A stretch of 37,697 nucleotides of DNA from Candidatus Saccharimonadales bacterium. Lineage in GTDB: Bacteria; Patescibacteriota; Saccharimonadia; Saccharimonadales; UBA4665. How positions within the stretch are numbered: the first letter of the stretch is position 1; every line of letters begins with the position of its first letter. The notes below the pieces were generated by a model that was not told the origin of the DNA, did no database searches, and saw only the letters and a program-made list of their open reading frames with translations. This document shows positions 1-37,697 of the stretch, one piece after another. A program made the translations under genes and the position numbers. The DNA lies in assembly GCA_049661165.1 (NCBI GenBank), contig JBASZU010000087.1, positions 1-37,697 of the forward strand, in the 5' to 3' direction.

Positions 1-1
1 G

Positions 2-394
2 GCCAAAAAAGATGGCTATGTCGAAACACTGCTCGGCCGTCGCCGCCCCATGCCAGACATTCACTCCAGCAATTTCATTGTGCGGCAAGCCGCCGAGCGC
101 GCGGCAATGAACATGCCCATACAGGGCACCGAAGCAGACCTGATGAAACTGGCAATGGTGGCGGTGGAGCGAAAACTCGAGGAGTTTGCGCAGAGTCATG
201 AGTCAAGAGACATGAGTCATGATGGGCCGCAACAGTTGTTGCAGATACATGACTCTATCCTTGTCGAATGTGCCGAGCAAGATGCCGAAGAAGTGGCGGA
301 CATACTCAAAACCACCATGGAGGCCATTTACCCCGATCTCCCCGTAAAACTCGCCGTAGACACCTCTATAGGCGACAACTGGGGCGAACTGTAG
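2..394 (+). CDS. polA: DNA polymerase I, C-terminal fragment (5' part lies outside the window)
   Basis: The frame is open from the window edge. The translation GYVETLLGRRRPMPDIHSSNFIVRQAAERAAMNMPIQGTEADLMK...IHDSILVE carries family A polymerase motifs (RxxAERxAxNxPIQG, HD). Confidence 0.9.
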   Translation, partial: AKKDGYVETLLGRRRPMPDIHSSNFIVRQAAERAAMNMPIQGTEADLMKLAMVAVERKLEEFAQSHESRDMSHDGPQQLLQIHDSILVECAEQDAEEVADILKTTMEAIYPDLPVKLAVDTSIGDNWGEL

Positions 395-434
395 CTCCTA
401 GGTGTGGTCGCGATATTGATTCCAGCGTAATACA

Positions 435-463
435 TTTACAAAAAGTATTACGTATGGTATATT
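435..463 (+). promoter_or_regulatory. Sigma70-type promoter for the AbrB/PIN operon
   Basis: TTTACA (435-440), 17-nt spacer, then TGgTATATT (455-463). ATG 471 starts 7 nt after the -10 and has no SD, implying a leaderless transcript. Confidence 0.5.
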
Positions 464-470
464 TCTTACC

Positions 471-746
471 ATGAAAACATATGCGACATCTACCATGACA
501 AGCAAGGGGCAGATTACCTTGCCGGCAGCATTTCGGACAGCCATGAAACTACAGCCCGGGAAGCGGGTAGAAATACGTATGCATGGTAATCAATTGACTA
601 TTTTAGCTCCTGTGAGCATTGAGACTGTTCGAACAGAAAATAGGGAATATATGCGCCAGCACATTGTACAGGTGCCGACGCAAGAGCAGATTGATGCTGT
701 TAAAATAGCTGAGTATCGCCAAAAATATGCGTTAGGTGAAGCATAG
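471..746 (+). CDS. vapB: AbrB/MazE/SpoVT-family antitoxin (VapB-like)
   Basis: 91 aa. The N-terminal SKGQITLPAAFRTAMKLQPGKRVEI is the SpoVT/AbrB swapped-hairpin signature. A PIN gene follows immediately. Confidence 0.85.
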   Translation: MKTYATSTMTSKGQITLPAAFRTAMKLQPGKRVEIRMHGNQLTILAPVSIETVRTENREYMRQHIVQVPTQEQIDAVKIAEYRQKYALGEA

Positions 747-747
747 T

Positions 748-1140
748 ATGGAAAAATCACTCGATGCAAACTTCTTGCTTCGCTGGCTTTTGGGTGATGT
801 GCCCACTCAACAAGATTTGACGGACAGGGTTATGTCTGGCAAAGACATGTTGCATGTCGCGGACATGGTACTTGAAGAGATTGCATACGTCATGGAAAGG
901 GTAATAGGTCTGCCTCGTAGCATGGTAGCAAACAATTTCCGCGCTATCATGGCGCAGGCAAATGTAAACTGCAATAGGTCAGTACTCTCTGGAGCATTGC
1001 CGCTGTATGAAAAACATACTGCGTTATCGTTTGTTGACTGTTGCCTAGCGGTGTATGCTGAGCTGAACGGTGCTATACCGTTGCTTACATTTGATAAAAA
1101 ACTTGCTCGTCAATTACCCAATGTTGAACTAGTAGAATAA
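748..1140 (+). CDS. vapC: PIN-domain ribonuclease toxin (VapC-like)
   Basis: 130 aa with LDANFLLRWLL near the N-terminus plus later acidic positions (EEIAYV, FVDCC, TFDKK) typical of PIN. ATG 748 lies 2 nt after the antitoxin stop with GGTGA upstream. GTG 736 from the ORF track is an alternative start. Confidence 0.8.
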   Translation: MEKSLDANFLLRWLLGDVPTQQDLTDRVMSGKDMLHVADMVLEEIAYVMERVIGLPRSMVANNFRAIMAQANVNCNRSVLSGALPLYEKHTALSFVDCCLAVYAELNGAIPLLTFDKKLARQLPNVELVE

Positions 1141-1146
1141 AGAGTT

Positions 1147-1806
1147 ATGGAGAGGCTGTATTCACTAACCGAAGACTATGGGCTAGGTTTATTAACAGAG
1201 GCTGATAAGTCTGTGTTGAGTGTTGGCATCTCAACAGCTGGAGCGGCAGAAATACAGATGGCGCAGCGGTTATCTGAGCGTCGTATCATTGCGACGACTA
1301 TTGATAGGTCCGGCGTTGGTCTGGCTCAAGACGCAGTGAAAAACGCTGGTGTATCTGACCAAGTAGAGGTACGTTTGGAGGATATCGCAAGCGATCTTCC
1401 ATATGCAGACGAAACATTTGATTTTATATACGCTCGACTGGTTCTTCACTATTTGCCAAAACAGCAGCTAGAGAAAGCGGCGCAAAATATTGCCAGGGTA
1501 GTCCATGGTGGCGGTAAACTATTTGTCGTTGTTCGATCGACGGACTGCTTAGAAGCGAAAGACCCCAAGTCGCTGTACGACCCAACGACATGCATGACTA
1601 CGTATCATACTATCGACCGCCCCGATGTCACAGCAAGCCGGTATTTTCACTCAGATGATTCGATAACAGATGTATTAACAAGGCACGGATTTGTGATAGA
1701 TGAACTGACCCACGTAAAAGAAGCGCTCGCGTTTGGTTTTGAGCGAGATATACTTTCGACTCACAAAGACGATCTCATACAGCTTGTTGCGCACAAAAAT
1801 GGGTAA
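1147..1806 (+). CDS. Class I SAM-dependent methyltransferase
   Basis: 219 aa. It has a glycine-rich motif I region (VLSVGISTAGAAE), an acidic motif II, and FDFIYARLVLHYL (Methyltransf_11-like). There is no DPPY/NPPY motif, so it is not an obvious DNA methyltransferase. Confidence 0.75.
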   Translation: MERLYSLTEDYGLGLLTEADKSVLSVGISTAGAAEIQMAQRLSERRIIATTIDRSGVGLAQDAVKNAGVSDQVEVRLEDIASDLPYADETFDFIYARLVLHYLPKQQLEKAAQNIARVVHGGGKLFVVVRSTDCLEAKDPKSLYDPTTCMTTYHTIDRPDVTASRYFHSDDSITDVLTRHGFVIDELTHVKEALAFGFERDILSTHKDDLIQLVAHKNG

Positions 1807-1815
1807 AGTGGACGT

Positions 1816-2364
1816 ATGATTTGGGCGAGAGAATGTTTTTTGGCCGGGGGTTTGGTAGCGGCAGTGGGGCTACTGTATGTGTTTCGGCGGGTACCATTTG
1901 GGACGTATTGGTCGGTGAGTTTACATGCTTCCGCGCGGCGAGATACAACTTTTGTTTTCGGTGGAGCCATGCTTATCGCAACGGCGCTGCTAGCAGTGTA
2001 TTTTGAGGGCTGGCTTATACCGAAGTATGACTACGGTGTTGCCCTGCGGTATGGCCTGAGAGCAGCTATAGCATGTTTGGCTCTGCTGGCGTTAAGCCCG
2101 CACTATGAAGGAAAATGGCAGGGGAGAGTACACGTTGCCGTTTCATGGACCATGGTTGTCCTCATGCCGGTTATTTTGCTGCTGCTTGCGCTTGAAAACT
2201 GGGGTACAACGGGCGGCTACCTTGCTCTGCTAGCAATAGCCGTACAGGCAACGTTACTCGGAATATTTTGGGGTATAAGAGGCATGTACGAGCGTTTTGC
2301 TTTGCTGCAAAGCATCTCTATTGCAGTTTTCTTTGCCGTCATAGCCGTTCTCGGTTATTTGTAA
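1816..2364 (+). CDS. Polytopic membrane protein, unknown family
   Basis: 182 aa with about 5-6 hydrophobic helices and no recognisable catalytic motif. Confidence 0.55.
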   Translation: MIWARECFLAGGLVAAVGLLYVFRRVPFGTYWSVSLHASARRDTTFVFGGAMLIATALLAVYFEGWLIPKYDYGVALRYGLRAAIACLALLALSPHYEGKWQGRVHVAVSWTMVVLMPVILLLLALENWGTTGGYLALLAIAVQATLLGIFWGIRGMYERFALLQSISIAVFFAVIAVLGYL

Positions 2365-2397
2365 TGTGTATCAAAATGTCATCCAGAGGACACCTAG

Positions 2398-2426
2398 TTG
2401 ACATTCTAGATGTATTTTGATACCAT
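2398..2426 (+). promoter_or_regulatory. Promoter of the RelB/RelE-led four-gene operon
   Basis: TTGACA (2398-2403), 17-nt spacer, then TGaTACCAT (2418-2426). ATG 2434 lies 7 nt after the -10. The track's ATG 2410 sits inside the spacer. Confidence 0.5.
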
Positions 2427-2433
2427 TATCGCT

Positions 2434-2736
2434 ATGAATAGCACATCACGCATAACTATACCGGTCGATGAAAACTTTCGCAGTCAGCTTGCTTTAAAAG
2501 CGAGCAGCCTAGGGTTTGATTCTACCCAGGCTATGTTCCGATATGTGGGAAGGGCGCTGGTGGACGGGCGCCGGGTTGATTTTGGGGAAGTAGAAGACAA
2601 CTGGGGTTCGCCTCCACAGCATGTCGTCGAACGGTGGAAACAAAATGCTGTAGAACATGAAAGAGACAAAGCGAGGGGGAGCGTCAAAAGCTTTACAAGC
2701 TCCGACGACGCTCTAGAGTACCTGAACTCTCTATGA
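2434..2736 (+). CDS. RelB/DinJ-like ribbon-helix-helix antitoxin
   Basis: ITIPVDENFRSQLALKASSLGFDSTQAMFRYVGRALV matches the DinJ/RelB N-terminal pattern. Its stop overlaps the toxin start (ATGA at 2733-2736). The start was chosen from promoter geometry; 2410 is the alternative. Confidence 0.7.
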   Translation: MNSTSRITIPVDENFRSQLALKASSLGFDSTQAMFRYVGRALVDGRRVDFGEVEDNWGSPPQHVVERWKQNAVEHERDKARGSVKSFTSSDDALEYLNSL

Positions 2737-3005
2737 AGCCGATTGAGTTTGATAAAAGTTTCATAAAAGCGTACAAAAAACGTATAGTACATGACCAAAA
2801 ACTCAAAAAGCGTTTTGGTCTGCGTTTCGCACAGTGGCAGAGCGGTGAACGCTGTGCTCCCTTATTTGATCATGCGCTCGATGGGAATATGCTGGGGCTT
2901 CGCGCTTTTTCGGTCAGCGGCGATGTGAGAGTTATTTACTACGAAACAGACGAAGCGTATGTTTTTACGGATGTCGGCTCACATGCACAGGTGTACGGGG
3001 AGTGA
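2733..3005 (+). CDS. RelE/StbE/YafQ-family mRNA interferase toxin
   Basis: 90 aa. FIKAYKKR..., ...GLRAFSVSGDVRVIYYE...VFTDVGSHAQVYG is the typical RelE/YafQ layout. It is a paralog of the gene at 19971-20237. Confidence 0.8.
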   Translation: MKPIEFDKSFIKAYKKRIVHDQKLKKRFGLRFAQWQSGERCAPLFDHALDGNMLGLRAFSVSGDVRVIYYETDEAYVFTDVGSHAQVYGE

Positions 3006-3928
3006 TTGCGGTGTGGCAGAAATTTGGGGATTATCGGGCAGGGAGAAGGGTGCGAAAGCAGAGTTCGGGTGCGCGGACGCTGTACGAAGATGTGCAGGTT
3101 AGTTTGCGCAACGGAGTGCCCATAGCGAGTCGTCGTTGGCGCGGGCAGCCCGATGTGCAGCATTTGAAACCACTTATCGAACAGGCCAAAAAAGAGGCTA
3201 GCGACATAGAGTCTTCTGCGAACCTGAGTGGTGCGAAGGCATGGCACTGGTTGCGGGCACTGGTGCTGCAAGCACCGCAGGCTGCTCTGGCACAGGGGCA
3301 GATGGACAAGCACCCCCACGGGTACCATAGTCGGGGGGAGCGTTTGTATGAGCTTATAGACTTTAACGACGCCTTTGTGTCGACGGTGCTGGCGCTCGAC
3401 GAGCCGCTGTTGGCGGGCTTTAGCGACGAAGCGAAACGGCTCATGGACTGGTTTTGCAAACGAGTTGGGGTGCGGGGGTTTAGCGACGAGCAGTACCAGG
3501 CTATTGTGCAAGGACTCAGTCGCGAAATAGCTGTGTACCGCGGTGTGCAAAAGGAAGGCTTTGCTGCATCAATGACCAGCCGGGCAAGCGACGCCCTGGG
3601 GATTGACATGGTTATCACGGACCCAGCAACCGGAAAATACGTAAACATTGACTGCAAAGCCCCAAGTGCCTACCGTCACCGTATTTACGACTTGCTGCGC
3701 GAGGGTAGACTCAGCGAAGAAGAAGTGACAGCGGCGGAAATGCTGGGCTATATAGGTGAAATGAACGGCCACGGCGGTGAACGTACCGAAGTCATCTTGT
3801 GGCGGATAGAAAAGGAACGGTACGGCGAAATTGCGGGGTTTAGTTTTACAGACACTACCGAGCTTGGAAAGACAATCCGCGCTATACTGGACACATATGG
3901 AACAGCAACGACCACTCATAGACGATAA
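3002..3928 (+). CDS. Hypothetical protein with PD-(D/E)xK nuclease-like motif
   Basis: 308 aa. The GTG start overlaps the RelE stop (GTGA at 3002-3005); GTG 3050 is an alternative. A candidate helix Glu (SREIAVYR) is followed by GIDMVI (Asp codon 3605-3607), then YVNIDCK (DxK, Lys codon 3656-3658). The long antisense ORFs here are Ser/Cys/Arg-rich shadows. Confidence 0.55.
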   Translation: MIAVWQKFGDYRAGRRVRKQSSGARTLYEDVQVSLRNGVPIASRRWRGQPDVQHLKPLIEQAKKEASDIESSANLSGAKAWHWLRALVLQAPQAALAQGQMDKHPHGYHSRGERLYELIDFNDAFVSTVLALDEPLLAGFSDEAKRLMDWFCKRVGVRGFSDEQYQAIVQGLSREIAVYRGVQKEGFAASMTSRASDALGIDMVITDPATGKYVNIDCKAPSAYRHRIYDLLREGRLSEEEVTAAEMLGYIGEMNGHGGERTEVILWRIEKERYGEIAGFSFTDTTELGKTIRAILDTYGTATTTHRR

Positions 3929-4169
3929 ACTAGCAAGTGAACTCACCCGCCAGCTAAAGATTATTAACTTCTGGATTAGCTTGTTCGGAAGCATTATAGT
4001 CATCACGCTGCTTATACTCGGGTTCCTTGTTTTTAAAGTGGTAACATACGTGCAAAGTACCGAACAAAAGGTGAGTGACCTGCGGCAAAAAACGGTGAAC
4101 ACGCTGAATGTAAAAGACGACTTATGTAAAAACAGTGTGCTCAGCGGCAGCGGCTACTGCAAAAACTGA
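3897..4169 (+). CDS. Small single-pass membrane protein
   Basis: 90 aa from ATG 3897, which overlaps the previous gene by 32 nt. One strong TM helix (FWISLFGSIIVITLLILGFLVFKVV) and a Cys-containing C-terminal tail. Confidence 0.45.
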   Translation: MEQQRPLIDDKLASELTRQLKIINFWISLFGSIIVITLLILGFLVFKVVTYVQSTEQKVSDLRQKTVNTLNVKDDLCKNSVLSGSGYCKN

Positions 4170-4209
4170 ATACTCAAAACATGTCCCGTAAATAACAGAT
4201 ATGTAGTAC

Positions 4210-4244
4210 ACGTTATGCTCAAGGACTGTCCTTGAGCATAACGT
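4210..4244 (+). promoter_or_regulatory. Perfect 16-bp inverted repeat (upstream terminator and/or PadR operator)
   Basis: acgttatgctcaagga (4210-4225), loop ctg, then tccttgagcataacgt (4229-4244). It lies 41 nt after the upstream stop and ends 12 nt before TATAAT (4257-4262). That -10 is 7 nt upstream of the padR ATG at 4270. Confidence 0.45.
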
Positions 4245-4269
4245 TGTCTATTGACATATAATATTTGGC

Positions 4270-4644
4270 ATGGTACCTTGGTATGGAAAGGTAGCTTTTA
4301 ACATGCTGGACAAAGAAAAAATAGATGACAGTTTCGCCCCATTACGCAAAGGGCTGCTTGAGTTTGCTGTGCTCAGTACAGTTTCTCGGAGCAAGGTATA
4401 CGCAGCCGACATCCTTGAACGGTTGCTTAGAACGCCGTTTGCCACCAGCGAGGGCACGCTGTACCCGCTGCTTTCAAGACTCAAACGCGATGAATATCTG
4501 GCGTATGAGTGGGCAGAAAGCGAAGCTGGTCCACCGCGTAAGTATTACAGCCTAACGCCAGCAGGTAAGGCGCGGTTGGCAGAGCTGCATGTGTACTGGA
4601 ACGAATTATACAAAAGCTTGGAAGCACTAGGAGGCAAGCGATGA
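4270..4644 (+). CDS. PadR-family transcriptional regulator
   Basis: 124 aa. The winged-helix region ...VYAADILERL...SEGTLYPLLSRLKRDEYLAYEW...GPPRKYYSLTPAGK is the PadR signature. ATG 4303 is an alternative start. Confidence 0.9.
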   Translation: MVPWYGKVAFNMLDKEKIDDSFAPLRKGLLEFAVLSTVSRSKVYAADILERLLRTPFATSEGTLYPLLSRLKRDEYLAYEWAESEAGPPRKYYSLTPAGKARLAELHVYWNELYKSLEALGGKR

Positions 4645-5756
4645 AAAAGGTAGTAACAATAAATCTAAATGGGCGAGCGTATCAGGTCGAAGAGGCTGGC
4701 TATGAAGCACTGCAGGATTACCTCAGCAAGGCTGAAAAAACGCTGGTGAAAAACCAGGACAAAACAGAGATATTGGCCGATATAGAGCAGGCCATAGCAG
4801 ATAAGTGCACTGGCGAACTCAAAACCGGCAAGAATGTCATTGCCACAGAAACAGTTCGAGCAGTCCTAGAGAAGATAGGGCCTGTCCAAGAGGGTTCTAC
4901 AGATGAAGATGAACCGGGTGAGTCGGGGGCGGGTGTTGAATCGGCGCGCAAACTGTACCGACTGCCGAAAGAAGGTCAGCTAGCTGGTGTATGTGCGGGT
5001 CTGGCGGCGTATTTTGGCACCGATACGACCATCATGCGGGTGATATTTGTCGTACTATTGTTTATTTCACAGGGTTTCATGATACTCATTTATTTGGCAC
5101 TGGCGGTTGCGATGCCAGAGGCTAAAAAGCCGGAGCAAGTTGCAGAAGCTTACGGCAAACCAGGCACCGCCAAGGAAATCGTTGGCCGGGTCAAAGATAT
5201 TGCTACCGATAAAGACAATGTCGCCAAAATTGGCACGGTTATTACAGTGGTAGGACGGGCGATTGCCCAAATTCTCAAATTTGCTGCAGCGGTCATTTTT
5301 GGTGCATTTACTCTCGCATGGGTGTGGGTGCTTGGCGCAATCGGGCTCGAGGGCCTGCAGTTTAAGGATGAACTCGCTTCTCTGAACGGCTTCAAGCAAA
5401 TGGTGTTCGTAACAGCAGTTTATATAGTGGTGGCCGTACCATTTTTCTTGCTCGTGCGGGCGCTAGACAGGGCAACCCGTGAGGGCGCAAAAGATGAGCT
5501 GAAGAATACGGCCGCATTTGACGGAACTATGATAGCGCTCATAGTCACCGCGACCGTTGTTCTGAGTGCATTTTTTAGTGTATATGCCACAAGTGTTAAC
5601 GACTATGTTACTACCCACGGCGGCTATCTAGATTTCGGTCGGCATCACCTGTGCGTAGATGAGGCAAAGTGCGGGTCGGGCATAGAGTATCTCCGTGCAC
5701 ATCCGCAATATTGGGACGAAAACCCTCAGATTGACCGCAGGCTATTGCAAAACTAG
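4641..5756 (+). CDS. PspC-domain membrane protein
   Basis: 371 aa. ATGA overlap with padR, and AGGAGG (4629-4634) 6 nt upstream of the ATG. LYRLPKEGQLAGVCAGLAAYFGTDTTIMRVIFVVLLF is the PspC domain, followed by several TM helices. Confidence 0.85.
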   Translation: MKKVVTINLNGRAYQVEEAGYEALQDYLSKAEKTLVKNQDKTEILADIEQAIADKCTGELKTGKNVIATETVRAVLEKIGPVQEGSTDEDEPGESGAGVESARKLYRLPKEGQLAGVCAGLAAYFGTDTTIMRVIFVVLLFISQGFMILIYLALAVAMPEAKKPEQVAEAYGKPGTAKEIVGRVKDIATDKDNVAKIGTVITVVGRAIAQILKFAAAVIFGAFTLAWVWVLGAIGLEGLQFKDELASLNGFKQMVFVTAVYIVVAVPFFLLVRALDRATREGAKDELKNTAAFDGTMIALIVTATVVLSAFFSVYATSVNDYVTTHGGYLDFGRHHLCVDEAKCGSGIEYLRAHPQYWDENPQIDRRLLQN

Positions 5757-5773
5757 TGTAAATATGCTATTAT
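5745..5773 (+). promoter_or_regulatory. Promoter for the gene at 5783
   Basis: TTGCAA (5745-5750), 17-nt spacer, then TGcTATTAT (5765-5773). The ATG is 9 nt downstream with no SD. Confidence 0.45.
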
Positions 5774-5782
5774 GTAGACACT

Positions 5783-6370
5783 ATGATGGAGAATAGTTCG
5801 AGAATCGTAAGATTAATAATCTTTTTGCTGGTGTGTATTGGGCTCATCTGGCTCATTGTCCTGCTATTTAGTCGTGTATTTTCAAGTGGCAATCAAACCA
5901 CCCCTGTTGCAACCACCCAGATGAGCAGCTATGGACGTATTGGCACGAGCGCGCAGCTCTTCATTGATGGGCCAGTTGTGGTTAATCAAGAGCACCGAGC
6001 ACTCCGAATAACCGTAGAGGCCACTCAGAGCAAGATAGAATTGCTAACTGGGTACGATGGTCAAGTTATCAGGCAAGAGGTTTTTCCGGGCACCCTAGAG
6101 GGTTACAAAACATTTCTGAGCTCATTAGAGACACTTGGCTTCAACAAAGGCAATAAAACAACGCAAAAGGATGAGCGTGGCCAGTGCCCCTTGCAAAATA
6201 GATTTGTATATACGTTAACGGACGCGGGTAGCGATGTCTTTCGGTACTGGTCAACACCGTGTGGCACGGGCAACTTTGGAGGCAGGCAGTCATCGGTGCG
6301 CGTACTATTCCAAAGACAAATCCCCCTGAAGATATACAATGAATTTTCTCGTGGCCTACAGGCCAGCTAA
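5783..6370 (+). CDS. N-terminally anchored hypothetical protein
   Basis: 195 aa. One N-terminal TM/signal-anchor (IVRLIIFLLVCIGLIWLIVLLF), then a soluble domain with two Cys. No recognised family. Confidence 0.6.
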   Translation: MMENSSRIVRLIIFLLVCIGLIWLIVLLFSRVFSSGNQTTPVATTQMSSYGRIGTSAQLFIDGPVVVNQEHRALRITVEATQSKIELLTGYDGQVIRQEVFPGTLEGYKTFLSSLETLGFNKGNKTTQKDERGQCPLQNRFVYTLTDAGSDVFRYWSTPCGTGNFGGRQSSVRVLFQRQIPLKIYNEFSRGLQAS

Positions 6371-6399
6371 TACCTGGTACCTGCTACAATACAGAAGCC

Positions 6400-6981
6400 A
6401 TGGGAGAGATAAACGCAATTATATTTGATCTATACGGTGTATTGGGGCAGAACGGCTGGCAGGGCTTTAAAGAAAAACATTTTGGTCAGCGACCCCAGGC
6501 CTGGGAGCGGCTGCGGCGGCTCGGGCAGCAGGCGGATGCCGGTGCGGCGAGCCAGGAGACGTTTGTAGCGGCACTTGTAGGTGCAACTGGGGAGACCGAG
6601 GCAACCATTCGCCGCCAGTTTGAACAGACACGACCAAATCTCCAACTACTAGATTTTATAGCGCAGGAACTAAAGCCTGCCTACAAGATTGGTCTATTAA
6701 GTAACACAAGCCACGATGTATTCCAAAGCATATTTTCTGCTGAGCAGTATGCGTTATTCGATGCCGCCATAGGCTCATTTGCCGTGGGCCTGACAAAGCC
6801 TGACCCCGCAATGTTTGCGCTGATGTGCCGTGAGCTAGCCGTGGAGCCAGAGGCTTGCGTGATGGTTGATGACAAATCTACGCACCTGCTAGCTGCTGAA
6901 ACTATGGGCATGCGAGGTATCTTGTACCAAACGGCCGAACAGACCATACGAGACCTACGGGGTATGTTAGCGGATGATTAA
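6400..6981 (+). CDS. HAD-superfamily hydrolase (subfamily IA-like)
   Basis: 193 aa. Motif I is IIFDLYGVL, motif II LLSNTS, motif III K(PDP), motif IV VDD. An extended -10 TGcTACAAT (6382-6390) lies 9 nt before the ATG. Confidence 0.8.
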   Translation: MGEINAIIFDLYGVLGQNGWQGFKEKHFGQRPQAWERLRRLGQQADAGAASQETFVAALVGATGETEATIRRQFEQTRPNLQLLDFIAQELKPAYKIGLLSNTSHDVFQSIFSAEQYALFDAAIGSFAVGLTKPDPAMFALMCRELAVEPEACVMVDDKSTHLLAAETMGMRGILYQTAEQTIRDLRGMLADD

Positions 6982-7558
6982 GGCTATTATTTTTGATTGT
7001 TTTGGCGTGGTGCTTACAGACGCGCTACAGGCAATACGGAGCGATCTAGCCCTGAGAAATCCTCAAGGTGCTCGGGAAGTAAGTGATATTATTGCGGCGA
7101 ATAACCGTGGTCTTATGGAGCCAAGCGAATCACGAGAACAGATAGCGGCAATCATGGGTATCACTACAGATGAATTTCGTTCGCGCGTCGCCGCCGGAGA
7201 AGTGCGGGACGAAGCTCTGCTGAACTATGTTTTAGACCTGCGCCAGAGCTTCAAGACAGCTATGTTAAGTAATATCGCTGGTGAGAGTCTGCAGAGACGG
7301 TTCCCGGGGAATGAACTAGCCGTGTATTTTGATGAAGTAATTGCCTCGGCTGAGATTGGGTTTGCTAAACCCGACCATCAGGCATACGAAATCGCCGCCG
7401 AGCGACTCGGCGTTATGCCTGCGGAGTGTGTGTTTACGGACGACAGAGAAGGGTTTTGCGTGGCCGCAGGGGACGTCGGCATGCACCCAATTTTGTATAA
7501 AAATTTTGCACAGTTCTCTACTGAACTGCGCGAACTATTGAAAAAATTACAGGGGTAA
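6974..7558 (+). CDS. HAD-superfamily hydrolase (tandem paralog)
   Basis: 194 aa. IIFDCFGVV, MLSNI, KPD and TDD motifs. It overlaps the previous HAD gene by 8 nt. Confidence 0.8.
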   Translation: MIKAIIFDCFGVVLTDALQAIRSDLALRNPQGAREVSDIIAANNRGLMEPSESREQIAAIMGITTDEFRSRVAAGEVRDEALLNYVLDLRQSFKTAMLSNIAGESLQRRFPGNELAVYFDEVIASAEIGFAKPDHQAYEIAAERLGVMPAECVFTDDREGFCVAAGDVGMHPILYKNFAQFSTELRELLKKLQG

Positions 7559-7674
7559 TTGTAAGAATTCTTACAGTAAATGTTGATTGAATATAACCAG
7601 TTACTGCTGTATAACTAATAGGGTAAAGCAGTAGCGTTTATGCTGAACGCTGAAATTTGGCGAGGGAGTCGGAT

Positions 7675-10600
7675 ATGCACATGTTCTATACGAACAAAAC
7701 AAAAACCATCCGCACAAATACCAAATACAAACCTCTAACAATTATCAAAACAGGCATAATCGCAGTCACCCTACTTTGTACGGGTCTACTTGTGTCAAAT
7801 AATCAGCCGCCGGCGTATGCGGCCGAGTTGTGTTACAAAGACGCTCAGGGAGCCAATGACGAACCTAATCAGAAAGATTTGACCAGAGCTTGCTACGAAA
7901 AGACCGGTCTACCAGATTATATTACGGTTAAATGGCAGTGGGATGAGCTTGCAACGTCGGGCAATAACAGCATGGACGGATGTGCGCTCTTTGACACAGA
8001 CGGCGATGGTCTCGTTAACTATGCAGCTTGCGTAACCACGAAAAATGAGGGTACAAATAAAGACGAACACGCAGTGTTCGACGCCCTCACGATGTATTCG
8101 TGCGGTGATAATACGGTAGACAGATGTTCCCAGCCTCTACAGGTCATCCCGAATGGATTGAATACCTGTACTGTTACCCAGCAGTCGAGTGATCCTTTCC
8201 CTATCGGAAGTGAAAACCCGATAGACACGGTCGCAAGCTGCACTATATACCTCAGCACTATTGGTTCCGGCGCGGCTCAGCTTATCGACGCCTGCTCCTA
8301 CCCATCACAACAGCCAAATTCTGACCCTTCAGACTGTGTTCTTATAGACAAAGGACTGGCCAAGCTCTCCGTCGTAAAATCTTTGGTACCTGCTACCGAC
8401 TCTGGTACGTTCAACCTTCAGGTAAATGGCACAACAAAAGCTACCGGAGGTAATCTTACGGACACCGGTACGATAGTGGTTGATGCTGGCGCAAACTTGG
8501 TTGGTGAAACAGCAGCATCTGGCGCGCTGAGTGACTACACGACGGCAATTGAATGCCGTGATCTACACGGCACGGGTGCGGTCGTAGGGAGCAGCACAGG
8601 TGGTACGCTGCTAAATGTAACGGTTGCTGAAAACGCTGACATTCTCTGCACCATAACAAATACGCGCAAAGCCGGACAAATAACGGTTGTCAAAGAAGTG
8701 ACCAATGACAATGGAGGCACGAAAAAAGTTGCAGATTTCCCACTATTTATTAACGGCACCTCCACTACAAGTGGTGTCGCCAAGACACTTTCACCTGGGA
8801 CATATACTGTTTCAGAAACAAACCAGGCAGGTTATCACCAGAAATCGCTGACATGTGTTGATAGTTCAACTGGTCAGGCCGTAGCTCATCCGGTAGAACT
8901 GGGGGATGACCAGAACGTGACATGTACCATTGTGAACGACGACAGGCCAGCTACGTTGACCGTCGTTAAAACATTTGCCAATCAGTACGGCGGCACAACG
9001 AACCCGGCTGACTTCAGCTTTACAATAAACAGCGGCGCACAGACAGCTTTTGAGGCAGACGGTAGTAACCAGCTATCGGTCAATGCAGATACATACAATG
9101 TTGCCGAGACTCCAAAAGGCGGCTTCGCGGCGCCAAGTTACAGTGGGTGTAGCGGTATTGTCCTCTCTGTTGGCGGTAGTGCTACCTGTACTATAACCAA
9201 CAGCGACCTCCCGGCAACTCTTATTGTTAAAAAAATTGTCATCAATGACGATGGCGGTACGGCCACAGCCGATGATTTTTCGTTCCAGGTAAACGATGCG
9301 AGTGCTGTGAAGTTCGAAAAAGACGGCCAAAATGATCTCTTGCTGGCTTCCGGCACATATGGAGTTGTCGAAGCAGACGCTCCGGGATATGCAACTACCT
9401 ACAATAACTGCCAAGAACTAGTAATCGCCAATGGTCAAACACAGACGTGTACCATTACAAACAACGATATCGCACCGACACTGACGCTCGTGAAAGCTGT
9501 AACAAACGATGATGGCGGTACGGCTACTGCTACCAACTGGACGCTAACAGCTCAGTCTACTGATGCCACGCTTCCTGTGCCTAGCGGCAAGACAGGCGAG
9601 GCTGCAGTTACCAATGTAGTGGTCAAGGCCGGCGTGGCTTACGCACTTTCTGAGGCGGATGGGCCGACCGGTTATGCGAGCGAGGGGTGGCAATGTACTG
9701 CTGGAATCATGAAAGACGGCGCCGTAACACTTGCGCTCGCTCAGAATGCTACCTGTACTATTACCAACAACGATATCGCACCGAAACTGACGGTGCGCAA
9801 AGTCACGGAGCCAGCTAGTTCAACGCAGGCATTTTCGTTTGTTGTTACGAACCTCGTAGGTGATACTCCATTTGCGCTCGATACAAACGCCGATACCGTT
9901 ACGCCGAACGAACGCACGTTTACGGCTCTGAGGGCAGGGACAACAACTATTTCTGAGCAAAGTACAGAGGGCTGGGTGCTTGCAGCCGCCAGCTGTGATA
10001 CTGCCAGGGCAGAACTGAACGGCAGCACCTTACAGCTTGAACTTAGTCCTGGCCAAGACGTGACGTGTACATTTACAAACAGCCAACTTGGTAGTGTGGA
10101 GGTAACGAAATTCCGCGATACGAACGAAAATGGCATACTCGATGATACGGAAGAGTTGCTGCCAGACTGGGAGATGAACCTCTCAGAGTCCTGTGAAGGT
10201 GCAGAGTGCGAAGCTTTCACATCGAAAGTCACCAACCAAGATGGTGTGGCCATATTTGAAGGTGTCAGTAGCGGCTCCTATGTATTGAGCGAGACACTCC
10301 AGGATGGTTGGCTGCAAACAGGAATGTACTGTGGTGAACCGGGCGAAACCCCGATAAATACCAATAACCTATCGCTTCGCCTTGGCGCTGGCGCTACACA
10401 ACGCTGCTACGTGGGTAATACCCAGCCGCTTCGTTTGCTGCTTGCCAAAACCAATAACGCATCCTCGGTAAAACAGGTGGGCGACACCGTACTGTACACA
10501 CTGGTTGTGACAAACCCTGAAGACAGCGGCTACGCGAGCGATGCCACGGTGACCGATACTCCTCCTGAGGGCTTCAAATATGTTCTGGGTAGTTGGACAG

Positions 10601-12000
10601 CAGCGTCAAATATACGCGGCGACTTGAAAACAGGAGGGGTTACGACAGAGCCAACATATGCTAGCCCTGGTGACTGGAACCTTGGGGATATGTTGCCGGG
10701 TGAAATCGTGACACTAACGTATTTGACTAAAATAATCGCCGCGAGCGATGGAATATATCCCGACAGCGCCTTTGCATCGGCAGGGTCTGTCCTGGGTGCG
10801 TCTACGGTGTTTTCTAACTTGTCGCTAACGCCAGACAACCCATTTGTCGGGACGCAGGTGACGGTAGATTCACCGCTAGTACCTGGTCCGGTGCAGCGAG
10901 CAGGGGTTGTGTTGGGTGCATCGACCACGTTGCAAAATACAGGAGAGAAGATTATCTCGAGTCTGCTGTTTGCGCTTGGTATCATTGCCGTATCGGTGAT
11001 TGTCTTTGCACGAAAAAAGAAAAGAACTTTAGCATACAACGGAATTCGTACGAGCGCTTTACTACTAGTGTTTGGTCTGGTGCTGTTTGCGGGTGGTACC
11101 GCGCAGGCTGCAACCTACTGGACGACAAATATATCGACACCTGAGGCTCAGACGACCACAGGAGTGTTCGGCATAGATTTTCAAGTGTTGAGTACGACTC
11201 CCAGCGACACGTTTACGGTGCAGCTTTACCAGAATGGCATTGTCATAGCGACCCAAAATATCGCAACAGACAATGGTGACTCGGGTTCATTCCCTATCTC
11301 GCTTACCAGCGACGGCACATACAACTATTTCACCAAAACGCAACACGGCAGCGATGTATCAGATGTGAAAACATCGCCAACACTTACCGTTCAGTTTGAT
11401 AGAACGGCTCCGGCTGCCCCAACTCAGGTGACTAAGACCACAACGACCGGTGGTTACGTCCTGAACTTCCTCGTCCCCGGCGGTACGGAATCGTCCCAGG
11501 TGCAAGTGTTTGCTTCGAGCTCCACAACATTTATTGCTGATGCAAGCACACTTGTGCGCACTATGGCAGCAACGCCAGGCGTGGTTCAGTCAACTGCACT
11601 TGGAGTGAGTGACGGCCAGCCGCGGTATTTTGCGGTACGGACTGTTGACGCTTTCGGCAATACTTCTGCGCTGGTCACAGAGTCGCCTCAAGTCCAGGCA
11701 GCAGCGACTACTACTACGACAGGAGCTGTGCAGGGGGCGTCTACCGCACTCTCGGCCTCGGCAGCGCAGGGTGCCGTAAATGGGGCGAACACGACTTTAG
11801 ATGCAGATAAGACACTACAAACTCAGAATACAACCTCAGCTAGTAACGGCGAGGTTCTTGGGCTAGAGACAGAATCGAAAACAACGCCAGCGGCCAAGCA
11901 GAACGCAACGAATGGCAGAGGTCTCATATGGGTTGTAGCACTCGGTGTTCCCGCAATTATCGCTGCGGTACTACTGTTGACCCGCAAAAAGACATCCTAG
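7675..12000 (+). CDS. Giant cell-surface protein with tandem beta-sandwich repeats, DUF11-like region and Ig/FN3-like C-terminal module
   Basis: 1,441 aa from ATG 7675, with GAGGGAG 7 nt upstream; the track start 7657 is TTG. There is an N-terminal signal peptide (...PPAYA-AE). The module ...TCTITN-D-(A)PTLTVVK..NDDGGT...DFSF... recurs repeatedly, followed by VGDTVLYTLVVTN (DUF11-like). It has an internal and a C-terminal TM plus basic tail. Confidence 0.85.
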   Translation: MHMFYTNKTKTIRTNTKYKPLTIIKTGIIAVTLLCTGLLVSNNQPPAYAAELCYKDAQGANDEPNQKDLTRACYEKTGLPDYITVKWQWDELATSGNNSMDGCALFDTDGDGLVNYAACVTTKNEGTNKDEHAVFDALTMYSCGDNTVDRCSQPLQVIPNGLNTCTVTQQSSDPFPIGSENPIDTVASCTIYLSTIGSGAAQLIDACSYPSQQPNSDPSDCVLIDKGLAKLSVVKSLVPATDSGTFNLQVNGTTKATGGNLTDTGTIVVDAGANLVGETAASGALSDYTTAIECRDLHGTGAVVGSSTGGTLLNVTVAENADILCTITNTRKAGQITVVKEVTNDNGGTKKVADFPLFINGTSTTSGVAKTLSPGTYTVSETNQAGYHQKSLTCVDSSTGQAVAHPVELGDDQNVTCTIVNDDRPATLTVVKTFANQYGGTTNPADFSFTINSGAQTAFEADGSNQLSVNADTYNVAETPKGGFAAPSYSGCSGIVLSVGGSATCTITNSDLPATLIVKKIVINDDGGTATADDFSFQVNDASAVKFEKDGQNDLLLASGTYGVVEADAPGYATTYNNCQELVIANGQTQTCTITNNDIAPTLTLVKAVTNDDGGTATATNWTLTAQSTDATLPVPSGKTGEAAVTNVVVKAGVAYALSEADGPTGYASEGWQCTAGIMKDGAVTLALAQNATCTITNNDIAPKLTVRKVTEPASSTQAFSFVVTNLVGDTPFALDTNADTVTPNERTFTALRAGTTTISEQSTEGWVLAAASCDTARAELNGSTLQLELSPGQDVTCTFTNSQLGSVEVTKFRDTNENGILDDTEELLPDWEMNLSESCEGAECEAFTSKVTNQDGVAIFEGVSSGSYVLSETLQDGWLQTGMYCGEPGETPINTNNLSLRLGAGATQRCYVGNTQPLRLLLAKTNNASSVKQVGDTVLYTLVVTNPEDSGYASDATVTDTPPEGFKYVLGSWTAASNIRGDLKTGGVTTEPTYASPGDWNLGDMLPGEIVTLTYLTKIIAASDGIYPDSAFASAGSVLGASTVFSNLSLTPDNPFVGTQVTVDSPLVPGPVQRAGVVLGASTTLQNTGEKIISSLLFALGIIAVSVIVFARKKKRTLAYNGIRTSALLLVFGLVLFAGGTAQAATYWTTNISTPEAQTTTGVFGIDFQVLSTTPSDTFTVQLYQNGIVIATQNIATDNGDSGSFPISLTSDGTYNYFTKTQHGSDVSDVKTSPTLTVQFDRTAPAAPTQVTKTTTTGGYVLNFLVPGGTESSQVQVFASSSTTFIADASTLVRTMAATPGVVQSTALGVSDGQPRYFAVRTVDAFGNTSALVTESPQVQAAATTTTTGAVQGASTALSASAAQGAVNGANTTLDADKTLQTQNTTSASNGEVLGLETESKTTPAAKQNATNGRGLIWVVALGVPAIIAAVLLLTRKKTS
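8671..10080 (+). repeat. Five tandem ~88-100-aa domain repeats inside the surface protein gene
   Basis: Module boundaries are marked by CTITN/CTIVN/CTFTN followed by xTLTVVK-type strands. Modules 4 and 5 share a 19-nt exact DNA repeat, aacaacgatatcgcaccga, at 9460-9478 and 9766-9784. Confidence 0.8.
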
Positions 12001-12002
12001 CA

Positions 12003-12260
12003 CTACTGAACCCGGAAAATTAACCGTTTTTCGGTGCTGGCGGCTTTCTGCAAAGCCCGCGAGTTCAGACGTAATGTACCTATAAGGGCGGCGCTGCGTC
12101 CGCTTACGGCGATATTTCTTTGTGAAACGGTTACCGTAACCTCATGGTCATAGTGTCGCCGGACGTATTCTTTTATAGCCTGCGCTTCGGGGGGAATATC
12201 AAAATCCTTGTTGCTGAGTATATCTGCAAGACCGTCCATAGAGCTATAAGTATCTGGCAT
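12003..12260 (-). CDS. Small DUF721/DciA-like protein (tentative)
   Basis: 85 aa. The C-terminal half VTVTVSQRNIAVSGRSAALIGTLRLNSRALQKA...LIFRV resembles DUF721-family proteins. It is convergent with the surface protein gene, with stops 2 nt apart. Confidence 0.5.
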   Translation of the reverse strand: MPDTYSSMDGLADILSNKDFDIPPEAQAIKEYVRRHYDHEVTVTVSQRNIAVSGRSAALIGTLRLNSRALQKAASTEKRLIFRVQ

Positions 12261-12307
12261 TAATGATTAAGTATCAAGTACGGCAAGGTTGCCTGCAATA
12301 TTCTAAT

Positions 12308-12475
12308 CCCTGAATCACGAAACTCTATCCCTGTCATTCCGAGCGAAGTCGAGGAATCTTCTTGTTGTATCATGGAACAAACAGGCGAGAAGAAGGTCTT
12401 TCGACTTCGTCCGCTAGCCAGCGGACTTCGCTCAAGATGACGTCATCACGGTTTTGTTTGGTTTCGTGATTCAGG
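12308..12475 (+). mobile_element. MITE-like palindromic element, copy A
   Basis: 15-nt terminal inverted repeat: cctgaatcacgaaac (12309-12323) and gtttcgtgattcagg (12461-12475). It is flanked by the direct repeat TTCTAAT (12301-12307 and 12476-12482). Internal nested palindromes include gtcattccgagcgaagtc / gacttcgctcaagatgac and gtccgct-agcc-agcggac. No ORF. Confidence 0.7.
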
Positions 12476-12544
12476 TTCTAATAACTTTACCGTACGTCTG
12501 GGTTATTGGAATATCTTGAGGTTGGGGAGGTGTACAATGGGAGC

Positions 12545-13528
12545 ATGCCAGAGCTACCAGAGGTAGAAACCATACGCCGCGGGCTTACGACACTGCTTGT
12601 CGGAAAGAACGTATGTGGCGTCCATAATTACGGGAGTCTGAAAAGTTTTCCGAACGCACCAGCGGATGTTAAGCAGTTTCTGGTGGGGGCAACAGTCTCG
12701 CGAGTGTGGCGAAGGGCAAAGATGTTGTTCATCGAGCTTTCAAGTGGTTATACGCTAGCGTGCCATTTGAAAATGACAGGGCAGATTGTAGTGATACAAA
12801 AAAATCCTAAACTCGAAAAGCGAAACTCGAAACAAATTCAAAGTGCAGAAGCAAAAAATACTAAACATTTAGAATTTAGATATTCGAATTTAGGGCTTCT
12901 CGCTGGAAGCGGGCGGTGGGGAGCGGGGCATCCAAACGATAGTTTTGTGCGGGAACTGCCAGACAACACTACCAGAGAACACATTGACTTCACTGACGGT
13001 ACTCGCATGTATTTTAACGACCTTCGCAAATTTGGTTGGATGAAGTTATGCCCAGCGCTGGAAGTGCCAAACATGGATTTTATGAGAAAAGTTGGGCCAG
13101 AACCGCTAGAAAGTTCATTTACGGGTGAGGTTTTGTATGAGCGTTTGCAGCGGCGAAAAAATACGTCGATTAAAGCAGCTATTCTTGACCAGACCGTCTT
13201 GGCTGGGGTTGGGAATATTTACGCAGATGAGTCACTGTGGGCGGCGAAGATACACCCAAAAACACTCGTTAAAAACGTGTCGGCAGCAAGTATCAACCGT
13301 CTTGCATCTGAAATCAAAGCCGTTATGAATCTATCCATAGAAAAAGGCGGTAGTACCGACAAAAACTATGTGAATGCCGAAGGCAAAAAGGGGAGTTACC
13401 TGAGCTTTGCAAATGTCTTTCGCCGAGACGGCCAACCCTGCCCCCGCTGTGGCACAACCATCACCAAAATCCGCGTCGCCGCCCGCGGCACCCACATATG
13501 CGAAATGTGCCAGATAATTGACAAATAA
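12545..13528 (+). CDS. mutM: Formamidopyrimidine-DNA glycosylase (Fpg/MutM)
   Basis: It starts MPELPEVETIRRGL (the catalytic Pro2 requires ATG 12545, not the TTG at 12506). It has the H2TH region ...LDQTVLAGVGNIYADESLW... and the C-terminal zinc finger CPRCGTTITKIRVAARGTHICEMC. It contains an extra Lys/Glu-rich insertion. Confidence 0.9.
   Translation: MPELPEVETIRRGLTTLLVGKNVCGVHNYGSLKSFPNAPADVKQFLVGATVSRVWRRAKMLFIELSSGYTLACHLKMTGQIVVIQKNPKLEKRNSKQIQSAEAKNTKHLEFRYSNLGLLAGSGRWGAGHPNDSFVRELPDNTTREHIDFTDGTRMYFNDLRKFGWMKLCPALEVPNMDFMRKVGPEPLESSFTGEVLYERLQRRKNTSIKAAILDQTVLAGVGNIYADESLWAAKIHPKTLVKNVSAASINRLASEIKAVMNLSIEKGGSTDKNYVNAEGKKGSYLSFANVFRRDGQPCPRCGTTITKIRVAARGTHICEMCQIIDK
12803..12897 (+). 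repeat. In-frame palindromic repeat insertion within mutM
   Basis: cctaaactcgaa (12806-12817) pairs 11/12 with ttcgaatttagg (12884-12895). It shares aatcctaaac (12803-12812) and tttagaatttag (12868-12879), in the same order, with the rpsO-pnp intergenic region (27438-27447 and 27516-27527). Confidence 0.55.
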
Positions 13529-13546
13529 GCACAAGCATGCTACCAT
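13518..13546 (+). promoter_or_regulatory. Promoter for the lipoprotein gene
   Basis: TTGACA (13518-13523, inside the mutM 3' end), 17-nt spacer, then TGcTACCAT (13538-13546). ATG 13580 lies about 26 nt downstream of the expected transcription start. Confidence 0.45.
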
Positions 13547-13579
13547 GTATTTAGTATAACCTAATCAAATACAAATCAT

Positions 13580-15664
13580 ATGTCAGAAAATTCAAACCCA
13601 ATTCCCTTCGCGCTTCGTGCTGTTGCGGCCGCTGCTAGCTTGGGAATACTTCTTAGCGGCTGCTCAGAATCTGGCTCAGCTAATCAGGGTCAACGCCCGG
13701 CTCTGGGGGGGGTGGTTGCAGAGGATGGTCGGGCAGCCCCAACAGACATGCTAGCAAATCAGATTGCGTTGCTACAGTCAGCAAGAGCAGAAGCACTTAA
13801 GCCAGGGGCAAACCTTGACCTATTGGAGCAGAAAGTTAAAGCTTTGCCGTTGGGTGCATCTGCTTTGCAAGCGACCATGCAGTTTAGGCGCGCAGAAGAG
13901 ATTATGCCAATACCTGGGTCTACAACGGGTAAAATTGCAGTTACACCAGAAAATTACCAAAAAGCAGTCAACCAGATTGCCGACCCAAATGTCCGGAACG
14001 CATATCAGGGCATCTTCAAGAGCGGCATACTGAAGCATGTGCTCGATGGTGTTCGATATAACGACATGGAACAGGATGAAGCTCGTGGCTTACTGGATGC
14101 GGTCGAGCCTGGTCTATCAGCAAAACACTCCGATACGCTTGATGAACTAGATGTTTCATATGCGGTTATATTTGGCCACTACGACCCAAAGACGATATTG
14201 GGTGATATTGGTGATGTTCGCAATGCGAGTCTAAAGCAAAAGGCTACACTGTACGCAAATACACCACCTTCTTCTAGAAAAAGCTGGAAGTATTACGAAG
14301 AACTCACAAAAAGGGGTGATGTTGCGAGTACGATTGCCGACCAAGCGAGTGATTCGTACTACACCGAAGCTTCCGAAGAGGAACAGCGCATCAAATCAGG
14401 TGGTCTGGTCGATGCAGCAGTGAGGGATGCACTCGTCAAGCACAATGCTATAGCAAGCCCTGCGGCTACGGTGATATTGCCGCCACTGCAAAATCCTGCA
14501 AAGAACATCGATCTGAGGGATGTTAGAGGGCCAAAGGCTTACTATGCGTTGGGTGAAAAACAAAGTGAGCCGTTACATCAGTTTGCAGAAGTGTACGTAA
14601 AAGACGGGAAAGTTACCCTACATTTTGAAGATGGAAGTAATGTTGGCGCTGAATCGGCTGCGCAGCTACAGCGTATTGTCGATGATGTCACGCCACTTAT
14701 GACCAATGCATTTGCCGCAGGTGATTTGTTGAGCGTGCGCTTCATAATCGGGAAGGAGTACAACCCATACTTTACTAGCAGAGAGAAAGAAGTACATATG
14801 CTTCTTGCAGACAATGACCCGCTGAGCGAAGAGCAGCTGCGCCAAGGGCTTGTGCATGAAGTAACTCATGCCATGGTCGATGCGGCATTTGGAGAGGTAG
14901 TGATTAGCAAAGAAGAAGCAGGCTTGGTAAAGAACGCATGTAAATTGCTATCAGACGAAACATATAAACAGTATCAGCAGGCACTGCAACTTGACGCTGG
15001 CGCGCTTCAACGTCTCATAGACAAATCTGACGGAGATGCTAAGAAAGTATTCGCTAAACTTCAGGAACTTGTTGCGAGCGGAACACTTACGACTATCACT
15101 GTTGATGGCATGGCGAAAGGTGCGCCGACCGAACGAGATATAAACTGGACAGACTGTAACGATGCTAATTTTGCCAGCCTCCTGGTGAATGTTGGATATG
15201 CCGCCGAGGTGACCGGTTCGAGCAAAGTGTACGACCGGATAAAAGCGCAGTTTGCCCCCGCACTAAATGATCCGGTCACTGCCGCCAATAGCACAACGGC
15301 CTCGCAAACTACGGCTAAAAACGACACTGACTTTATGAAGATTCTAGATGGTTGGACGAATGTTATACACAAAGAATCATTGTTTAAAAAGCTCAATGAA
15401 TCTTCTTTCTCTCGCACAGAATCTTGGGTCAAAGAGTACCTTGGACACTCGCGTGATAATGCTCATGAACTCATGGCTACGGTTGTAGATGTATCACTCA
15501 GCAATCCGCGAGAACTCGTTGCATTGATAAGGGCGCTTGGAGCTGATGAACGTAAAGCAGTTATCGCGGCAATTAATGCAAGTTACTTCGTCATTACCAA
15601 GATGCATCCAAATATTGGCTCAAGTCTCACTGCTTGGAAAAAACAGTTTACAAGTATAGCATAA
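13580..15664 (+). CDS. Lipoprotein with HExxH zinc-metallopeptidase motif
   Basis: 694 aa. Signal peptide with lipobox LLSG-C (Cys28). LVHEVTHAM is at codons 14855-14869. No family recognised beyond the motif. Confidence 0.6.
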   Translation: MSENSNPIPFALRAVAAAASLGILLSGCSESGSANQGQRPALGGVVAEDGRAAPTDMLANQIALLQSARAEALKPGANLDLLEQKVKALPLGASALQATMQFRRAEEIMPIPGSTTGKIAVTPENYQKAVNQIADPNVRNAYQGIFKSGILKHVLDGVRYNDMEQDEARGLLDAVEPGLSAKHSDTLDELDVSYAVIFGHYDPKTILGDIGDVRNASLKQKATLYANTPPSSRKSWKYYEELTKRGDVASTIADQASDSYYTEASEEEQRIKSGGLVDAAVRDALVKHNAIASPAATVILPPLQNPAKNIDLRDVRGPKAYYALGEKQSEPLHQFAEVYVKDGKVTLHFEDGSNVGAESAAQLQRIVDDVTPLMTNAFAAGDLLSVRFIIGKEYNPYFTSREKEVHMLLADNDPLSEEQLRQGLVHEVTHAMVDAAFGEVVISKEEAGLVKNACKLLSDETYKQYQQALQLDAGALQRLIDKSDGDAKKVFAKLQELVASGTLTTITVDGMAKGAPTERDINWTDCNDANFASLLVNVGYAAEVTGSSKVYDRIKAQFAPALNDPVTAANSTTASQTTAKNDTDFMKILDGWTNVIHKESLFKKLNESSFSRTESWVKEYLGHSRDNAHELMATVVDVSLSNPRELVALIRALGADERKAVIAAINASYFVITKMHPNIGSSLTAWKKQFTSIA

Positions 15665-15698
15665 GCATTGTCTTGCTGGTTGGAAATATGGGAGTAAT

Positions 15699-15860
15699 AC
15701 GTGAATCACGAAACTAAAAAACACCGTAACCTGTCATCTTGAGAGAAGTCCGCTGGCTAGCGGACGAAGTCGAAAGATATCCCCCCTAAAGCTACAGGTA
15801 AAATAAGGAGATTCCTCGACTTCGCTCGGAATGACAGGGACAGAGTTTCGTGATTCACGT
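15699..15860 (-). mobile_element. MITE-like palindromic element, copy B (inverted relative to copy A)
   Basis: 17-nt terminal inverted repeat: acgtgaatcacgaaact (15699-15715) and its complement (15844-15860). It is flanked by the direct repeat AGTAAT (15693-15698 and 15861-15866). Its reverse complement aligns to copy A over the first ~55 nt and last ~75 nt with only a few mismatches; only the central loop differs. Confidence 0.7.
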
Positions 15861-15869
15861 AGTAATACC

Positions 15870-15899
15870 TTGACAATGAAGTAATACTTTTAGTATAGT
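15870..15899 (+). promoter_or_regulatory. Promoter of the second AbrB/PIN operon
   Basis: TTGACA (15870-15875), 18-nt spacer, then TATAGT (15894-15899). ATG 15907 is 7 nt downstream with no SD. Confidence 0.5.
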
Positions 15900-15906
15900 G
15901 GTAGGT

Positions 15907-16146
15907 ATGATGTATTCGAACACACTCACGAGTAAAGGTCAGGTGACCATACCGAAAGAGTTTCGGGACATGCTGGGGCTTCGACCGGGGCAGCAGGTGC
16001 GGTTTACGAAAACTGACTCTGCTACCATATCGATTTCTCGGCCGCTAACAGCTGCTGAACTTCGCGCGAAGATTGGTCCGCCTAGTGGCAACCAGCCTTT
16101 GACCGATAAAGAAAGGCAGCGGTTACGAGCAAGAGGCCTGCTGTAG
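15907..16146 (+). CDS. vapB: AbrB/MazE/SpoVT-family antitoxin (VapB-like)
   Basis: TSKGQVTIPKEFRDMLGLRPGQQVRF is the SpoVT/AbrB signature. It is a paralog of the gene at 471-746. Confidence 0.85.
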   Translation: MMYSNTLTSKGQVTIPKEFRDMLGLRPGQQVRFTKTDSATISISRPLTAAELRAKIGPPSGNQPLTDKERQRLRARGLL

Positions 16147-16529
16147 TGGTTCTGGTAGATGCAAATCATATTTTACGCTGGTTTTTGCAAGATGTACCAG
16201 CTCAGGCGTCTCAGGTAGAGGAGTTGCTCCGGTCGTCGGCGCCAAATAGCTTAGAACTGACATCAGTCACGGTTGCAGAACTGACGTATGTCTTGCGGAC
16301 AATGACGTACGACCATATGCAGATAGTAGGTGTTATAACTGGGTTATGTTCGCTTGAGTCAGTCAGACAGCTTTCGATGGTTGACGCGAAGGCACTACAG
16401 ATTTTTAACGCCACAACACTGGATTACGAGGACTGTTTTCTTATAGCTCAAGCCCTACTAGAAAACGGCGACATTGCTACATTCGATAAAAAACTTCTGA
16501 AAACGCTTGAAAAGCTACAGCTTCCGTAG
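16146..16529 (+). CDS. vapC: PIN-domain toxin (VapC-like)
   Basis: 127 aa. The GTG start shares its G with the antitoxin TAG. VDANHILRWFLQDVP parallels LDANFLLRWLLGDVP of the gene at 748-1140. The C-terminal TFDKKL is conserved. Confidence 0.8.
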   Translation: MVLVDANHILRWFLQDVPAQASQVEELLRSSAPNSLELTSVTVAELTYVLRTMTYDHMQIVGVITGLCSLESVRQLSMVDAKALQIFNATTLDYEDCFLIAQALLENGDIATFDKKLLKTLEKLQLP

Positions 16530-18692
16530 TAGCTGGTGGACGGCGGTTGGGTTTGGGAGGCGATAGTTGGCGAGGGTGCGGCCGCGGCCGACTTTAATAG
16601 TGTAGGAGGTAGGCGGTAACGCTGCAAACATGTCTTCGTCGGTGGTGTCATCGCCGATAGCCATAACGAAATCATATTCTGACCCTATAAGCCATTCTTG
16701 CACAGCATGACCTTTGCTAATATCTAGCGGGTGAACTTCTAGCACCATTTTACCGTCTTTTATGCGTAACCCATGGTTCTGTGCGAGTGGTCTGAGAAGT
16801 TGCTTTAGTGCGATGAGATTTTTTTGTGCCGAAAATGGCGTTGCATTCCGGTAGTGCCAAGCAATGCTATAAGTTTTTTGCTCTGTCATTGAGCCAGGCG
16901 TTTTTTGAGTGTATTGATCAAATAGTTTTTCTACCTCGTCTTTCCATAACAAAGATGACTGGGTCGTCGGCCTCCAACTTTTATGGTCATGGAACCTAAT
17001 CCATCCGCCATGTTCCGCTACCAGGGTGATTGGGAGATGACCCAGCCATGCGTGGAGGTTATTTTTTTCGCGCCCACTAATGACGACGACATGATTTTTT
17101 GGGTTTTTTGCGAGCTTTCGGAGCAGTGCAATAGTTTCACTAGATGGCTTCGCCTGCTCTGGTCTCTGTACTATAGGTTGAAGTGTGCCATCATAATCAA
17201 AAAGGAATAACCTTTTATGGGCGTATTTATGTTGTGCTTTGAGATGACGCTGTAACGACTCGCTCAATGTACGGGTTATGCGAATGGTTGGCACTGGGAT
17301 TGGATGCTCGAGTAAGTCAATAAAGCTAGTTGCCCACTTGTCTATGGTATTTCGGCGCAGTATACGTTGCATTTTGCGGGTACGACGCAGAAAGCCACTC
17401 GGGGTCATGTTGAGCGCGTCGGTTAGGCCGGTGACAAGGCTGCGTAATTTGTAGGGGTTAACCAGTACAGCATCTTTCAGTTCTTCGGCAGCACCAGCGG
17501 TTTCGCTGAGAATGAGTATGCCATCGCTTTTCGGGTGACTTGCCAAATATTCCTTGGCGACGAGGTTCATGCCATCGCGTATAGGGGCAATGAAGGCAAC
17601 ATCGGCGCGTTGATAGAGGGCAGCATACTGTGCAAATGGCAGCGGTGAAAAAATAGTTTCTACCGGTTGCCAACGGCGCGTACCGAACTGGGAGTTAATT
17701 TGCTCAACCAGTTTTTCGACATCCACCCGGAGCTTCTGGTAGGCGGCTACTTCTGTGCGTGATGGCATGGCTTGCATGACCATAACTACTTTACCGCGAA
17801 GTTTCGGATTTTCTGCAAGCAGCATGCGGTAGGCTTTTAGCCTGCCTAGGAGGCCTTTTGATGGGTCGAGTCGGTCTATGGTAAGAATGACTTTTTTGCC
17901 TAGGTATTTCCAGAGTAACTTTTTGTGTTCAATCGTGACTTCGAGCGAACGGCTAGCATCGGCAAACTTACGGTAATCGATGCCAATGGGAAGGTCAGTC
18001 ACGCGTACGACTCGCTCCGGGAGTACTACTTTTTTGGGTGCTACTAACCCAATCTGAAGTTCACGACTGCATGCCAGAAAGTTTTCTACATAGGCAGATG
18101 TATGCATGCCGATGAGGTCTGCGCCCAAAAGTCCTTTTGTCAGCTCGGCTGCGTGCTTCGACTCAAGAAATATATTGCTCGAAGGGAAGGGGATGTGAAG
18201 GAAAAAGCCGATGTGACTTTTGGGGCGGGCAATACGGAGCATTTCTGGTAGTAGCATAAGCTGGTAGTCGTGCAGCCAGAGCCGGTCAGTTTCGCGACTA
18301 AGTGATAATGTGGTCTCGGCATATAGTTTATTTACCGCTTTATATGAGCGCCAGTTTGAGGGCGTATCACCCGCGTCGACTTTCATGTGATGAAAAAGCG
18401 GCCAGAGCACGCTGTTGCTGTAGCCGTTATAGAAACCATCTAGTTGTTTTTGGGTAAGGAAAACAGGGTAGCAATGGTGTTTGCGAAGCTCGACCGTAAT
18501 ATGTTTTCGTTCGCTGTCGGTGAGGTCATCGCTAGCTATACCGGGCCAGCCTATCCAGCGATTGGCGCCAGTTGTGGCGTATGAAGACAAACCAGTCGCT
18601 AGCCCTCCGGCCGAAGGGGAGAATTCTAGCTTGCCGTCCACCTTTTTCACGCTCACTGGCAGCCGATTGGAAACTATGACAACTCTCGGCAT
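16515..18692 (-). CDS. otsA: Bifunctional trehalose-6-phosphate synthase / trehalose-6-phosphate phosphatase (OtsA-OtsB fusion)
   Basis: 725 aa. The N-terminal GT20 pattern is VIVSNRLPV...GGLATGL...W.GWPG...LHDYQLMLLP...DGMNLVAKEY. The C-terminal HAD phosphatase carries LFLFDYDGTL and GDDTTDEDMF. Confidence 0.9.
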   Translation of the reverse strand: MPRVVIVSNRLPVSVKKVDGKLEFSPSAGGLATGLSSYATTGANRWIGWPGIASDDLTDSERKHITVELRKHHCYPVFLTQKQLDGFYNGYSNSVLWPLFHHMKVDAGDTPSNWRSYKAVNKLYAETTLSLSRETDRLWLHDYQLMLLPEMLRIARPKSHIGFFLHIPFPSSNIFLESKHAAELTKGLLGADLIGMHTSAYVENFLACSRELQIGLVAPKKVVLPERVVRVTDLPIGIDYRKFADASRSLEVTIEHKKLLWKYLGKKVILTIDRLDPSKGLLGRLKAYRMLLAENPKLRGKVVMVMQAMPSRTEVAAYQKLRVDVEKLVEQINSQFGTRRWQPVETIFSPLPFAQYAALYQRADVAFIAPIRDGMNLVAKEYLASHPKSDGILILSETAGAAEELKDAVLVNPYKLRSLVTGLTDALNMTPSGFLRRTRKMQRILRRNTIDKWATSFIDLLEHPIPVPTIRITRTLSESLQRHLKAQHKYAHKRLFLFDYDGTLQPIVQRPEQAKPSSETIALLRKLAKNPKNHVVVISGREKNNLHAWLGHLPITLVAEHGGWIRFHDHKSWRPTTQSSLLWKDEVEKLFDQYTQKTPGSMTEQKTYSIAWHYRNATPFSAQKNLIALKQLLRPLAQNHGLRIKDGKMVLEVHPLDISKGHAVQEWLIGSEYDFVMAIGDDTTDEDMFAALPPTSYTIKVGRGRTLANYRLPNPTAVHQLLRKL

Positions 18693-18767
18693 ATACCCCC
18701 ATTATCTCACACAATCTTGCGATACGCTGTAAAGTGCTCCACACCTCAACATACAAAACAACAAACC

Positions 18768-18796
18768 TTGACAAATCACAAGCATTTTGCTATAAT
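18768..18796 (+). promoter_or_regulatory. Consensus promoter for the gene at 18803
   Basis: TTGACA (18768-18773), 17-nt spacer, then TGcTATAAT (18788-18796). ATG 18803 begins 6 nt after the -10, so the mRNA would be leaderless. Confidence 0.6.
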
Positions 18797-18802
18797 GTAC
18801 TT

Positions 18803-19408
18803 ATGAGTAAAACATTTGAATATCCTTTGCCTGAAACGGCAGCAATAGAAACGCATCCAACGGCTTTGGACCTGATTGTTCCATCAGAGGGTTCTCCTAT
18901 ATTAGCGGCTACAAAACCCGGACAGGTGCTTAATCCTGATGGTGAATGGTTTACGGCTGTTGACCATTCGTCTTCTCGCTATGAAGTCGGTCCTATATTG
19001 CTCGTTACGGGTGTAGGAGATGATAGGGCAGAATATGTCGTTGATCATGCAAGAGGAATCGTTTTTTCGCACTTGGGTACACCTAAGGCTGCAATGAGAA
19101 AACTCGCAGCAGACGGCATACCTAGCTCGTTTACGATAGGCAAACAGGTTGTATTCAAAAAAGCCGATGGTGCTCCGGCAACTATCGGAAAACCGCTAAC
19201 AGAAGCGTATATGAAACAACCCAAAGGAACTGGTTTTACTGAGGTAGATGTCACTCGTGGAATACTGGGTGTAGCATGGGCACATACGGACCGACCTACT
19301 ACCTCTGCGGGTACGGCTCCTAAAGTAGGCGCTCGAGTAAATGACCAGAGTCCACTTGAATATAGGATTCCTAACCAGATAAATGAATTCCTAAGAACTC
19401 ATAAATAA
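18803..19408 (+). CDS. Hypothetical protein
   Basis: 201 aa from Met24 of the track ORF. The start was chosen because the upstream 69 nt contain the promoter. Composition is balanced and no motif was recognised. Confidence 0.6.
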   Translation: MSKTFEYPLPETAAIETHPTALDLIVPSEGSPILAATKPGQVLNPDGEWFTAVDHSSSRYEVGPILLVTGVGDDRAEYVVDHARGIVFSHLGTPKAAMRKLAADGIPSSFTIGKQVVFKKADGAPATIGKPLTEAYMKQPKGTGFTEVDVTRGILGVAWAHTDRPTTSAGTAPKVGARVNDQSPLEYRIPNQINEFLRTHK

Positions 19409-19648
19409 CTTTTCAAATTAGAGTTAAGCTGCTTAGTTAGCCATACATGTTATTGAGGTATCAAATTCGGTTGTCTCCCTAAATCTCGAGCACAACTTCC
19501 GCCCAGTCAGCGATAGTCAGTGGGCTTAACGCTAAATATCCTTTATGGTTGCCATTGAACTGTCCGTATCGATAAGGTGCCCCTAGTTTAAGAGTTTAAT
19601 CCATCCTCCGCAATTCCCCGAGCGTTAGCTCGTGGTAGTTCATTGTTC

Positions 19649-19676
19649 TTGACATGAAAACTACAAAGTATATACT
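19649..19676 (+). promoter_or_regulatory. Promoter of the second RelB/RelE operon
   Basis: TTGACA (19649-19654), 16-nt spacer, then TATACT (19671-19676). ATG 19684 is 7 nt downstream. The track's ATG 19654 overlaps the -35. Confidence 0.5.
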
Positions 19677-19683
19677 TGGTAGT

Positions 19684-19974
19684 ATGAGTACTACAAAAGC
19701 ATCAGATACAACGGTTATGAGCGTGAAGGTGAAGAAAGACCTTAAGGCGAAAGCGCAGGCGGTGGCCGGGCAGTATGGCATACCGCTGGGGACGCTGCTG
19801 AATGCGTATATGCATCAGCTGGTTTTGACCGGGCAAGTGTATTTTCCAGCGGTCGAGGTGGCCACGCCGCAGATGGAAAAGATAATTGCCGAGATTGAGG
19901 CTGAGCGCAGAGACGATAAGACCATCGGTCCGTTCGAGACGGTCGAGGAATTTATAGCCGACCTAGAGAAATGA
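19684..19974 (+). CDS. RelB/DinJ-family antitoxin
   Basis: MSVKVKKDLKAKAQAVAGQYGIPLGTLLNAYMHQLVLTGQV is the DinJ/RelB ribbon-helix-helix pattern. ATGA overlap with the toxin gene. Confidence 0.75.
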   Translation: MSTTKASDTTVMSVKVKKDLKAKAQAVAGQYGIPLGTLLNAYMHQLVLTGQVYFPAVEVATPQMEKIIAEIEAERRDDKTIGPFETVEEFIADLEK

Positions 19975-20237
19975 CGGTGCGTATCGAGTATCACCCTCGG
20001 TTCAAAAAGCAGTACAAGAAGCTTCCGTCTTCTGTGCAAGCACGCTTTCAGCAGAGAATAAAACTTCTGATTATTGAGCCAGATAACCCTACGTTGCGGG
20101 TGCATGCCCTGAAGGCTGAGTACAAGGGCTACTTAAGCATGAATGTAACCGGAGACATTCGCGCATTGTTCTACTACGAAGGCACAAATGTAGTAGTTTT
20201 TGGCTTTATAGGGACACGCAGCCAGTTGTATGGGTAA
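19971..20237 (+). CDS. RelE/StbE-family mRNA interferase toxin
   Basis: 88 aa. FKKQYKKL..., ...GYLSMNVTGDIRALFYYEG..VVFGFIGTRSQLYG. Confidence 0.8.
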   Translation: MTVRIEYHPRFKKQYKKLPSSVQARFQQRIKLLIIEPDNPTLRVHALKAEYKGYLSMNVTGDIRALFYYEGTNVVVFGFIGTRSQLYG

Positions 20238-20246
20238 AATAGAACT

Positions 20247-21167
20247 GTGATAACCACACTAACTGGTGAGAATGAGGTGCTGCGGGCGGCAGAGTTGCGC
20301 CGGGCTGTTGCTGCGTTCGAGAATGAACATGGCGATATGGCGGTGGAGCGGCTGGACGGGGAAGAGGCAAGCTACGAGCGCATGGTGGAGGCGGTACAGA
20401 GTTTGCCGCTTTTGGTGGCGCGCAAGCTCGTGGTACTGCGCGCGCCGGGCGCGAACAAGGAATTTACTGAAAAGTTCGCAACGTTTGTGGAAGCCGTTTC
20501 AGATACAAACGATGTCATAATCGTAGAGCCAAAGCTAGACAAGCGGCTGACCTACTACAAACAGCTAAAAAAACTGACAGAGTTCAAAGAGTTTGCCGTG
20601 CTGGATGCGGGTGGATTGGCGCGATTTGCAGTTGATTACACAAAAGAGCGGGGTGGCAGTATTTCGAGTGGTGCTGCGCGTATGCTTGTTGAGCGCGTGG
20701 GTACAAACCAGCTTGGCTTGCAGCAGGAGCTCGATAAGTTACTCGTTTTTGACCCGAAAATTACCGAGCATTCTATAGAAAACCTAACTGAAAAAACACC
20801 TCAAAGTACTATTTTTGAGCTGCTCGACGCAGCATTTGCTGGTGACGCTAAACGTACCATGCGTCTTTATGACGAGCAACGGGCGCTGAAGGTTGAGTCG
20901 CAGCAGGTTATTGCCATGCTGGCTTGGCAGCTGCATGTGCTGGCTATCGTGAAAACCGCGAAACAGCGCAGCGTTGACGACATCGCCCGCGAAGCCAAAC
21001 TAAACCCCTTCGTGGTGCGAAAAACGCAAGGGCTTGCCCGAAACATTTCGCTCGCGCACCTGAAAGAACTTATTACCTCACTTCGTGAATTTGACGTCCG
21101 CACCAAAACCGAAGGCATCATTGCCGACGAGGCCGTGCGGTACTATCTCCTATCCCTCGCAAAATAA
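20247..21167 (+). CDS. holA: DNA polymerase III delta subunit
   Basis: 306 aa with a GTG start. It has the N-terminal L.GE...L pattern with ...LPLLVARKLVVLR.... Length, C-terminal helical domain and position are typical of HolA. Confidence 0.7.
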   Translation: MITTLTGENEVLRAAELRRAVAAFENEHGDMAVERLDGEEASYERMVEAVQSLPLLVARKLVVLRAPGANKEFTEKFATFVEAVSDTNDVIIVEPKLDKRLTYYKQLKKLTEFKEFAVLDAGGLARFAVDYTKERGGSISSGAARMLVERVGTNQLGLQQELDKLLVFDPKITEHSIENLTEKTPQSTIFELLDAAFAGDAKRTMRLYDEQRALKVESQQVIAMLAWQLHVLAIVKTAKQRSVDDIAREAKLNPFVVRKTQGLARNISLAHLKELITSLREFDVRTKTEGIIADEAVRYYLLSLAK

Positions 21168-21253
21168 TCTCATTTTTCATACGGCCGGATAAACAATGAG
21201 AATGTCAACTGCGGTGGCGTGCAACACTGCACGAAGCGGATATTAGGGAAGCA

Positions 21254-21454
21254 TCAGTCGTCAAAAGGGCCAAGCATTTGGTCTTGTTTTAAGATACGGG
21301 TAGGCGATCGAACTAGTCTATCGGGGCGCAATAAAGCCGCTGAACTACTCCATTTAATCAAGGCTGGGCAGCGCGGGGTTTGATGGGATAGCGTATAAGG
21401 CCGTTCCTTTCCGTTAATTGCGGCAGTTAAGAGCCTTTTGTACATGCCTTGCAT
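21254..21454 (-). CDS. Small basic hypothetical protein (tentative)
   Basis: 66 aa. AAGGAG lies 8 nt upstream of the ATG on the minus strand. No family recognised. It sits in an otherwise unassigned 360-nt gap. Confidence 0.3.
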   Translation of the reverse strand: MQGMYKRLLTAAINGKERPYTLSHQTPRCPALIKWSSSAALLRPDRLVRSPTRILKQDQMLGPFDD

Positions 21455-21506
21455 GGCTTGCTCTCCTTGTTTGGGTGTTGCAAAGCTGGTAAACCATTAC
21501 ACGTAA

Positions 21507-21536
21507 TTGACTAAACATATTATTTTGTGTTATTAT
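21507..21536 (+). promoter_or_regulatory. Promoter for the gene at 21548
   Basis: TTGACT (21507-21512), 18-nt spacer, then TGtTATTAT (21528-21536). ATG 21548 is 11 nt downstream; ATG 21560, with GAGAGG upstream, is an alternative start. Confidence 0.4.
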
Positions 21537-21547
21537 ATACACAGTTT

Positions 21548-22708
21548 ATGAGAGGAATTATGGACAGCCCTGAAAGTACCCCTACGCAACCACGGTACCC
21601 TATTCCTGAAGGAACTATTGACACGCTGGGGCATGTTATTTGCGTCGGCGCACTACATGAAGGTAATGCTGGATTCAATAGGCAGATTGATGTTCTTAGT
21701 ACGCTGAAACAAGGTGACCGAGCGCAGGTTTATCAAATGTGGATCATAGATGTCTTTTCGTCCAACTCCGTAGCTTTTGATGCAATTATTCGGTATGGAC
21801 TTGCAGGCGAAAATGCTCCCGATAAAGAAAAATGGACACAGCTGCTAGAGCATATTGCTGGAGTTACTGCCATAACCATTCATCTCGAAAGGCTACTCGA
21901 AAGACACGGTGCTGCAAAGGTCGACGAAGAAACTTTGACAACCGCTGCGCTTTTCAACAATATCGACAAGCCAGAAGCTGTTGCGGCCGCCATTGCTAAG
22001 GGAAGTGGAAGTGTCAGAGTTGACACCCATCCAGAACTTACACCCTCATTAGTACATGATTTAGGGAAGCCGGCCGAGCTAGCGGCGGGCAGTGGAGGGC
22101 TAGAAAATAGCCGGAATAATCCCGTGCTGCGCGAAGGTAGGCTATGGAATGAATTATCCGATTACGGCGTATCCAAACACATTATTTTAGCGGCACAGAA
22201 CACGGGTAGAGGCGATAGGTTCTTCGGTGAGCTTCTCGACTATGACGATCAAACGCGACCAAAGGCTATGGAAGATCGTGGTGCGCTTGCCACTTTAATT
22301 GGTAAAGAACGCGAAGACATTGACCGTATGACTCCTATGCAGCGACGGCGTACAAGCATTGAAGCCAAGGGGCGGATGGCTGCTATTGTCGGGATAGCCG
22401 ATGCGCTCGCTGCGCAGTTCCGATTCAAGGGAATGAGAGAGAAAGACATCGATGATATGGCAAGCTACTACCTTACCTATAAAACGGATCCAGAATCGGT
22501 TAAGTTCTTTGGTAATGACTGGCCTGAATATTATAAGGAGGTTCGTCGCTATCTAATCGAGCAAGTACCTGTACAGAACCGACCGGCTATTGAAGCAGAG
22601 CTAGACGCACTAACACATGAAAGAATATTCAACGAGACCGTCCTACCAAGCACATTGGGTCTCAACAACAGTAAGGCATACGATAAGTTAGTATATCCGC
22701 TGCAATAG
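21548..22708 (+). CDS. Hypothetical protein with HD-domain-like motifs
   Basis: 386 aa. TAALFNNIDKP aligns by eye with the HD-domain core AALLHDIGK but has NN in place of HD. A separate LVHDLGKP lies about 45 aa later. The assignment is weak. Confidence 0.5.
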   Translation: MRGIMDSPESTPTQPRYPIPEGTIDTLGHVICVGALHEGNAGFNRQIDVLSTLKQGDRAQVYQMWIIDVFSSNSVAFDAIIRYGLAGENAPDKEKWTQLLEHIAGVTAITIHLERLLERHGAAKVDEETLTTAALFNNIDKPEAVAAAIAKGSGSVRVDTHPELTPSLVHDLGKPAELAAGSGGLENSRNNPVLREGRLWNELSDYGVSKHIILAAQNTGRGDRFFGELLDYDDQTRPKAMEDRGALATLIGKEREDIDRMTPMQRRRTSIEAKGRMAAIVGIADALAAQFRFKGMREKDIDDMASYYLTYKTDPESVKFFGNDWPEYYKEVRRYLIEQVPVQNRPAIEAELDALTHERIFNETVLPSTLGLNNSKAYDKLVYPLQ

Positions 22709-23023
22709 CAGCATAAACCTTGGTATGATGCCGTAGTACGCGGGTTTGTTACCACTCTCACTGTACCGACCCGAACGGCACTGCGCCATCACTCACGGTG
22801 TATGCTTGGTTGGGTACTACTGATGACGGGGGTGATATAAACCGTACATTTCCAAGAGCCCCACGTAGATGGTTCTCTGGTGGCGGCTCATTTACTAGGA
22901 TTGCTCGGCTGTGTCTTTGCCGTATAGATTGTATAAACTTTACTCACATACATACTATGCTTGATATGCTTGGACGGCATAGTCTAGTCGGTCAGTCACA
23001 CAGGGATCGCTACTACGCTACTA

Positions 23024-23052
23024 TTGCGTAAAATGCAACGATATGCTATAAT
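23024..23052 (+). promoter_or_regulatory. Promoter inside the decayed region
   Basis: TTGCGT (23024-23029), 17-nt spacer, then TGcTATAAT (23044-23052). Confidence 0.45.
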
Positions 23053-23073
23053 GAAGTAATAGTTTTTGTTTAT

Positions 23074-23169
23074 ATGCAAGAAGTACAAAAAAAGAAAAGG
23101 AACACAATGTCATTTGAGCAGGATTCGCAAAAAGCTGGTAATCAAACACTAAAGACCGGAACAATTTAA
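23074..23169 (+). CDS. Candidate 31-aa peptide ORF (speculative)
   Basis: ATG 23074 is the first substantial ORF after the promoter. It encodes MQEVQKKKRNTMSFEQDSQKAGNQTLKTGTI. There is no SD and no recognised family. Confidence 0.15.
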   Translation: MQEVQKKKRNTMSFEQDSQKAGNQTLKTGTI

Positions 23170-23682
23170 GCTAGCTCGCGAAGGATTAGTATATGAGGTT
23201 AATGATTGGCTTGTGCGGGTTGCTGCCGCACGGGATGCAGGTCTTCCTCTCGCCGTGCAAACAAATACACCCCTTGGTAAAGTTTATCTACCGTTTCAGA
23301 AACGCCACGTAGGGAACAGACCCAATTAGGGAATTCTGGCCTATTTGCGCCAATAGGCGAAAACACGACACCGGGATTATTTCTTGGTGGAGACGGCAAG
23401 GAAAAACCATATACATTAGAGGCATTTTTTGAGGATGAGAGCGGCAATAAGCGATTCGCACGGGTCATTGGCGCTGATCCGGTAGCTCTATTGATCTGCG
23501 GGGGTAAATATGACCCCACGCAAGGGGATATAGGGGCGAGCGTGCTTGATGAATCGCTAGTAGGTTGCCCTACCGTAACCAACAAGTATATGGTCACTGG
23601 AAATGGCTCGTTGCAAACCGAAGTATGTGGGTTAGATGGTGCCACCAAGAGACAATTAGAGGGTACAGAGGCAGATGCATAA
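23153..23682 (+). pseudogene. Frameshifted ORF remnant (unknown family)
   Basis: One frame is open over 23153-23326 (...LAREGLVYEVNDWLVRVAAARDAGLPLAVQTNTPLGKVYLPFQKRHVGNRPN*). The -1 frame is open over 23281-23682 (...LFAPIGENTTPGLFLGGDGKEKPYTLEAFFEDESGNKRFARVIGADPVALLICGGKYDP...). Both parts look protein-like. There is no ATG at the 5' end; only GTG 23213 is available. Confidence 0.35.
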
Positions 23683-23775
23683 ACAGGAATAGAGCTGTTC
23701 AACGAACTGGTCGCTAATTGGCTTGTGCCAGTACAAGCAGATCCTGAAGTAGTAAGATAAATTATTTCTGTTTGG

Positions 23776-24159
23776 CTATTTCTTTTTAGTCGCTGAAGCT
23801 TTTTTGGCTGCCGGCTTCTTTACGGCAGCTTTTTTCACCGGGGATGCTTTTTTAACAGGGGCGGCTTTTACTTTGTCGCTCTTAGTACCGCTTGGTACGC
23901 CAGCAGTGCGGGCGTTACGAGCGGCCTGAGCCTTTTTGCGGGCGACTTTGTTTTTGTGCAAGATGCCTTTTTTGGCTGCGCGGTCTAGCTCGCTCTGGAC
24001 TTTGTCGAGCGCCTTAACTGCCTTCTTTTTGTCAGTTGCACCGAGAGCCGAACCAAAAGCTTTCACAGCGGCTTTCAGGCTGCGCTTAGTCTTGCTATTG
24101 CGGATTGTAGCTTTGGTGGCTACTTTTACGCGTTTCTTGGCTGATTTGATAATGGGCAT
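23776..24159 (-). CDS. rpsT: 30S ribosomal protein S20 with Lys/Ala/Pro-rich C-terminal extension
   Basis: MPIIKSAKKRVKVATKATIRNSKTKRSLKAAVK...ILHKNKVARKKAQAAR is canonical S20. About 40 extra residues, ...KAAPVKKASPVKKAAVKKPAAKKASATKKK, follow. Confidence 0.9.
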   Translation of the reverse strand: MPIIKSAKKRVKVATKATIRNSKTKRSLKAAVKAFGSALGATDKKKAVKALDKVQSELDRAAKKGILHKNKVARKKAQAARNARTAGVPSGTKSDKVKAAPVKKASPVKKAAVKKPAAKKASATKKK

Positions 24160-24335
24160 AGAGTTCCTTCTTACCTAGAGTTAGTATTTGCTCGGAGTCA
24201 ACTATACCCCATACCATCTCTGTTGTAAAGGAGTAGAGGCGTGCTTTCGTCAAAAAAGTGGTAAAAACACTCGACAGGCCTATACGCTTATGGTACCATT
24301 TATGCGGACATTTTATATCCAAATAAAAACTATTT

Positions 24336-26354
24336 ATGGACGACCAACAAAAACAACTCGTAGCCAAGCTCAAAGACGCACAAAACGTCTTGGTTACGGT
24401 AAGCAAAAATCCTTCTGTTGACCAGCTTGCTGCCGCTATCGGACTTACGATTGCACTAAACAAGCTCGACAAGCATGCCACGGCGGTTTACAGCGGCCAG
24501 ACGCCCAGTACCATAGAGTTTTTGAAGCCCGAAGAAACCCTAGAAACAAATACCGACAGTCTGCGTGATTTCATTATTGCACTCGATAAATCCAAGGCTG
24601 ATAAGCTGCGTTATAAGGTTGAAGACCAAGTCGTTCGGATTTTTATAACACCGTACCGGACGTCTATTTCCGAAAACGACCTCGAATTTAGCCAGGGAGA
24701 TTTCAATGTCGATGTTGTCATAGCTCTGGGCGTTCAGGAGCAAACAGACCTTGACGATGCAATCCAAGCGCACGGGCGTATCCTACATGATGCGGTCGTT
24801 GCAACGCTGTCTATTGCAGATAAACCAGAGCTAGGCACGCTTAACATAGTAGATAATGAGGCCAGCAGTCTGTCGGAAATGGTTACGAGGCTCATCCAAA
24901 GCCTAGATAAGTCTGTGCTCGATACGCAGATAGCGACGGCTTTACTAACAGGAATCGTTGCAATGACCGAAAGATTCAGCAACGATCGTACCAGTCCCGA
25001 GACTATGAGTATAAGCGCAAACCTCATGTCGGCCGGTGCAAACCAGCAACTTATTGCAACAGAATTGGATGCAGAGCTTGCCCCCGAACCTCAGACGGCC
25101 AGCACGGCCACGCCTGCTGCAGAAGCGGGTCATACAGATCCAGGAACACTTGCGATAGACCATGGCGAACACGATCCTCCCACTGAATTACCACCCGTAT
25201 CTTCGTCTACTCACGAGAGCGAAGAAGAAATCACCGAAGATGAGCAGCCTCCAGAACAACCACGGTCGGCTGCCCCACAGATTCAGGTTGACGAAAATGG
25301 GCAGCTAATAAGCGGAGACGAAGATAGTCATCCAAAAATCGGTGTTGTTCATAGTCAGTCAGACTCATTACCCCGAGACAGCGGTGCCGAGTCGGCTGTA
25401 ACGAGAGATCGAGTGGTCGAACCCCCGATGCTAGGAGGTGAGCTCACAGCCAACACGAGCGAAGAAGAGCTTGGCGGTTCGTCGGAAGATCTTGGCACTC
25501 CGGCTCAAAATACGCCTATACTTTCGCACAATGAGCGGGTTATCACTCCAAGCCCCAACAAAGAAGTGCCCGAACCGTCTGAGCAGCCTGAACAACCGAG
25601 TCAGCACATGACAGTATCACCATTACCTCCCGTGGCACCTATCGTACCAGCAGCACCCACACCACCGGAGATTCCCGAACCTATACCGCCGACGCCCTCG
25701 GTGCAAGATATAGTTTCTGCAACGACCCAACAATCGCCAGTGCCCGATACCCCGGTGCAGCCGAGCCTTCCTCAAATCAGCCAGCTGCCGGATTTACCTC
25801 AACCGCCAGCCATGCCAGCTTTGACGCCCATGGACACTGACAATACAAATGAGGAGTATATTGATACTGCTCGTCAGACTCTGAGCGATATAGAACATGT
25901 TGTTGATAGCCCGCATATTAGTGCAATGACCGATGATAATTCCGCAGTAGATACCCCTGAAGCAGATATTGATGCTGCCCGGAAGGCTGTTGAGCAAGCA
26001 CTGGCATCTCAACCCGCCCAGACTAACCCAGATCCCATTGTAGCCCTTAATGCTCAACCACTAGGTTCGCAGTTACGCGAAAAACCTGCTTCAGACACAA
26101 CGTATCAGCCGGCACCAGGGTTTGGCTTGCCAGTAACAGAGGCGAATGAGCCAGTTTCTAACACTTCTGCTCCGGATTCAACCGACAACCTGTTGCTACC
26201 AGGTTTGCAGTCACCCCAATCAGTCGCTTCGACTGCAATCCCGGCTACTGCCGCTCCCGTAAGCGCTTTCCCAGGCACACCACCTCCACAGTCAGATAAG
26301 GAGCAAGCACCACCACCTCCTGTGCCGCCACCACCGATATTCCCGACCGCATAG
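24336..26354 (+). CDS. DHH-family (NrnA-like) protein with degenerate catalytic motifs and long Pro-rich tail
   Basis: 672 aa. LLTGIVAMTERFSNDRTSPETMSISANLMSAGANQQLI parallels the NrnA LxTGIxxDTGxFxxxNTT...A..L...G region. The DHH motif positions read SKNPSVDQ, VIALG and SIAD instead of H.NPDGDA, VVDT and IDHH. Residues from about 245 to 672 are Pro/Ser/Glu-rich low complexity. It sits upstream of truB, as nrnA does in several Gram-positive lineages. Confidence 0.6.
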   Translation: MDDQQKQLVAKLKDAQNVLVTVSKNPSVDQLAAAIGLTIALNKLDKHATAVYSGQTPSTIEFLKPEETLETNTDSLRDFIIALDKSKADKLRYKVEDQVVRIFITPYRTSISENDLEFSQGDFNVDVVIALGVQEQTDLDDAIQAHGRILHDAVVATLSIADKPELGTLNIVDNEASSLSEMVTRLIQSLDKSVLDTQIATALLTGIVAMTERFSNDRTSPETMSISANLMSAGANQQLIATELDAELAPEPQTASTATPAAEAGHTDPGTLAIDHGEHDPPTELPPVSSSTHESEEEITEDEQPPEQPRSAAPQIQVDENGQLISGDEDSHPKIGVVHSQSDSLPRDSGAESAVTRDRVVEPPMLGGELTANTSEEELGGSSEDLGTPAQNTPILSHNERVITPSPNKEVPEPSEQPEQPSQHMTVSPLPPVAPIVPAAPTPPEIPEPIPPTPSVQDIVSATTQQSPVPDTPVQPSLPQISQLPDLPQPPAMPALTPMDTDNTNEEYIDTARQTLSDIEHVVDSPHISAMTDDNSAVDTPEADIDAARKAVEQALASQPAQTNPDPIVALNAQPLGSQLREKPASDTTYQPAPGFGLPVTEANEPVSNTSAPDSTDNLLLPGLQSPQSVASTAIPATAAPVSAFPGTPPPQSDKEQAPPPPVPPPPIFPTA

Positions 26355-26380
26355 CCGACCCTCCATGCTATGCTCATTGT

Positions 26381-27067
26381 ATGCAGGGCATACTTCTTGT
26401 CGATAAACCGTCTGGGTGGACGAGTTTTGATGTGGTGAATTATGTGCGCAAAATTGTTGCCCAGGCCGAGGGCAAGAAACCTAAAAACTGTAAAGTAGGG
26501 CATACGGGCACACTTGACCCGCTGGCTACGGGACTGCTCGTGATACTGGTGGGCAAGGAGTACACTCGCCGTGCTGCTGAGCTGAGCAAACACGACAAAA
26601 CGTACGAGGTCACGATGAAGCTGGGTCAAACAAGCACCACGGGTGATGATGAGGGGGAGAAGACCCCTGTTAATTCGCGCATCCCGGGTGAAAATGAGGT
26701 TCTTGCAGCACTTCAGAAATTTACCGGGAGTATCATGCAGACCCCGCCGATCTATTCAGCCATTAAGATCAATGGTCAGAAAGCCTATGACTTGGCTCGG
26801 AAGGGCAAGGAGGTGAAGCTTGAACCGCGCCCAGTAACTATATATGAAATAAGAAACATGAAATATTCATACCCTCTGGTTCGGTTTACCTGTGATGTCA
26901 GTAGTGGCACGTATATTCGTTCACTGGTGGCAGATGTTGGTGAGGCGCTCGGAACGGGCGCGTATATGTCAGGCCTACGCCGTACAAAAGTGGGTGATTA
27001 CGATCTGGCAAATGCCGCGCAGTTGAGCCGGTTGGGCCAAGTCCAGCTAGCAGATCTATTGCAATAG
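26381..27067 (+). CDS. truB: tRNA pseudouridine(55) synthase
   Basis: GILLVDKPSGWTSFDVV...VGHTGTLDPLATGLLVILVGK..T... is the TruB catalytic Asp motif. 228 aa. Confidence 0.92.
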   Translation: MQGILLVDKPSGWTSFDVVNYVRKIVAQAEGKKPKNCKVGHTGTLDPLATGLLVILVGKEYTRRAAELSKHDKTYEVTMKLGQTSTTGDDEGEKTPVNSRIPGENEVLAALQKFTGSIMQTPPIYSAIKINGQKAYDLARKGKEVKLEPRPVTIYEIRNMKYSYPLVRFTCDVSSGTYIRSLVADVGEALGTGAYMSGLRRTKVGDYDLANAAQLSRLGQVQLADLLQ

Positions 27068-27143
27068 GGGTCGGCATCTGGTATACTCCCATGCAACGCC
27101 ATCAGTAGTCTCTAAGGAAGTTTTGAAAGGATTGTTTGTATAT

Positions 27144-27410
27144 ATGATTTCAGCTGAGAAAAAGAGTGGAATTGTGAAAGATTTGCAGAAGAGCAAGGAA
27201 GATACCGGCAGTGCGGCCGTACAGGTTGGTATATTTACCGAGCGCATCCGTGAGCTGACTGAGCACCTCAAGGTGAATAAGAAAGATTTTGCGGCTCGCC
27301 GGGGGCTACTGCAGCTTGTGGGTAAGCGCAAGCGGCTATTGCAGTACATTGCTGCACAAGATGGGCAGGCGTATCTGAACCTCATTAAAAAGCTTGGTAT
27401 TCGCCGCTAA
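27144..27410 (+). CDS. rpsO: 30S ribosomal protein S15
   Basis: 88 aa from ATG 27144. ...DTGSAAVQVGIFTERIRELTEHLKVNKKDFAARRGLLQLVGKRKRLLQYI... is canonical S15. The track's TTG 27123 is unlikely. Confidence 0.92.
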   Translation: MISAEKKSGIVKDLQKSKEDTGSAAVQVGIFTERIRELTEHLKVNKKDFAARRGLLQLVGKRKRLLQYIAAQDGQAYLNLIKKLGIRR

Positions 27411-27638
27411 CCTTAAAACTCTAAGTTCGAATATCGAAATCCTAAACAATCTCGAATAACCAAAATTCGAAAAAAAGATTGTTTCGGGATTTGAGCATTT
27501 GAATTTTATAAACTGTTTAGAATTTAGTGCTTAGTACTTAGTATTTAACACGTTCGGGGTAGGACATCAGCGCTCCTCTGGGGAATACACCCTCTGGAGA
27601 GTTGGATTCTATACCCGAACAAGAAAAGGAGGCTACAC
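27411..27638 (+). promoter_or_regulatory. Structured rpsO-pnp intergenic leader
   Basis: First hairpin: aaatcctaaacaatct (27437-27452) with agattgtttcgggattt (27476-27492). Second stem: gttcggggta (27552-27561) with tacccgaac (27612-27620), enclosing about 50 nt and ending 6 nt before AGGAGG (27627-27632). Confidence 0.45.
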
Positions 27639-29789
27639 ATGAGCCAAATTACCACCAAAACTATCAATCCATACGGCAAAGACCTTGTGGTTGTCGAAAC
27701 GGAGTTCTGTGGGCGGACACTGACGCTCGAAGTTAACCGCGTCGGCTTTCGCACCACCGCAAGCGTTCTCGCGCGCTATGGAGACACCGTAGTCCTTGGC
27801 ACTGCCATGCTAGGGAAGCCTATTCAGGGGATGGATTATTTCCCGCTTTCCATTGACTATGAAGAGAAGTTTTATGCTGCCGGGAAGATTAGCGGCAGCC
27901 GTTTTATCAAGCGTGAAGGTCGCCCGAGTGACGACGCTATCCTCATTGGTCGCCTCATAGACCGCCCTATCCGCCCACTCTTTCCGAAGGGCTACCGCAA
28001 TGAAGTGCAGGGCGTAGCGAGCGTACTCAGCATGGATCCTGCGTTTCGCCCCGACATGGTCGCTATGATTGCCATGAGCGCAGCCCTTATGCTGACTGGC
28101 GCACCATTTGACGGTCCAGTTGCCGGTGTGCGCGTTGGTATGACCGATGGCGGTGAGTACCGAGCATTTATGAGTGCTGAGGAGCTAAACGCGAGCAAAC
28201 TCGACCTTGTTGTAGCCGCCCGCGAAGGTGGTGTCATGATGGTTGAGGCCGGTGCAAACGAAGCTACCGAAGAAGAGGTGGTGGCTGCACTGAAATTTGC
28301 CGAGGAAGCTATAAAGCCCGCGCTCGCTGCGCAGGCTGAGCTTGCTAAAAAGGTCGGGGTGAAAGCCACCGAATATGAATTAATCCTCCCAGACGAAAAA
28401 ATCCAAGCAGCCGTAGACAAATGGGTAGCCGGCAAGCTCGGCGAAGACTTGCGTTTGCCGTACCCAGAACGAAACGAAATGATTGGCGTGCTCAAAGAGC
28501 AGTTCCACGTTGCATTTGCTGAAGAACTTGGTGAAGAACTCTACACAGTGGTACGCACTCAGTACGATGAAGCCTTTCAAATGGCACTGCACAAAGATGT
28601 TCGCGCCGGCATAGTCAAGGACGGCACGCGCCCCGATGGCCGTAAGCTGACCGACATTCGTCCGTTGAGCTCTGAGGTTGGGTTGCTGCCGCGCGCCCAT
28701 GGTTCGAGCCTCTTTACGCGTGGCATGACACAGGGCATGAACATTGTTACTTTGGCGCCACTATCGTACGCGCAGCTCGTAGACACCATGGAGAAAAACG
28801 AAGAGCGCCGCTACATGCACCACTACAACGCCCCTGGCTATACGGTTGGCGAAGTGCGCCGCCTGGGCAGCCCCGGCCGCCGTGAGATTGGCCATGGCTA
28901 CCTGGCAGAGCGCGCCCTTTTTGCCGTACTGCCCGATGAAGCGGTTTTCCCCTACGCCATTCGCAGTGTTACCGAGATTATGAGCCAGAACGGTTCAACA
29001 AGCATGGCGGCAACCTGCAGTAGCTGCCTTGCCCTTATGGACGCCGGTGTTCCGCTGAAGGCACCGGTATCGGGCATTGCCATGGGACTGATGGTAGACG
29101 GAGACAAGACGTACATTCTAAGCGACATTGCTGACGCCGAAGATTTTGCGGGTGACATGGACTTCAAGGTTGCCGGAACAAGCAAAGGCATTACTGCCCT
29201 GCAAATGGACATGAAGGTCCACGGCTTGTCTGTCGATGTACTGGCGCAGGCACTCGCGCAGGGCAAGGATGGCCGTGCCTTCATACTCGCACACATGCTT
29301 GAAACAATTGCCGAACCGAGGGCAGAACTGAGCCCATACGCACCTCGCGTGGAAAGTATCCAGATTAACCCAGACAAGATTCGTGAAATCATCGGTAAGG
29401 GTGGTGAAACCATCCAGAAGATTACCGCAGAAACCGGTACCGAAATCGACATTAAAGACGACGGTACGGTTATGATTGCCAGCCCAGACGGCGATAGCAT
29501 ACAGCGGGCGAAAGACTGGATCCTTTCCATTGTAGAAGACCCAGAAGTCGGCAAAATATACGTCGACAAACCGGTGGTAAGCGTGCTGGACTTCGGGGCT
29601 TTTGTGCAAATTATGCCAGGCAAAGATGGCCTCGTGCATGTCAGCGAAATGAGTGAAGAGCGCGTGGCAAAGCCGAGCGACGTTGTCAAAGAAGGCGACC
29701 TCGTCACCGTAAAACTCGTCGCCATAGACGACCGTGGCCGCTTACAGCTGAGCATGAAAGCCGCCGCTCGAGAGCTAGATAAGAAATAA
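27639..29789 (+). CDS. pnp: Polyribonucleotide nucleotidyltransferase (PNPase)
   Basis: 716 aa. Two RNase PH domains, then KH (GKGGETIQKI) and S1 (GKIYVDKPVVSVLDFGAFVQI..GKDGLVHVSE) domains. Strong SD. Confidence 0.95.
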   Translation: MSQITTKTINPYGKDLVVVETEFCGRTLTLEVNRVGFRTTASVLARYGDTVVLGTAMLGKPIQGMDYFPLSIDYEEKFYAAGKISGSRFIKREGRPSDDAILIGRLIDRPIRPLFPKGYRNEVQGVASVLSMDPAFRPDMVAMIAMSAALMLTGAPFDGPVAGVRVGMTDGGEYRAFMSAEELNASKLDLVVAAREGGVMMVEAGANEATEEEVVAALKFAEEAIKPALAAQAELAKKVGVKATEYELILPDEKIQAAVDKWVAGKLGEDLRLPYPERNEMIGVLKEQFHVAFAEELGEELYTVVRTQYDEAFQMALHKDVRAGIVKDGTRPDGRKLTDIRPLSSEVGLLPRAHGSSLFTRGMTQGMNIVTLAPLSYAQLVDTMEKNEERRYMHHYNAPGYTVGEVRRLGSPGRREIGHGYLAERALFAVLPDEAVFPYAIRSVTEIMSQNGSTSMAATCSSCLALMDAGVPLKAPVSGIAMGLMVDGDKTYILSDIADAEDFAGDMDFKVAGTSKGITALQMDMKVHGLSVDVLAQALAQGKDGRAFILAHMLETIAEPRAELSPYAPRVESIQINPDKIREIIGKGGETIQKITAETGTEIDIKDDGTVMIASPDGDSIQRAKDWILSIVEDPEVGKIYVDKPVVSVLDFGAFVQIMPGKDGLVHVSEMSEERVAKPSDVVKEGDLVTVKLVAIDDRGRLQLSMKAAARELDKK

Positions 29790-29802
29790 TTTGCAATTAA
29801 CA

Positions 29803-29826
29803 ATTTCCGAATGGCGATGAATTAGC
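29803..29826. repeat. Left arm of the inverted repeat flanking the four-helix-bundle gene
   Basis: atttccg-aatggcg-atgaattagc. The reverse complement of 30214-30230 is atttccgatgaattagc, so 17 nt match around a 7-nt bulge. Confidence 0.5.
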
Positions 29827-29850
29827 AATTTGCAATGAGCGATGTAAGAC

Positions 29851-30243
29851 ATGGCAAATAAAACCAGTACAGAAGTGATTGAAGGAATGATTCAACTGAG
29901 TGTTGACGTGATATCGTTATGTCAGCAGTTACATCTGCCACGTTCTGTCGTAGATCAAGTCACAAGATCGGTCACTAGTATTGGCGCAAACTTTACAGAG
30001 GCACAAGATGCTTCATCTAAGAAAGATTTTTTGAGCAAGATTTACATAGCAAAAAAGGAAGCATCTGAAACCAAATACTGGCTTGCTATCATTGTGAAGT
30101 TGACAGGGGATTCAAATGAGCTAATTGCTGTTTCTGAAGCAACTCAGAGATACATAATGATGCTGCAAAAAATCGTCAACACTTCAAGAGAACCTAATCG
30201 CAAATCGCCAATAGCTAATTCATCGGAAATGGATAATCGCTAA
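29851..30243 (+). CDS. Four-helix-bundle protein (23S rRNA intervening-sequence protein family)
   Basis: 130 aa. ...SIGANFTEAQDASSKKDFLSKIYIAKKEASETKYWLAII... matches the family core (S.aaNiaEg....S.kDF...l.iA.gS..E....l). Confidence 0.8.
   Translation: MANKTSTEVIEGMIQLSVDVISLCQQLHLPRSVVDQVTRSVTSIGANFTEAQDASSKKDFLSKIYIAKKEASETKYWLAIIVKLTGDSNELIAVSEATQRYIMMLQKIVNTSREPNRKSPIANSSEMDNR
30214..30230. repeat. Right arm of the inverted repeat flanking the four-helix-bundle gene
   Basis: gctaattcatcggaaat lies inside the last codons of the four-helix-bundle gene. It is the complement of the left arm at 29803-29826. Confidence 0.5.
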
Positions 30244-30863
30244 TGGTCAATCGCAAACAAACACTGCTGGATGAACTCAAGGCGCGAATAGAAGCGTCCG
30301 GTATTACGCCCGAACTCAAGTCTCAAGCCGCTCAACTTGTTTTTGGGGAGGGCAATCCCGACGCTGACGTGCTTTTCATAGGAGAGGCACCGGGGAAGCA
30401 AGAAGATTTGCAGGGCAAGCCTTTTGTGGGGGCAAGCGGCAAATTTCTAGACGAAATGCTGGAGAGTATCGGTATGAAGCGTGAGGATATATACATTACC
30501 AACATCGTGAAATACCGGCCGCCAAACAACCGCGACCCTTTGCCAGAGGAAAAGAAAGCGTTTTTGCCGTACTTGCAGGAGCAGCTGGAGATTATTCAGC
30601 CCAAGATAATTGTGACCCTAGGGCGGCACAGCGGCGGAGCGTTTCTGCCTGACCTTCATATAAGCCAGGACCACGGCAAGCCGAAACGGATAAGAGTTAA
30701 GAGACAAGAGATAAGAGATAAGAATAGCCAGAGCGGCGGCACGATGGAGCTAGTGATTGTACCCTTGTACCATCCTGCGGCCGCTTTGTATAACGGCGGG
30801 ATGAGGCAAACCCTCATGGATGATTTTGCGCTCATCCCAGAGATATTAAAGAAAGTAAATTAA
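30243..30863 (+). CDS. Uracil-DNA glycosylase, family 4
   Basis: GEGNPDADVLFIGEAPGKQEDLQGKPFVGASGKFLD, YITNIVKYRPPNNRDP and LYHPAAAL are family-4 UDG motifs. The start overlaps the previous stop (TAATG). There is an extra basic insertion before the HPAA motif. Confidence 0.85.
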   Translation: MVNRKQTLLDELKARIEASGITPELKSQAAQLVFGEGNPDADVLFIGEAPGKQEDLQGKPFVGASGKFLDEMLESIGMKREDIYITNIVKYRPPNNRDPLPEEKKAFLPYLQEQLEIIQPKIIVTLGRHSGGAFLPDLHISQDHGKPKRIRVKRQEIRDKNSQSGGTMELVIVPLYHPAAALYNGGMRQTLMDDFALIPEILKKVN

Positions 30864-30896
30864 TTAAGAAACTAAGTTAAGAAAAAGGAAAGTAAT

Positions 30897-33014
30897 ATGG
30901 ACAACAAAGGAAATAGAGGCAAGCGACCACAAAATGGCCAGAAAAATGGGCAACGAGGTGGAGGCAACGGGGGCGGAAATGGCTTCCGCGGTAAAAACGG
31001 CGGCGGAAATGCTACGCAGAACCAGTCTCAGCCGCAAAACGGTGAAAAACGACCGACGGTCAGCCGTGGTGCCGCTGTGCGGGCGCAAAAGCGGACGCAA
31101 ATGGATGCGCAGCGCGTGGCAAACCAGTGGATGCCAGCCCAGGTAGACGAAAACCGCCGCACGAACTTTATAGACGATTCGCCGCGCCTAAAAATCATCG
31201 GCCTTGGTGGTATGGACGGCGGCGGTAGCAAAAACATGATGCTTGTCGAGTATGTGAACGACGCCGTAGTGATAGATGCGGGAAACGATTTGAGTGTTGA
31301 CTTGCCGGGCATAAACTACGGCATAGCCGACACGGCATATATGGAAACAATCCGCCATAAACTACGTGCCTACATTATCACTCACGGACACCTCGATCAC
31401 ATTGGCGGTTTGCCACACATTGTACCGAAGTATCCGGCACCAGTGTATGGCAGTAAGTTCACCATTGGCCGGGTGCACGAAATTTTTGAGAATTTTGGTT
31501 TGCCTATGCCCGAAGGTTTCGAACTTAAAACAGTCGAAATGAACGAAGACACCCACGAACGCCTGAAGATTGGCGAATTTTTTGTAGAACTCGTGCGGGT
31601 GACGCACTCAATACCTGGTAGTACCATTGTGGTACTCGATACACCAGTGGGGCGCATCATAAACACAGGCGACTTCCGCTTTGACCCGAACCCGCTCGAC
31701 CACGAACGCACCGACATGGAGCGGCTCATAGAGCTTGGCAACGAAGGTGTGCTAGCACTGTTGAGTGAAAGTACAACAGTGGAGCGCTTGGGTCGAACGC
31801 CGTCAGAGAGTACTATCGAGCAGAGCTTTAAAGATATTATGCAGCAAGCACCCGGTCGTATCTTTGTGGGTGTATTTAGTACAAATATGAACCGCATACA
31901 GATGATTGTGAATGCGGCCGTACACCATGGCCGCAAAGTCGCAATAGATGGTCGCAGCATGGTGAGTACGCTTGAAATGGCGGTGCGCCACGGCTTCATG
32001 AAGATTCCAAAGGGCACATTCATACCGATTGCACAGGTGGGGACTATGACAGATGGCCAGGTTGTGGTGATCTGTACCGGGAGTCAGGGTGAGCCATCAT
32101 CTGCGCTGCAGCGTATGGCGAATGGTGAACACCGGCACATAAAACTAAAAGAGCAAGATACCGTCATTCTATCTAGTACACCAATCCCGGAAAGCGGTAA
32201 CGATGCGCTCATTGGCCAGATGGTCGATGACCTTACCAAAAACCATGTACATGTCTTCGAACACCGTAATCACGAGCTAGACAAGGTTGGACCACTCCAC
32301 GTTTCTGGCCATGCCAGCCAGGATGAATACGCCGAGATGATCCAAATGACCAAACCGAAGTTTTTCATCCCAATCTACGGGGCTTACCGGGTAAAACAGC
32401 GACACATTGACCTCGCCATAGAGCAGGGTATACCGCGCGCAAACTGCCTAAACGCCCTGAACGGTGAAGTTATAGCCCTTACTCCCGAAAAAATGGAAGT
32501 TATTGGTGAAGTGCCAAGCGGCACTATACTCGTTGACCAAACAGGCGCCATTGTCAGTAACGTGGTAGTCAAAGACCGAGTGCTTCTGGCCGAAGAAGGC
32601 CTGGTAGCCGTTGTTCTGACCGTCGATAAGAAGTCGGGCAACTTGCTTACGAGCCCCGATATCATTAGCCGCGGCTTCATATATATGCGTGAACAAGAAG
32701 ATATGATGAATGGTCTGCGTACCGAGGTTCGCCGCGCTGTCCAGCAGCGCTACAAGCGCATCGACATAGACCGGTTTAAGGCCGAACTGAAAGATCACAT
32801 TACGCACTATTTGTTTGAACAAACTGGTCGCAGCCCAATAGTTATACCGGTACTTAACATTGTAGGTGGTAAAAACGAAAAACAGGGTCCGCAGGGCAAA
32901 ACAGACAAACCTGCAGAACCACAGAAAACACCAGAGGAAATTGCCGCCGAGCAGCAAGCGCGCTTCCAGGCCATGCGCGAACGTCTCCTCAACCAAGACC
33001 CCCGTGTTGACTAA
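30897..33014 (+). CDS. rnj: Ribonuclease J with Gly/Asn/Arg-rich N-terminal extension
   Basis: 705 aa. Metallo-beta-lactamase motif ITHGHLDHIGG, a beta-CASP region, and HVSGHASQDE. The first ~75 residues are low complexity (GNRGKRPQNGQKNGQRGGGNGGGNGFRGKNGGGN...). Confidence 0.9.
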   Translation: MDNKGNRGKRPQNGQKNGQRGGGNGGGNGFRGKNGGGNATQNQSQPQNGEKRPTVSRGAAVRAQKRTQMDAQRVANQWMPAQVDENRRTNFIDDSPRLKIIGLGGMDGGGSKNMMLVEYVNDAVVIDAGNDLSVDLPGINYGIADTAYMETIRHKLRAYIITHGHLDHIGGLPHIVPKYPAPVYGSKFTIGRVHEIFENFGLPMPEGFELKTVEMNEDTHERLKIGEFFVELVRVTHSIPGSTIVVLDTPVGRIINTGDFRFDPNPLDHERTDMERLIELGNEGVLALLSESTTVERLGRTPSESTIEQSFKDIMQQAPGRIFVGVFSTNMNRIQMIVNAAVHHGRKVAIDGRSMVSTLEMAVRHGFMKIPKGTFIPIAQVGTMTDGQVVVICTGSQGEPSSALQRMANGEHRHIKLKEQDTVILSSTPIPESGNDALIGQMVDDLTKNHVHVFEHRNHELDKVGPLHVSGHASQDEYAEMIQMTKPKFFIPIYGAYRVKQRHIDLAIEQGIPRANCLNALNGEVIALTPEKMEVIGEVPSGTILVDQTGAIVSNVVVKDRVLLAEEGLVAVVLTVDKKSGNLLTSPDIISRGFIYMREQEDMMNGLRTEVRRAVQQRYKRIDIDRFKAELKDHITHYLFEQTGRSPIVIPVLNIVGGKNEKQGPQGKTDKPAEPQKTPEEIAAEQQARFQAMRERLLNQDPRVD
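32940..33013 (+). repeat. Direct repeat copy 1 (authentic rnj 3' end)
   Basis: 74 nt, 71/74 identical to 35058-35131. It encodes IAAEQQARFQAMRERLLNQDPRVD followed by TAA. Confidence 0.9.
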
Positions 33015-33035
33015 TGCACAGTTTCTTGCTATAAT
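33007..33035 (+). promoter_or_regulatory. Promoter of the 665-aa gene
   Basis: TTGACT (33007-33012, the last codons of rnj and part of the repeat), 17-nt spacer, then TGcTATAAT (33027-33035). ATG 33059 follows a short leader with no SD. Confidence 0.5.
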
Positions 33036-33058
33036 AATAGCTACACAGTAAAACGAAA

Positions 33059-35056
33059 ATGTTCAATATATATCCCATTCCTCCTACATCACAAGAAGAC
33101 GAATGCGTACCGGCAGAGGAAGCGTCAATCCCGACCTCTGCCGCTTGGCTAGGCGAGCTTGCCATATTTGACGGAATTGCAGCCACGCTTAAAGAATGGA
33201 CATCGAAAGCCTCTCAATCCCAGCGCACTCCAGGAAACCCCTACGTTGTGGGATTCGTCAGGGACGGAGAAGGACTTATGAAGCCAATTTACGGACCTAA
33301 AACATTTACGACGGAGAGAGGTTTCGTAGAGGGCCAATTTATATTTGGAGCAGATCCGAGCCGAGAGGTATTTCTCCAGGAGCCAAAGAGTTTGAAGGTA
33401 GATGGTCAGAGACTAACAAAAGGGAAGTATTGGGATGTCCTACCAGAAGACCTGAAAAAAATATTTCTAGGAGGTAACATCCTGATTACAAGTGGCGAAG
33501 ATCTGTATCCTATCTCTTCGGAACGAGACGGTCTAGGAGTAAATATTATGCCAACGATGGAAGAAATTGACGAGGCGATCGTCCAACAACAGGGAACCAA
33601 AACAGTTATTCTGTACACAGGGGCATATAGGATGGGGCGAAAAAAAGGTGGTGCCGAAGGAAGAACAGGTGTACTTGTCCGTATAGTTGACGGCAATATC
33701 AAGCCGCTAACTGTTGAGGCGGACGGGGAACAATATGCTATTGAGCTGAAAGGGTGCGGTACTAGTGGGGGTGGTTTTGGCGCTTCACATTCTCGGACGG
33801 GTAGAGAGATTGTGACCGGTGGTTGTGAAGCCGTGCAAGCTGTGGATGAACTAATACAGCTTGATAGAAATAATACTCCTGGCGGCACAAAAGCTGTGGC
33901 CGCAATCACTTTCTATAACCCAGAAACAAAGATATTTGGCCAAAAAAGTCTGCAACCATACCACCAAGGATATGTTGTACGGCTGATACCCTCTACGCTT
34001 AGGGCGTCATATAGTGGTATAGATGCTTATCCGCCGCAGCTATATAGCAAAGAATACGCAAATGCAGTCTTGGCAATGTTCACGGCAGGCCTTGTAAATG
34101 GCATAAGGGCTGAGGTGCCAAGCATTTTGGATCGTTCAGCACATTCTGAAAATATAGTGTTGTGGGGTAATGGACAGTTTGAAACGACCGATTTCTCTGA
34201 CCAAGTGCCGTTCAATGACCCAAATTATCCTTACCAAGCCGAAAGTGGTGGCTTTATGACTGTGAAGAATATGCTTACACACTATGTAAATATGATGGAG
34301 GAAACCCCGGGATTCGTCGTTGCGGGTGGATATAAAGCCTTTGTTGCACATCTCAATCAAGGTCTAGAGATGATAGGAGTGGGACGCCTACAATACGATG
34401 CAGAAATTACTCGTTCGGTGATTGTAAACCATATTTGGCAAAATGGTCTTGCCAAGAGAGTTTTTGAGACTCGAAGTGCTCATGGTTACTACCCGGAAGG
34501 TGTCGAGAAGGCAGCGGCTGTAGCTTTTGAAGAATTGTGCAAAAAAGTGGATGCTGACGATGAAGCAAGTTTTTGCGCGGCGGTTGATGCCTACACGCGC
34601 AGTATTGCCGAATTTATGGATAAGCTATACCCAGTTGAAGGACCACACAAACAAGTTAATCACCTAAGGAATGACAGCTACGATGCTGCCGTGTTTCATA
34701 TCTCATTGCCCACACTTCATATAGCCGTCCAGAAATATGGGGAAATATTTAATAATGATATCAATGCAGGGTTGAGTATATATGAAGCGCTTCATGCCAT
34801 CATAGAGCCAGTCAGAAGGTATCTGGAAGACGAACTCGATATTGGGAAAACTGCTTTGGAATGGGGCAAAGACGAAAAGATTGCCGAGCACGTAATGGAA
34901 GTTGAACAAAAAATTGCAAAGTTTAACGCTATGCTAGAATCTCCGGCAGAGTTTTGGCGGTTCATGACTGAAAAAAGGGAGCTTAGGGATATGCTTGCCT
35001 CAAAAGCGTATAGTAACCAAGGGGTTGTCACGCCTCCTACTCTGGTTACTGTCTAA
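33059..35056 (+). CDS. Large orphan protein with SelO/YdiU-like (protein-kinase-fold) core motifs
   Basis: 665 aa. The central region reads AIELKGCGTSGGGFGASHSRTGREIV..CEAVQAVDEL...TKAVAAITF...VVRLIPSTLRASY...SAHSENIVLWGNGQFETTDFSDQVPF. This mirrors the SelO order hxLKGxGxTP.SR.GDGR...E...A...TTRAL...RVAPSxLRFG...AHGVMNTDN...LDYGPFGF. The N- and C-terminal thirds are unassigned. Confidence 0.7.
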   Translation: MFNIYPIPPTSQEDECVPAEEASIPTSAAWLGELAIFDGIAATLKEWTSKASQSQRTPGNPYVVGFVRDGEGLMKPIYGPKTFTTERGFVEGQFIFGADPSREVFLQEPKSLKVDGQRLTKGKYWDVLPEDLKKIFLGGNILITSGEDLYPISSERDGLGVNIMPTMEEIDEAIVQQQGTKTVILYTGAYRMGRKKGGAEGRTGVLVRIVDGNIKPLTVEADGEQYAIELKGCGTSGGGFGASHSRTGREIVTGGCEAVQAVDELIQLDRNNTPGGTKAVAAITFYNPETKIFGQKSLQPYHQGYVVRLIPSTLRASYSGIDAYPPQLYSKEYANAVLAMFTAGLVNGIRAEVPSILDRSAHSENIVLWGNGQFETTDFSDQVPFNDPNYPYQAESGGFMTVKNMLTHYVNMMEETPGFVVAGGYKAFVAHLNQGLEMIGVGRLQYDAEITRSVIVNHIWQNGLAKRVFETRSAHGYYPEGVEKAAAVAFEELCKKVDADDEASFCAAVDAYTRSIAEFMDKLYPVEGPHKQVNHLRNDSYDAAVFHISLPTLHIAVQKYGEIFNNDINAGLSIYEALHAIIEPVRRYLEDELDIGKTALEWGKDEKIAEHVMEVEQKIAKFNAMLESPAEFWRFMTEKRELRDMLASKAYSNQGVVTPPTLVTV

Positions 35057-35057
35057 G

Positions 35058-35131
35058 ATTGCCGCCGAGCAGCAAGCGCGCTTCCAGGCCATGATCGAAC
35101 GTCTCCTCAACCAAGACCCCCGCGTTGACTA
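35058..35131 (+). repeat. Direct repeat copy 2 (orphan rnj 3'-end fragment)
   Basis: It would encode IAAEQQARFQAMIERLLNQDPRVD followed by TAG. No ORF precedes it in frame, because the upstream gene ends at TAA 35054-35056 in another frame. Confidence 0.9.
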
Positions 35132-35143
35132 GCATAATCATTA

Positions 35144-35172
35144 TTGACAAATAGTCAATGATTTGCTAATAT
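35144..35172 (+). promoter_or_regulatory. Promoter for the gene at 35179
   Basis: TTGACA (35144-35149), 17-nt spacer, then TGcTAATAT (35164-35172). ATG 35179 is 6 nt downstream, so the mRNA would be leaderless. Confidence 0.55.
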
Positions 35173-35178
35173 GTGTTT

Positions 35179-35478
35179 ATGGCAAATAAAATGACTCCCG
35201 GTTCTAATATGCCGTTAGTCGAGGACTTTTGGGCTCCTGCCGATGATCGAATGATATGGCCACGTACACGAGAGGATATTGAGTTTGGCGATACAGCGGC
35301 TTTCGTAGAAGAACTTTATGCGGATCCGAATATTGTTGGTCGTGCTCGTCATGAACCTTCGCGACCCGTTGAAGATATCTCAAGCTTTCCTAAAGCCTAT
35401 ACGCCCGTATCTGTGACTCCGAGTGCCCTTGCAAAAGTTTCACGGTTGATTGGTGTACGACCTCCAACTGAAGAATAA
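35179..35478 (+). CDS. Small acidic hypothetical protein
   Basis: 99 aa from ATG 35179. No TM segment and no recognised motif. Confidence 0.5.
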   Translation: MANKMTPGSNMPLVEDFWAPADDRMIWPRTREDIEFGDTAAFVEELYADPNIVGRARHEPSRPVEDISSFPKAYTPVSVTPSALAKVSRLIGVRPPTEE

Positions 35479-35505
35479 AGATTACCTCAGTAAAAAAATA
35501 AAACA

Positions 35506-35534
35506 TTGACACAAGTTGTATTTCTTGCTATAAT
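35506..35534 (+). promoter_or_regulatory. Promoter for the gene at 35542
   Basis: TTGACA (35506-35511), 17-nt spacer, then TGcTATAAT (35526-35534). ATG 35542 is 7 nt downstream. Confidence 0.6.
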
Positions 35535-35541
35535 ATAATTT

Positions 35542-35829
35542 ATGACCGAAACACCAAAAGGTTCACAAATTCCAAGCATAAAAGGTGACCCAGAACGATA
35601 TCCAGGCGCACATACTGGAGCTCATGGTGACCCAGTGAAGCTGATTGATGTTGCAGAAAAAGTCGTTAGAGTGATTGAGGCAAATGTACCAAAGGCGGTA
35701 GATACTGTAGAGATGACAACCGAACGAGCGAGGAGAATCATACTTGCATTTCAGGACGGTAAAAATGTTGACACCGGTGTACTTGATGACGCGAGAAGAT
35801 ATATGCATAGACAGGTCTCAGACGAGTAG
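35542..35829 (+). CDS. Small hypothetical protein
   Basis: 95 aa, predicted soluble, with no recognised motif. Confidence 0.5.
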   Translation: MTETPKGSQIPSIKGDPERYPGAHTGAHGDPVKLIDVAEKVVRVIEANVPKAVDTVEMTTERARRIILAFQDGKNVDTGVLDDARRYMHRQVSDE

Positions 35830-35865
35830 ACGAAAACACCGAAAAATAGTATAATCAAAAGCGTT

Positions 35866-37697
35866 ATGGCGAAAAAGAAAAAGCAAGCAAAAAAGAAGGC
35901 AGCAGCTCCGGTTGAGCGAGAACCATCGCCCGTTGTAGGCTATGTGCTAGCGGTAGTTTTTATACTGGCGGCAATTTTTATATTTCTAGGTGGATTTCAC
36001 GCTGGTGGTACGCTGCCAAAAGGACTTTTTGGAGCCATGAGCTGGCTGTTTGGTTGGGGGGCATGGCTGGTGCCGATAAGCCTGCTCTACTGGGGCTACT
36101 ACAAATTTACAAACGATGACCACCGGGTACCACGCGGCCGCGTTTTTAGTATGTATATGTTTTTGGTACTTATGTCCGCCTGGTTCTTTACAGCGTTTGC
36201 GAGCGTTAAAGATGAGCCGGGTCTAGCTACGCAAACAGTGGGCGGTAACGGCGGTGAAGTGGGTGGTGCTGTGGGCGATGCTGTTCTTTCTGCTCTCGAC
36301 AAGGTTCCGGCGAGCCTGCTATTTTTTGCGTTTGGTCTGCTTACATTCTTTTTTGCTTTTGGCATATCGCCCAAAGTACTACTAAACCTAGGTAAGCTAT
36401 TCCATCGTGGTGAAAACGATGAGCCCGAAGGAGAACTGGCCGCACTGAAGGCCAAAGCGGCGCAGAGTGGTTTTCAGTTGAACGAAGGCGTGCCAGTTGT
36501 GAAGCATAGCGAAGGTTCGCTGGCGAAAGAACAGGTTCACCATTCCAACTTCCGTAATACTGCACAAAAATTGAGTGCAAACGAAAGTCATGAAGCCCTC
36601 ACTACGGCGAGCGATCCCGACTGGAAGCTGCCGGGTGTTGACCTGCTCGACCAACGTCAAGACAAGGCCGATGCGGGGAATGTGGAGGGTAACGCCCGCA
36701 TAATCAAGGAGACGTTTGCTAACTTCGCCATAGACGTGGAGATGGAGGGCGCAAACATTGGTCCGCGCGTGACACAGTACACGCTGCGGCCACCCACTGG
36801 CGTCAAACTTACGAAAATTACCGCGCTCGAAAACAACCTTGCACTTGACCTCGCGGCCACAACTATCCGTATGGAAGCACCCATACCCGGCAAAAGGGCT
36901 GTGGGTATAGAAGTACCGAATGTAAAGGGCGCAACGGTGCGGCTGAGTTCTATTTTCCAATCCCGCGAGTGGGCGGAGTCGGAGGGTGCGCTCACGTTTG
37001 CTATAGGGAAAGACATAGTGGGCCACAGCGTGGTTGCCGACCTAGCGCGTATGCCACACCTTCTTGTAGCTGGTCAGACAGGCTCTGGTAAATCTGTCAT
37101 GATAAACGACATCTTGACCAGCCTGCTATACCGCAACAGCCCAAGCGACCTCAAGCTCATTCTGGTAGACCCAAAACAGGTTGAGCTAACGCCGTACAAT
37201 GACCTTCCGCACCTCCTGACGCCCGTTATACACGAGCCGGAAAAGTGCATATCGGCGCTCAAATGGGCGGTGGCAGAAATGGAGCGTCGCCTGCGCACTA
37301 TGGCGGAAGTGAGCAAGCGCAACATAGAGGAGTATAACCTCATTAAGCCAGAAGAAAAAATGCCCTACGTTGTCATCGTTATAGACGAGCTAAGCGACCT
37401 CATGATGATGGCGGCGCGTGATGTTGAGGCGCTTATTGTCCGCGTGGCGCAGAAAGCACGGGCGGCTGGCATCCACCTTATACTTGCAACGCAGCGTCCG
37501 AGTGTGAATGTTATAACTGGGCTCATCAAAGCGAACGTGCCCGCTCGCATAGCATTTACGACTGTCAGCCAGGTAGACAGCCGAACTATCATAGACCAAA
37601 TGGGAGCAGAGAAGCTGCTCGGCCGGGGTGATATGCTGTACCAGACATCTGAAATGCCCGCACCAAAACGTGTTCAGGCCGCTTTTGTGAGCGACGG
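35866..37697 (+). CDS. ftsK: DNA translocase FtsK (3' end outside the window)
   Basis: It is not in the supplied ORF track because no stop falls inside the window. The frame is open from ATG 35866. N-terminal TM helices are followed by a linker and the motor domain, with Walker A GQTGSGKS (GSGKS codons begin at 37081), VVIVIDELSDLMM and ILATQRPSVNVITG. TATAAT at 35850-35855. Confidence 0.9.
   Translation, partial: MAKKKKQAKKKAAAPVEREPSPVVGYVLAVVFILAAIFIFLGGFHAGGTLPKGLFGAMSWLFGWGAWLVPISLLYWGYYKFTNDDHRVPRGRVFSMYMFLVLMSAWFFTAFASVKDEPGLATQTVGGNGGEVGGAVGDAVLSALDKVPASLLFFAFGLLTFFFAFGISPKVLLNLGKLFHRGENDEPEGELAALKAKAAQSGFQLNEGVPVVKHSEGSLAKEQVHHSNFRNTAQKLSANESHEALTTASDPDWKLPGVDLLDQRQDKADAGNVEGNARIIKETFANFAIDVEMEGANIGPRVTQYTLRPPTGVKLTKITALENNLALDLAATTIRMEAPIPGKRAVGIEVPNVKGATVRLSSIFQSREWAESEGALTFAIGKDIVGHSVVADLARMPHLLVAGQTGSGKSVMINDILTSLLYRNSPSDLKLILVDPKQVELTPYNDLPHLLTPVIHEPEKCISALKWAVAEMERRLRTMAEVSKRNIEEYNLIKPEEKMPYVVIVIDELSDLMMMAARDVEALIVRVAQKARAAGIHLILATQRPSVNVITGLIKANVPARIAFTTVSQVDSRTIIDQMGAEKLLGRGDMLYQTSEMPAPKRVQAAFVSD

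Follow-up and report, generated by a model that had tools for sequence, protein, structure and literature searches.

The four genes packed between positions 2434 and 4169 are probably the outcome of an ordinary insertion of a toxin-antitoxin (TA) pair beside a lineage-specific gene for a nuclease-fold protein, and the four-gene operon would then reflect how compact the genome is, with no dedicated system behind it. The window analysed here (the whole stretch of 37,697 nucleotides of contig JBASZU010000087.1, from a Candidatus Saccharimonadales bacterium) had been described in a preliminary description as carrying, at this place, a composite TA-nuclease-membrane protein module of the defence or abortive-infection type. 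That proposal did not survive comparison with relatives. The third gene (g3), with or without the fourth (g4), lies in the polA...fpg array of 92 lineages, the TA pair (g1-g2) accompanies it in two, the closely related lineage L004 is TA-less, and the search for known defence systems came back blank. In the reading that we prefer, g1-g2 and g3-g4 would be two unrelated things side by side. The TA pair, bringing its own near-consensus promoter and a leaderless start, would have been inserted in a variable slot between polA and g3, at the very site where relatives keep an extended -10 promoter of g3. Because the TA pair would stand in place of that promoter, transcription of g3-g4 would now probably start at the TA promoter or reach them as read-through from genes further 5', and translation of g3 would begin 0-5 nt from the toxin stop codon.

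Gene layout and predicted transcription unit

A check of the open reading frames of the window confirmed four co-directional, tightly packed ORFs (g1 to g4), all on the + strand. The features of this part of the window are the following.

2..394, + strand: 3' end of polA (DNA polymerase I), translation ending ...HDSILVECAEQDAEE...IGDNWGEL*; start of the conserved array
471..1140, + strand: VapB (471/495-746) and VapC PIN toxin (748-1140), the third TA module, in the polA-g3 slot
1147-1806: methyltransferase (MTase) gene, recurring in only a few g3 loci
1816..2364, + strand: gene for a DUF998-like membrane protein (weak Pfam DUF998 match), with synteny in L001/L004, L005 and L007
2398..2426, + strand: predicted sigma-70-type promoter of the TA pair, TTGACA-17 nt-TACCAT with a TG extension, 10/12 positions matched
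2434..2736, + strand: g1, 100-aa antitoxin candidate of an orphan family, directly 5' of the toxin gene with a 4-nt overlap
2733..3005, + strand: g2, 90-aa YafQ/RelE-family toxin, Pfam YafQ_toxin above cut-off
3002..3928, + strand: g3, 308 aa (305 aa if GTG 3011), helical N-terminal domain and predicted C-terminal PD-(D/E)xK fold
3897..4169, + strand: g4, 90-aa single-pass membrane protein with one hydrophobic segment, clade-specific partner of g3
4210..4244, + strand: terminal hairpin, perfect 17 bp with a weak T tail, end of the unit; the PadR promoter and gene follow

Most of the architecture given in the preliminary description holds. The near-consensus promoter ahead of the four ORFs is present, the ATGA junction of g1 and g2 lies at 2733-2736, and g3 and g4 overlap by 32 nt, as they also do in L004 (the overlap is 17 nt in L005 and L008). 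The GTGA junction at 3002-3005 arises if g3 starts at GTG 3002, but GTG 3011 is equally a candidate start: a GGGGAG Shine-Dalgarno sequence precedes it by 9 nt, and a database protein that is 99% identical has a length of 305 aa. The start of g3 is thus ambiguous and the overlap with g2 uncertain, though the gap is at most 5 nt. For g1, ATG 2434 is the most likely start and 2410 a less likely one; the L012 homolog begins at the same place as ATG 2434, which lies 7 nt past the -10 element, so that the mRNA would be leaderless.

Judged from the sequence, g1-g4 are probably one transcription unit in this genome, since a single good promoter precedes them, a single terminal hairpin closes them and g3 lacks a separate promoter. 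Base composition was considered as a sign of TA insertion and rejected, as the TA region is compositionally ordinary and therefore uninformative; it is g3 that forms the GC-rich part (0.55-0.59) relative to the flanks. This higher GC content of g3 was counted as a point against the reading that we prefer.

The toxin-antitoxin pair and other TA modules of the window

By sequence comparison, g2 is a toxin of the RelE/YafQ family. It matches Pfam PF15738 (YafQ_toxin) with 34.6 bits at a cut-off of 30, the NCBIfam models RelE_StbE and YafQ below threshold, a PHROG described as RelE-like toxin and, weakly, the solved YafQ and HP0894 toxins in the PDB (E about 0.007-0.03); it is also 32% identical to the second RelE of the window. 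Family precedent predicts that it is presumably a ribosome-dependent mRNA endonuclease. The pair had been called RelB-RelE, and for the toxin this stands, but no resemblance of g1 to RelB or DinJ could be detected. It gave no match in Pfam, NCBIfam, PHROG or the PDB, and BLASTP found nothing significant against either the RelB-like protein of the window or an approximate E. coli DinJ sequence. The sequence gives no support for g1 as RelB/DinJ, and the name is an assignment by position only: g1 is a small gene directly 5' of the toxin gene, with the ATGA overlap and a promoter immediately upstream, and the homologous pair in L012 has the same promoter layout ahead of it. The g1 family comprises only two protein clusters in 5.8 billion sequences, i.e. 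one other relative. Among the titles and abstracts of the literature on Saccharibacteria and toxin-antitoxin systems, nothing was evidently relevant.

Two other TA modules in the window help to place this one. The second RelE pair (19684-20237) had been described as having no extension, which is wrong: the 306-aa ORF of holA (DNA polymerase III delta) begins 10 nt later, at 20247. Tight packing behind a TA pair is therefore not diagnostic of one system. The VapBC module is located after polA; its VapC is 79% identical to a PIN protein of L014, whose family matches Pfam PIN and whose partner matches MazE_antitoxin.

The nuclease-fold protein and its membrane partner

The g3 family has at least 447 homologs (95 clusters at 50% identity) and is narrow, being confined to Saccharibacteria/Patescibacteria, where it was found in 92 lineages. 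The Glu, Asp and DxK residues that the preliminary description had picked out as a candidate nuclease core were well chosen. They correspond to E175, D202, D217 and K219, which are invariant in alignments of 27 and 31 homologs, and the catalytic-type residues are kept over lineages down to about 44% identity. The AF2 models are confident, with a pLDDT of 87 over full-length g3 and 92 over the C-terminal domain. In the latter they place an alpha-beta-beta-beta-alpha-beta core (helix 162-184, strands 188-191, 203-206 and 212-219, helix 221-233, strand 250-255), whose first helix carries E175; D202 opens strand 2, and D217-x-K219 lies on strand 3. The first 160 residues or so are modelled as a conserved, all-helical bundle that carries the invariant motifs ELIDFND and QMDKHPHGY.

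Fold searches with full-length g3 (PDB, viral) returned mostly non-specific helical bundles such as translin, the MazG-like DR2231 and designed proteins, and the C-terminal domain was re-modelled alone because such matches swamped them. Its best Foldseek match is the SPARDA nuclease-effector chain 9qcc (E = 2e-3, probability 0.98, TM 0.33), and the others, including Hjc, EcoRV, VRR-NUC and R2 endonuclease, are mostly PD-(D/E)xK nucleases; in absolute terms the similarity is weak (TM about 0.3, sequence identity <=20%). The viral fold matches (RecB-family, restriction, VRR-NUC and Exo VIII nucleases) are each non-significant (E 0.07-1.3) and point in the same direction. By sequence profile, g3 matched no Pfam nuclease family above threshold and had no significant match in PADLOC, NCBIfam or PHROGs, and a PDB profile search with the g3 alignment returned only a chance CP12 match. 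Below threshold, the Pfam matches of the family are mostly Mrr_cat_2 (in 6/27 homologs, best E 0.005) and MTES_1575, with RmuC, DUF4365 and Mrr_cat as well. The structure model and the fold matches point to the expected restriction-endonuclease-like fold in the C-terminal part of the 308-aa protein, with weak match scores. The internal duplication claimed for g3 stands as a 15-nt direct repeat (3415-3429/3475-3489, 14/15 positions), but not as a domain duplication, which we rejected: it is a single short two-copy match whose GFSDE peptides start two neighbouring helices, and the first copy is not conserved in homologs.

The family is well conserved and unannotated; its PD-(D/E)xK site is intact, and its helical domain is novel. 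In the model, g3 appears as a cytoplasmic two-domain protein whose C-terminal PD-(D/E)xK domain would hold an intact E...D...DxK metal-binding site. Most likely it is a Mg2+-dependent DNA nuclease, by predicted activity, and its housekeeping task would be to repair or process DNA or to salvage nucleotides. A repair or salvage role is suggested by its fixed place among polA, dUTPase, NUDIX, MazG, dCMP deaminase, HAD, fpg and holA genes. Neighbourhood conservation is the sole basis for this role.

The description of g4 as a 90-aa single-pass membrane protein was correct, and the protein is conserved in relatives. Besides its hydrophobic segment it has a conserved QLxRQLKxxNFW motif and, at the C-terminus, a pair of Cys residues that is likewise conserved; it has no significant match in PADLOC, NCBIfam or PHROG. 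Homologs of g4 were found only next to g3, in 24/71 fully flanked lineages (21 downstream, 3 upstream). Small ORFs after distant g3 homologs (L073, L076) were considered as further copies and rejected, being neither membrane proteins nor g4-like. The g3 protein may act at the membrane via g4 or, in other lineages, via a 207-aa membrane protein encoded 3' of g3.

A conserved array with a variable slot

In 70 genomes the array has the order polA, variable slot, g3, g4 (in some), 207-aa membrane protein, HAD and fpg; polA thus lies upstream of g3 in relatives too. The order polA...g3-g4-PadR-PspC-HAD-HAD-fpg is kept in two complete genomes without the TA pair, the synteny of g3 is stable across lineages that share only 38-55% identity, a distant homolog (E = 1e-26) lies between dUTPase and fpg-holA, and one protein is a HAD::g3 fusion. 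The pair g3-g4 is a vertically inherited Saccharibacteria gene pair. The slot is mostly occupied by nucleotide-sanitation genes: among 84 small genes scanned were 19 NUDIX, 7 PNPOx, 5 dUTPase, 3 deaminase and 3 HAD genes, and 5-6 TA toxins.

Homologs of g1-g2 next to g3 were found in just 2/92 lineages, namely the window's own species (L003, L078) and L012, so that the proposed set of RelBE, g3 and g4 does not co-occur as such. The TA-less L004 is nearer to the window (85% identity) than the TA-bearing L012 (82%), and in L004 g3-g4 follow directly after the DUF998 gene, which ends 22 nt before g3. The broader expectation that g3 homologs would neighbour TA genes was correct in part. About seven lineages have a TA module of some kind in the 1 kb or so 5' of g3 (directly adjacent in five), but these modules belong to three unrelated families in a variable slot: just 5' of g3 and co-oriented with it are YafQ-type (the window, L012), ParE/RHH (L061) and VapBC (L009, L054) modules. 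TA toxins upstream of g3 are about 10-fold enriched relative to elsewhere in the same loci (6-7 against 1.6 expected, Poisson P about 0.001-0.006). Pure accident does not predict this enrichment; a hotspot does, and a functional link predicts it equally. The enrichment of unrelated modules together with the small number of independent events indicates an insertion hotspot.

The promoters of g3 follow the same geography. TA-less relatives have an extended -10 element (TGnTAnnAT) 7-10 nt before the ATG of g3, and L009 and L061 retain such an element between the TA module and g3. No TGnTAnnAT element was found before g3 in the window. Here g3-g4 seem to have lost the promoter of their own, and the TA promoter may be what actually drives them.

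Alternative explanations

The enrichment of TA modules would also fit a regulatory scheme in which unrelated TA pairs, with their autorepressed and stress-derepressed promoters, are recurrently recruited as front-ends of g3, so that degradation of the antitoxin yields more nuclease. The co-orientation of three module types directly 5' of g3, the 10-fold enrichment and the absent g3 promoter of the window all favour it. However, independent acquisitions number only 3-4, the VapBC copies, being homologs of each other, may go back to a single early occupant of the slot, and outside the window's species an independent metagenome sample yielded no further adjacent case; moreover, nucleotide-metabolism genes fill most of the slot, and g3 keeps its extended -10 element after the TA module in L009 and L061. 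We regard such recruitment as unlikely, and we hold with the same reserve a wider proposal, in which g3 would be an undescribed Saccharibacteria-specific, membrane-associated DNA-processing nuclease (partnered by g4 or the 207-aa protein) linked to salvage or repair, whose transcription the TA pair took over in some lineages and coupled to stress. Saccharibacteria are not known to make nucleotides de novo.

A little less probable still is an immune role: instead of working in repair or salvage, g3 (together with g4 or with the 207-aa membrane protein) would be a restriction-like or other immune nuclease that is vertically fixed in Saccharibacteria. In sequence and in structure its nearest signals come from Mrr-type restriction folds and from the nuclease-effector chain of SPARDA, and TA modules frequently cluster with defence genes. 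Against this, g3 is stably placed among polA, dut, fpg and holA over lineages at only 38-55% identity, it has no conserved methyltransferase partner (the MTase at 1147-1806 is found in only a few loci) and no PADLOC match, and the HAD::g3 fusion suggests metabolism.

There is also a small chance that g3 keeps the fold yet is a non-nuclease, for example a DNA-binding or scaffolding protein. No family match exceeds threshold, the TM-scores are low, and the conserved helical domain might hold the real activity, but none of the four canonical catalytic residues varies, even in lineages at about 44% identity. Inactivated PD-(D/E)xK domains usually lose their catalytic residues.

Least probable of all, and very improbable in our view, is a dedicated composite module in which infection would be sensed by the TA pair and answered by the coupled nuclease and membrane protein: the single promoter, the start/stop overlaps or near-overlaps, the single terminal hairpin, the lack of a g3 promoter in this genome and the pairing of a nuclease fold with a membrane protein (typical effector types) speak for it, but the full four-gene set occurs in only 2/92 lineages, g3-g4 are kept in a housekeeping array where no TA pair is present, L004 as the closest relative has none, none of the four proteins matched the PADLOC-DB v2 defence models at E <= 1, and the second RelE pair abuts holA just as tightly.

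The probable insertion of a TA pair beside a resident g3-g4 pair carries a caution for TA and defence biology, as overlaps and a common promoter in the compact genomes of Saccharibacteria are no proof of one system. Should g3 turn out to be a nuclease of repair or salvage, it would supply a missing piece in the picture of how reduced epibionts maintain or recycle DNA, and the TA-rich slot 5' of g3 may offer a small natural setting in which to weigh insertion hotspots against regulatory capture.

Comparison with known systems

Compared with DinJ-YafQ and RelBE modules, g1-g2 have the usual layout of a small upstream gene, an ATGA overlap and a strong promoter just upstream, and g2 belongs to the YafQ_toxin family with a weak match to solved YafQ and HP0894. 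The differences are that nothing resembling g1 was detected in DinJ, in RelB or among Pfam and PDB entries, and that the module runs without a gap into non-TA genes. In the PDB alignment, moreover, one His of the 'RECHI' stretch of HP0894/YafQ is replaced by Ser in g2 ('RAFSV'), a change that may touch the catalytic residues of these toxins.

The arrangement resembles TA modules beside housekeeping operons in compact genomes in that twice in this window a TA module with its own promoter lies directly 5' of a co-oriented conserved gene (g3 and holA). It differs in that, at g3, the insertion has apparently removed the downstream gene's own promoter, and in that the slot repeatedly hosts TA modules of different families in relatives.

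With the PD-(D/E)xK superfamily, g3 shares the modelled C-terminal alpha-beta-beta-beta-alpha-beta core with E, D and DxK canonically placed. It differs in falling below every family threshold, with TM about 0.3 and identity <=20%, in its restriction to Saccharibacteria/Patescibacteria, and in being encoded within a replication/repair and nucleotide-sanitation neighbourhood. Where other nucleases of this superfamily have a winged-helix, APAZ or helicase partner, g3 has a helical N-terminal domain. The same holds against Mrr-like type IV restriction enzymes, whose Mrr_cat and Mrr_cat_2 domains are matched by the g3 family only below threshold and whose winged-helix N-terminus is replaced in g3 by a helical bundle.

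Gene order and start sites

The arrangement is, we think, probably an ordinary toxin-antitoxin (TA) pair inserted upstream of two conserved genes of a polA...fpg housekeeping array. The preliminary description was largely confirmed in what it observed, with four points to correct: where g1 starts, the ambiguity of the g3 start, the RelB label, and what was said of the second RelE pair of the window. The four ORFs are co-directional:

2410/2434-2736, + strand, g1, antitoxin candidate
2733-3005, + strand, g2, toxin
3002-3928, + strand, g3, 308-aa nuclease-fold protein
3897-4169, + strand, g4, small membrane protein, ATG start

The single promoter proposed ahead of these ORFs was recovered by a consensus scan, in which the sigma-70-type site at 2398-2426 (TTGACA-17-TACCAT, with a TG extension) matched 10/12 positions and was the sole site above 9/12 within 1700-4700. 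Because an in-frame ATG (2434) lies 7 nt past the -10 element and the only other homolog of g1 starts at the equivalent Met (MSNTARITIPV), g1 is most likely a 100-aa protein translated from a leaderless mRNA. The ATGA junction of g1 and g2 is as described. The GTGA overlap of g2 and g3 holds if g3 starts at GTG 3002, where its N terminus (MIAVW) aligns with the MSKVW-like starts of homologs, but not if it starts at GTG 3011, which has a Shine-Dalgarno sequence (GGGGAG) 9 nt upstream; a database protein 99% identical to g3 has 305 aa, and several homologs begin straight at MW. This junction is less certain, the g3 start being ambiguous between the two codons, and the g2-g3 gap is at most 5 nt with either. 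The 32-nt overlap of g3 and g4 is real and recurs in the g3-carrying loci L004 (32 nt), L005 and L008 (17 nt each), while other relatives have a short gap. A perfect 17-bp hairpin (4210-4244) lies 41 nt past g4.

The reported GFSDE duplication in g3 corresponds to a 15-nt direct repeat (3415-3429 and 3475-3489, 14/15 positions), a single short two-copy match, but a domain duplication was ruled out because the first GFSDE copy is unconserved among homologs. The GC content of g3 (0.55-0.59 over 3100-3700, versus 0.41-0.49 on either side, TA pair and g4 included) may reflect only the amino-acid content of the protein.

A toxin with an orphan antitoxin candidate

Of the RelB-RelE assignment, the toxin half stands. 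The g2 protein exceeds the curated cut-off of Pfam YafQ_toxin (34.6 versus 30 bits), matches the PHROG RelE-like toxin family and is 32% identical to the second RelE of the window (19971-20237); matches to the NCBIfam YafQ and RelE/StbE families fall below threshold, and those to the solved YafQ and HP0894 toxins in the PDB are weak (E about 0.007-0.03). Searches of Pfam, NCBIfam, PHROGs and the PDB gave no match for the antitoxin candidate, which belongs to one of only two clusters found among 5.8 billion proteins, and BLASTP detected no significant similarity between it and either the RelB-like protein of the window or E. coli DinJ. Since RelB/DinJ similarity is not detectable, the name RelB for g1 reflects its position and size only.

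A nuclease-fold protein and its membrane neighbors

Word-indexed searching returned at least 447 homologs of g3, and the source names, where given, are all hypothetical proteins of Saccharibacteria, Saccharimonadales or Patescibacteria. Just 95 clusters at 50% identity were matched among 1.84 billion representatives, which points to a narrow family. The four nuclease-core residues proposed earlier are all invariant in the alignment: E175 (SREIAV), D202 (GIDM), and D217 and K219 (NIDxK). The N-terminal half is also strongly conserved, with the motifs QAPxAAxAQxQMDKHPHGY and ELIDFNDA.

In the full-length AlphaFold2 model (pLDDT 87, pTM 0.84), helices over residues 27-154 are followed by a long helix (162-184) bearing E175, strands 188-191, 203-206 and 212-219, a helix (221-233) and further strands. 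The modelled core is a canonical alpha-beta-beta-beta-alpha-beta, in which D202 falls at strand 2 and DxK within strand 3. Modelled alone (pLDDT 92), the C-terminal domain retrieved mainly PD-(D/E)xK nucleases from the PDB: the SPARDA nuclease-effector chain (9qcc; E = 2e-3, probability 0.98), 3dnx, R2 endonuclease, Hjc, EcoRV, VRR-NUC, Can1, DdmD, HindIII and PaqCI, at TM-scores of only about 0.3. Viral matches (E 0.07-1.3, none individually significant) point in the same nuclease direction. So do sub-threshold Pfam matches among 27 homologs, to Mrr_cat_2 (6), MTES_1575 (3), RmuC (1), DUF4365 (1) and Mrr_cat (1). No family reached threshold, and a profile search of PDB sequences with g3 found nothing. 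The predicted restriction-endonuclease-like fold is thus well supported, and the assignment stops at the level of the PD-(D/E)xK superfamily.

The prediction for g4 also held: a hydrophobic segment follows a conserved QLxRQLKxxNFW, as in a single-pass membrane protein, and two C-terminal cysteines are conserved. Detectable g4 homologs adjoin g3 in 24/71 fully flanked lineages (21 downstream, 3 upstream). In many others that lack g4, g3 is directly followed by a conserved protein of about 207 aa whose N terminus carries a membrane anchor (MxRxxSRFxPLxIxxIIIVL...VRLTVRGPI), as at L056 989-1612 and L071 4710-5330. It comes after g4 in some lineages that have g4 and has no Pfam match.

Genomic neighborhood of g3

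The sample, 70 species genomes plus 46 loci from metagenomes, collapsed to 92 lineages at 95% g3 identity. Two complete Saccharibacteria genomes carry polA, a methyltransferase, a DUF998 membrane protein, g3, g4, PadR, PspC, x, HAD, HAD and fpg, the gene order of the window minus the TA pair; in the closest relative g3 begins 22 nt past the DUF998 gene. The order that recurs in the 70 genome loci runs from polA through a variable slot to g3, then g4 (in some), the 207-aa membrane protein, HAD and fpg (in the window, polA ends at 394 and fpg lies at 12506-13528). A distant homolog (E = 1e-26) sits between dUTPase and fpg-holA. Because this place among replication, repair and nucleotide-sanitation genes is stable across lineages with 38-55% g3 identity, g3 appears to be a vertically inherited housekeeping gene rather than a mobile defence system. 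Judged by fold, invariant residues and neighborhood, it is a predicted Mg2+-dependent DNA nuclease that would act in repair or nucleotide salvage.

HAD genes are the commonest neighbors of g3. One protein (L074 270-1745, P0207, 491 aa) joins an N-terminal HAD hydrolase to g3-like residues 206-483. Its contig spans 1.8 kb, and the fusion may either be a Rosetta-stone signal that the two are functionally linked or stem from faulty assembly or gene calling. After g4, window 4251-5756 encodes a PadR-family regulator and a PspC-domain membrane protein behind a TTGACA...TATAAT-like promoter, a pair conserved downstream of g3-g4 in closer relatives only. Between the HAD genes and fpg, a 1447-aa ORF (7657-12000) with repeated SpaA-type prealbumin-fold domains probably encodes a surface or pilus-like protein; no ORF of comparable size lies there in L001 and L002, which are complete genomes of relatives.

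Pfam families among 84 small genes at most 1 kb upstream of g3 (the YafQ count is one too low, the crude gene caller having missed the YafQ gene of the window's own species)
NUDIX, 19
PNPOx-like, 7
dUTPase, 5
Low-molecular-weight phosphatase, 4
dCMP deaminase, 3
HAD, 3
PIN, 3
MazE, 2
ParE, 1
YafQ, 1

Toxin-antitoxin modules ahead of g3

The suggestion of a composite defence or abortive-infection module was not supported, with g3-g4 lying in the polA...fpg array and the TA pair dispensable. Homologs of g1-g2 turned up only in L003 and L078 (the window's own species, 95-97% identity) and L012 (g1 64%, g2 57%). Because the TA-less L004 is closer to the window in g3 (85%) than L012 is (82%), and L005 to L009 (79-82%) likewise lack the pair, g1-g2 appears dispensable for g3-g4 and gained or lost within the clade.

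Other modules occur at this place. L061 has ParE with a ribbon-helix-helix antitoxin directly upstream of g3, and VapBC adjoins g3 on its upstream side in L009 and L054, with one gene intervening in L005 and L014. The window, with three TA modules in its 37.7 kb, carries a VapBC directly after polA (stop at 394), homologs of which occupy the polA-g3 slot in several relatives (L005, L009, L014, L054, L080):

471-1140, VapBC module
471/495-746, VapB (MazE/AbrB-type) antitoxin
748-1140, VapC PIN toxin

Within 1 kb upstream of g3 we counted 6-7 TA toxins in 83 kb surveyed, versus 2-3 in about 385 kb sampled from the rest of the loci (expected upstream, 1.6; Poisson P 0.001-0.006). The enrichment is real in this sample, but the independent acquisitions behind it number perhaps 3-4; the 46 metagenome loci gave no new case of a TA module adjoining g3. 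A regulatory link between TA module and g3 is a less likely reading. We read the place instead as an insertion-tolerant variable slot. Tight packing is not diagnostic of one system, because the second RelB/RelE-like (YafQ/ParE-type) pair of the window, said to have no such extension, equally abuts a conserved gene:

19654-20237, second RelE pair, ending 10 nt before holA
19654-21167, pair plus holA (306 aa, DNA polymerase III delta; Pfam DNA_pol3_delta and DNA_pol3_delta_C)

Both RelE pairs are thus packed directly ahead of conserved genes.

Transcription of g3-g4

In the TA-less L004 (TGGTAGAAT), L005 (TGGTAAAAT) and L007 (TGCTACAAT), an extended -10 element lies 7-10 nt before the g3 ATG, which implies that g3 has a promoter there and that its leader is very short. 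L009 and L061 also have the element before g3, past their own TA modules. The window and L003 have no extended -10 before g3, and the final codons of the toxin run into the g3 start instead. Because of this, and because no terminator lies between the DUF998 gene and the TA promoter in the window, g3-g4 are probably transcribed here from the TA promoter or by upstream read-through. A four-gene unit is therefore plausible in this genome, as a secondary, lineage-specific arrangement. Since TGnTAnnAT stands only 7-10 nt before the start codons of several genes (window 2398-2436, L004 about 3975-4003, L005, L007, L009 and L061), leaderless or near-leaderless mRNAs may be common in these Saccharibacteria.

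Relation to known systems

A YafQ/RelE-type pair with an orphan antitoxin would thus have inserted just ahead of a gene pair conserved in Saccharibacteria, the PD-(D/E)xK nuclease-fold protein g3 and the small membrane protein g4, which would belong to the polA...fpg housekeeping array. Compared with known systems, g1-g2 appears to be an ordinary pair that adds a new member to a known TA family, and g3 appears to represent a new, so far unannotated family within a known superfamily.

Follow-up and report, generated by a model that had tools for sequence, protein, structure and literature searches.

A 2,118-bp unit appears to have been inserted at the 3′ end of rnj, the gene for RNase J, in the genome of a Candidatus Saccharibacteria (TM7) bacterium; the stretch of DNA analysed here, called the window, is 37,697 nucleotides long. 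The best reading, to which we give a probability of roughly 0.6, is a homology-driven insertion of a cassette in this naturally competent phylum. The unit would have carried a replacement for the last 24 codons and stop of rnj, a strong sigma-70 promoter, and one kinase-fold gene. rnj remains intact because the insert provides its tail, whereas the original tail, keeping its original downstream promoter, would have been displaced 2.1 kb downstream to become an untranslated orphan. The process may well be recurrent, such that single-gene cassettes composed of a promoter, an ORF, and an rnj-tail copy accumulate in the interval between rnj and ftsK, sometimes as arrays.

A repeat search of positions 30000-37697 returned a single long repeat, 32940-33013 against 35058-35131, in which 71 of 74 nt are identical and the copies are spaced 2118 nt (Table 1). 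The mismatches are CG at 32976-77 versus AT at 35094-95, and T at 33005 versus C at 35123. The identity reaches its left limit one base outside each copy and its right limit within the stop codons, TAA at 33012-14 and TAG at 35130-32. By our own calculation, the probability that a comparable repeat pair arises by chance in 37.7 kb is ~3e-30. The target gene matches the Pfam profiles RNase_J_b_CASP (2e-43) and RNase_J_C (9e-25) as well as NCBIfam TIGR00649 above its cut-off, and its last 24 codons encode a phylum-wide C-terminal tail, IAAEQQARFQAMRERLLNQDPRVD followed by the stop, whose peptide is kept in all rnj loci examined. The second copy is untranslated; it starts one base after the TAA of the 665-aa ORF, and its frame differs from that of this cargo gene. 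The CG>AT dinucleotide of the orphan is private to the window; every other public conspecific contig covering those positions has CG, so that the two copies in these contigs differ only at CGT/CGC and TAA/TAG. The 74-nt repeat described in the earlier note, with its 71/74 identity and mismatch positions, was thus reproduced, and the sequence and ORFs confirm its description of the second copy as an orphan lying out of frame after the preceding gene. A promoter scan agrees with the same note that one promoter and one 665-aa gene lie between the copies and that the -35 hexamer is in the repeat; this hexamer, belonging to P1, is formed by the last rnj codons inside copy 1.

Table 1. Features of the rnj-ftsK region, in coordinates of the window.
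Feature	Positions	Strand	Basis
rnj (RNase J, 705 aa), target gene	30897..33014	+	Pfam and NCBIfam matches
Repeat copy 1, last 24 rnj codons, functional 3′ end	32940..33013	+	Repeat search
Promoter P1 of the cargo gene, TTGACT-17-TATAAT, TG before -10	33007..33035	+	Promoter scan, 11/12 matches
Cargo gene, 665-aa protein, predicted kinase-like fold	33059..35056	+	Predicted structure, profile match, GC3
Repeat copy 2, orphan, probable displaced original rnj 3′ end, own stop TAG 35130-32	35058..35132	+	Colinear with L034 rnj tail and flank
Promoter P2, TTGACA-17-TAATAT, ancestral promoter downstream of rnj	35144..35172	+	Promoter scan, comparison
99-aa ORF, no known family, GC3 0.32	35179..35478	+	Found only in this species
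Promoter P3, perfect TTGACA-17-TATAAT	35506..35534	+	Promoter scan
95-aa ORF, no known family, GC3 0.33	35542..35829	+	Profile scans, GC3
ftsK, continuing past the window end; conserved right border of the variable interval	35866..37697	+	Pfam FtsK_SpoIIIE 5e-59, synteny

Upstream of rnj lie udg, a 23S-IVP protein gene, and the PNPase gene. Promoters homologous to P2 are located directly after the rnj stop in loci L034 and L005. The 99-aa ORF is a further variable gene of the rnj-ftsK interval, and P3 is kept in L010, L011, and L019, preceding non-homologous small ORFs upstream of ftsK. Rfam and tRNA scans found no RNA gene in the window.

The state of the site before insertion could be deduced from related genomes. 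In L034, whose RNase J is 88% identical, the rnj tail and the downstream promoter are colinear with the window orphan and its right flank (93/116), through the stop codon. L010, the closest species (RNase J 96%, FtsK 98%), has a single tail and is without the 665-aa gene, and the flank behind the third tail copy of L011 is that of L010. The sister species represent empty sites because a single rnj tail is directly joined to the sequence that follows the orphan in the window. Such sites, with one tail copy followed by the sequence from 35132 onwards, had been predicted in the earlier note, and L034 shows this very arrangement, while L010 is single-tailed and free of the cargo. As the ancestral flank remains attached to copy 2 and not to copy 1, copy 1 most likely came in with the insert as a replacement rnj end. 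Among the 21 contigs carrying the 99-aa ORF, neither a same-species empty allele nor a circle junction was found; each of the 21 either covers the 665-aa gene's end or stops within the repeat. The order udg-rnj-ftsK is conserved in ~66 lineages with rnj-ftsK gaps of 89-4835 nt, and tail duplications occur in at least nine lineages, which supports the suspicion, already voiced in the earlier note, of an insertion hotspot; in Saccharibacteria the interval is hypervariable.

The duplication is not assembly-induced, a possibility that the earlier note had wanted ruled out. Both junctions are spanned by the NCBI MAG contigs L001, L002, and L003, and the junction from the 665-aa gene through the orphan to the next gene is also spanned by the ENA contigs L107 and L111, these five coming from different samples and different assemblers. 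De Bruijn (Logan) contigs break precisely where a true repeat predicts. An assembly artefact, or an in-place tandem duplication without gene transfer, could draw on the breaking of short de Bruijn contigs inside the repeat and on the private dinucleotide of the orphan as a possible consensus error. Against it, at least five independent assemblies made with different assemblers cross the junctions, the same architecture recurs in nine lineages, one of them a complete genome, the tails diverge only synonymously, and the cargo is of foreign composition. Moreover, the sequences after the two copies are dissimilar, whereas a tandem duplication requires similarity. This explanation is effectively refuted. 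A tandem duplication of tail and gene with subsequent deletion was dropped as well on sequence grounds, the sequences after both copies being unrelated.

Orphan rnj tails were found in at least nine lineages, each behind a different single gene, and two of these lineages have arrays of two. L011 contains two orphans, with a 471-aa ORF and an AAA_14/DUF4143 ATPase as cargo, and L101 also contains two, with an AIRS-like gene and a 230-aa ORF. The repeat is 147 nt long in L019 (complete genome CP064992.1), L098 has a tail duplication with PLD-like cargo, L029, L062/L103, and L082-84 show the same architecture with unrelated cargo, and L005 retains a 10-nt tail remnant. All orphan copies have the rnj stop codon as their right edge; on the left their extent varies between 10 and 147 nt. 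The left edges also differ where the cargo is homologous, the copies measuring 47 vs 147 nt in the 471-aa family and 74, 43, and 10 nt in the homologues of the 665-aa protein. The distance from the cargo stop to the orphan is 0-12 nt in 8 of 10 junctions. The two L101 orphans have a common left edge and resemble each other and the tails of the window clade (27/30), not the resident tail; a codon-usage likelihood gave no decisive signal for the native tail of L101. A metagenome scan with a degenerate tail pattern returned only 15 contigs, two of which are new orphan-bearing lineages. A translational link between orphan and cargo, by read-through or fusion, was set aside on sequence grounds, the two being in frame in only ~3/7 cases, which is the chance level.

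The differences between orphan and resident tails comprise 28 synonymous or stop-preserving codon changes and 10 non-synonymous ones, five of the latter in boundary codons. Against an expected synonymous fraction of 0.22, the excess in the tails has a binomial P of 2e-11. In L101, 12 of 30 nt are changed in an orphan whose encoded peptide, LLNQDPRVD and stop, is nevertheless the same. This near-synonymous-only divergence indicates that the copies evolved apart in different lineages while serving as functional rnj ends and, consequently, that one copy is an imported, formerly functional rnj end and not an in-place duplication. Longer orphans are closer to the resident tail (99% at 147 nt, 97-99% at 74 nt, and 100% at 60 nt) than the shorter ones, which have 6-12 differences at 43-50 nt and 12 at 30 nt. 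rnj itself is a recombination mosaic, with 75-98% identity to L010 across 150-nt windows, and in L003 an L010-like rnj body is joined to a cassette region identical to that of the window.

In the preferred reading of a homology-driven insertion, the rnj tail, being the last conserved stretch before the variable region, would serve as a homology arm. Imported DNA could enter by a RecA-type Campbell single crossover of a circularised molecule made of tail, promoter, and gene, or by a double crossover with the rnj body as left arm and the orphan tail of the donor as right arm. Recombination between both tail copies would delete the cassette precisely and restore the empty site, and the orphans would then erode from the left, their right end sometimes being kept in the role of -35 box for the promoter that follows. 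As expected of a Campbell-type event, the insert lies between direct repeats of shared homology and the target is intact. A RecA-type crossover needs roughly 25-30 nt or more of uninterrupted identity. The young cases offer runs of 65 nt (L001-L003), 147 nt (L019), and 60 nt (L062), and the diverged cases runs of 5 nt (L101), 11 nt (L082), and 17 nt (L029). The tails of the latter three share too little for such a crossover within the tail, which speaks against homology and calls for a different mechanism or for rnj having later undergone allelic replacement. The constant right edge at the stop codon and the tight spacing after the cargo stop are likewise more precise than homology alone predicts; we explain them by streamlining deletions together with an inter-lineage homology that ends at the stop codon. 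The preferred model gives no account of how the first junction of gene and tail forms. Homology is favoured over a dedicated recombinase by the lack of an integrase in the ORFs scanned, of a viral tail match, of extra tail conservation, and of a hairpin, and further by the mosaic rnj and by natural transformability. Cultivated Saccharibacteria have been shown to be naturally transformable via homologous recombination (PMC10633639). No com or recA gene was found among the window ORFs scanned. The earlier note had proposed either a Campbell crossover or a site-specific integration: its insertion is upheld, and the choice between the two leans towards homology-driven recombination.

A site-specific integration by a trans-acting recombinase is possible, but we consider it rather unlikely. 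The rnj tail, especially its final bases near GTTGAYTRR, would be the attachment site, and circles of promoter, ORF, and tail would be excised and then inserted at the rnj stop by an enzyme encoded by the chromosome or a helper element. Precedents include ccr-less SCC elements at rlmH, IMEX elements that use the host Xer, integron cassettes, and degraded tycheposons. Such an enzyme would fit the right boundary at the stop codon in every orphan, the cargo stop codons abutting the orphan, the two-cassette arrays of L011 and L101 with the identical left edge of the L101 orphans, and the tail pairs of L101 and L082 that are too diverged for a homologous crossover. A cassette that brings its own site, with the crossover at the far right, would also lead one to expect L101 orphans that are unlike the resident tail. 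The remaining tests point the other way. As the earlier note had stated, no integrase or recombinase was found in the window ORFs scanned with Pfam, which were those outside 23199-23702, 23776-24159, 24336-26354, and 26381-27067 (TruB by annotation), and none is present among 89 interval ORFs from 66 lineages, a set that covers rnj-ftsK loci and not whole genomes. The only mobility-type matches of these interval ORFs, an IS1595 transposase and a Replic_Relax protein, were each limited to one locus. Viral contigs gave no match to the degenerate tail pattern and no tail-bearing element. Synonymous-site identity is 0.42 in the tail versus 0.40 in the rest of rnj (P=0.21), so that the tail shows no nucleotide-level conservation beyond coding constraint, although a core of <8 nt at the stop codon is possible. 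Neither a hairpin nor a palindrome was detected in the tail, DNA folding of both copies and both strands giving z values of -0.36 to +1.42 against shuffles. Compared with an integrative element, the locus has the attL/attR-like repeats of the target gene's 3′ end with a regenerated target (the 74-nt repeat and an intact rnj) and an empty site in relatives (L034, L010, and the flank of the third L011 copy); it has no recombinase inside the insert, which is one kinase-fold ORF only, and no conserved att core with a fixed crossover, the left edges differing even for homologous cargo. Two more specific candidates were rejected. An integron-like reading fails because GTTGACT mismatches the GTTRRRY core consensus, no hairpin was detected, and no intI was found among the window ORFs scanned; an Xer/dif-like site was dropped on sequence grounds, since the tail is a GC-rich coding sequence that varies synonymously.

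A one-sided, homology-facilitated illegitimate recombination followed by erosion appears improbable to us, even though it would account for several of the above observations. Donor DNA consisting of the rnj 3′ part, stop, promoter, and gene would anchor in rnj through homology, its far end would be joined illegitimately inside the recipient tail, and the recipient tail from the join to the stop would become the orphan, later trimmed by deletions. This would explain de novo formation, the variable left edge, the synonymous-only divergence, and a right edge where inter-lineage homology ends, at the stop codon; it fits the greater similarity of longer orphans to the resident tail, the recipient flank retained by the orphan, and the documented natural competence. 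However, it predicts arbitrary distances after the cargo stop, where mostly 0-12 nt are observed, and it leaves unexplained the two L101 orphans with the same left edge, as well as orphans that are unlike the resident tail.

The cargo gene has a GC3 of 0.40, compared to 0.54-0.59 in core genes. Its 665-aa product, which has no match in Pfam, NCBIfam, PHROG(s), or PADLOC, belongs to a rare family with 13 homologues among 5.8 billion proteins. An AF2 model (pLDDT 74) gave Foldseek matches that are nearly all kinases, with weak E-values of ~1e-3, and a profile comparison against the PDB gave GAK kinase (E=0.008), suggesting a protein-kinase-like fold. SelO-like motifs were seen by eye, which makes the protein a candidate SelO member only. 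The homologues in the window, L005, and L082 are mutually equidistant at 42-44% identity, even though FtsK is 85% identical between L005 and L082 and 75% between either of them and the window. The homologues of the two other lineages sit at the same site with shorter orphans, and the age of the insertion is uncertain for that reason: of the recent insertion that had been envisaged, the insertion stands and the recency does not carry over with the same assurance.

Several known systems resemble the rnj locus in part. SCC/SCCmec elements of staphylococci occupy the 3′ end of rlmH (orfX), with ccr-less pseudo-SCC cassettes and tandem composite islands; their integration depends on serine recombinases of the Ccr type and on a fixed site sequence of ~15 nt. 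The rnj units share with them the insertion at the last codons of a housekeeping gene, the regenerated end, the end repeats that bound the units, the tandem stacking, and the existence of units without a recombinase. They differ in that no recombinase is found with them, that their repeats of 10-147 nt have variable left edges without nucleotide-level site conservation, and that they are single genes of 0.8-2.1 kb. Integron arrays are similar in having one ORF per cassette, co-oriented cassettes, a fixed platform adjacent, and a repeat-like site after each cassette; in contrast, the rnj arrays are without intI, their repeats are non-folding copies of a coding tail and not imperfect palindromic attC sites, and the cassettes bring their own promoters. 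Recombinase-less flexible islands, or 'minimal mobile elements', of competent bacteria are exchanged by homologous recombination in flanking core genes, and they correspond to the rnj locus in the variable segment between core genes, the lack of mobility genes, the competent host, and the mosaic flanking gene. They leave no duplication of a flanking gene end, whereas the duplicated rnj tail is the hallmark here. Campbell insertion-duplication shares the order homology-insert-homology, the intact target, and the loss via repeat recombination, and the repeats of young cases (60-147 nt, 97-100%) are workable for RecA; unlike the rnj locus as a whole, it needs a circular double-stranded intermediate, not normally delivered by natural transformation, and more identity than the diverged tail pairs have. 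Tycheposons and their degraded remnants are found in genomic islands of Prochlorococcus (bioRxiv 10.1101/2020.12.28.424599). The likeness lies in a streamlined genome, islands at a fixed place beside a conserved gene, new integrations that push older ones inward, and partial copies of the target gene end scattered in the island. Whereas tycheposons target tRNA genes and have tyrosine recombinases and replication modules when intact, the target here is a protein-coding tail, and no intact integrase-bearing element was found among the rnj-ftsK intervals of 66 lineages.

In CPR/Patescibacteria, which have tiny genomes and few recognisable mobile elements, the gain of accessory genes is poorly understood. 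The rnj locus provides a concrete and repeatable footprint of gene gain: an essential RNA-decay gene survives while single genes with their own promoters, most of them without a known function, are appended to its end. From the displaced gene ends one can read where the DNA came from, and the synonymous-only difference between orphan and resident tails offers a simple sequence test to distinguish imported gene ends from local duplications, one that could also be used on other hotspots. Experiments at this locus are feasible as well, as Saccharibacteria are now transformable and the 74-nt tail lends itself to a direct test as a minimal homology arm; should a recombinase take part, the tail site is the place to seek its target. 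A further idea, which we put forward tentatively and regard as unlikely, is a self-addressing cassette system in Saccharibacteria, in which a gene linked to a short rnj tail copy gains an 'address label' for insertion at rnj. Natural transformation would then insert such genes in any lineage regardless of the downstream sequence, either with no dedicated recombinase at all or with the help of an as yet unknown trans-acting one. Integron-like arrays of promoter-bearing single-gene cassettes would build up between rnj and ftsK and give the ultra-small CPR genomes, poor in mobile elements, a distinct way of acquiring genes.

A repeat search of the last 7.7 kb of the window returned one long direct repeat, whose 74-nt copies lie 2118 nt apart and agree at 71 of 74 positions (mismatches at 32976-77 versus 35094-95 and at 33005 versus 35123); by our calculation, ~3e-30 such pairs would be expected by chance in 37.7 kb. 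The first copy closes rnj, whose product scores 479 bits against TIGR00649 (cut-off, 400 bits). Since the catalytic and C-terminal domains of this RNase J end at residue 653, the repeat falls in a C-terminal extension, of which it encodes the final 24 residues. The second copy, the untranslated orphan, starts one base past the stop codon of the 665-aa cargo gene and in a different frame. The earlier note was therefore right, down to mismatches and stop codons, in describing a direct repeat that brackets one gene, an orphan out of frame with the preceding gene and a cargo promoter whose -35 hexamer falls within the repeat. The promoter scan found no terminator-like site between genes on the + strand, and tRNA and Rfam scans of the window gave no match. 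In Saccharibacterial RNase J, the final ~24 residues (..QQxRFxxMRxxLLxQDxRxD, then the stop) are conserved at all rnj loci examined. They follow the RNase_J_C domain and a linker of low complexity, and this tail looks like a binding motif.

Features of the window and of the compared loci (L-numbers are handles of contigs or loci)
Locus	Feature	Position	Strand	Details
Window	PIN-domain gene	736-1140
Window	1447-aa protein	7657-12000		repeated SpaA-type prealbumin-fold domains
Window	PIN-domain gene	16146-16529
Window	rnj (RNase J, 705 aa)	30897-33014	+	RNase_J_b_CASP 2e-43; RNase_J_C 9e-25; TIGR00649
Window	mosaic patch in rnj	~31750-32350		75-81% to L010; 87-98% elsewhere in rnj
Window	copy 1 (resident tail)	32940-33013		in-frame stop TAA 33012-14
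Window	promoter P1, TTGACT-17-TATAAT	33007-33035	+	promoter scan; -35 hexamer inside copy 1
Window	665-aa cargo ORF	33059-35056	+	stop TAA 35054-56
Window	orphan (copy 2)	35058-35131		74 nt in window clade; in-frame stop TAG 35130-32
Window	strong promoter P2	35144-35172		promoter scan
Window	ORF	35179-35478
Window	strong promoter P3, conserved	35506-35534		promoter scan
Window	ORF	35542-35829
Window	strong promoter	35827-35855		promoter scan
L010	conserved promoter	10034-10065
L011	conserved promoter	~13073-13101
L011	two orphans			47 and 60 nt, different gene before each
L019	conserved promoter	~11930-11958
L019	orphan			complete genome; 147 nt, 99%
L019	rnj (~9953-9975) and 471-aa-family cargo (three pieces), apparently frameshifted	9953-10099, 10276-11644
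L062/L103	orphan			60 nt, 100%
L029	orphan			48 nt
L082-84	orphan			~43 nt
L098	orphan			~50 nt, decaying
L101	two orphans			30 nt after AIRS-like gene; second, decayed, after next gene
L005	orphan remnant			only TGTTGACTAA, 2 nt past gene's stop; now serves as -35 box
L005	rnj stop TGA overlapping -35 box of P2-type promoter (GTTGATTGACAAATAG...)	2753-2790
L085	33% homologue of 665-aa protein	9083-11940		unrelated organism; ~0.9 kb from serine recombinase and DDE transposase

The duplication is not a product of assembly, a concern raised in the earlier note. The identical 665-aa protein is present on contigs of three NCBI assemblies of the same species (L001-L003), all of which hold both repeat copies, and in one Logan run, and the downstream 99-aa ORF occurs on contigs from 21 records. 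Two ENA contigs, L107 (MEGAHIT) and L111 (SPAdes), extend without a break from the cargo end across the orphan and into the gene that follows, and the k-mer-based Logan contigs break at the positions expected of a true repeat with copies differing only at position 66. Assembly error can effectively be excluded, as can in-place duplication. The AT at 35094-95 of the orphan (MIER instead of MRER) occurs in the window only; CG stands there in all other public contigs of the species that cover the site (L001-L003, L106-L112), so two of the three mismatches are private. Either this strain acquired a double substitution in a copy free of constraint, or the consensus is wrong at the repeat. The species-wide differences between the copies are CGT/CGC and TAA/TAG.

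In L010, the closest other species (RNase J 96%, FtsK 98%), there is a single rnj tail; between it and ftsK lie 12 nt, then a TTGACA...TATAAT promoter and a small ORF, and the 665-aa, 99-aa and 95-aa genes are absent. The predicted empty site, one tail leading directly into the sequence from 35132 onward, was found in exactly this configuration in L034 (RNase J 88%), whose rnj tail and 42 nt past the stop align uninterrupted (93/116) with the window orphan and its right flank (35058-35172). This colinearity indicates that the orphan and its flank are the ancestral rnj end, so the insertion consists of copy 1, P1 and the 665-aa gene. In locus L011, a third tail copy precedes the same flank that comes after rnj in L010. 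In locus L005, the P2-type promoter is predicted to drive a 667-aa cargo homologue directly, and from the sequence it looks as if the 12-nt spacer of L034 and the window had been deleted between two TTGAC motifs.

Orphans were sought with each locus's own rnj tail, a peptide motif and a nucleotide profile of all tails. The rnj stop codon marks the right end of every orphan, and similarity does not extend past it; the left edge varies, even between homologous cargo. Between the copies there is always one co-oriented ORF with its own promoter, and the cargo stop lies 0-12 nt from the orphan in 8 of 10 junctions. Recurrence of insertions that regenerate the rnj end is established, and together with the empty sites it supports the interpretation first put forward. 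Locus L092 is a strain related to L101 and reaches ftsK. In L019 (CP064992.1, a complete MAG), the repeat copies differ by one C in a C-run, and the apparent frameshifts are probably long-read homopolymer errors rather than pseudogenes.

An RNase J scan of species-representative genomes gave 72 loci, nearly all titled Candidatus Saccharibacteria or Saccharimonadales, in which the udg-rnj-ftsK order is kept throughout. Between the rnj stop and the ftsK start lie 89 to 4835 nt in 66 lineages, and with orphans in multiple lineages this supports the proposal that the interval is an insertion hotspot. About three quarters of the 89 interval ORFs of at least 90 aa lack a Pfam domain; the matches include an AAA_14/DUF4143 ATPase, PLD-like, AIR-synthase-like and CdiA_C toxin domains, a PIN/Phd toxin-antitoxin pair and a GH46 chitosanase, along with one IS1595 transposase and one Replic_Relax protein. 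Interval cargo of other lineages (L010-L102) also includes DHDPS and five DUF5684 proteins. The Pfam scan detected no tyrosine or serine recombinase among these 89 ORFs, and the statement that no integrase or transposase is visible in the window holds for the window ORFs scanned. A near-identical strong promoter, TTGACACAAGTTGTATTT(T/C)TTGCTATAAT, lies across species just 5' of the small ORF preceding ftsK. These small ORFs (95 aa in the window, ~108 aa in L010, 100 aa in L011 and 115 aa in L019) have no detectable mutual similarity, and promoters may act as portable homology too. The two window ORFs between orphan and ftsK have GC3 of 0.32-0.33, and none of the other lineages fetched holds a homologue of them; both were probably acquired as well, without a flanking tail copy.

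Between orphan and resident tails, read in the rnj frame, there are 28 synonymous or stop-preserving and 10 non-synonymous codon changes (7 independent events; the boundary codon accounts for 5 of the 10), whereas random substitutions would be synonymous in a fraction of 0.22 (binomial P = 2e-11). The L098 tails add 6 synonymous and 3 non-synonymous changes, and in the extreme case, L101, 12 of 30 nt differ and both copies encode LLNQDPRVD plus stop. Neutral decay of an untranslated copy cannot account for this pattern, which rejects local duplication as the origin of the repeat and argues that the two copies diverged while each was a working rnj end in a different lineage. The structures are thus products of transfer between lineages, which we consider established. 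Consistent with this, GC3 is 0.32-0.40 in the three window-interval genes versus 0.54-0.59 in rnj, ftsK, udg and pnp, and the cargo homologues in the window, L005 and L082, all directly after rnj, are equidistant (42-44% identity), whereas FtsK is 85% identical between L005 and L082 and 75% between either and the window. More distant homologues (32-38%) occur in unrelated contexts in other organisms, and one has a serine recombinase and a DDE transposase as neighbours; outside Saccharibacteria, this family may be carried by mobile DNA.

It is established that the insertion regenerates the rnj end and that no cassette-borne recombinase is present, and homology-driven recombination is the mechanism that we favour. 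Where the amino acid is the same, codon identity amounts to 0.42 for the tail against 0.40 for the remainder of rnj (P=0.21; 67 lineages), and no secondary structure was found in the rnj tail. Conserved as protein rather than DNA, the tail does not look like a recognition site. Homology is further favoured by the varying left edges, by competence in cultivated Saccharibacteria, in which DNA imported via ComEC is integrated through homologous recombination (PMC10633639), and by rnj being a recombination mosaic, with identity to L010 of 75%-98% along the gene. L003 lacks the mosaic patch; its L010-like rnj body (97%) is joined to a window-identical cassette region, being the same as the window from ~32800 through 36073. 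A donor already arranged as tail-gene-tail could pass the cassette to any recipient, with the rnj body and orphan tail as arms; alternatively, a circle with one tail could integrate by single crossover. Recombination between the repeats would delete the cassette cleanly, leaving sites like L010 and L034. Orphan length and similarity drop together, from 147 nt at 99% through 30 nt with 12 differences to a 10-nt remnant, which fits erosion in a streamlined genome, where the right end may sometimes be kept as a -35 box.

Homology would account for the spread of cassettes rather than for the origin of the first gene-tail junction. The precise right edge and the nearness of cargo stops to orphans go beyond what homology alone predicts, and in L101, L082 and L029, with identical runs of only 5-17 nt, the tail is an implausible place for homologous crossover. 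Owing to these weaknesses, site-specific integration by a recombinase acting in trans, with precedents in ccr-less SCC elements, Xer-exploiting elements and degraded tycheposons, stays a serious rival, albeit an unlikely one. One-sided, homology-facilitated illegitimate recombination could account for the first formation and seems quite improbable. The rnj site resembles SCC at rlmH and tycheposon islands at tRNA genes in 3'-end integration and tandem accretion, and shares its architecture with Campbell-type insertion-duplication; it differs in its target, the coding tail of rnj, in units that each consist of one gene with a promoter, in variable repeat edges and in that no recombinase is visible in 66 lineages. 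In a literature search of limited scope, no paper was found that reports integration at rnj or the rnj-ftsK hotspot in Saccharibacteria.

The family of the 665-aa protein comprises 13 clusters among 5.8 billion. Its AlphaFold model, from a 12-sequence alignment (mean pLDDT 74, pTM 0.74), matches almost exclusively protein kinases in the PDB at weak E-values (~1e-3, probability 0.85-0.99). A profile search of PDB sequences matched the catalytic-loop region of the GAK and StkP kinases, and invariant residues include K231, E264, H362, E364, N365 and D378. The model points to a divergent kinase-fold enzyme or pseudokinase and not to a recombinase. Elsewhere in the window, the two PIN-domain genes are likely toxin-antitoxin toxins, and the 1447-aa protein is probably a surface adhesin or pilus-like, which makes it of interest for an epibiont.

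Follow-up and report, generated by a model that had tools for sequence, protein, structure and literature searches.

A gene for a previously undescribed protein-kinase-like protein is carried as accessory cargo in the 3' end of the RNase J gene of a Saccharibacteria genome

What kind of protein is encoded by the 665-aa open reading frame (ORF) at 33059..35056 (forward strand, ATG to TAA) of a 37,697-nucleotide stretch of Saccharibacteria DNA (hereafter the window), and how did its gene come to lie behind that for RNase J? A first-pass annotation, made from the sequence letters, had described this target ORF as an inserted orphan with a SelO/YdiU-like kinase-fold core. On rechecking the sequence, the ORF, motifs and codon positions given there all proved exact: the glycine-rich LKGCGTSGGGFG at residues 230-241 (Lys231, codon AAA, 33749-51), CEAVQAVDEL at residues 256-265, VVRLIPSTLRASY at residues 306-318, AHSEN at residues 361-365 (His362, CAT, 34142-44; Asn365, AAT, 34151-53) and TTDFS at residues 376-380 (Asp378, GAT, 34190-92). 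The protein, which is found in identical form on four independent contigs, consists of a disordered N-terminus (residues 1-35), a beta-rich N-domain (~36-195), a kinase-like core (~196-420) and a helical C-terminal region (~421-652), and no secretion signal was found in it.

The integration site is the 3' end of the RNase J gene (30897..33014, forward strand; Pfam RNase_J_b_CASP, RNase_J_C and Lactamase_B), whose product falls into the same 90% cluster as QQS19077.1 from Candidatus Saccharibacteria. The last 74 nt of this gene (32940..33013, forward strand; attL-like) are duplicated as a direct repeat at 35058..35131 (forward strand; attR-like), the two copies being identical at 71 of 74 positions, and the second copy begins 2 nt past the stop codon of the target ORF and is out of frame with it. 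Because the repeats duplicate its 3' end, the RNase J gene stays intact. The repeat spacing of 2118 bp delimits an inserted unit (33014..35131, forward strand) that comprises a promoter-like site, the target ORF and the second repeat copy. The promoter-like site, a pattern match obtained by consensus scan, is a TG-extended sigma-70-like TTGACT-17-TATAAT (33007..33035, forward strand; 11/12) located 24 nt upstream of the target ATG, with its -35 hexamer inside the end of the RNase J gene. On the downstream side, the conserved flank of this variable junction is an FtsK gene (35866..37697, forward strand) that runs off the window end.

Comparison with related loci confirms that the gene was inserted, as the first-pass annotation had proposed. 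In a close relative with an empty site (L092), to which the FtsK region shows 92% nucleotide identity, both repeat copies correspond to one and the same RNase J 3' end. The 2118-bp unit is missing from ~45 related loci carrying both RNase J and FtsK, and it is likewise missing from L092-L094, in which RNase J falls into the same 90% cluster and the gene order is otherwise identical. Other cargo, together with the same scar, occupies the same site in CP064992 and L061. Alleles found in the same slot share 44% identity for the target, 82% for RNase J and 75% for FtsK, and the GC3 of the target gene is 0.40, versus 0.55-0.59 in the flanking genes. The possibility that the repeats arose as an assembly artefact was rejected because three separate NCBI assemblies share this structure. 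The target gene is thus accessory cargo of a 2118-bp unit in the 3' end of rnj.

The repeat structure is that expected of Campbell-type integration of a small circle with an att site resembling the rnj 3' end. Similar to Campbell-type integrative elements and att-flanked islands, the repeats duplicate the 3' end of the target-site gene, and variable cargo at one site is accompanied by empty sites in relatives; unlike these, the unit is very small, with a single gene on 2.1 kb, and devoid of a mobility gene. Neither an integrase nor an excisionase nor any other mobility gene was found in the unit or adjoining it, its neighbours being RNase J, two small ORFs and FtsK. As neither Rfam nor tRNA scans of the window gave any match, the site of insertion does not lie in a tRNA or tmRNA gene. 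No conserved partner gene was detected, the small downstream ORFs being unrelated between loci, and a two-gene toxin-antitoxin or defence system was therefore rejected. The two small downstream ORFs of the window gave no PHROGs match, and one of them (35542-35829) gave sub-threshold PADLOC hits only (E 0.017-0.056), which were taken as noise. Furthermore, the neighbourhoods of four other family members (P0004, P0005, P0010 and P0012) have nothing in common.

The term orphan, in contrast, did not hold, as 12 full-length homologs were retrieved at E<=1e-22 and the core domain is present in at least 178 representative protein clusters (50% identity), among whose members are giant proteins of 2.5-4.7 kaa. 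The traceable sources are metagenome-assembled genomes of Patescibacteria/CPR, Omnitrophota and Dependentiae, and some distant members carry signal peptides or have the core embedded in giant proteins. Within the family, the kinase core is better conserved than the N- and C-terminal domains. These flanking regions (N-terminal, ~36-195), in which the first-pass annotation had recognised nothing, indeed matched no known family, and each of them shows conservation among the family members. No Pfam, NCBIfam, PADLOC or PHROG model was matched by the target or by 28 other scanned family members, the Pfam scan covering all 13 family members, six giant or long members and ten members of a ~600-aa subgroup. 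Single-sequence Pfam, NCBIfam and PDB searches with the target returned nothing or noise, and PADLOC and PHROGs gave no match for the target or three homologs. Searches of the literature, which did not include a direct query of the KINtaro catalogue, brought up no earlier account of a kinase-like family from Saccharibacteria or Patescibacteria. Taken together, the target belongs to a previously undescribed protein-kinase-like (PKL) family that has so far been traced only to uncultured bacteria, mostly with reduced genomes.

The assignment to the kinase fold rests on both models and profiles. While the full-length AF2 model reached a pLDDT of 75 and a pTM of 0.75, a trimmed core (residues 190-510; 33626..34588, forward strand), modelled with a 55-sequence alignment (A2), reached a pLDDT of 91.1 and a pTM of 0.88. 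Of the 766 matches at E<=1e-3 that Foldseek returned from the PDB for this trimmed core, the 50 listed were without exception protein kinases (probability 1.00; TM-scores 0.29-0.47). Because the high-confidence core model matches hundreds of protein kinases, the predicted two-lobed protein-kinase fold of the core is firm. When family profiles were searched against the PDB, eukaryotic-type kinases were the only proteins matched, exactly at the catalytic loop and DFG (E ~1e-3 to 2e-2 over ~50 residues), this segment aligning to GAK, StkP, PhK, AAK1 and PKA. The protein-kinase-like fold claimed in the first-pass annotation is thus confirmed. Neither the target nor the 13 family members match the Pkinase model (PF00069) in Pfam. 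None of the APH, RIO, Kdo and HipA Pfam models was matched either, and a viral structure search yielded only weak similarity to giant-virus Ser/Thr kinases and no link to phages.

Of the landmarks of a kinase active site, equivalents of the VAIK Lys, the alphaC Glu, the catalytic-loop Asn and the DFG Asp are all present (K231, E264, N365 and D378). Lys231, Asn365 and Asp378, on whose conservation among homologs the first-pass annotation had staked its claim, are invariant in the 13-sequence family alignment and are kept in 140/141, 128/130 and 129/129 sequences, respectively, across ~130-140 diverged cores, so that the motifs are not a product of chance. Overall, nine residues of the active-site region are invariant across 55 sequences sharing only 20-50% identity. 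Arg202, situated in a GRTG turn (33662..33664, forward strand), is found in 132/133 family cores and is invariant in alignment A2; this turn is a possible equivalent of the Gly-loop. The beta3 motif E229-L-K231-G-C-G-T-S-G-G-G-F-G (33743..33781, forward strand) contains the VAIK-Lys equivalent K231 and, where VAIK has its adenine-contacting Ala, Glu229 (136/141), and it is followed by the alphaC glutamate equivalent Glu264 (33848..33850, forward strand; 141/141). At the end of beta5 and the hinge, R308-L-I-P311-S312-T-L-R315 (33980..34003, forward strand) has the spacing of the SelO motif RxxPSxxR, and R308, P311 and R315 are conserved in 139/143, 138/143 and 144/144 diverged family cores, respectively.

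The catalytic-loop equivalent, R359-S360-A-H362-S-E364-N365 (34133..34153, forward strand), was located by profile alignment to the IIHRDLKVEN of GAK. In this alignment, the HRD of GAK faces D-R-S360, and the catalytic Asp is absent: position 360 is Ser in the target and S/N/A/C/T/G family-wide, never a conserved acid. Within the same loop, H362 is found in 103/130 and E364 in 105/130 diverged family cores, the latter position, which corresponds to the acidic residue preceding the Asn in SelO, being Asn in 18/130 members. The DFG equivalent T377-D378-F-S-D381 (34187..34201, forward strand), which carries the metal-binding Asp and aligns to the DFG of GAK and PKA, is flanked by well-kept residues (T377 117/129; D381 103/121). 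Compared to eukaryotic-type kinases (PF00069/PF07714; GAK, AAK1, StkP and PKA), which provide the best matches for the trimmed domain, the target therefore shares the fold, the Lys-Glu pair and the spacing of xxEN followed by a beta-hairpin leading to the DFG Asp. It differs by the loss of the HRD Asp, an invariant Glu in place of the VAIK Ala, a pair of invariant Arg residues at the hinge, the lack of a recognisable GxGxxG and its large family-specific flanking domains. Given the invariant Arg308 and Arg315 at beta5/hinge and Glu229 at the VAIK-Ala position, the canonical adenine pocket is predicted to be polar.

How, then, does this core relate to SelO/YdiU (PF02696, UPF0061)? In SelO, the arginines of RxxPSxxR hold the gamma-phosphate of a flipped ATP, and in the P. 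syringae enzyme the gamma-phosphate pocket consists of K113, E136, R176 and R183 (PMC8097203). An hhalign comparison of the core profile (153 sequences) with a SelO profile over a stretch of 86 columns paired K231 with K107, G254 with G120, E264 with E130, R308 with R170, S312 with S174 and R315 with R177 (YdiU numbering), E130 of YdiU being the counterpart of E136 in P. syringae SelO. The score of this alignment (35.6) was not reached by any of 400 shuffles (mean ~16, SD 2.6, maximum 27), although its HH probability was only 36% with a SelO profile that is shallow (Neff ~1.9), as a search for diverse SelO proteins had given only enterobacterial ones of at least 79% identity. Addition of P. 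syringae SelO from the PDB left the profile shallow. When hhalign was run against the single YdiU sequence, the best local match was the RxxPSxxR segment, and the 13-sequence alignment compared with one YdiU sequence found the right segment at a non-significant E of 0.15. Structurally, the top full-length Foldseek match was YdiU with NAD (9jyn; E 3e-4, probability 0.99), with canonical kinases outranking SelO once the C-terminal helices were removed.

The core likeness to SelO proposed in the first-pass annotation accordingly stands in part. The N-lobe K/E/R/R residues align in register with those of SelO, whereas AHSEN and TTDFS, read there as SelO motifs, align better to the canonical HRDLKxEN...DFG, and the spacing of 13 between Asn365 and Asp378 is that of PKA and not the 9 of SelO. 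Common to SelO/YdiU and the target are the kinase fold with a lost HRD Asp, the K-G-x-G straight after the beta3 Lys, the alphaC Glu preceded by a Gly at a distance of 10 residues, the identical RxxPSxxR spacing, retained counterparts of the metal-binding Asn and Asp, and helices that extend the protein past the kinase core on its C-terminal side. On the other hand, the catalytic loop reads H-G-V-M-N-T-D-N in SelO and S-x-H-x-E-N in the target family, the DFG equivalent D-Y/F-G in the former and T-D-F/Y-S in the latter, and the Gly-rich beta3-alphaC insert is 10 residues longer in the target, which in addition carries an unrelated beta-rich N-domain of ~160 aa.

Membership in the SelO family itself was not upheld, and by the usual measures the link to SelO is weak. 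The Pfam model PF02696 did not match the target or the 13 family members at E<=10, and a SelO HMM built here did not exceed 3.5 bits with any of the 158 family proteins, which is close to the level of reversed-sequence controls. The redox Cys/Sec at the C-terminus of SelO pairs by disulphide with a Cys of the activation segment (PMC8097203); the corresponding bacterial motif (...SCSS) is absent from the target, which ends in ...GVVTPPTLVTV and has Cys only at positions 16, 233, 256, 494 and 506. Moreover, SelO is a conserved core gene, whereas the target gene is accessory and mobile. The target represents a new kinase-like family that would be SelO-like in mechanism but does not belong to SelO.

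Because the usual catalytic residue is lost and a SelO-like active-site pocket is predicted, the protein probably transfers nucleotides (e.g. AMP) rather than phosphate. In the model we favour, the nucleotide would be bound flipped as in SelO/YdiU, its gamma-phosphate being held by K231, R308 and R315 as the aligned motifs suggest, while N365 and D378 together with Mg2+ would act on the alpha-phosphate, so that an NMP (AMPylation or UMPylation) and not phosphate would be moved to a substrate protein. Substrate choice may be governed by the N-terminal beta domain and the C-terminal helical region, which evolve faster, and the role may be conflict-related (host manipulation, toxin or defence) rather than housekeeping. 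This last element, put forward as a toxin, effector or defence role in the first-pass annotation, drew no PADLOC or PHROG match and stays at the level of a suggestion. As a whole, a PKL enzyme that transfers NMP from a flipped nucleotide in a conflict-related setting on a mobile unit is the best explanation that we can offer, and we hold it tentatively, at slightly under an even chance. Against it speak the weak link to SelO, the resemblance of the trimmed domain and of the Asn-to-Asp segment to canonical kinases, the Asn found at position 364 in 18/130 members, and the lack of a secretion signal, a conserved partner gene and an adjoining integrase.

A different reading takes the target for an active atypical phosphotransferase acting on proteins or small molecules, with ATP bound canonically and His362, Glu364 or Asp381 replacing the HRD Asp. 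We consider this unlikely. In its favour, all 50 structural matches listed for the trimmed domain are canonical kinases, the catalytic loop/DFG segment aligns to such kinases with the 13-residue Asn-Asp spacing, K, E, N and D are all kept, and H362 is found where HRDLKxxN has its gamma-phosphate-contacting Lys. It is harder to reconcile with an HRD-Asp position (S/N/A/C/T) that never holds a conserved acid, with an Arg pair and a VAIK-Ala Glu that fit poorly into a hydrophobic adenine pocket, and with the lack of any Pkinase, APH, RIO, Kdo or HipA match in Pfam.

Loss of the catalytic Asp with retention of the metal and phosphate ligands would also suit other non-kinase chemistry via an adenylylated intermediate or a nucleotide-derived group. 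Such chemistry, aimed at a host or self target, could be glutamylation as in SidJ or transfer of NMP/RNA to protein as in NiRAN. AMPylation, glutamylation and RNAylation have been described for kinase-fold enzymes without canonical motifs (PMC6858067, PMC8863163), and a second site could be provided by the large N- and C-terminal domains specific to the family. Legionella SidJ and the nidovirus NiRAN domain likewise repurpose the kinase fold for nucleotide-dependent non-phosphoryl transfer and belong to organisms living on or in host cells. The target family, too, is found in Dependentiae and CPR lineages; the likeness is nevertheless one of analogy, as Pfam, PDB profile and fold searches revealed no similarity to SidJ or NiRAN. 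We regard this chemistry as distinctly improbable, and the present data do not tell it apart from simple NMPylation.

Lower still in our estimate is a dead pseudokinase serving as a nucleotide-binding scaffold or switch. The missing catalytic Asp and the fast divergence of the gene would agree with it, but the nine residues invariant in 55 diverged sequences, among which are the Lys-Glu pair and the two metal ligands, form the pattern of an enzyme and not of a decayed site. Finally, a divergent genuine SelO/YdiU orthologue with a housekeeping role in redox/stress AMPylation or UMPylation is close to refuted: for all the N-lobe register and the top full-length fold match to YdiU, the PF02696 model and the SelO HMM are silent, the C-terminal Cys motif is missing, the N- and C-terminal domains differ, and the gene is an insertion of foreign GC3 whose presence varies among very close relatives.

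Both Saccharibacteria and the other CPR bacteria live in attachment to bacterial hosts, and how they manipulate or kill these hosts is largely unexplained, most of their accessory genes being unannotated. Against this background, the favoured nucleotide-transfer model can be extended, though doubtfully, to a structurally distinct new branch of kinase-fold nucleotidyl-transferases with the target as its first example, so far seen only in ultra-small episymbiotic or parasitic bacteria (CPR, Omnitrophota and Dependentiae), that would act as a fast-diversifying weapon or manipulator against host cells and that in Saccharibacteria would travel as a one-gene, integrase-less cassette in the rnj 3' end. 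If this were true, the same domain would operate both in stand-alone cytoplasmic proteins and within secreted giant proteins, and the rnj 3' end would be an unrecognised cassette-exchange site with an integron-like logic in genomes regarded as containing few mobile elements.

At the level of the protein, a hypothetical gene is turned into a testable enzyme: its fold is defined, nine invariant residues are candidates for the active site, and a falsifiable prediction can be made, namely transfer of AMP or UMP from a flipped ATP in dependence on R308 and R315. Should this prediction hold, the family would constitute a second, independently diverged lineage of SelO-type AMPylases, and the flipped-nucleotide solution would prove more widely used across the kinase superfamily than SelO on its own implies.

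RNase Z and RNase J share the same metallo-beta-lactamase superfold. RNase Z has been identified as the SelO deAMPylase (PMC12663964). A functional link between the target and RNase J was set aside, as the adjacency of the two genes occurs only at this integration site and is absent in other lineages. The rnj 3'-end site itself, with its precise repeats, empty sites and alternative cargos, provides a clean natural case of cassette exchange in reduced genomes and could be used as a neutral integration site in the emerging genetics of Saccharibacteria.

The open reading frame at 33059-35056 on the forward strand (start ATG, stop TAA) encodes a 665-aa protein. Four public contigs, all independent, encode an identical protein, and three of these contigs belong to NCBI assemblies. 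All motifs and codons listed for it in the first-pass annotation were exact, namely the strings LKGCGTSGGGFG, CEAVQAVDEL, VVRLIPSTLRASY, AHSEN and TTDFS and the codons of Lys231 (33749-51), His362 (34142-44), Asn365 (34151-53) and Asp378 (34190-92). Searched alone against Pfam, NCBIfam and the PDB sequences, the protein matched nothing. Its description as an orphan was nonetheless mistaken: a word-indexed search retrieved 12 homologs (30-44% identity), and the family profile retrieved 178 clusters at E≤1e-3, and 129 at E≤1e-10, from 1.84 billion representative proteins. Common to the family is the central domain (profile positions ~212-510), which is found in stand-alone proteins of ~600-750 aa and is also embedded in giant proteins of 1.5-4.7 kaa, the kinase-like core being present in P0024 (2543 aa), P0050 (2897 aa), P0093 (4668 aa) and P0107 (3082 aa). 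No Pfam domain was found in the 28 other family members scanned; P0024 has none over its whole length. About a dozen distant members, including three or four of these giants, have signal-peptide-like starts, a feature which is absent from the protein studied here. The named genome matches were metagenome-assembled genomes (MAGs) of Patescibacteria, Shapirobacteria, Omnitrophota and Babeliaceae, together with MAGs labelled Gammaproteobacteria, in one of which the neighbourhood of the family gene is CPR-like. We found no earlier description of the family in the literature on kinase-like or pseudokinase proteins in Saccharibacteria or Patescibacteria, and these lineages are not mentioned in the Legionella pan-kinome survey or the KINtaro papers.

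The AlphaFold model of the full-length protein (pLDDT 75) gave a single Foldseek match at E≤1e-3, the structure of YdiU/SelO with NAD (9jyn; E 3e-4, probability 0.99), with canonical kinases ranked after it and TM-scores kept low because the query is multi-domain. When the core (residues 190-510) was re-modelled from a 55-sequence alignment, the resulting model (pLDDT 91.1, pTM 0.88) gave 766 PDB matches at E≤1e-3, and the best 50 of these were all protein kinases at a probability of 1.00 each (AAK1, SYK, FGFR, GAK, Aurora A and PKA among them), SelO being absent from these 50. Using profiles of the same alignment and of a 13-sequence family alignment, we obtained only eukaryotic-type kinases from the PDB, always at the catalytic loop/DFG, the remaining matches being coiled-coil noise from the C-terminal helices. 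Since structure matches and sequence profiles agree, the protein-kinase-like fold, as initially proposed, is established.

Based on alignment to GAK (family IL-D-R-S-s-H-s-E-N-ill...f-T-D-y-s; GAK II-H-R-D-L-K-V-E-N-LLL...C-D-F-G-S), the catalytic-loop Asn corresponds to Asn365 and the DFG Asp to Asp378, His362 occupies the position of the gamma-phosphate Lys of Ser/Thr kinases, and Ser360 stands in place of the HRD Asp. Position 360 varies across the family (S/N/A/C/T/G) with no conserved acid. Conservation was counted over 153 core domains, with denominators differing by position. The Lys, Asn and Asp singled out in the first-pass annotation are retained in 140/141 (K231), 128/130 (N365) and 129/129 (D378) of these domains, and the other counts were R202 (132/133), E229 (136/141), G232 (134/141), G234 (139/141), G254 (137/141), E264 (141/141), R308 (139/143), P311 (138/143), R315 (144/144), H362 (103/130), E364 (105/130), T377 (117/129) and D381 (103/121). 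Among members 20-50% identical to the protein (the 55-sequence alignment), nine residues are invariant (R202, K231, E264, R308, P311, R315, E364, N365 and D378). Judged from sequence, this pattern marks a putative functional site that binds nucleotide and metal but has no canonical phosphotransfer base.

The hallmark of SelO is a flipped ATP, with Lys113, Glu136, Arg176 and Arg183 (P. syringae numbering) as ligands of the gamma-phosphate and Asn253 and Asp262 as ligands of Mg2+; the HRD Asp is missing (PMC8097203). We aligned the 153-sequence core profile by hhalign to a SelO profile made from YdiU, P. syringae SelO sequences from the PDB and enterobacterial homologs, which yielded a single 86-column N-lobe alignment at an HH probability of 36%, the SelO profile being shallow (Neff 1.9). 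The aligned pairs include K231-K107, R246-R116, G254-G120, E264-E130, R308-R170, S312-S174 and R315-R177 (our protein-YdiU). As YdiU K107/E130/R170/R177 are P. syringae K113/E136/R176/R183, all four gamma-phosphate ligands are therefore matched in register by identical residues that are invariant in the new family. The alignment scored 35.6; 400 column- and block-shuffled SelO profiles averaged 15-17 (SD ~2.6, maximum 27) and a reversed profile reached 20. The best local match of the single YdiU sequence to the family was the RxxPSxxR segment.

Two residues before the beta3 Lys, moreover, stands an invariant Glu (E229), at the position of the adenine-contacting VAIK Ala in canonical kinases and of a His in SelO; this Glu and two hinge arginines would make a canonical hydrophobic adenine pocket implausible. 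Other features set the family apart from SelO. The catalytic loop/DFG aligns with PKA rather than SelO, the Asn-Asp spacing is 13 instead of 9, and the C-terminal Cys motif of bacterial SelO is absent. The predicted N-lobe phosphate pocket is SelO-like and the C-lobe nearer to canonical kinases. The family has no PF02696 (SelO) match and the SelO HMM scored ≤3.5 bits on every one of 158 family proteins; the part of the initial reading that implied membership of the SelO family was thus rejected in favour of a new PKL family. Its other part, a SelO-like mechanism, stays plausible: the protein would transfer NMP from a flipped nucleotide, a proposal to which we give slightly less than an even chance.

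This member of a new atypical kinase-fold (PKL) family resides on a novel one-gene cassette site. The gene is flanked by a 74-nt direct repeat (copies 71/74 identical, spacing 2118 bp), of which copy 1 (32940-33013) is the final 74 nt of the RNase J gene, rnj, and copy 2 (35058-35131) starts 2 nt past the stop codon of the kinase-like gene. The inserted unit contains only this reading frame and a strong promoter-like sequence pattern (TTGACT-17-TATAAT, 33007-33035), and no integrase lies within or adjoining the 2118-bp unit. We compared 67 metagenomic loci with RNase J of 68-90% identity. The gene is absent from all ~45 that also include FtsK, in which the RNase J-FtsK gap ranges from 94 bp to 4.1 kb. 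In the closest relatives (L092-L094), RNase J belongs to the 90% cluster of the window and the TruB-to-FtsJ order is otherwise identical; their junction reads RNase J, a 98-aa ORF and FtsK, with one copy of the repeat sequence onto which both window copies map. The direct repeats and empty sites bear out the insertion that had been proposed.

Related scars were encountered elsewhere. P0003, an allele in the same slot (42% identity), is followed by a decayed second RNase J end starting 9 nt past its stop codon; P0002, another such allele (44% identity), has no detectable repeat scar. In L091 (CP064992.1, a complete Saccharibacteria genome), the duplicated RNase J 3' ends (7968-8075 and 9640-9753, ~1.67 kb apart) bracket three unrelated small hypothetical ORFs of 203, 107 and 133 aa without Pfam match. 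In L061, the RNase J 3' end at 11935 and a second copy 818 bp downstream (12673-12753) bracket a 237-aa methyltransferase-like ORF with a SAM-methyltransferase-like LEVGAGDG motif. Because the same scar recurs with different cargo in other genomes, the rnj 3' end has repeatedly served as an integration site, its cargo being exchangeable, and the different cargos of other Saccharibacteria genomes indicate a general cassette-exchange site. The repeat-bracketed structure is what one crossover would leave if a small circle bearing rnj-3'-end-like sequence recombined with rnj. In seven further loci (L033, L035, L039, L040, L051, L067 and L081), this junction is occupied by other hypothetical genes (1.8-4.1 kb) with no detectable scar; some of these ORFs are shared (L033 and L035, 31% identical; L040 and L081, 52%), and two small ORFs of L067 are paralogs that resemble membrane proteins.

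Compared with the P0002 locus, the window shows identities of 82% for RNase J, 75% for FtsK and 65% for UDG, and of 44% for the kinase-like protein. Among three same-slot alleles, the kinase lobes are 52-58% identical, the N-domain 41-44% and the C-terminal helices 29-36%. GC3, at 0.55-0.59 in the RNase J, PNPase, UDG and FtsK genes, is 0.40 in this gene. Such behaviour characterises an accessory gene that diversifies fast and in which specificity domains outpace the catalytic core. Outside Saccharibacteria there is no conserved partner gene, the family gene standing alone in unrelated neighbourhoods, and no defence or phage model matched the protein or its homologs. As the accessory, fast-diversifying profile fits, we infer a conflict-related role, be it in host manipulation, as a toxin or in defence.

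The surrounding housekeeping block runs S20, DHH protein, TruB, S15, PNPase, 23S-IVP protein, UDG, RNase J, the kinase-like gene, two small ORFs, FtsK, S6, S18, SSB and EF-P, and its RNase J clusters at 90% identity with QQS19077.1 (Candidatus Saccharibacteria bacterium). RNase Z, a metallo-beta-lactamase-fold RNase, was recently reported (2025) as the SelO deAMPylase (PMC12663964), and the kinase-like gene directly follows RNase J (30897-33014), which shares this superfold. Given that the RNase J neighbour is not conserved in other lineages, the adjacency is probably coincidental, a product of the integration site and not of function.

The small ORFs between the insertion and FtsK (35173-35478, 101 aa, GC3 0.31; 35542-35829, 95 aa, GC3 0.33) are very low in GC3 and have no Pfam or PHROG match, the 95-aa ORF giving only sub-threshold PADLOC matches (E 0.017-0.056) and having a tblastn-level relative in locus L023. 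The kinase-like gene and the 95-aa ORF are preceded by the same 15-nt stretch, TTTCTTGCTATAATA (-10 region), at 33022-33036 and 35521-35535, respectively. The predicted promoter of the 95-aa ORF (TTGACA-17-TATAAT, 12/12) and that of the 98-aa ORF in L092 (8112-8144) share 97% identity across 33 nt, and the two proteins show no similarity. Since conserved promoters precede unlike small proteins, the small ORF also seems to have been swapped.

A second variable junction was observed in the same block: between TruB and S15, L092-L094 carry a MazE/PIN toxin-antitoxin pair and a 177-aa ORF (locus 566-1919), and the window has a short gap only (~27068-27140). In L091, the gene calls for PNPase, RNase J and FtsK are each split into two or three fragments (2763-4664, 6001-8078 and 10223-12498) and the DNA still aligns through to the window genes, likely reflecting assembly frameshift errors or real pseudogenisation. 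Upstream in the window lies a 1447-aa ORF (7657-12000, forward strand).
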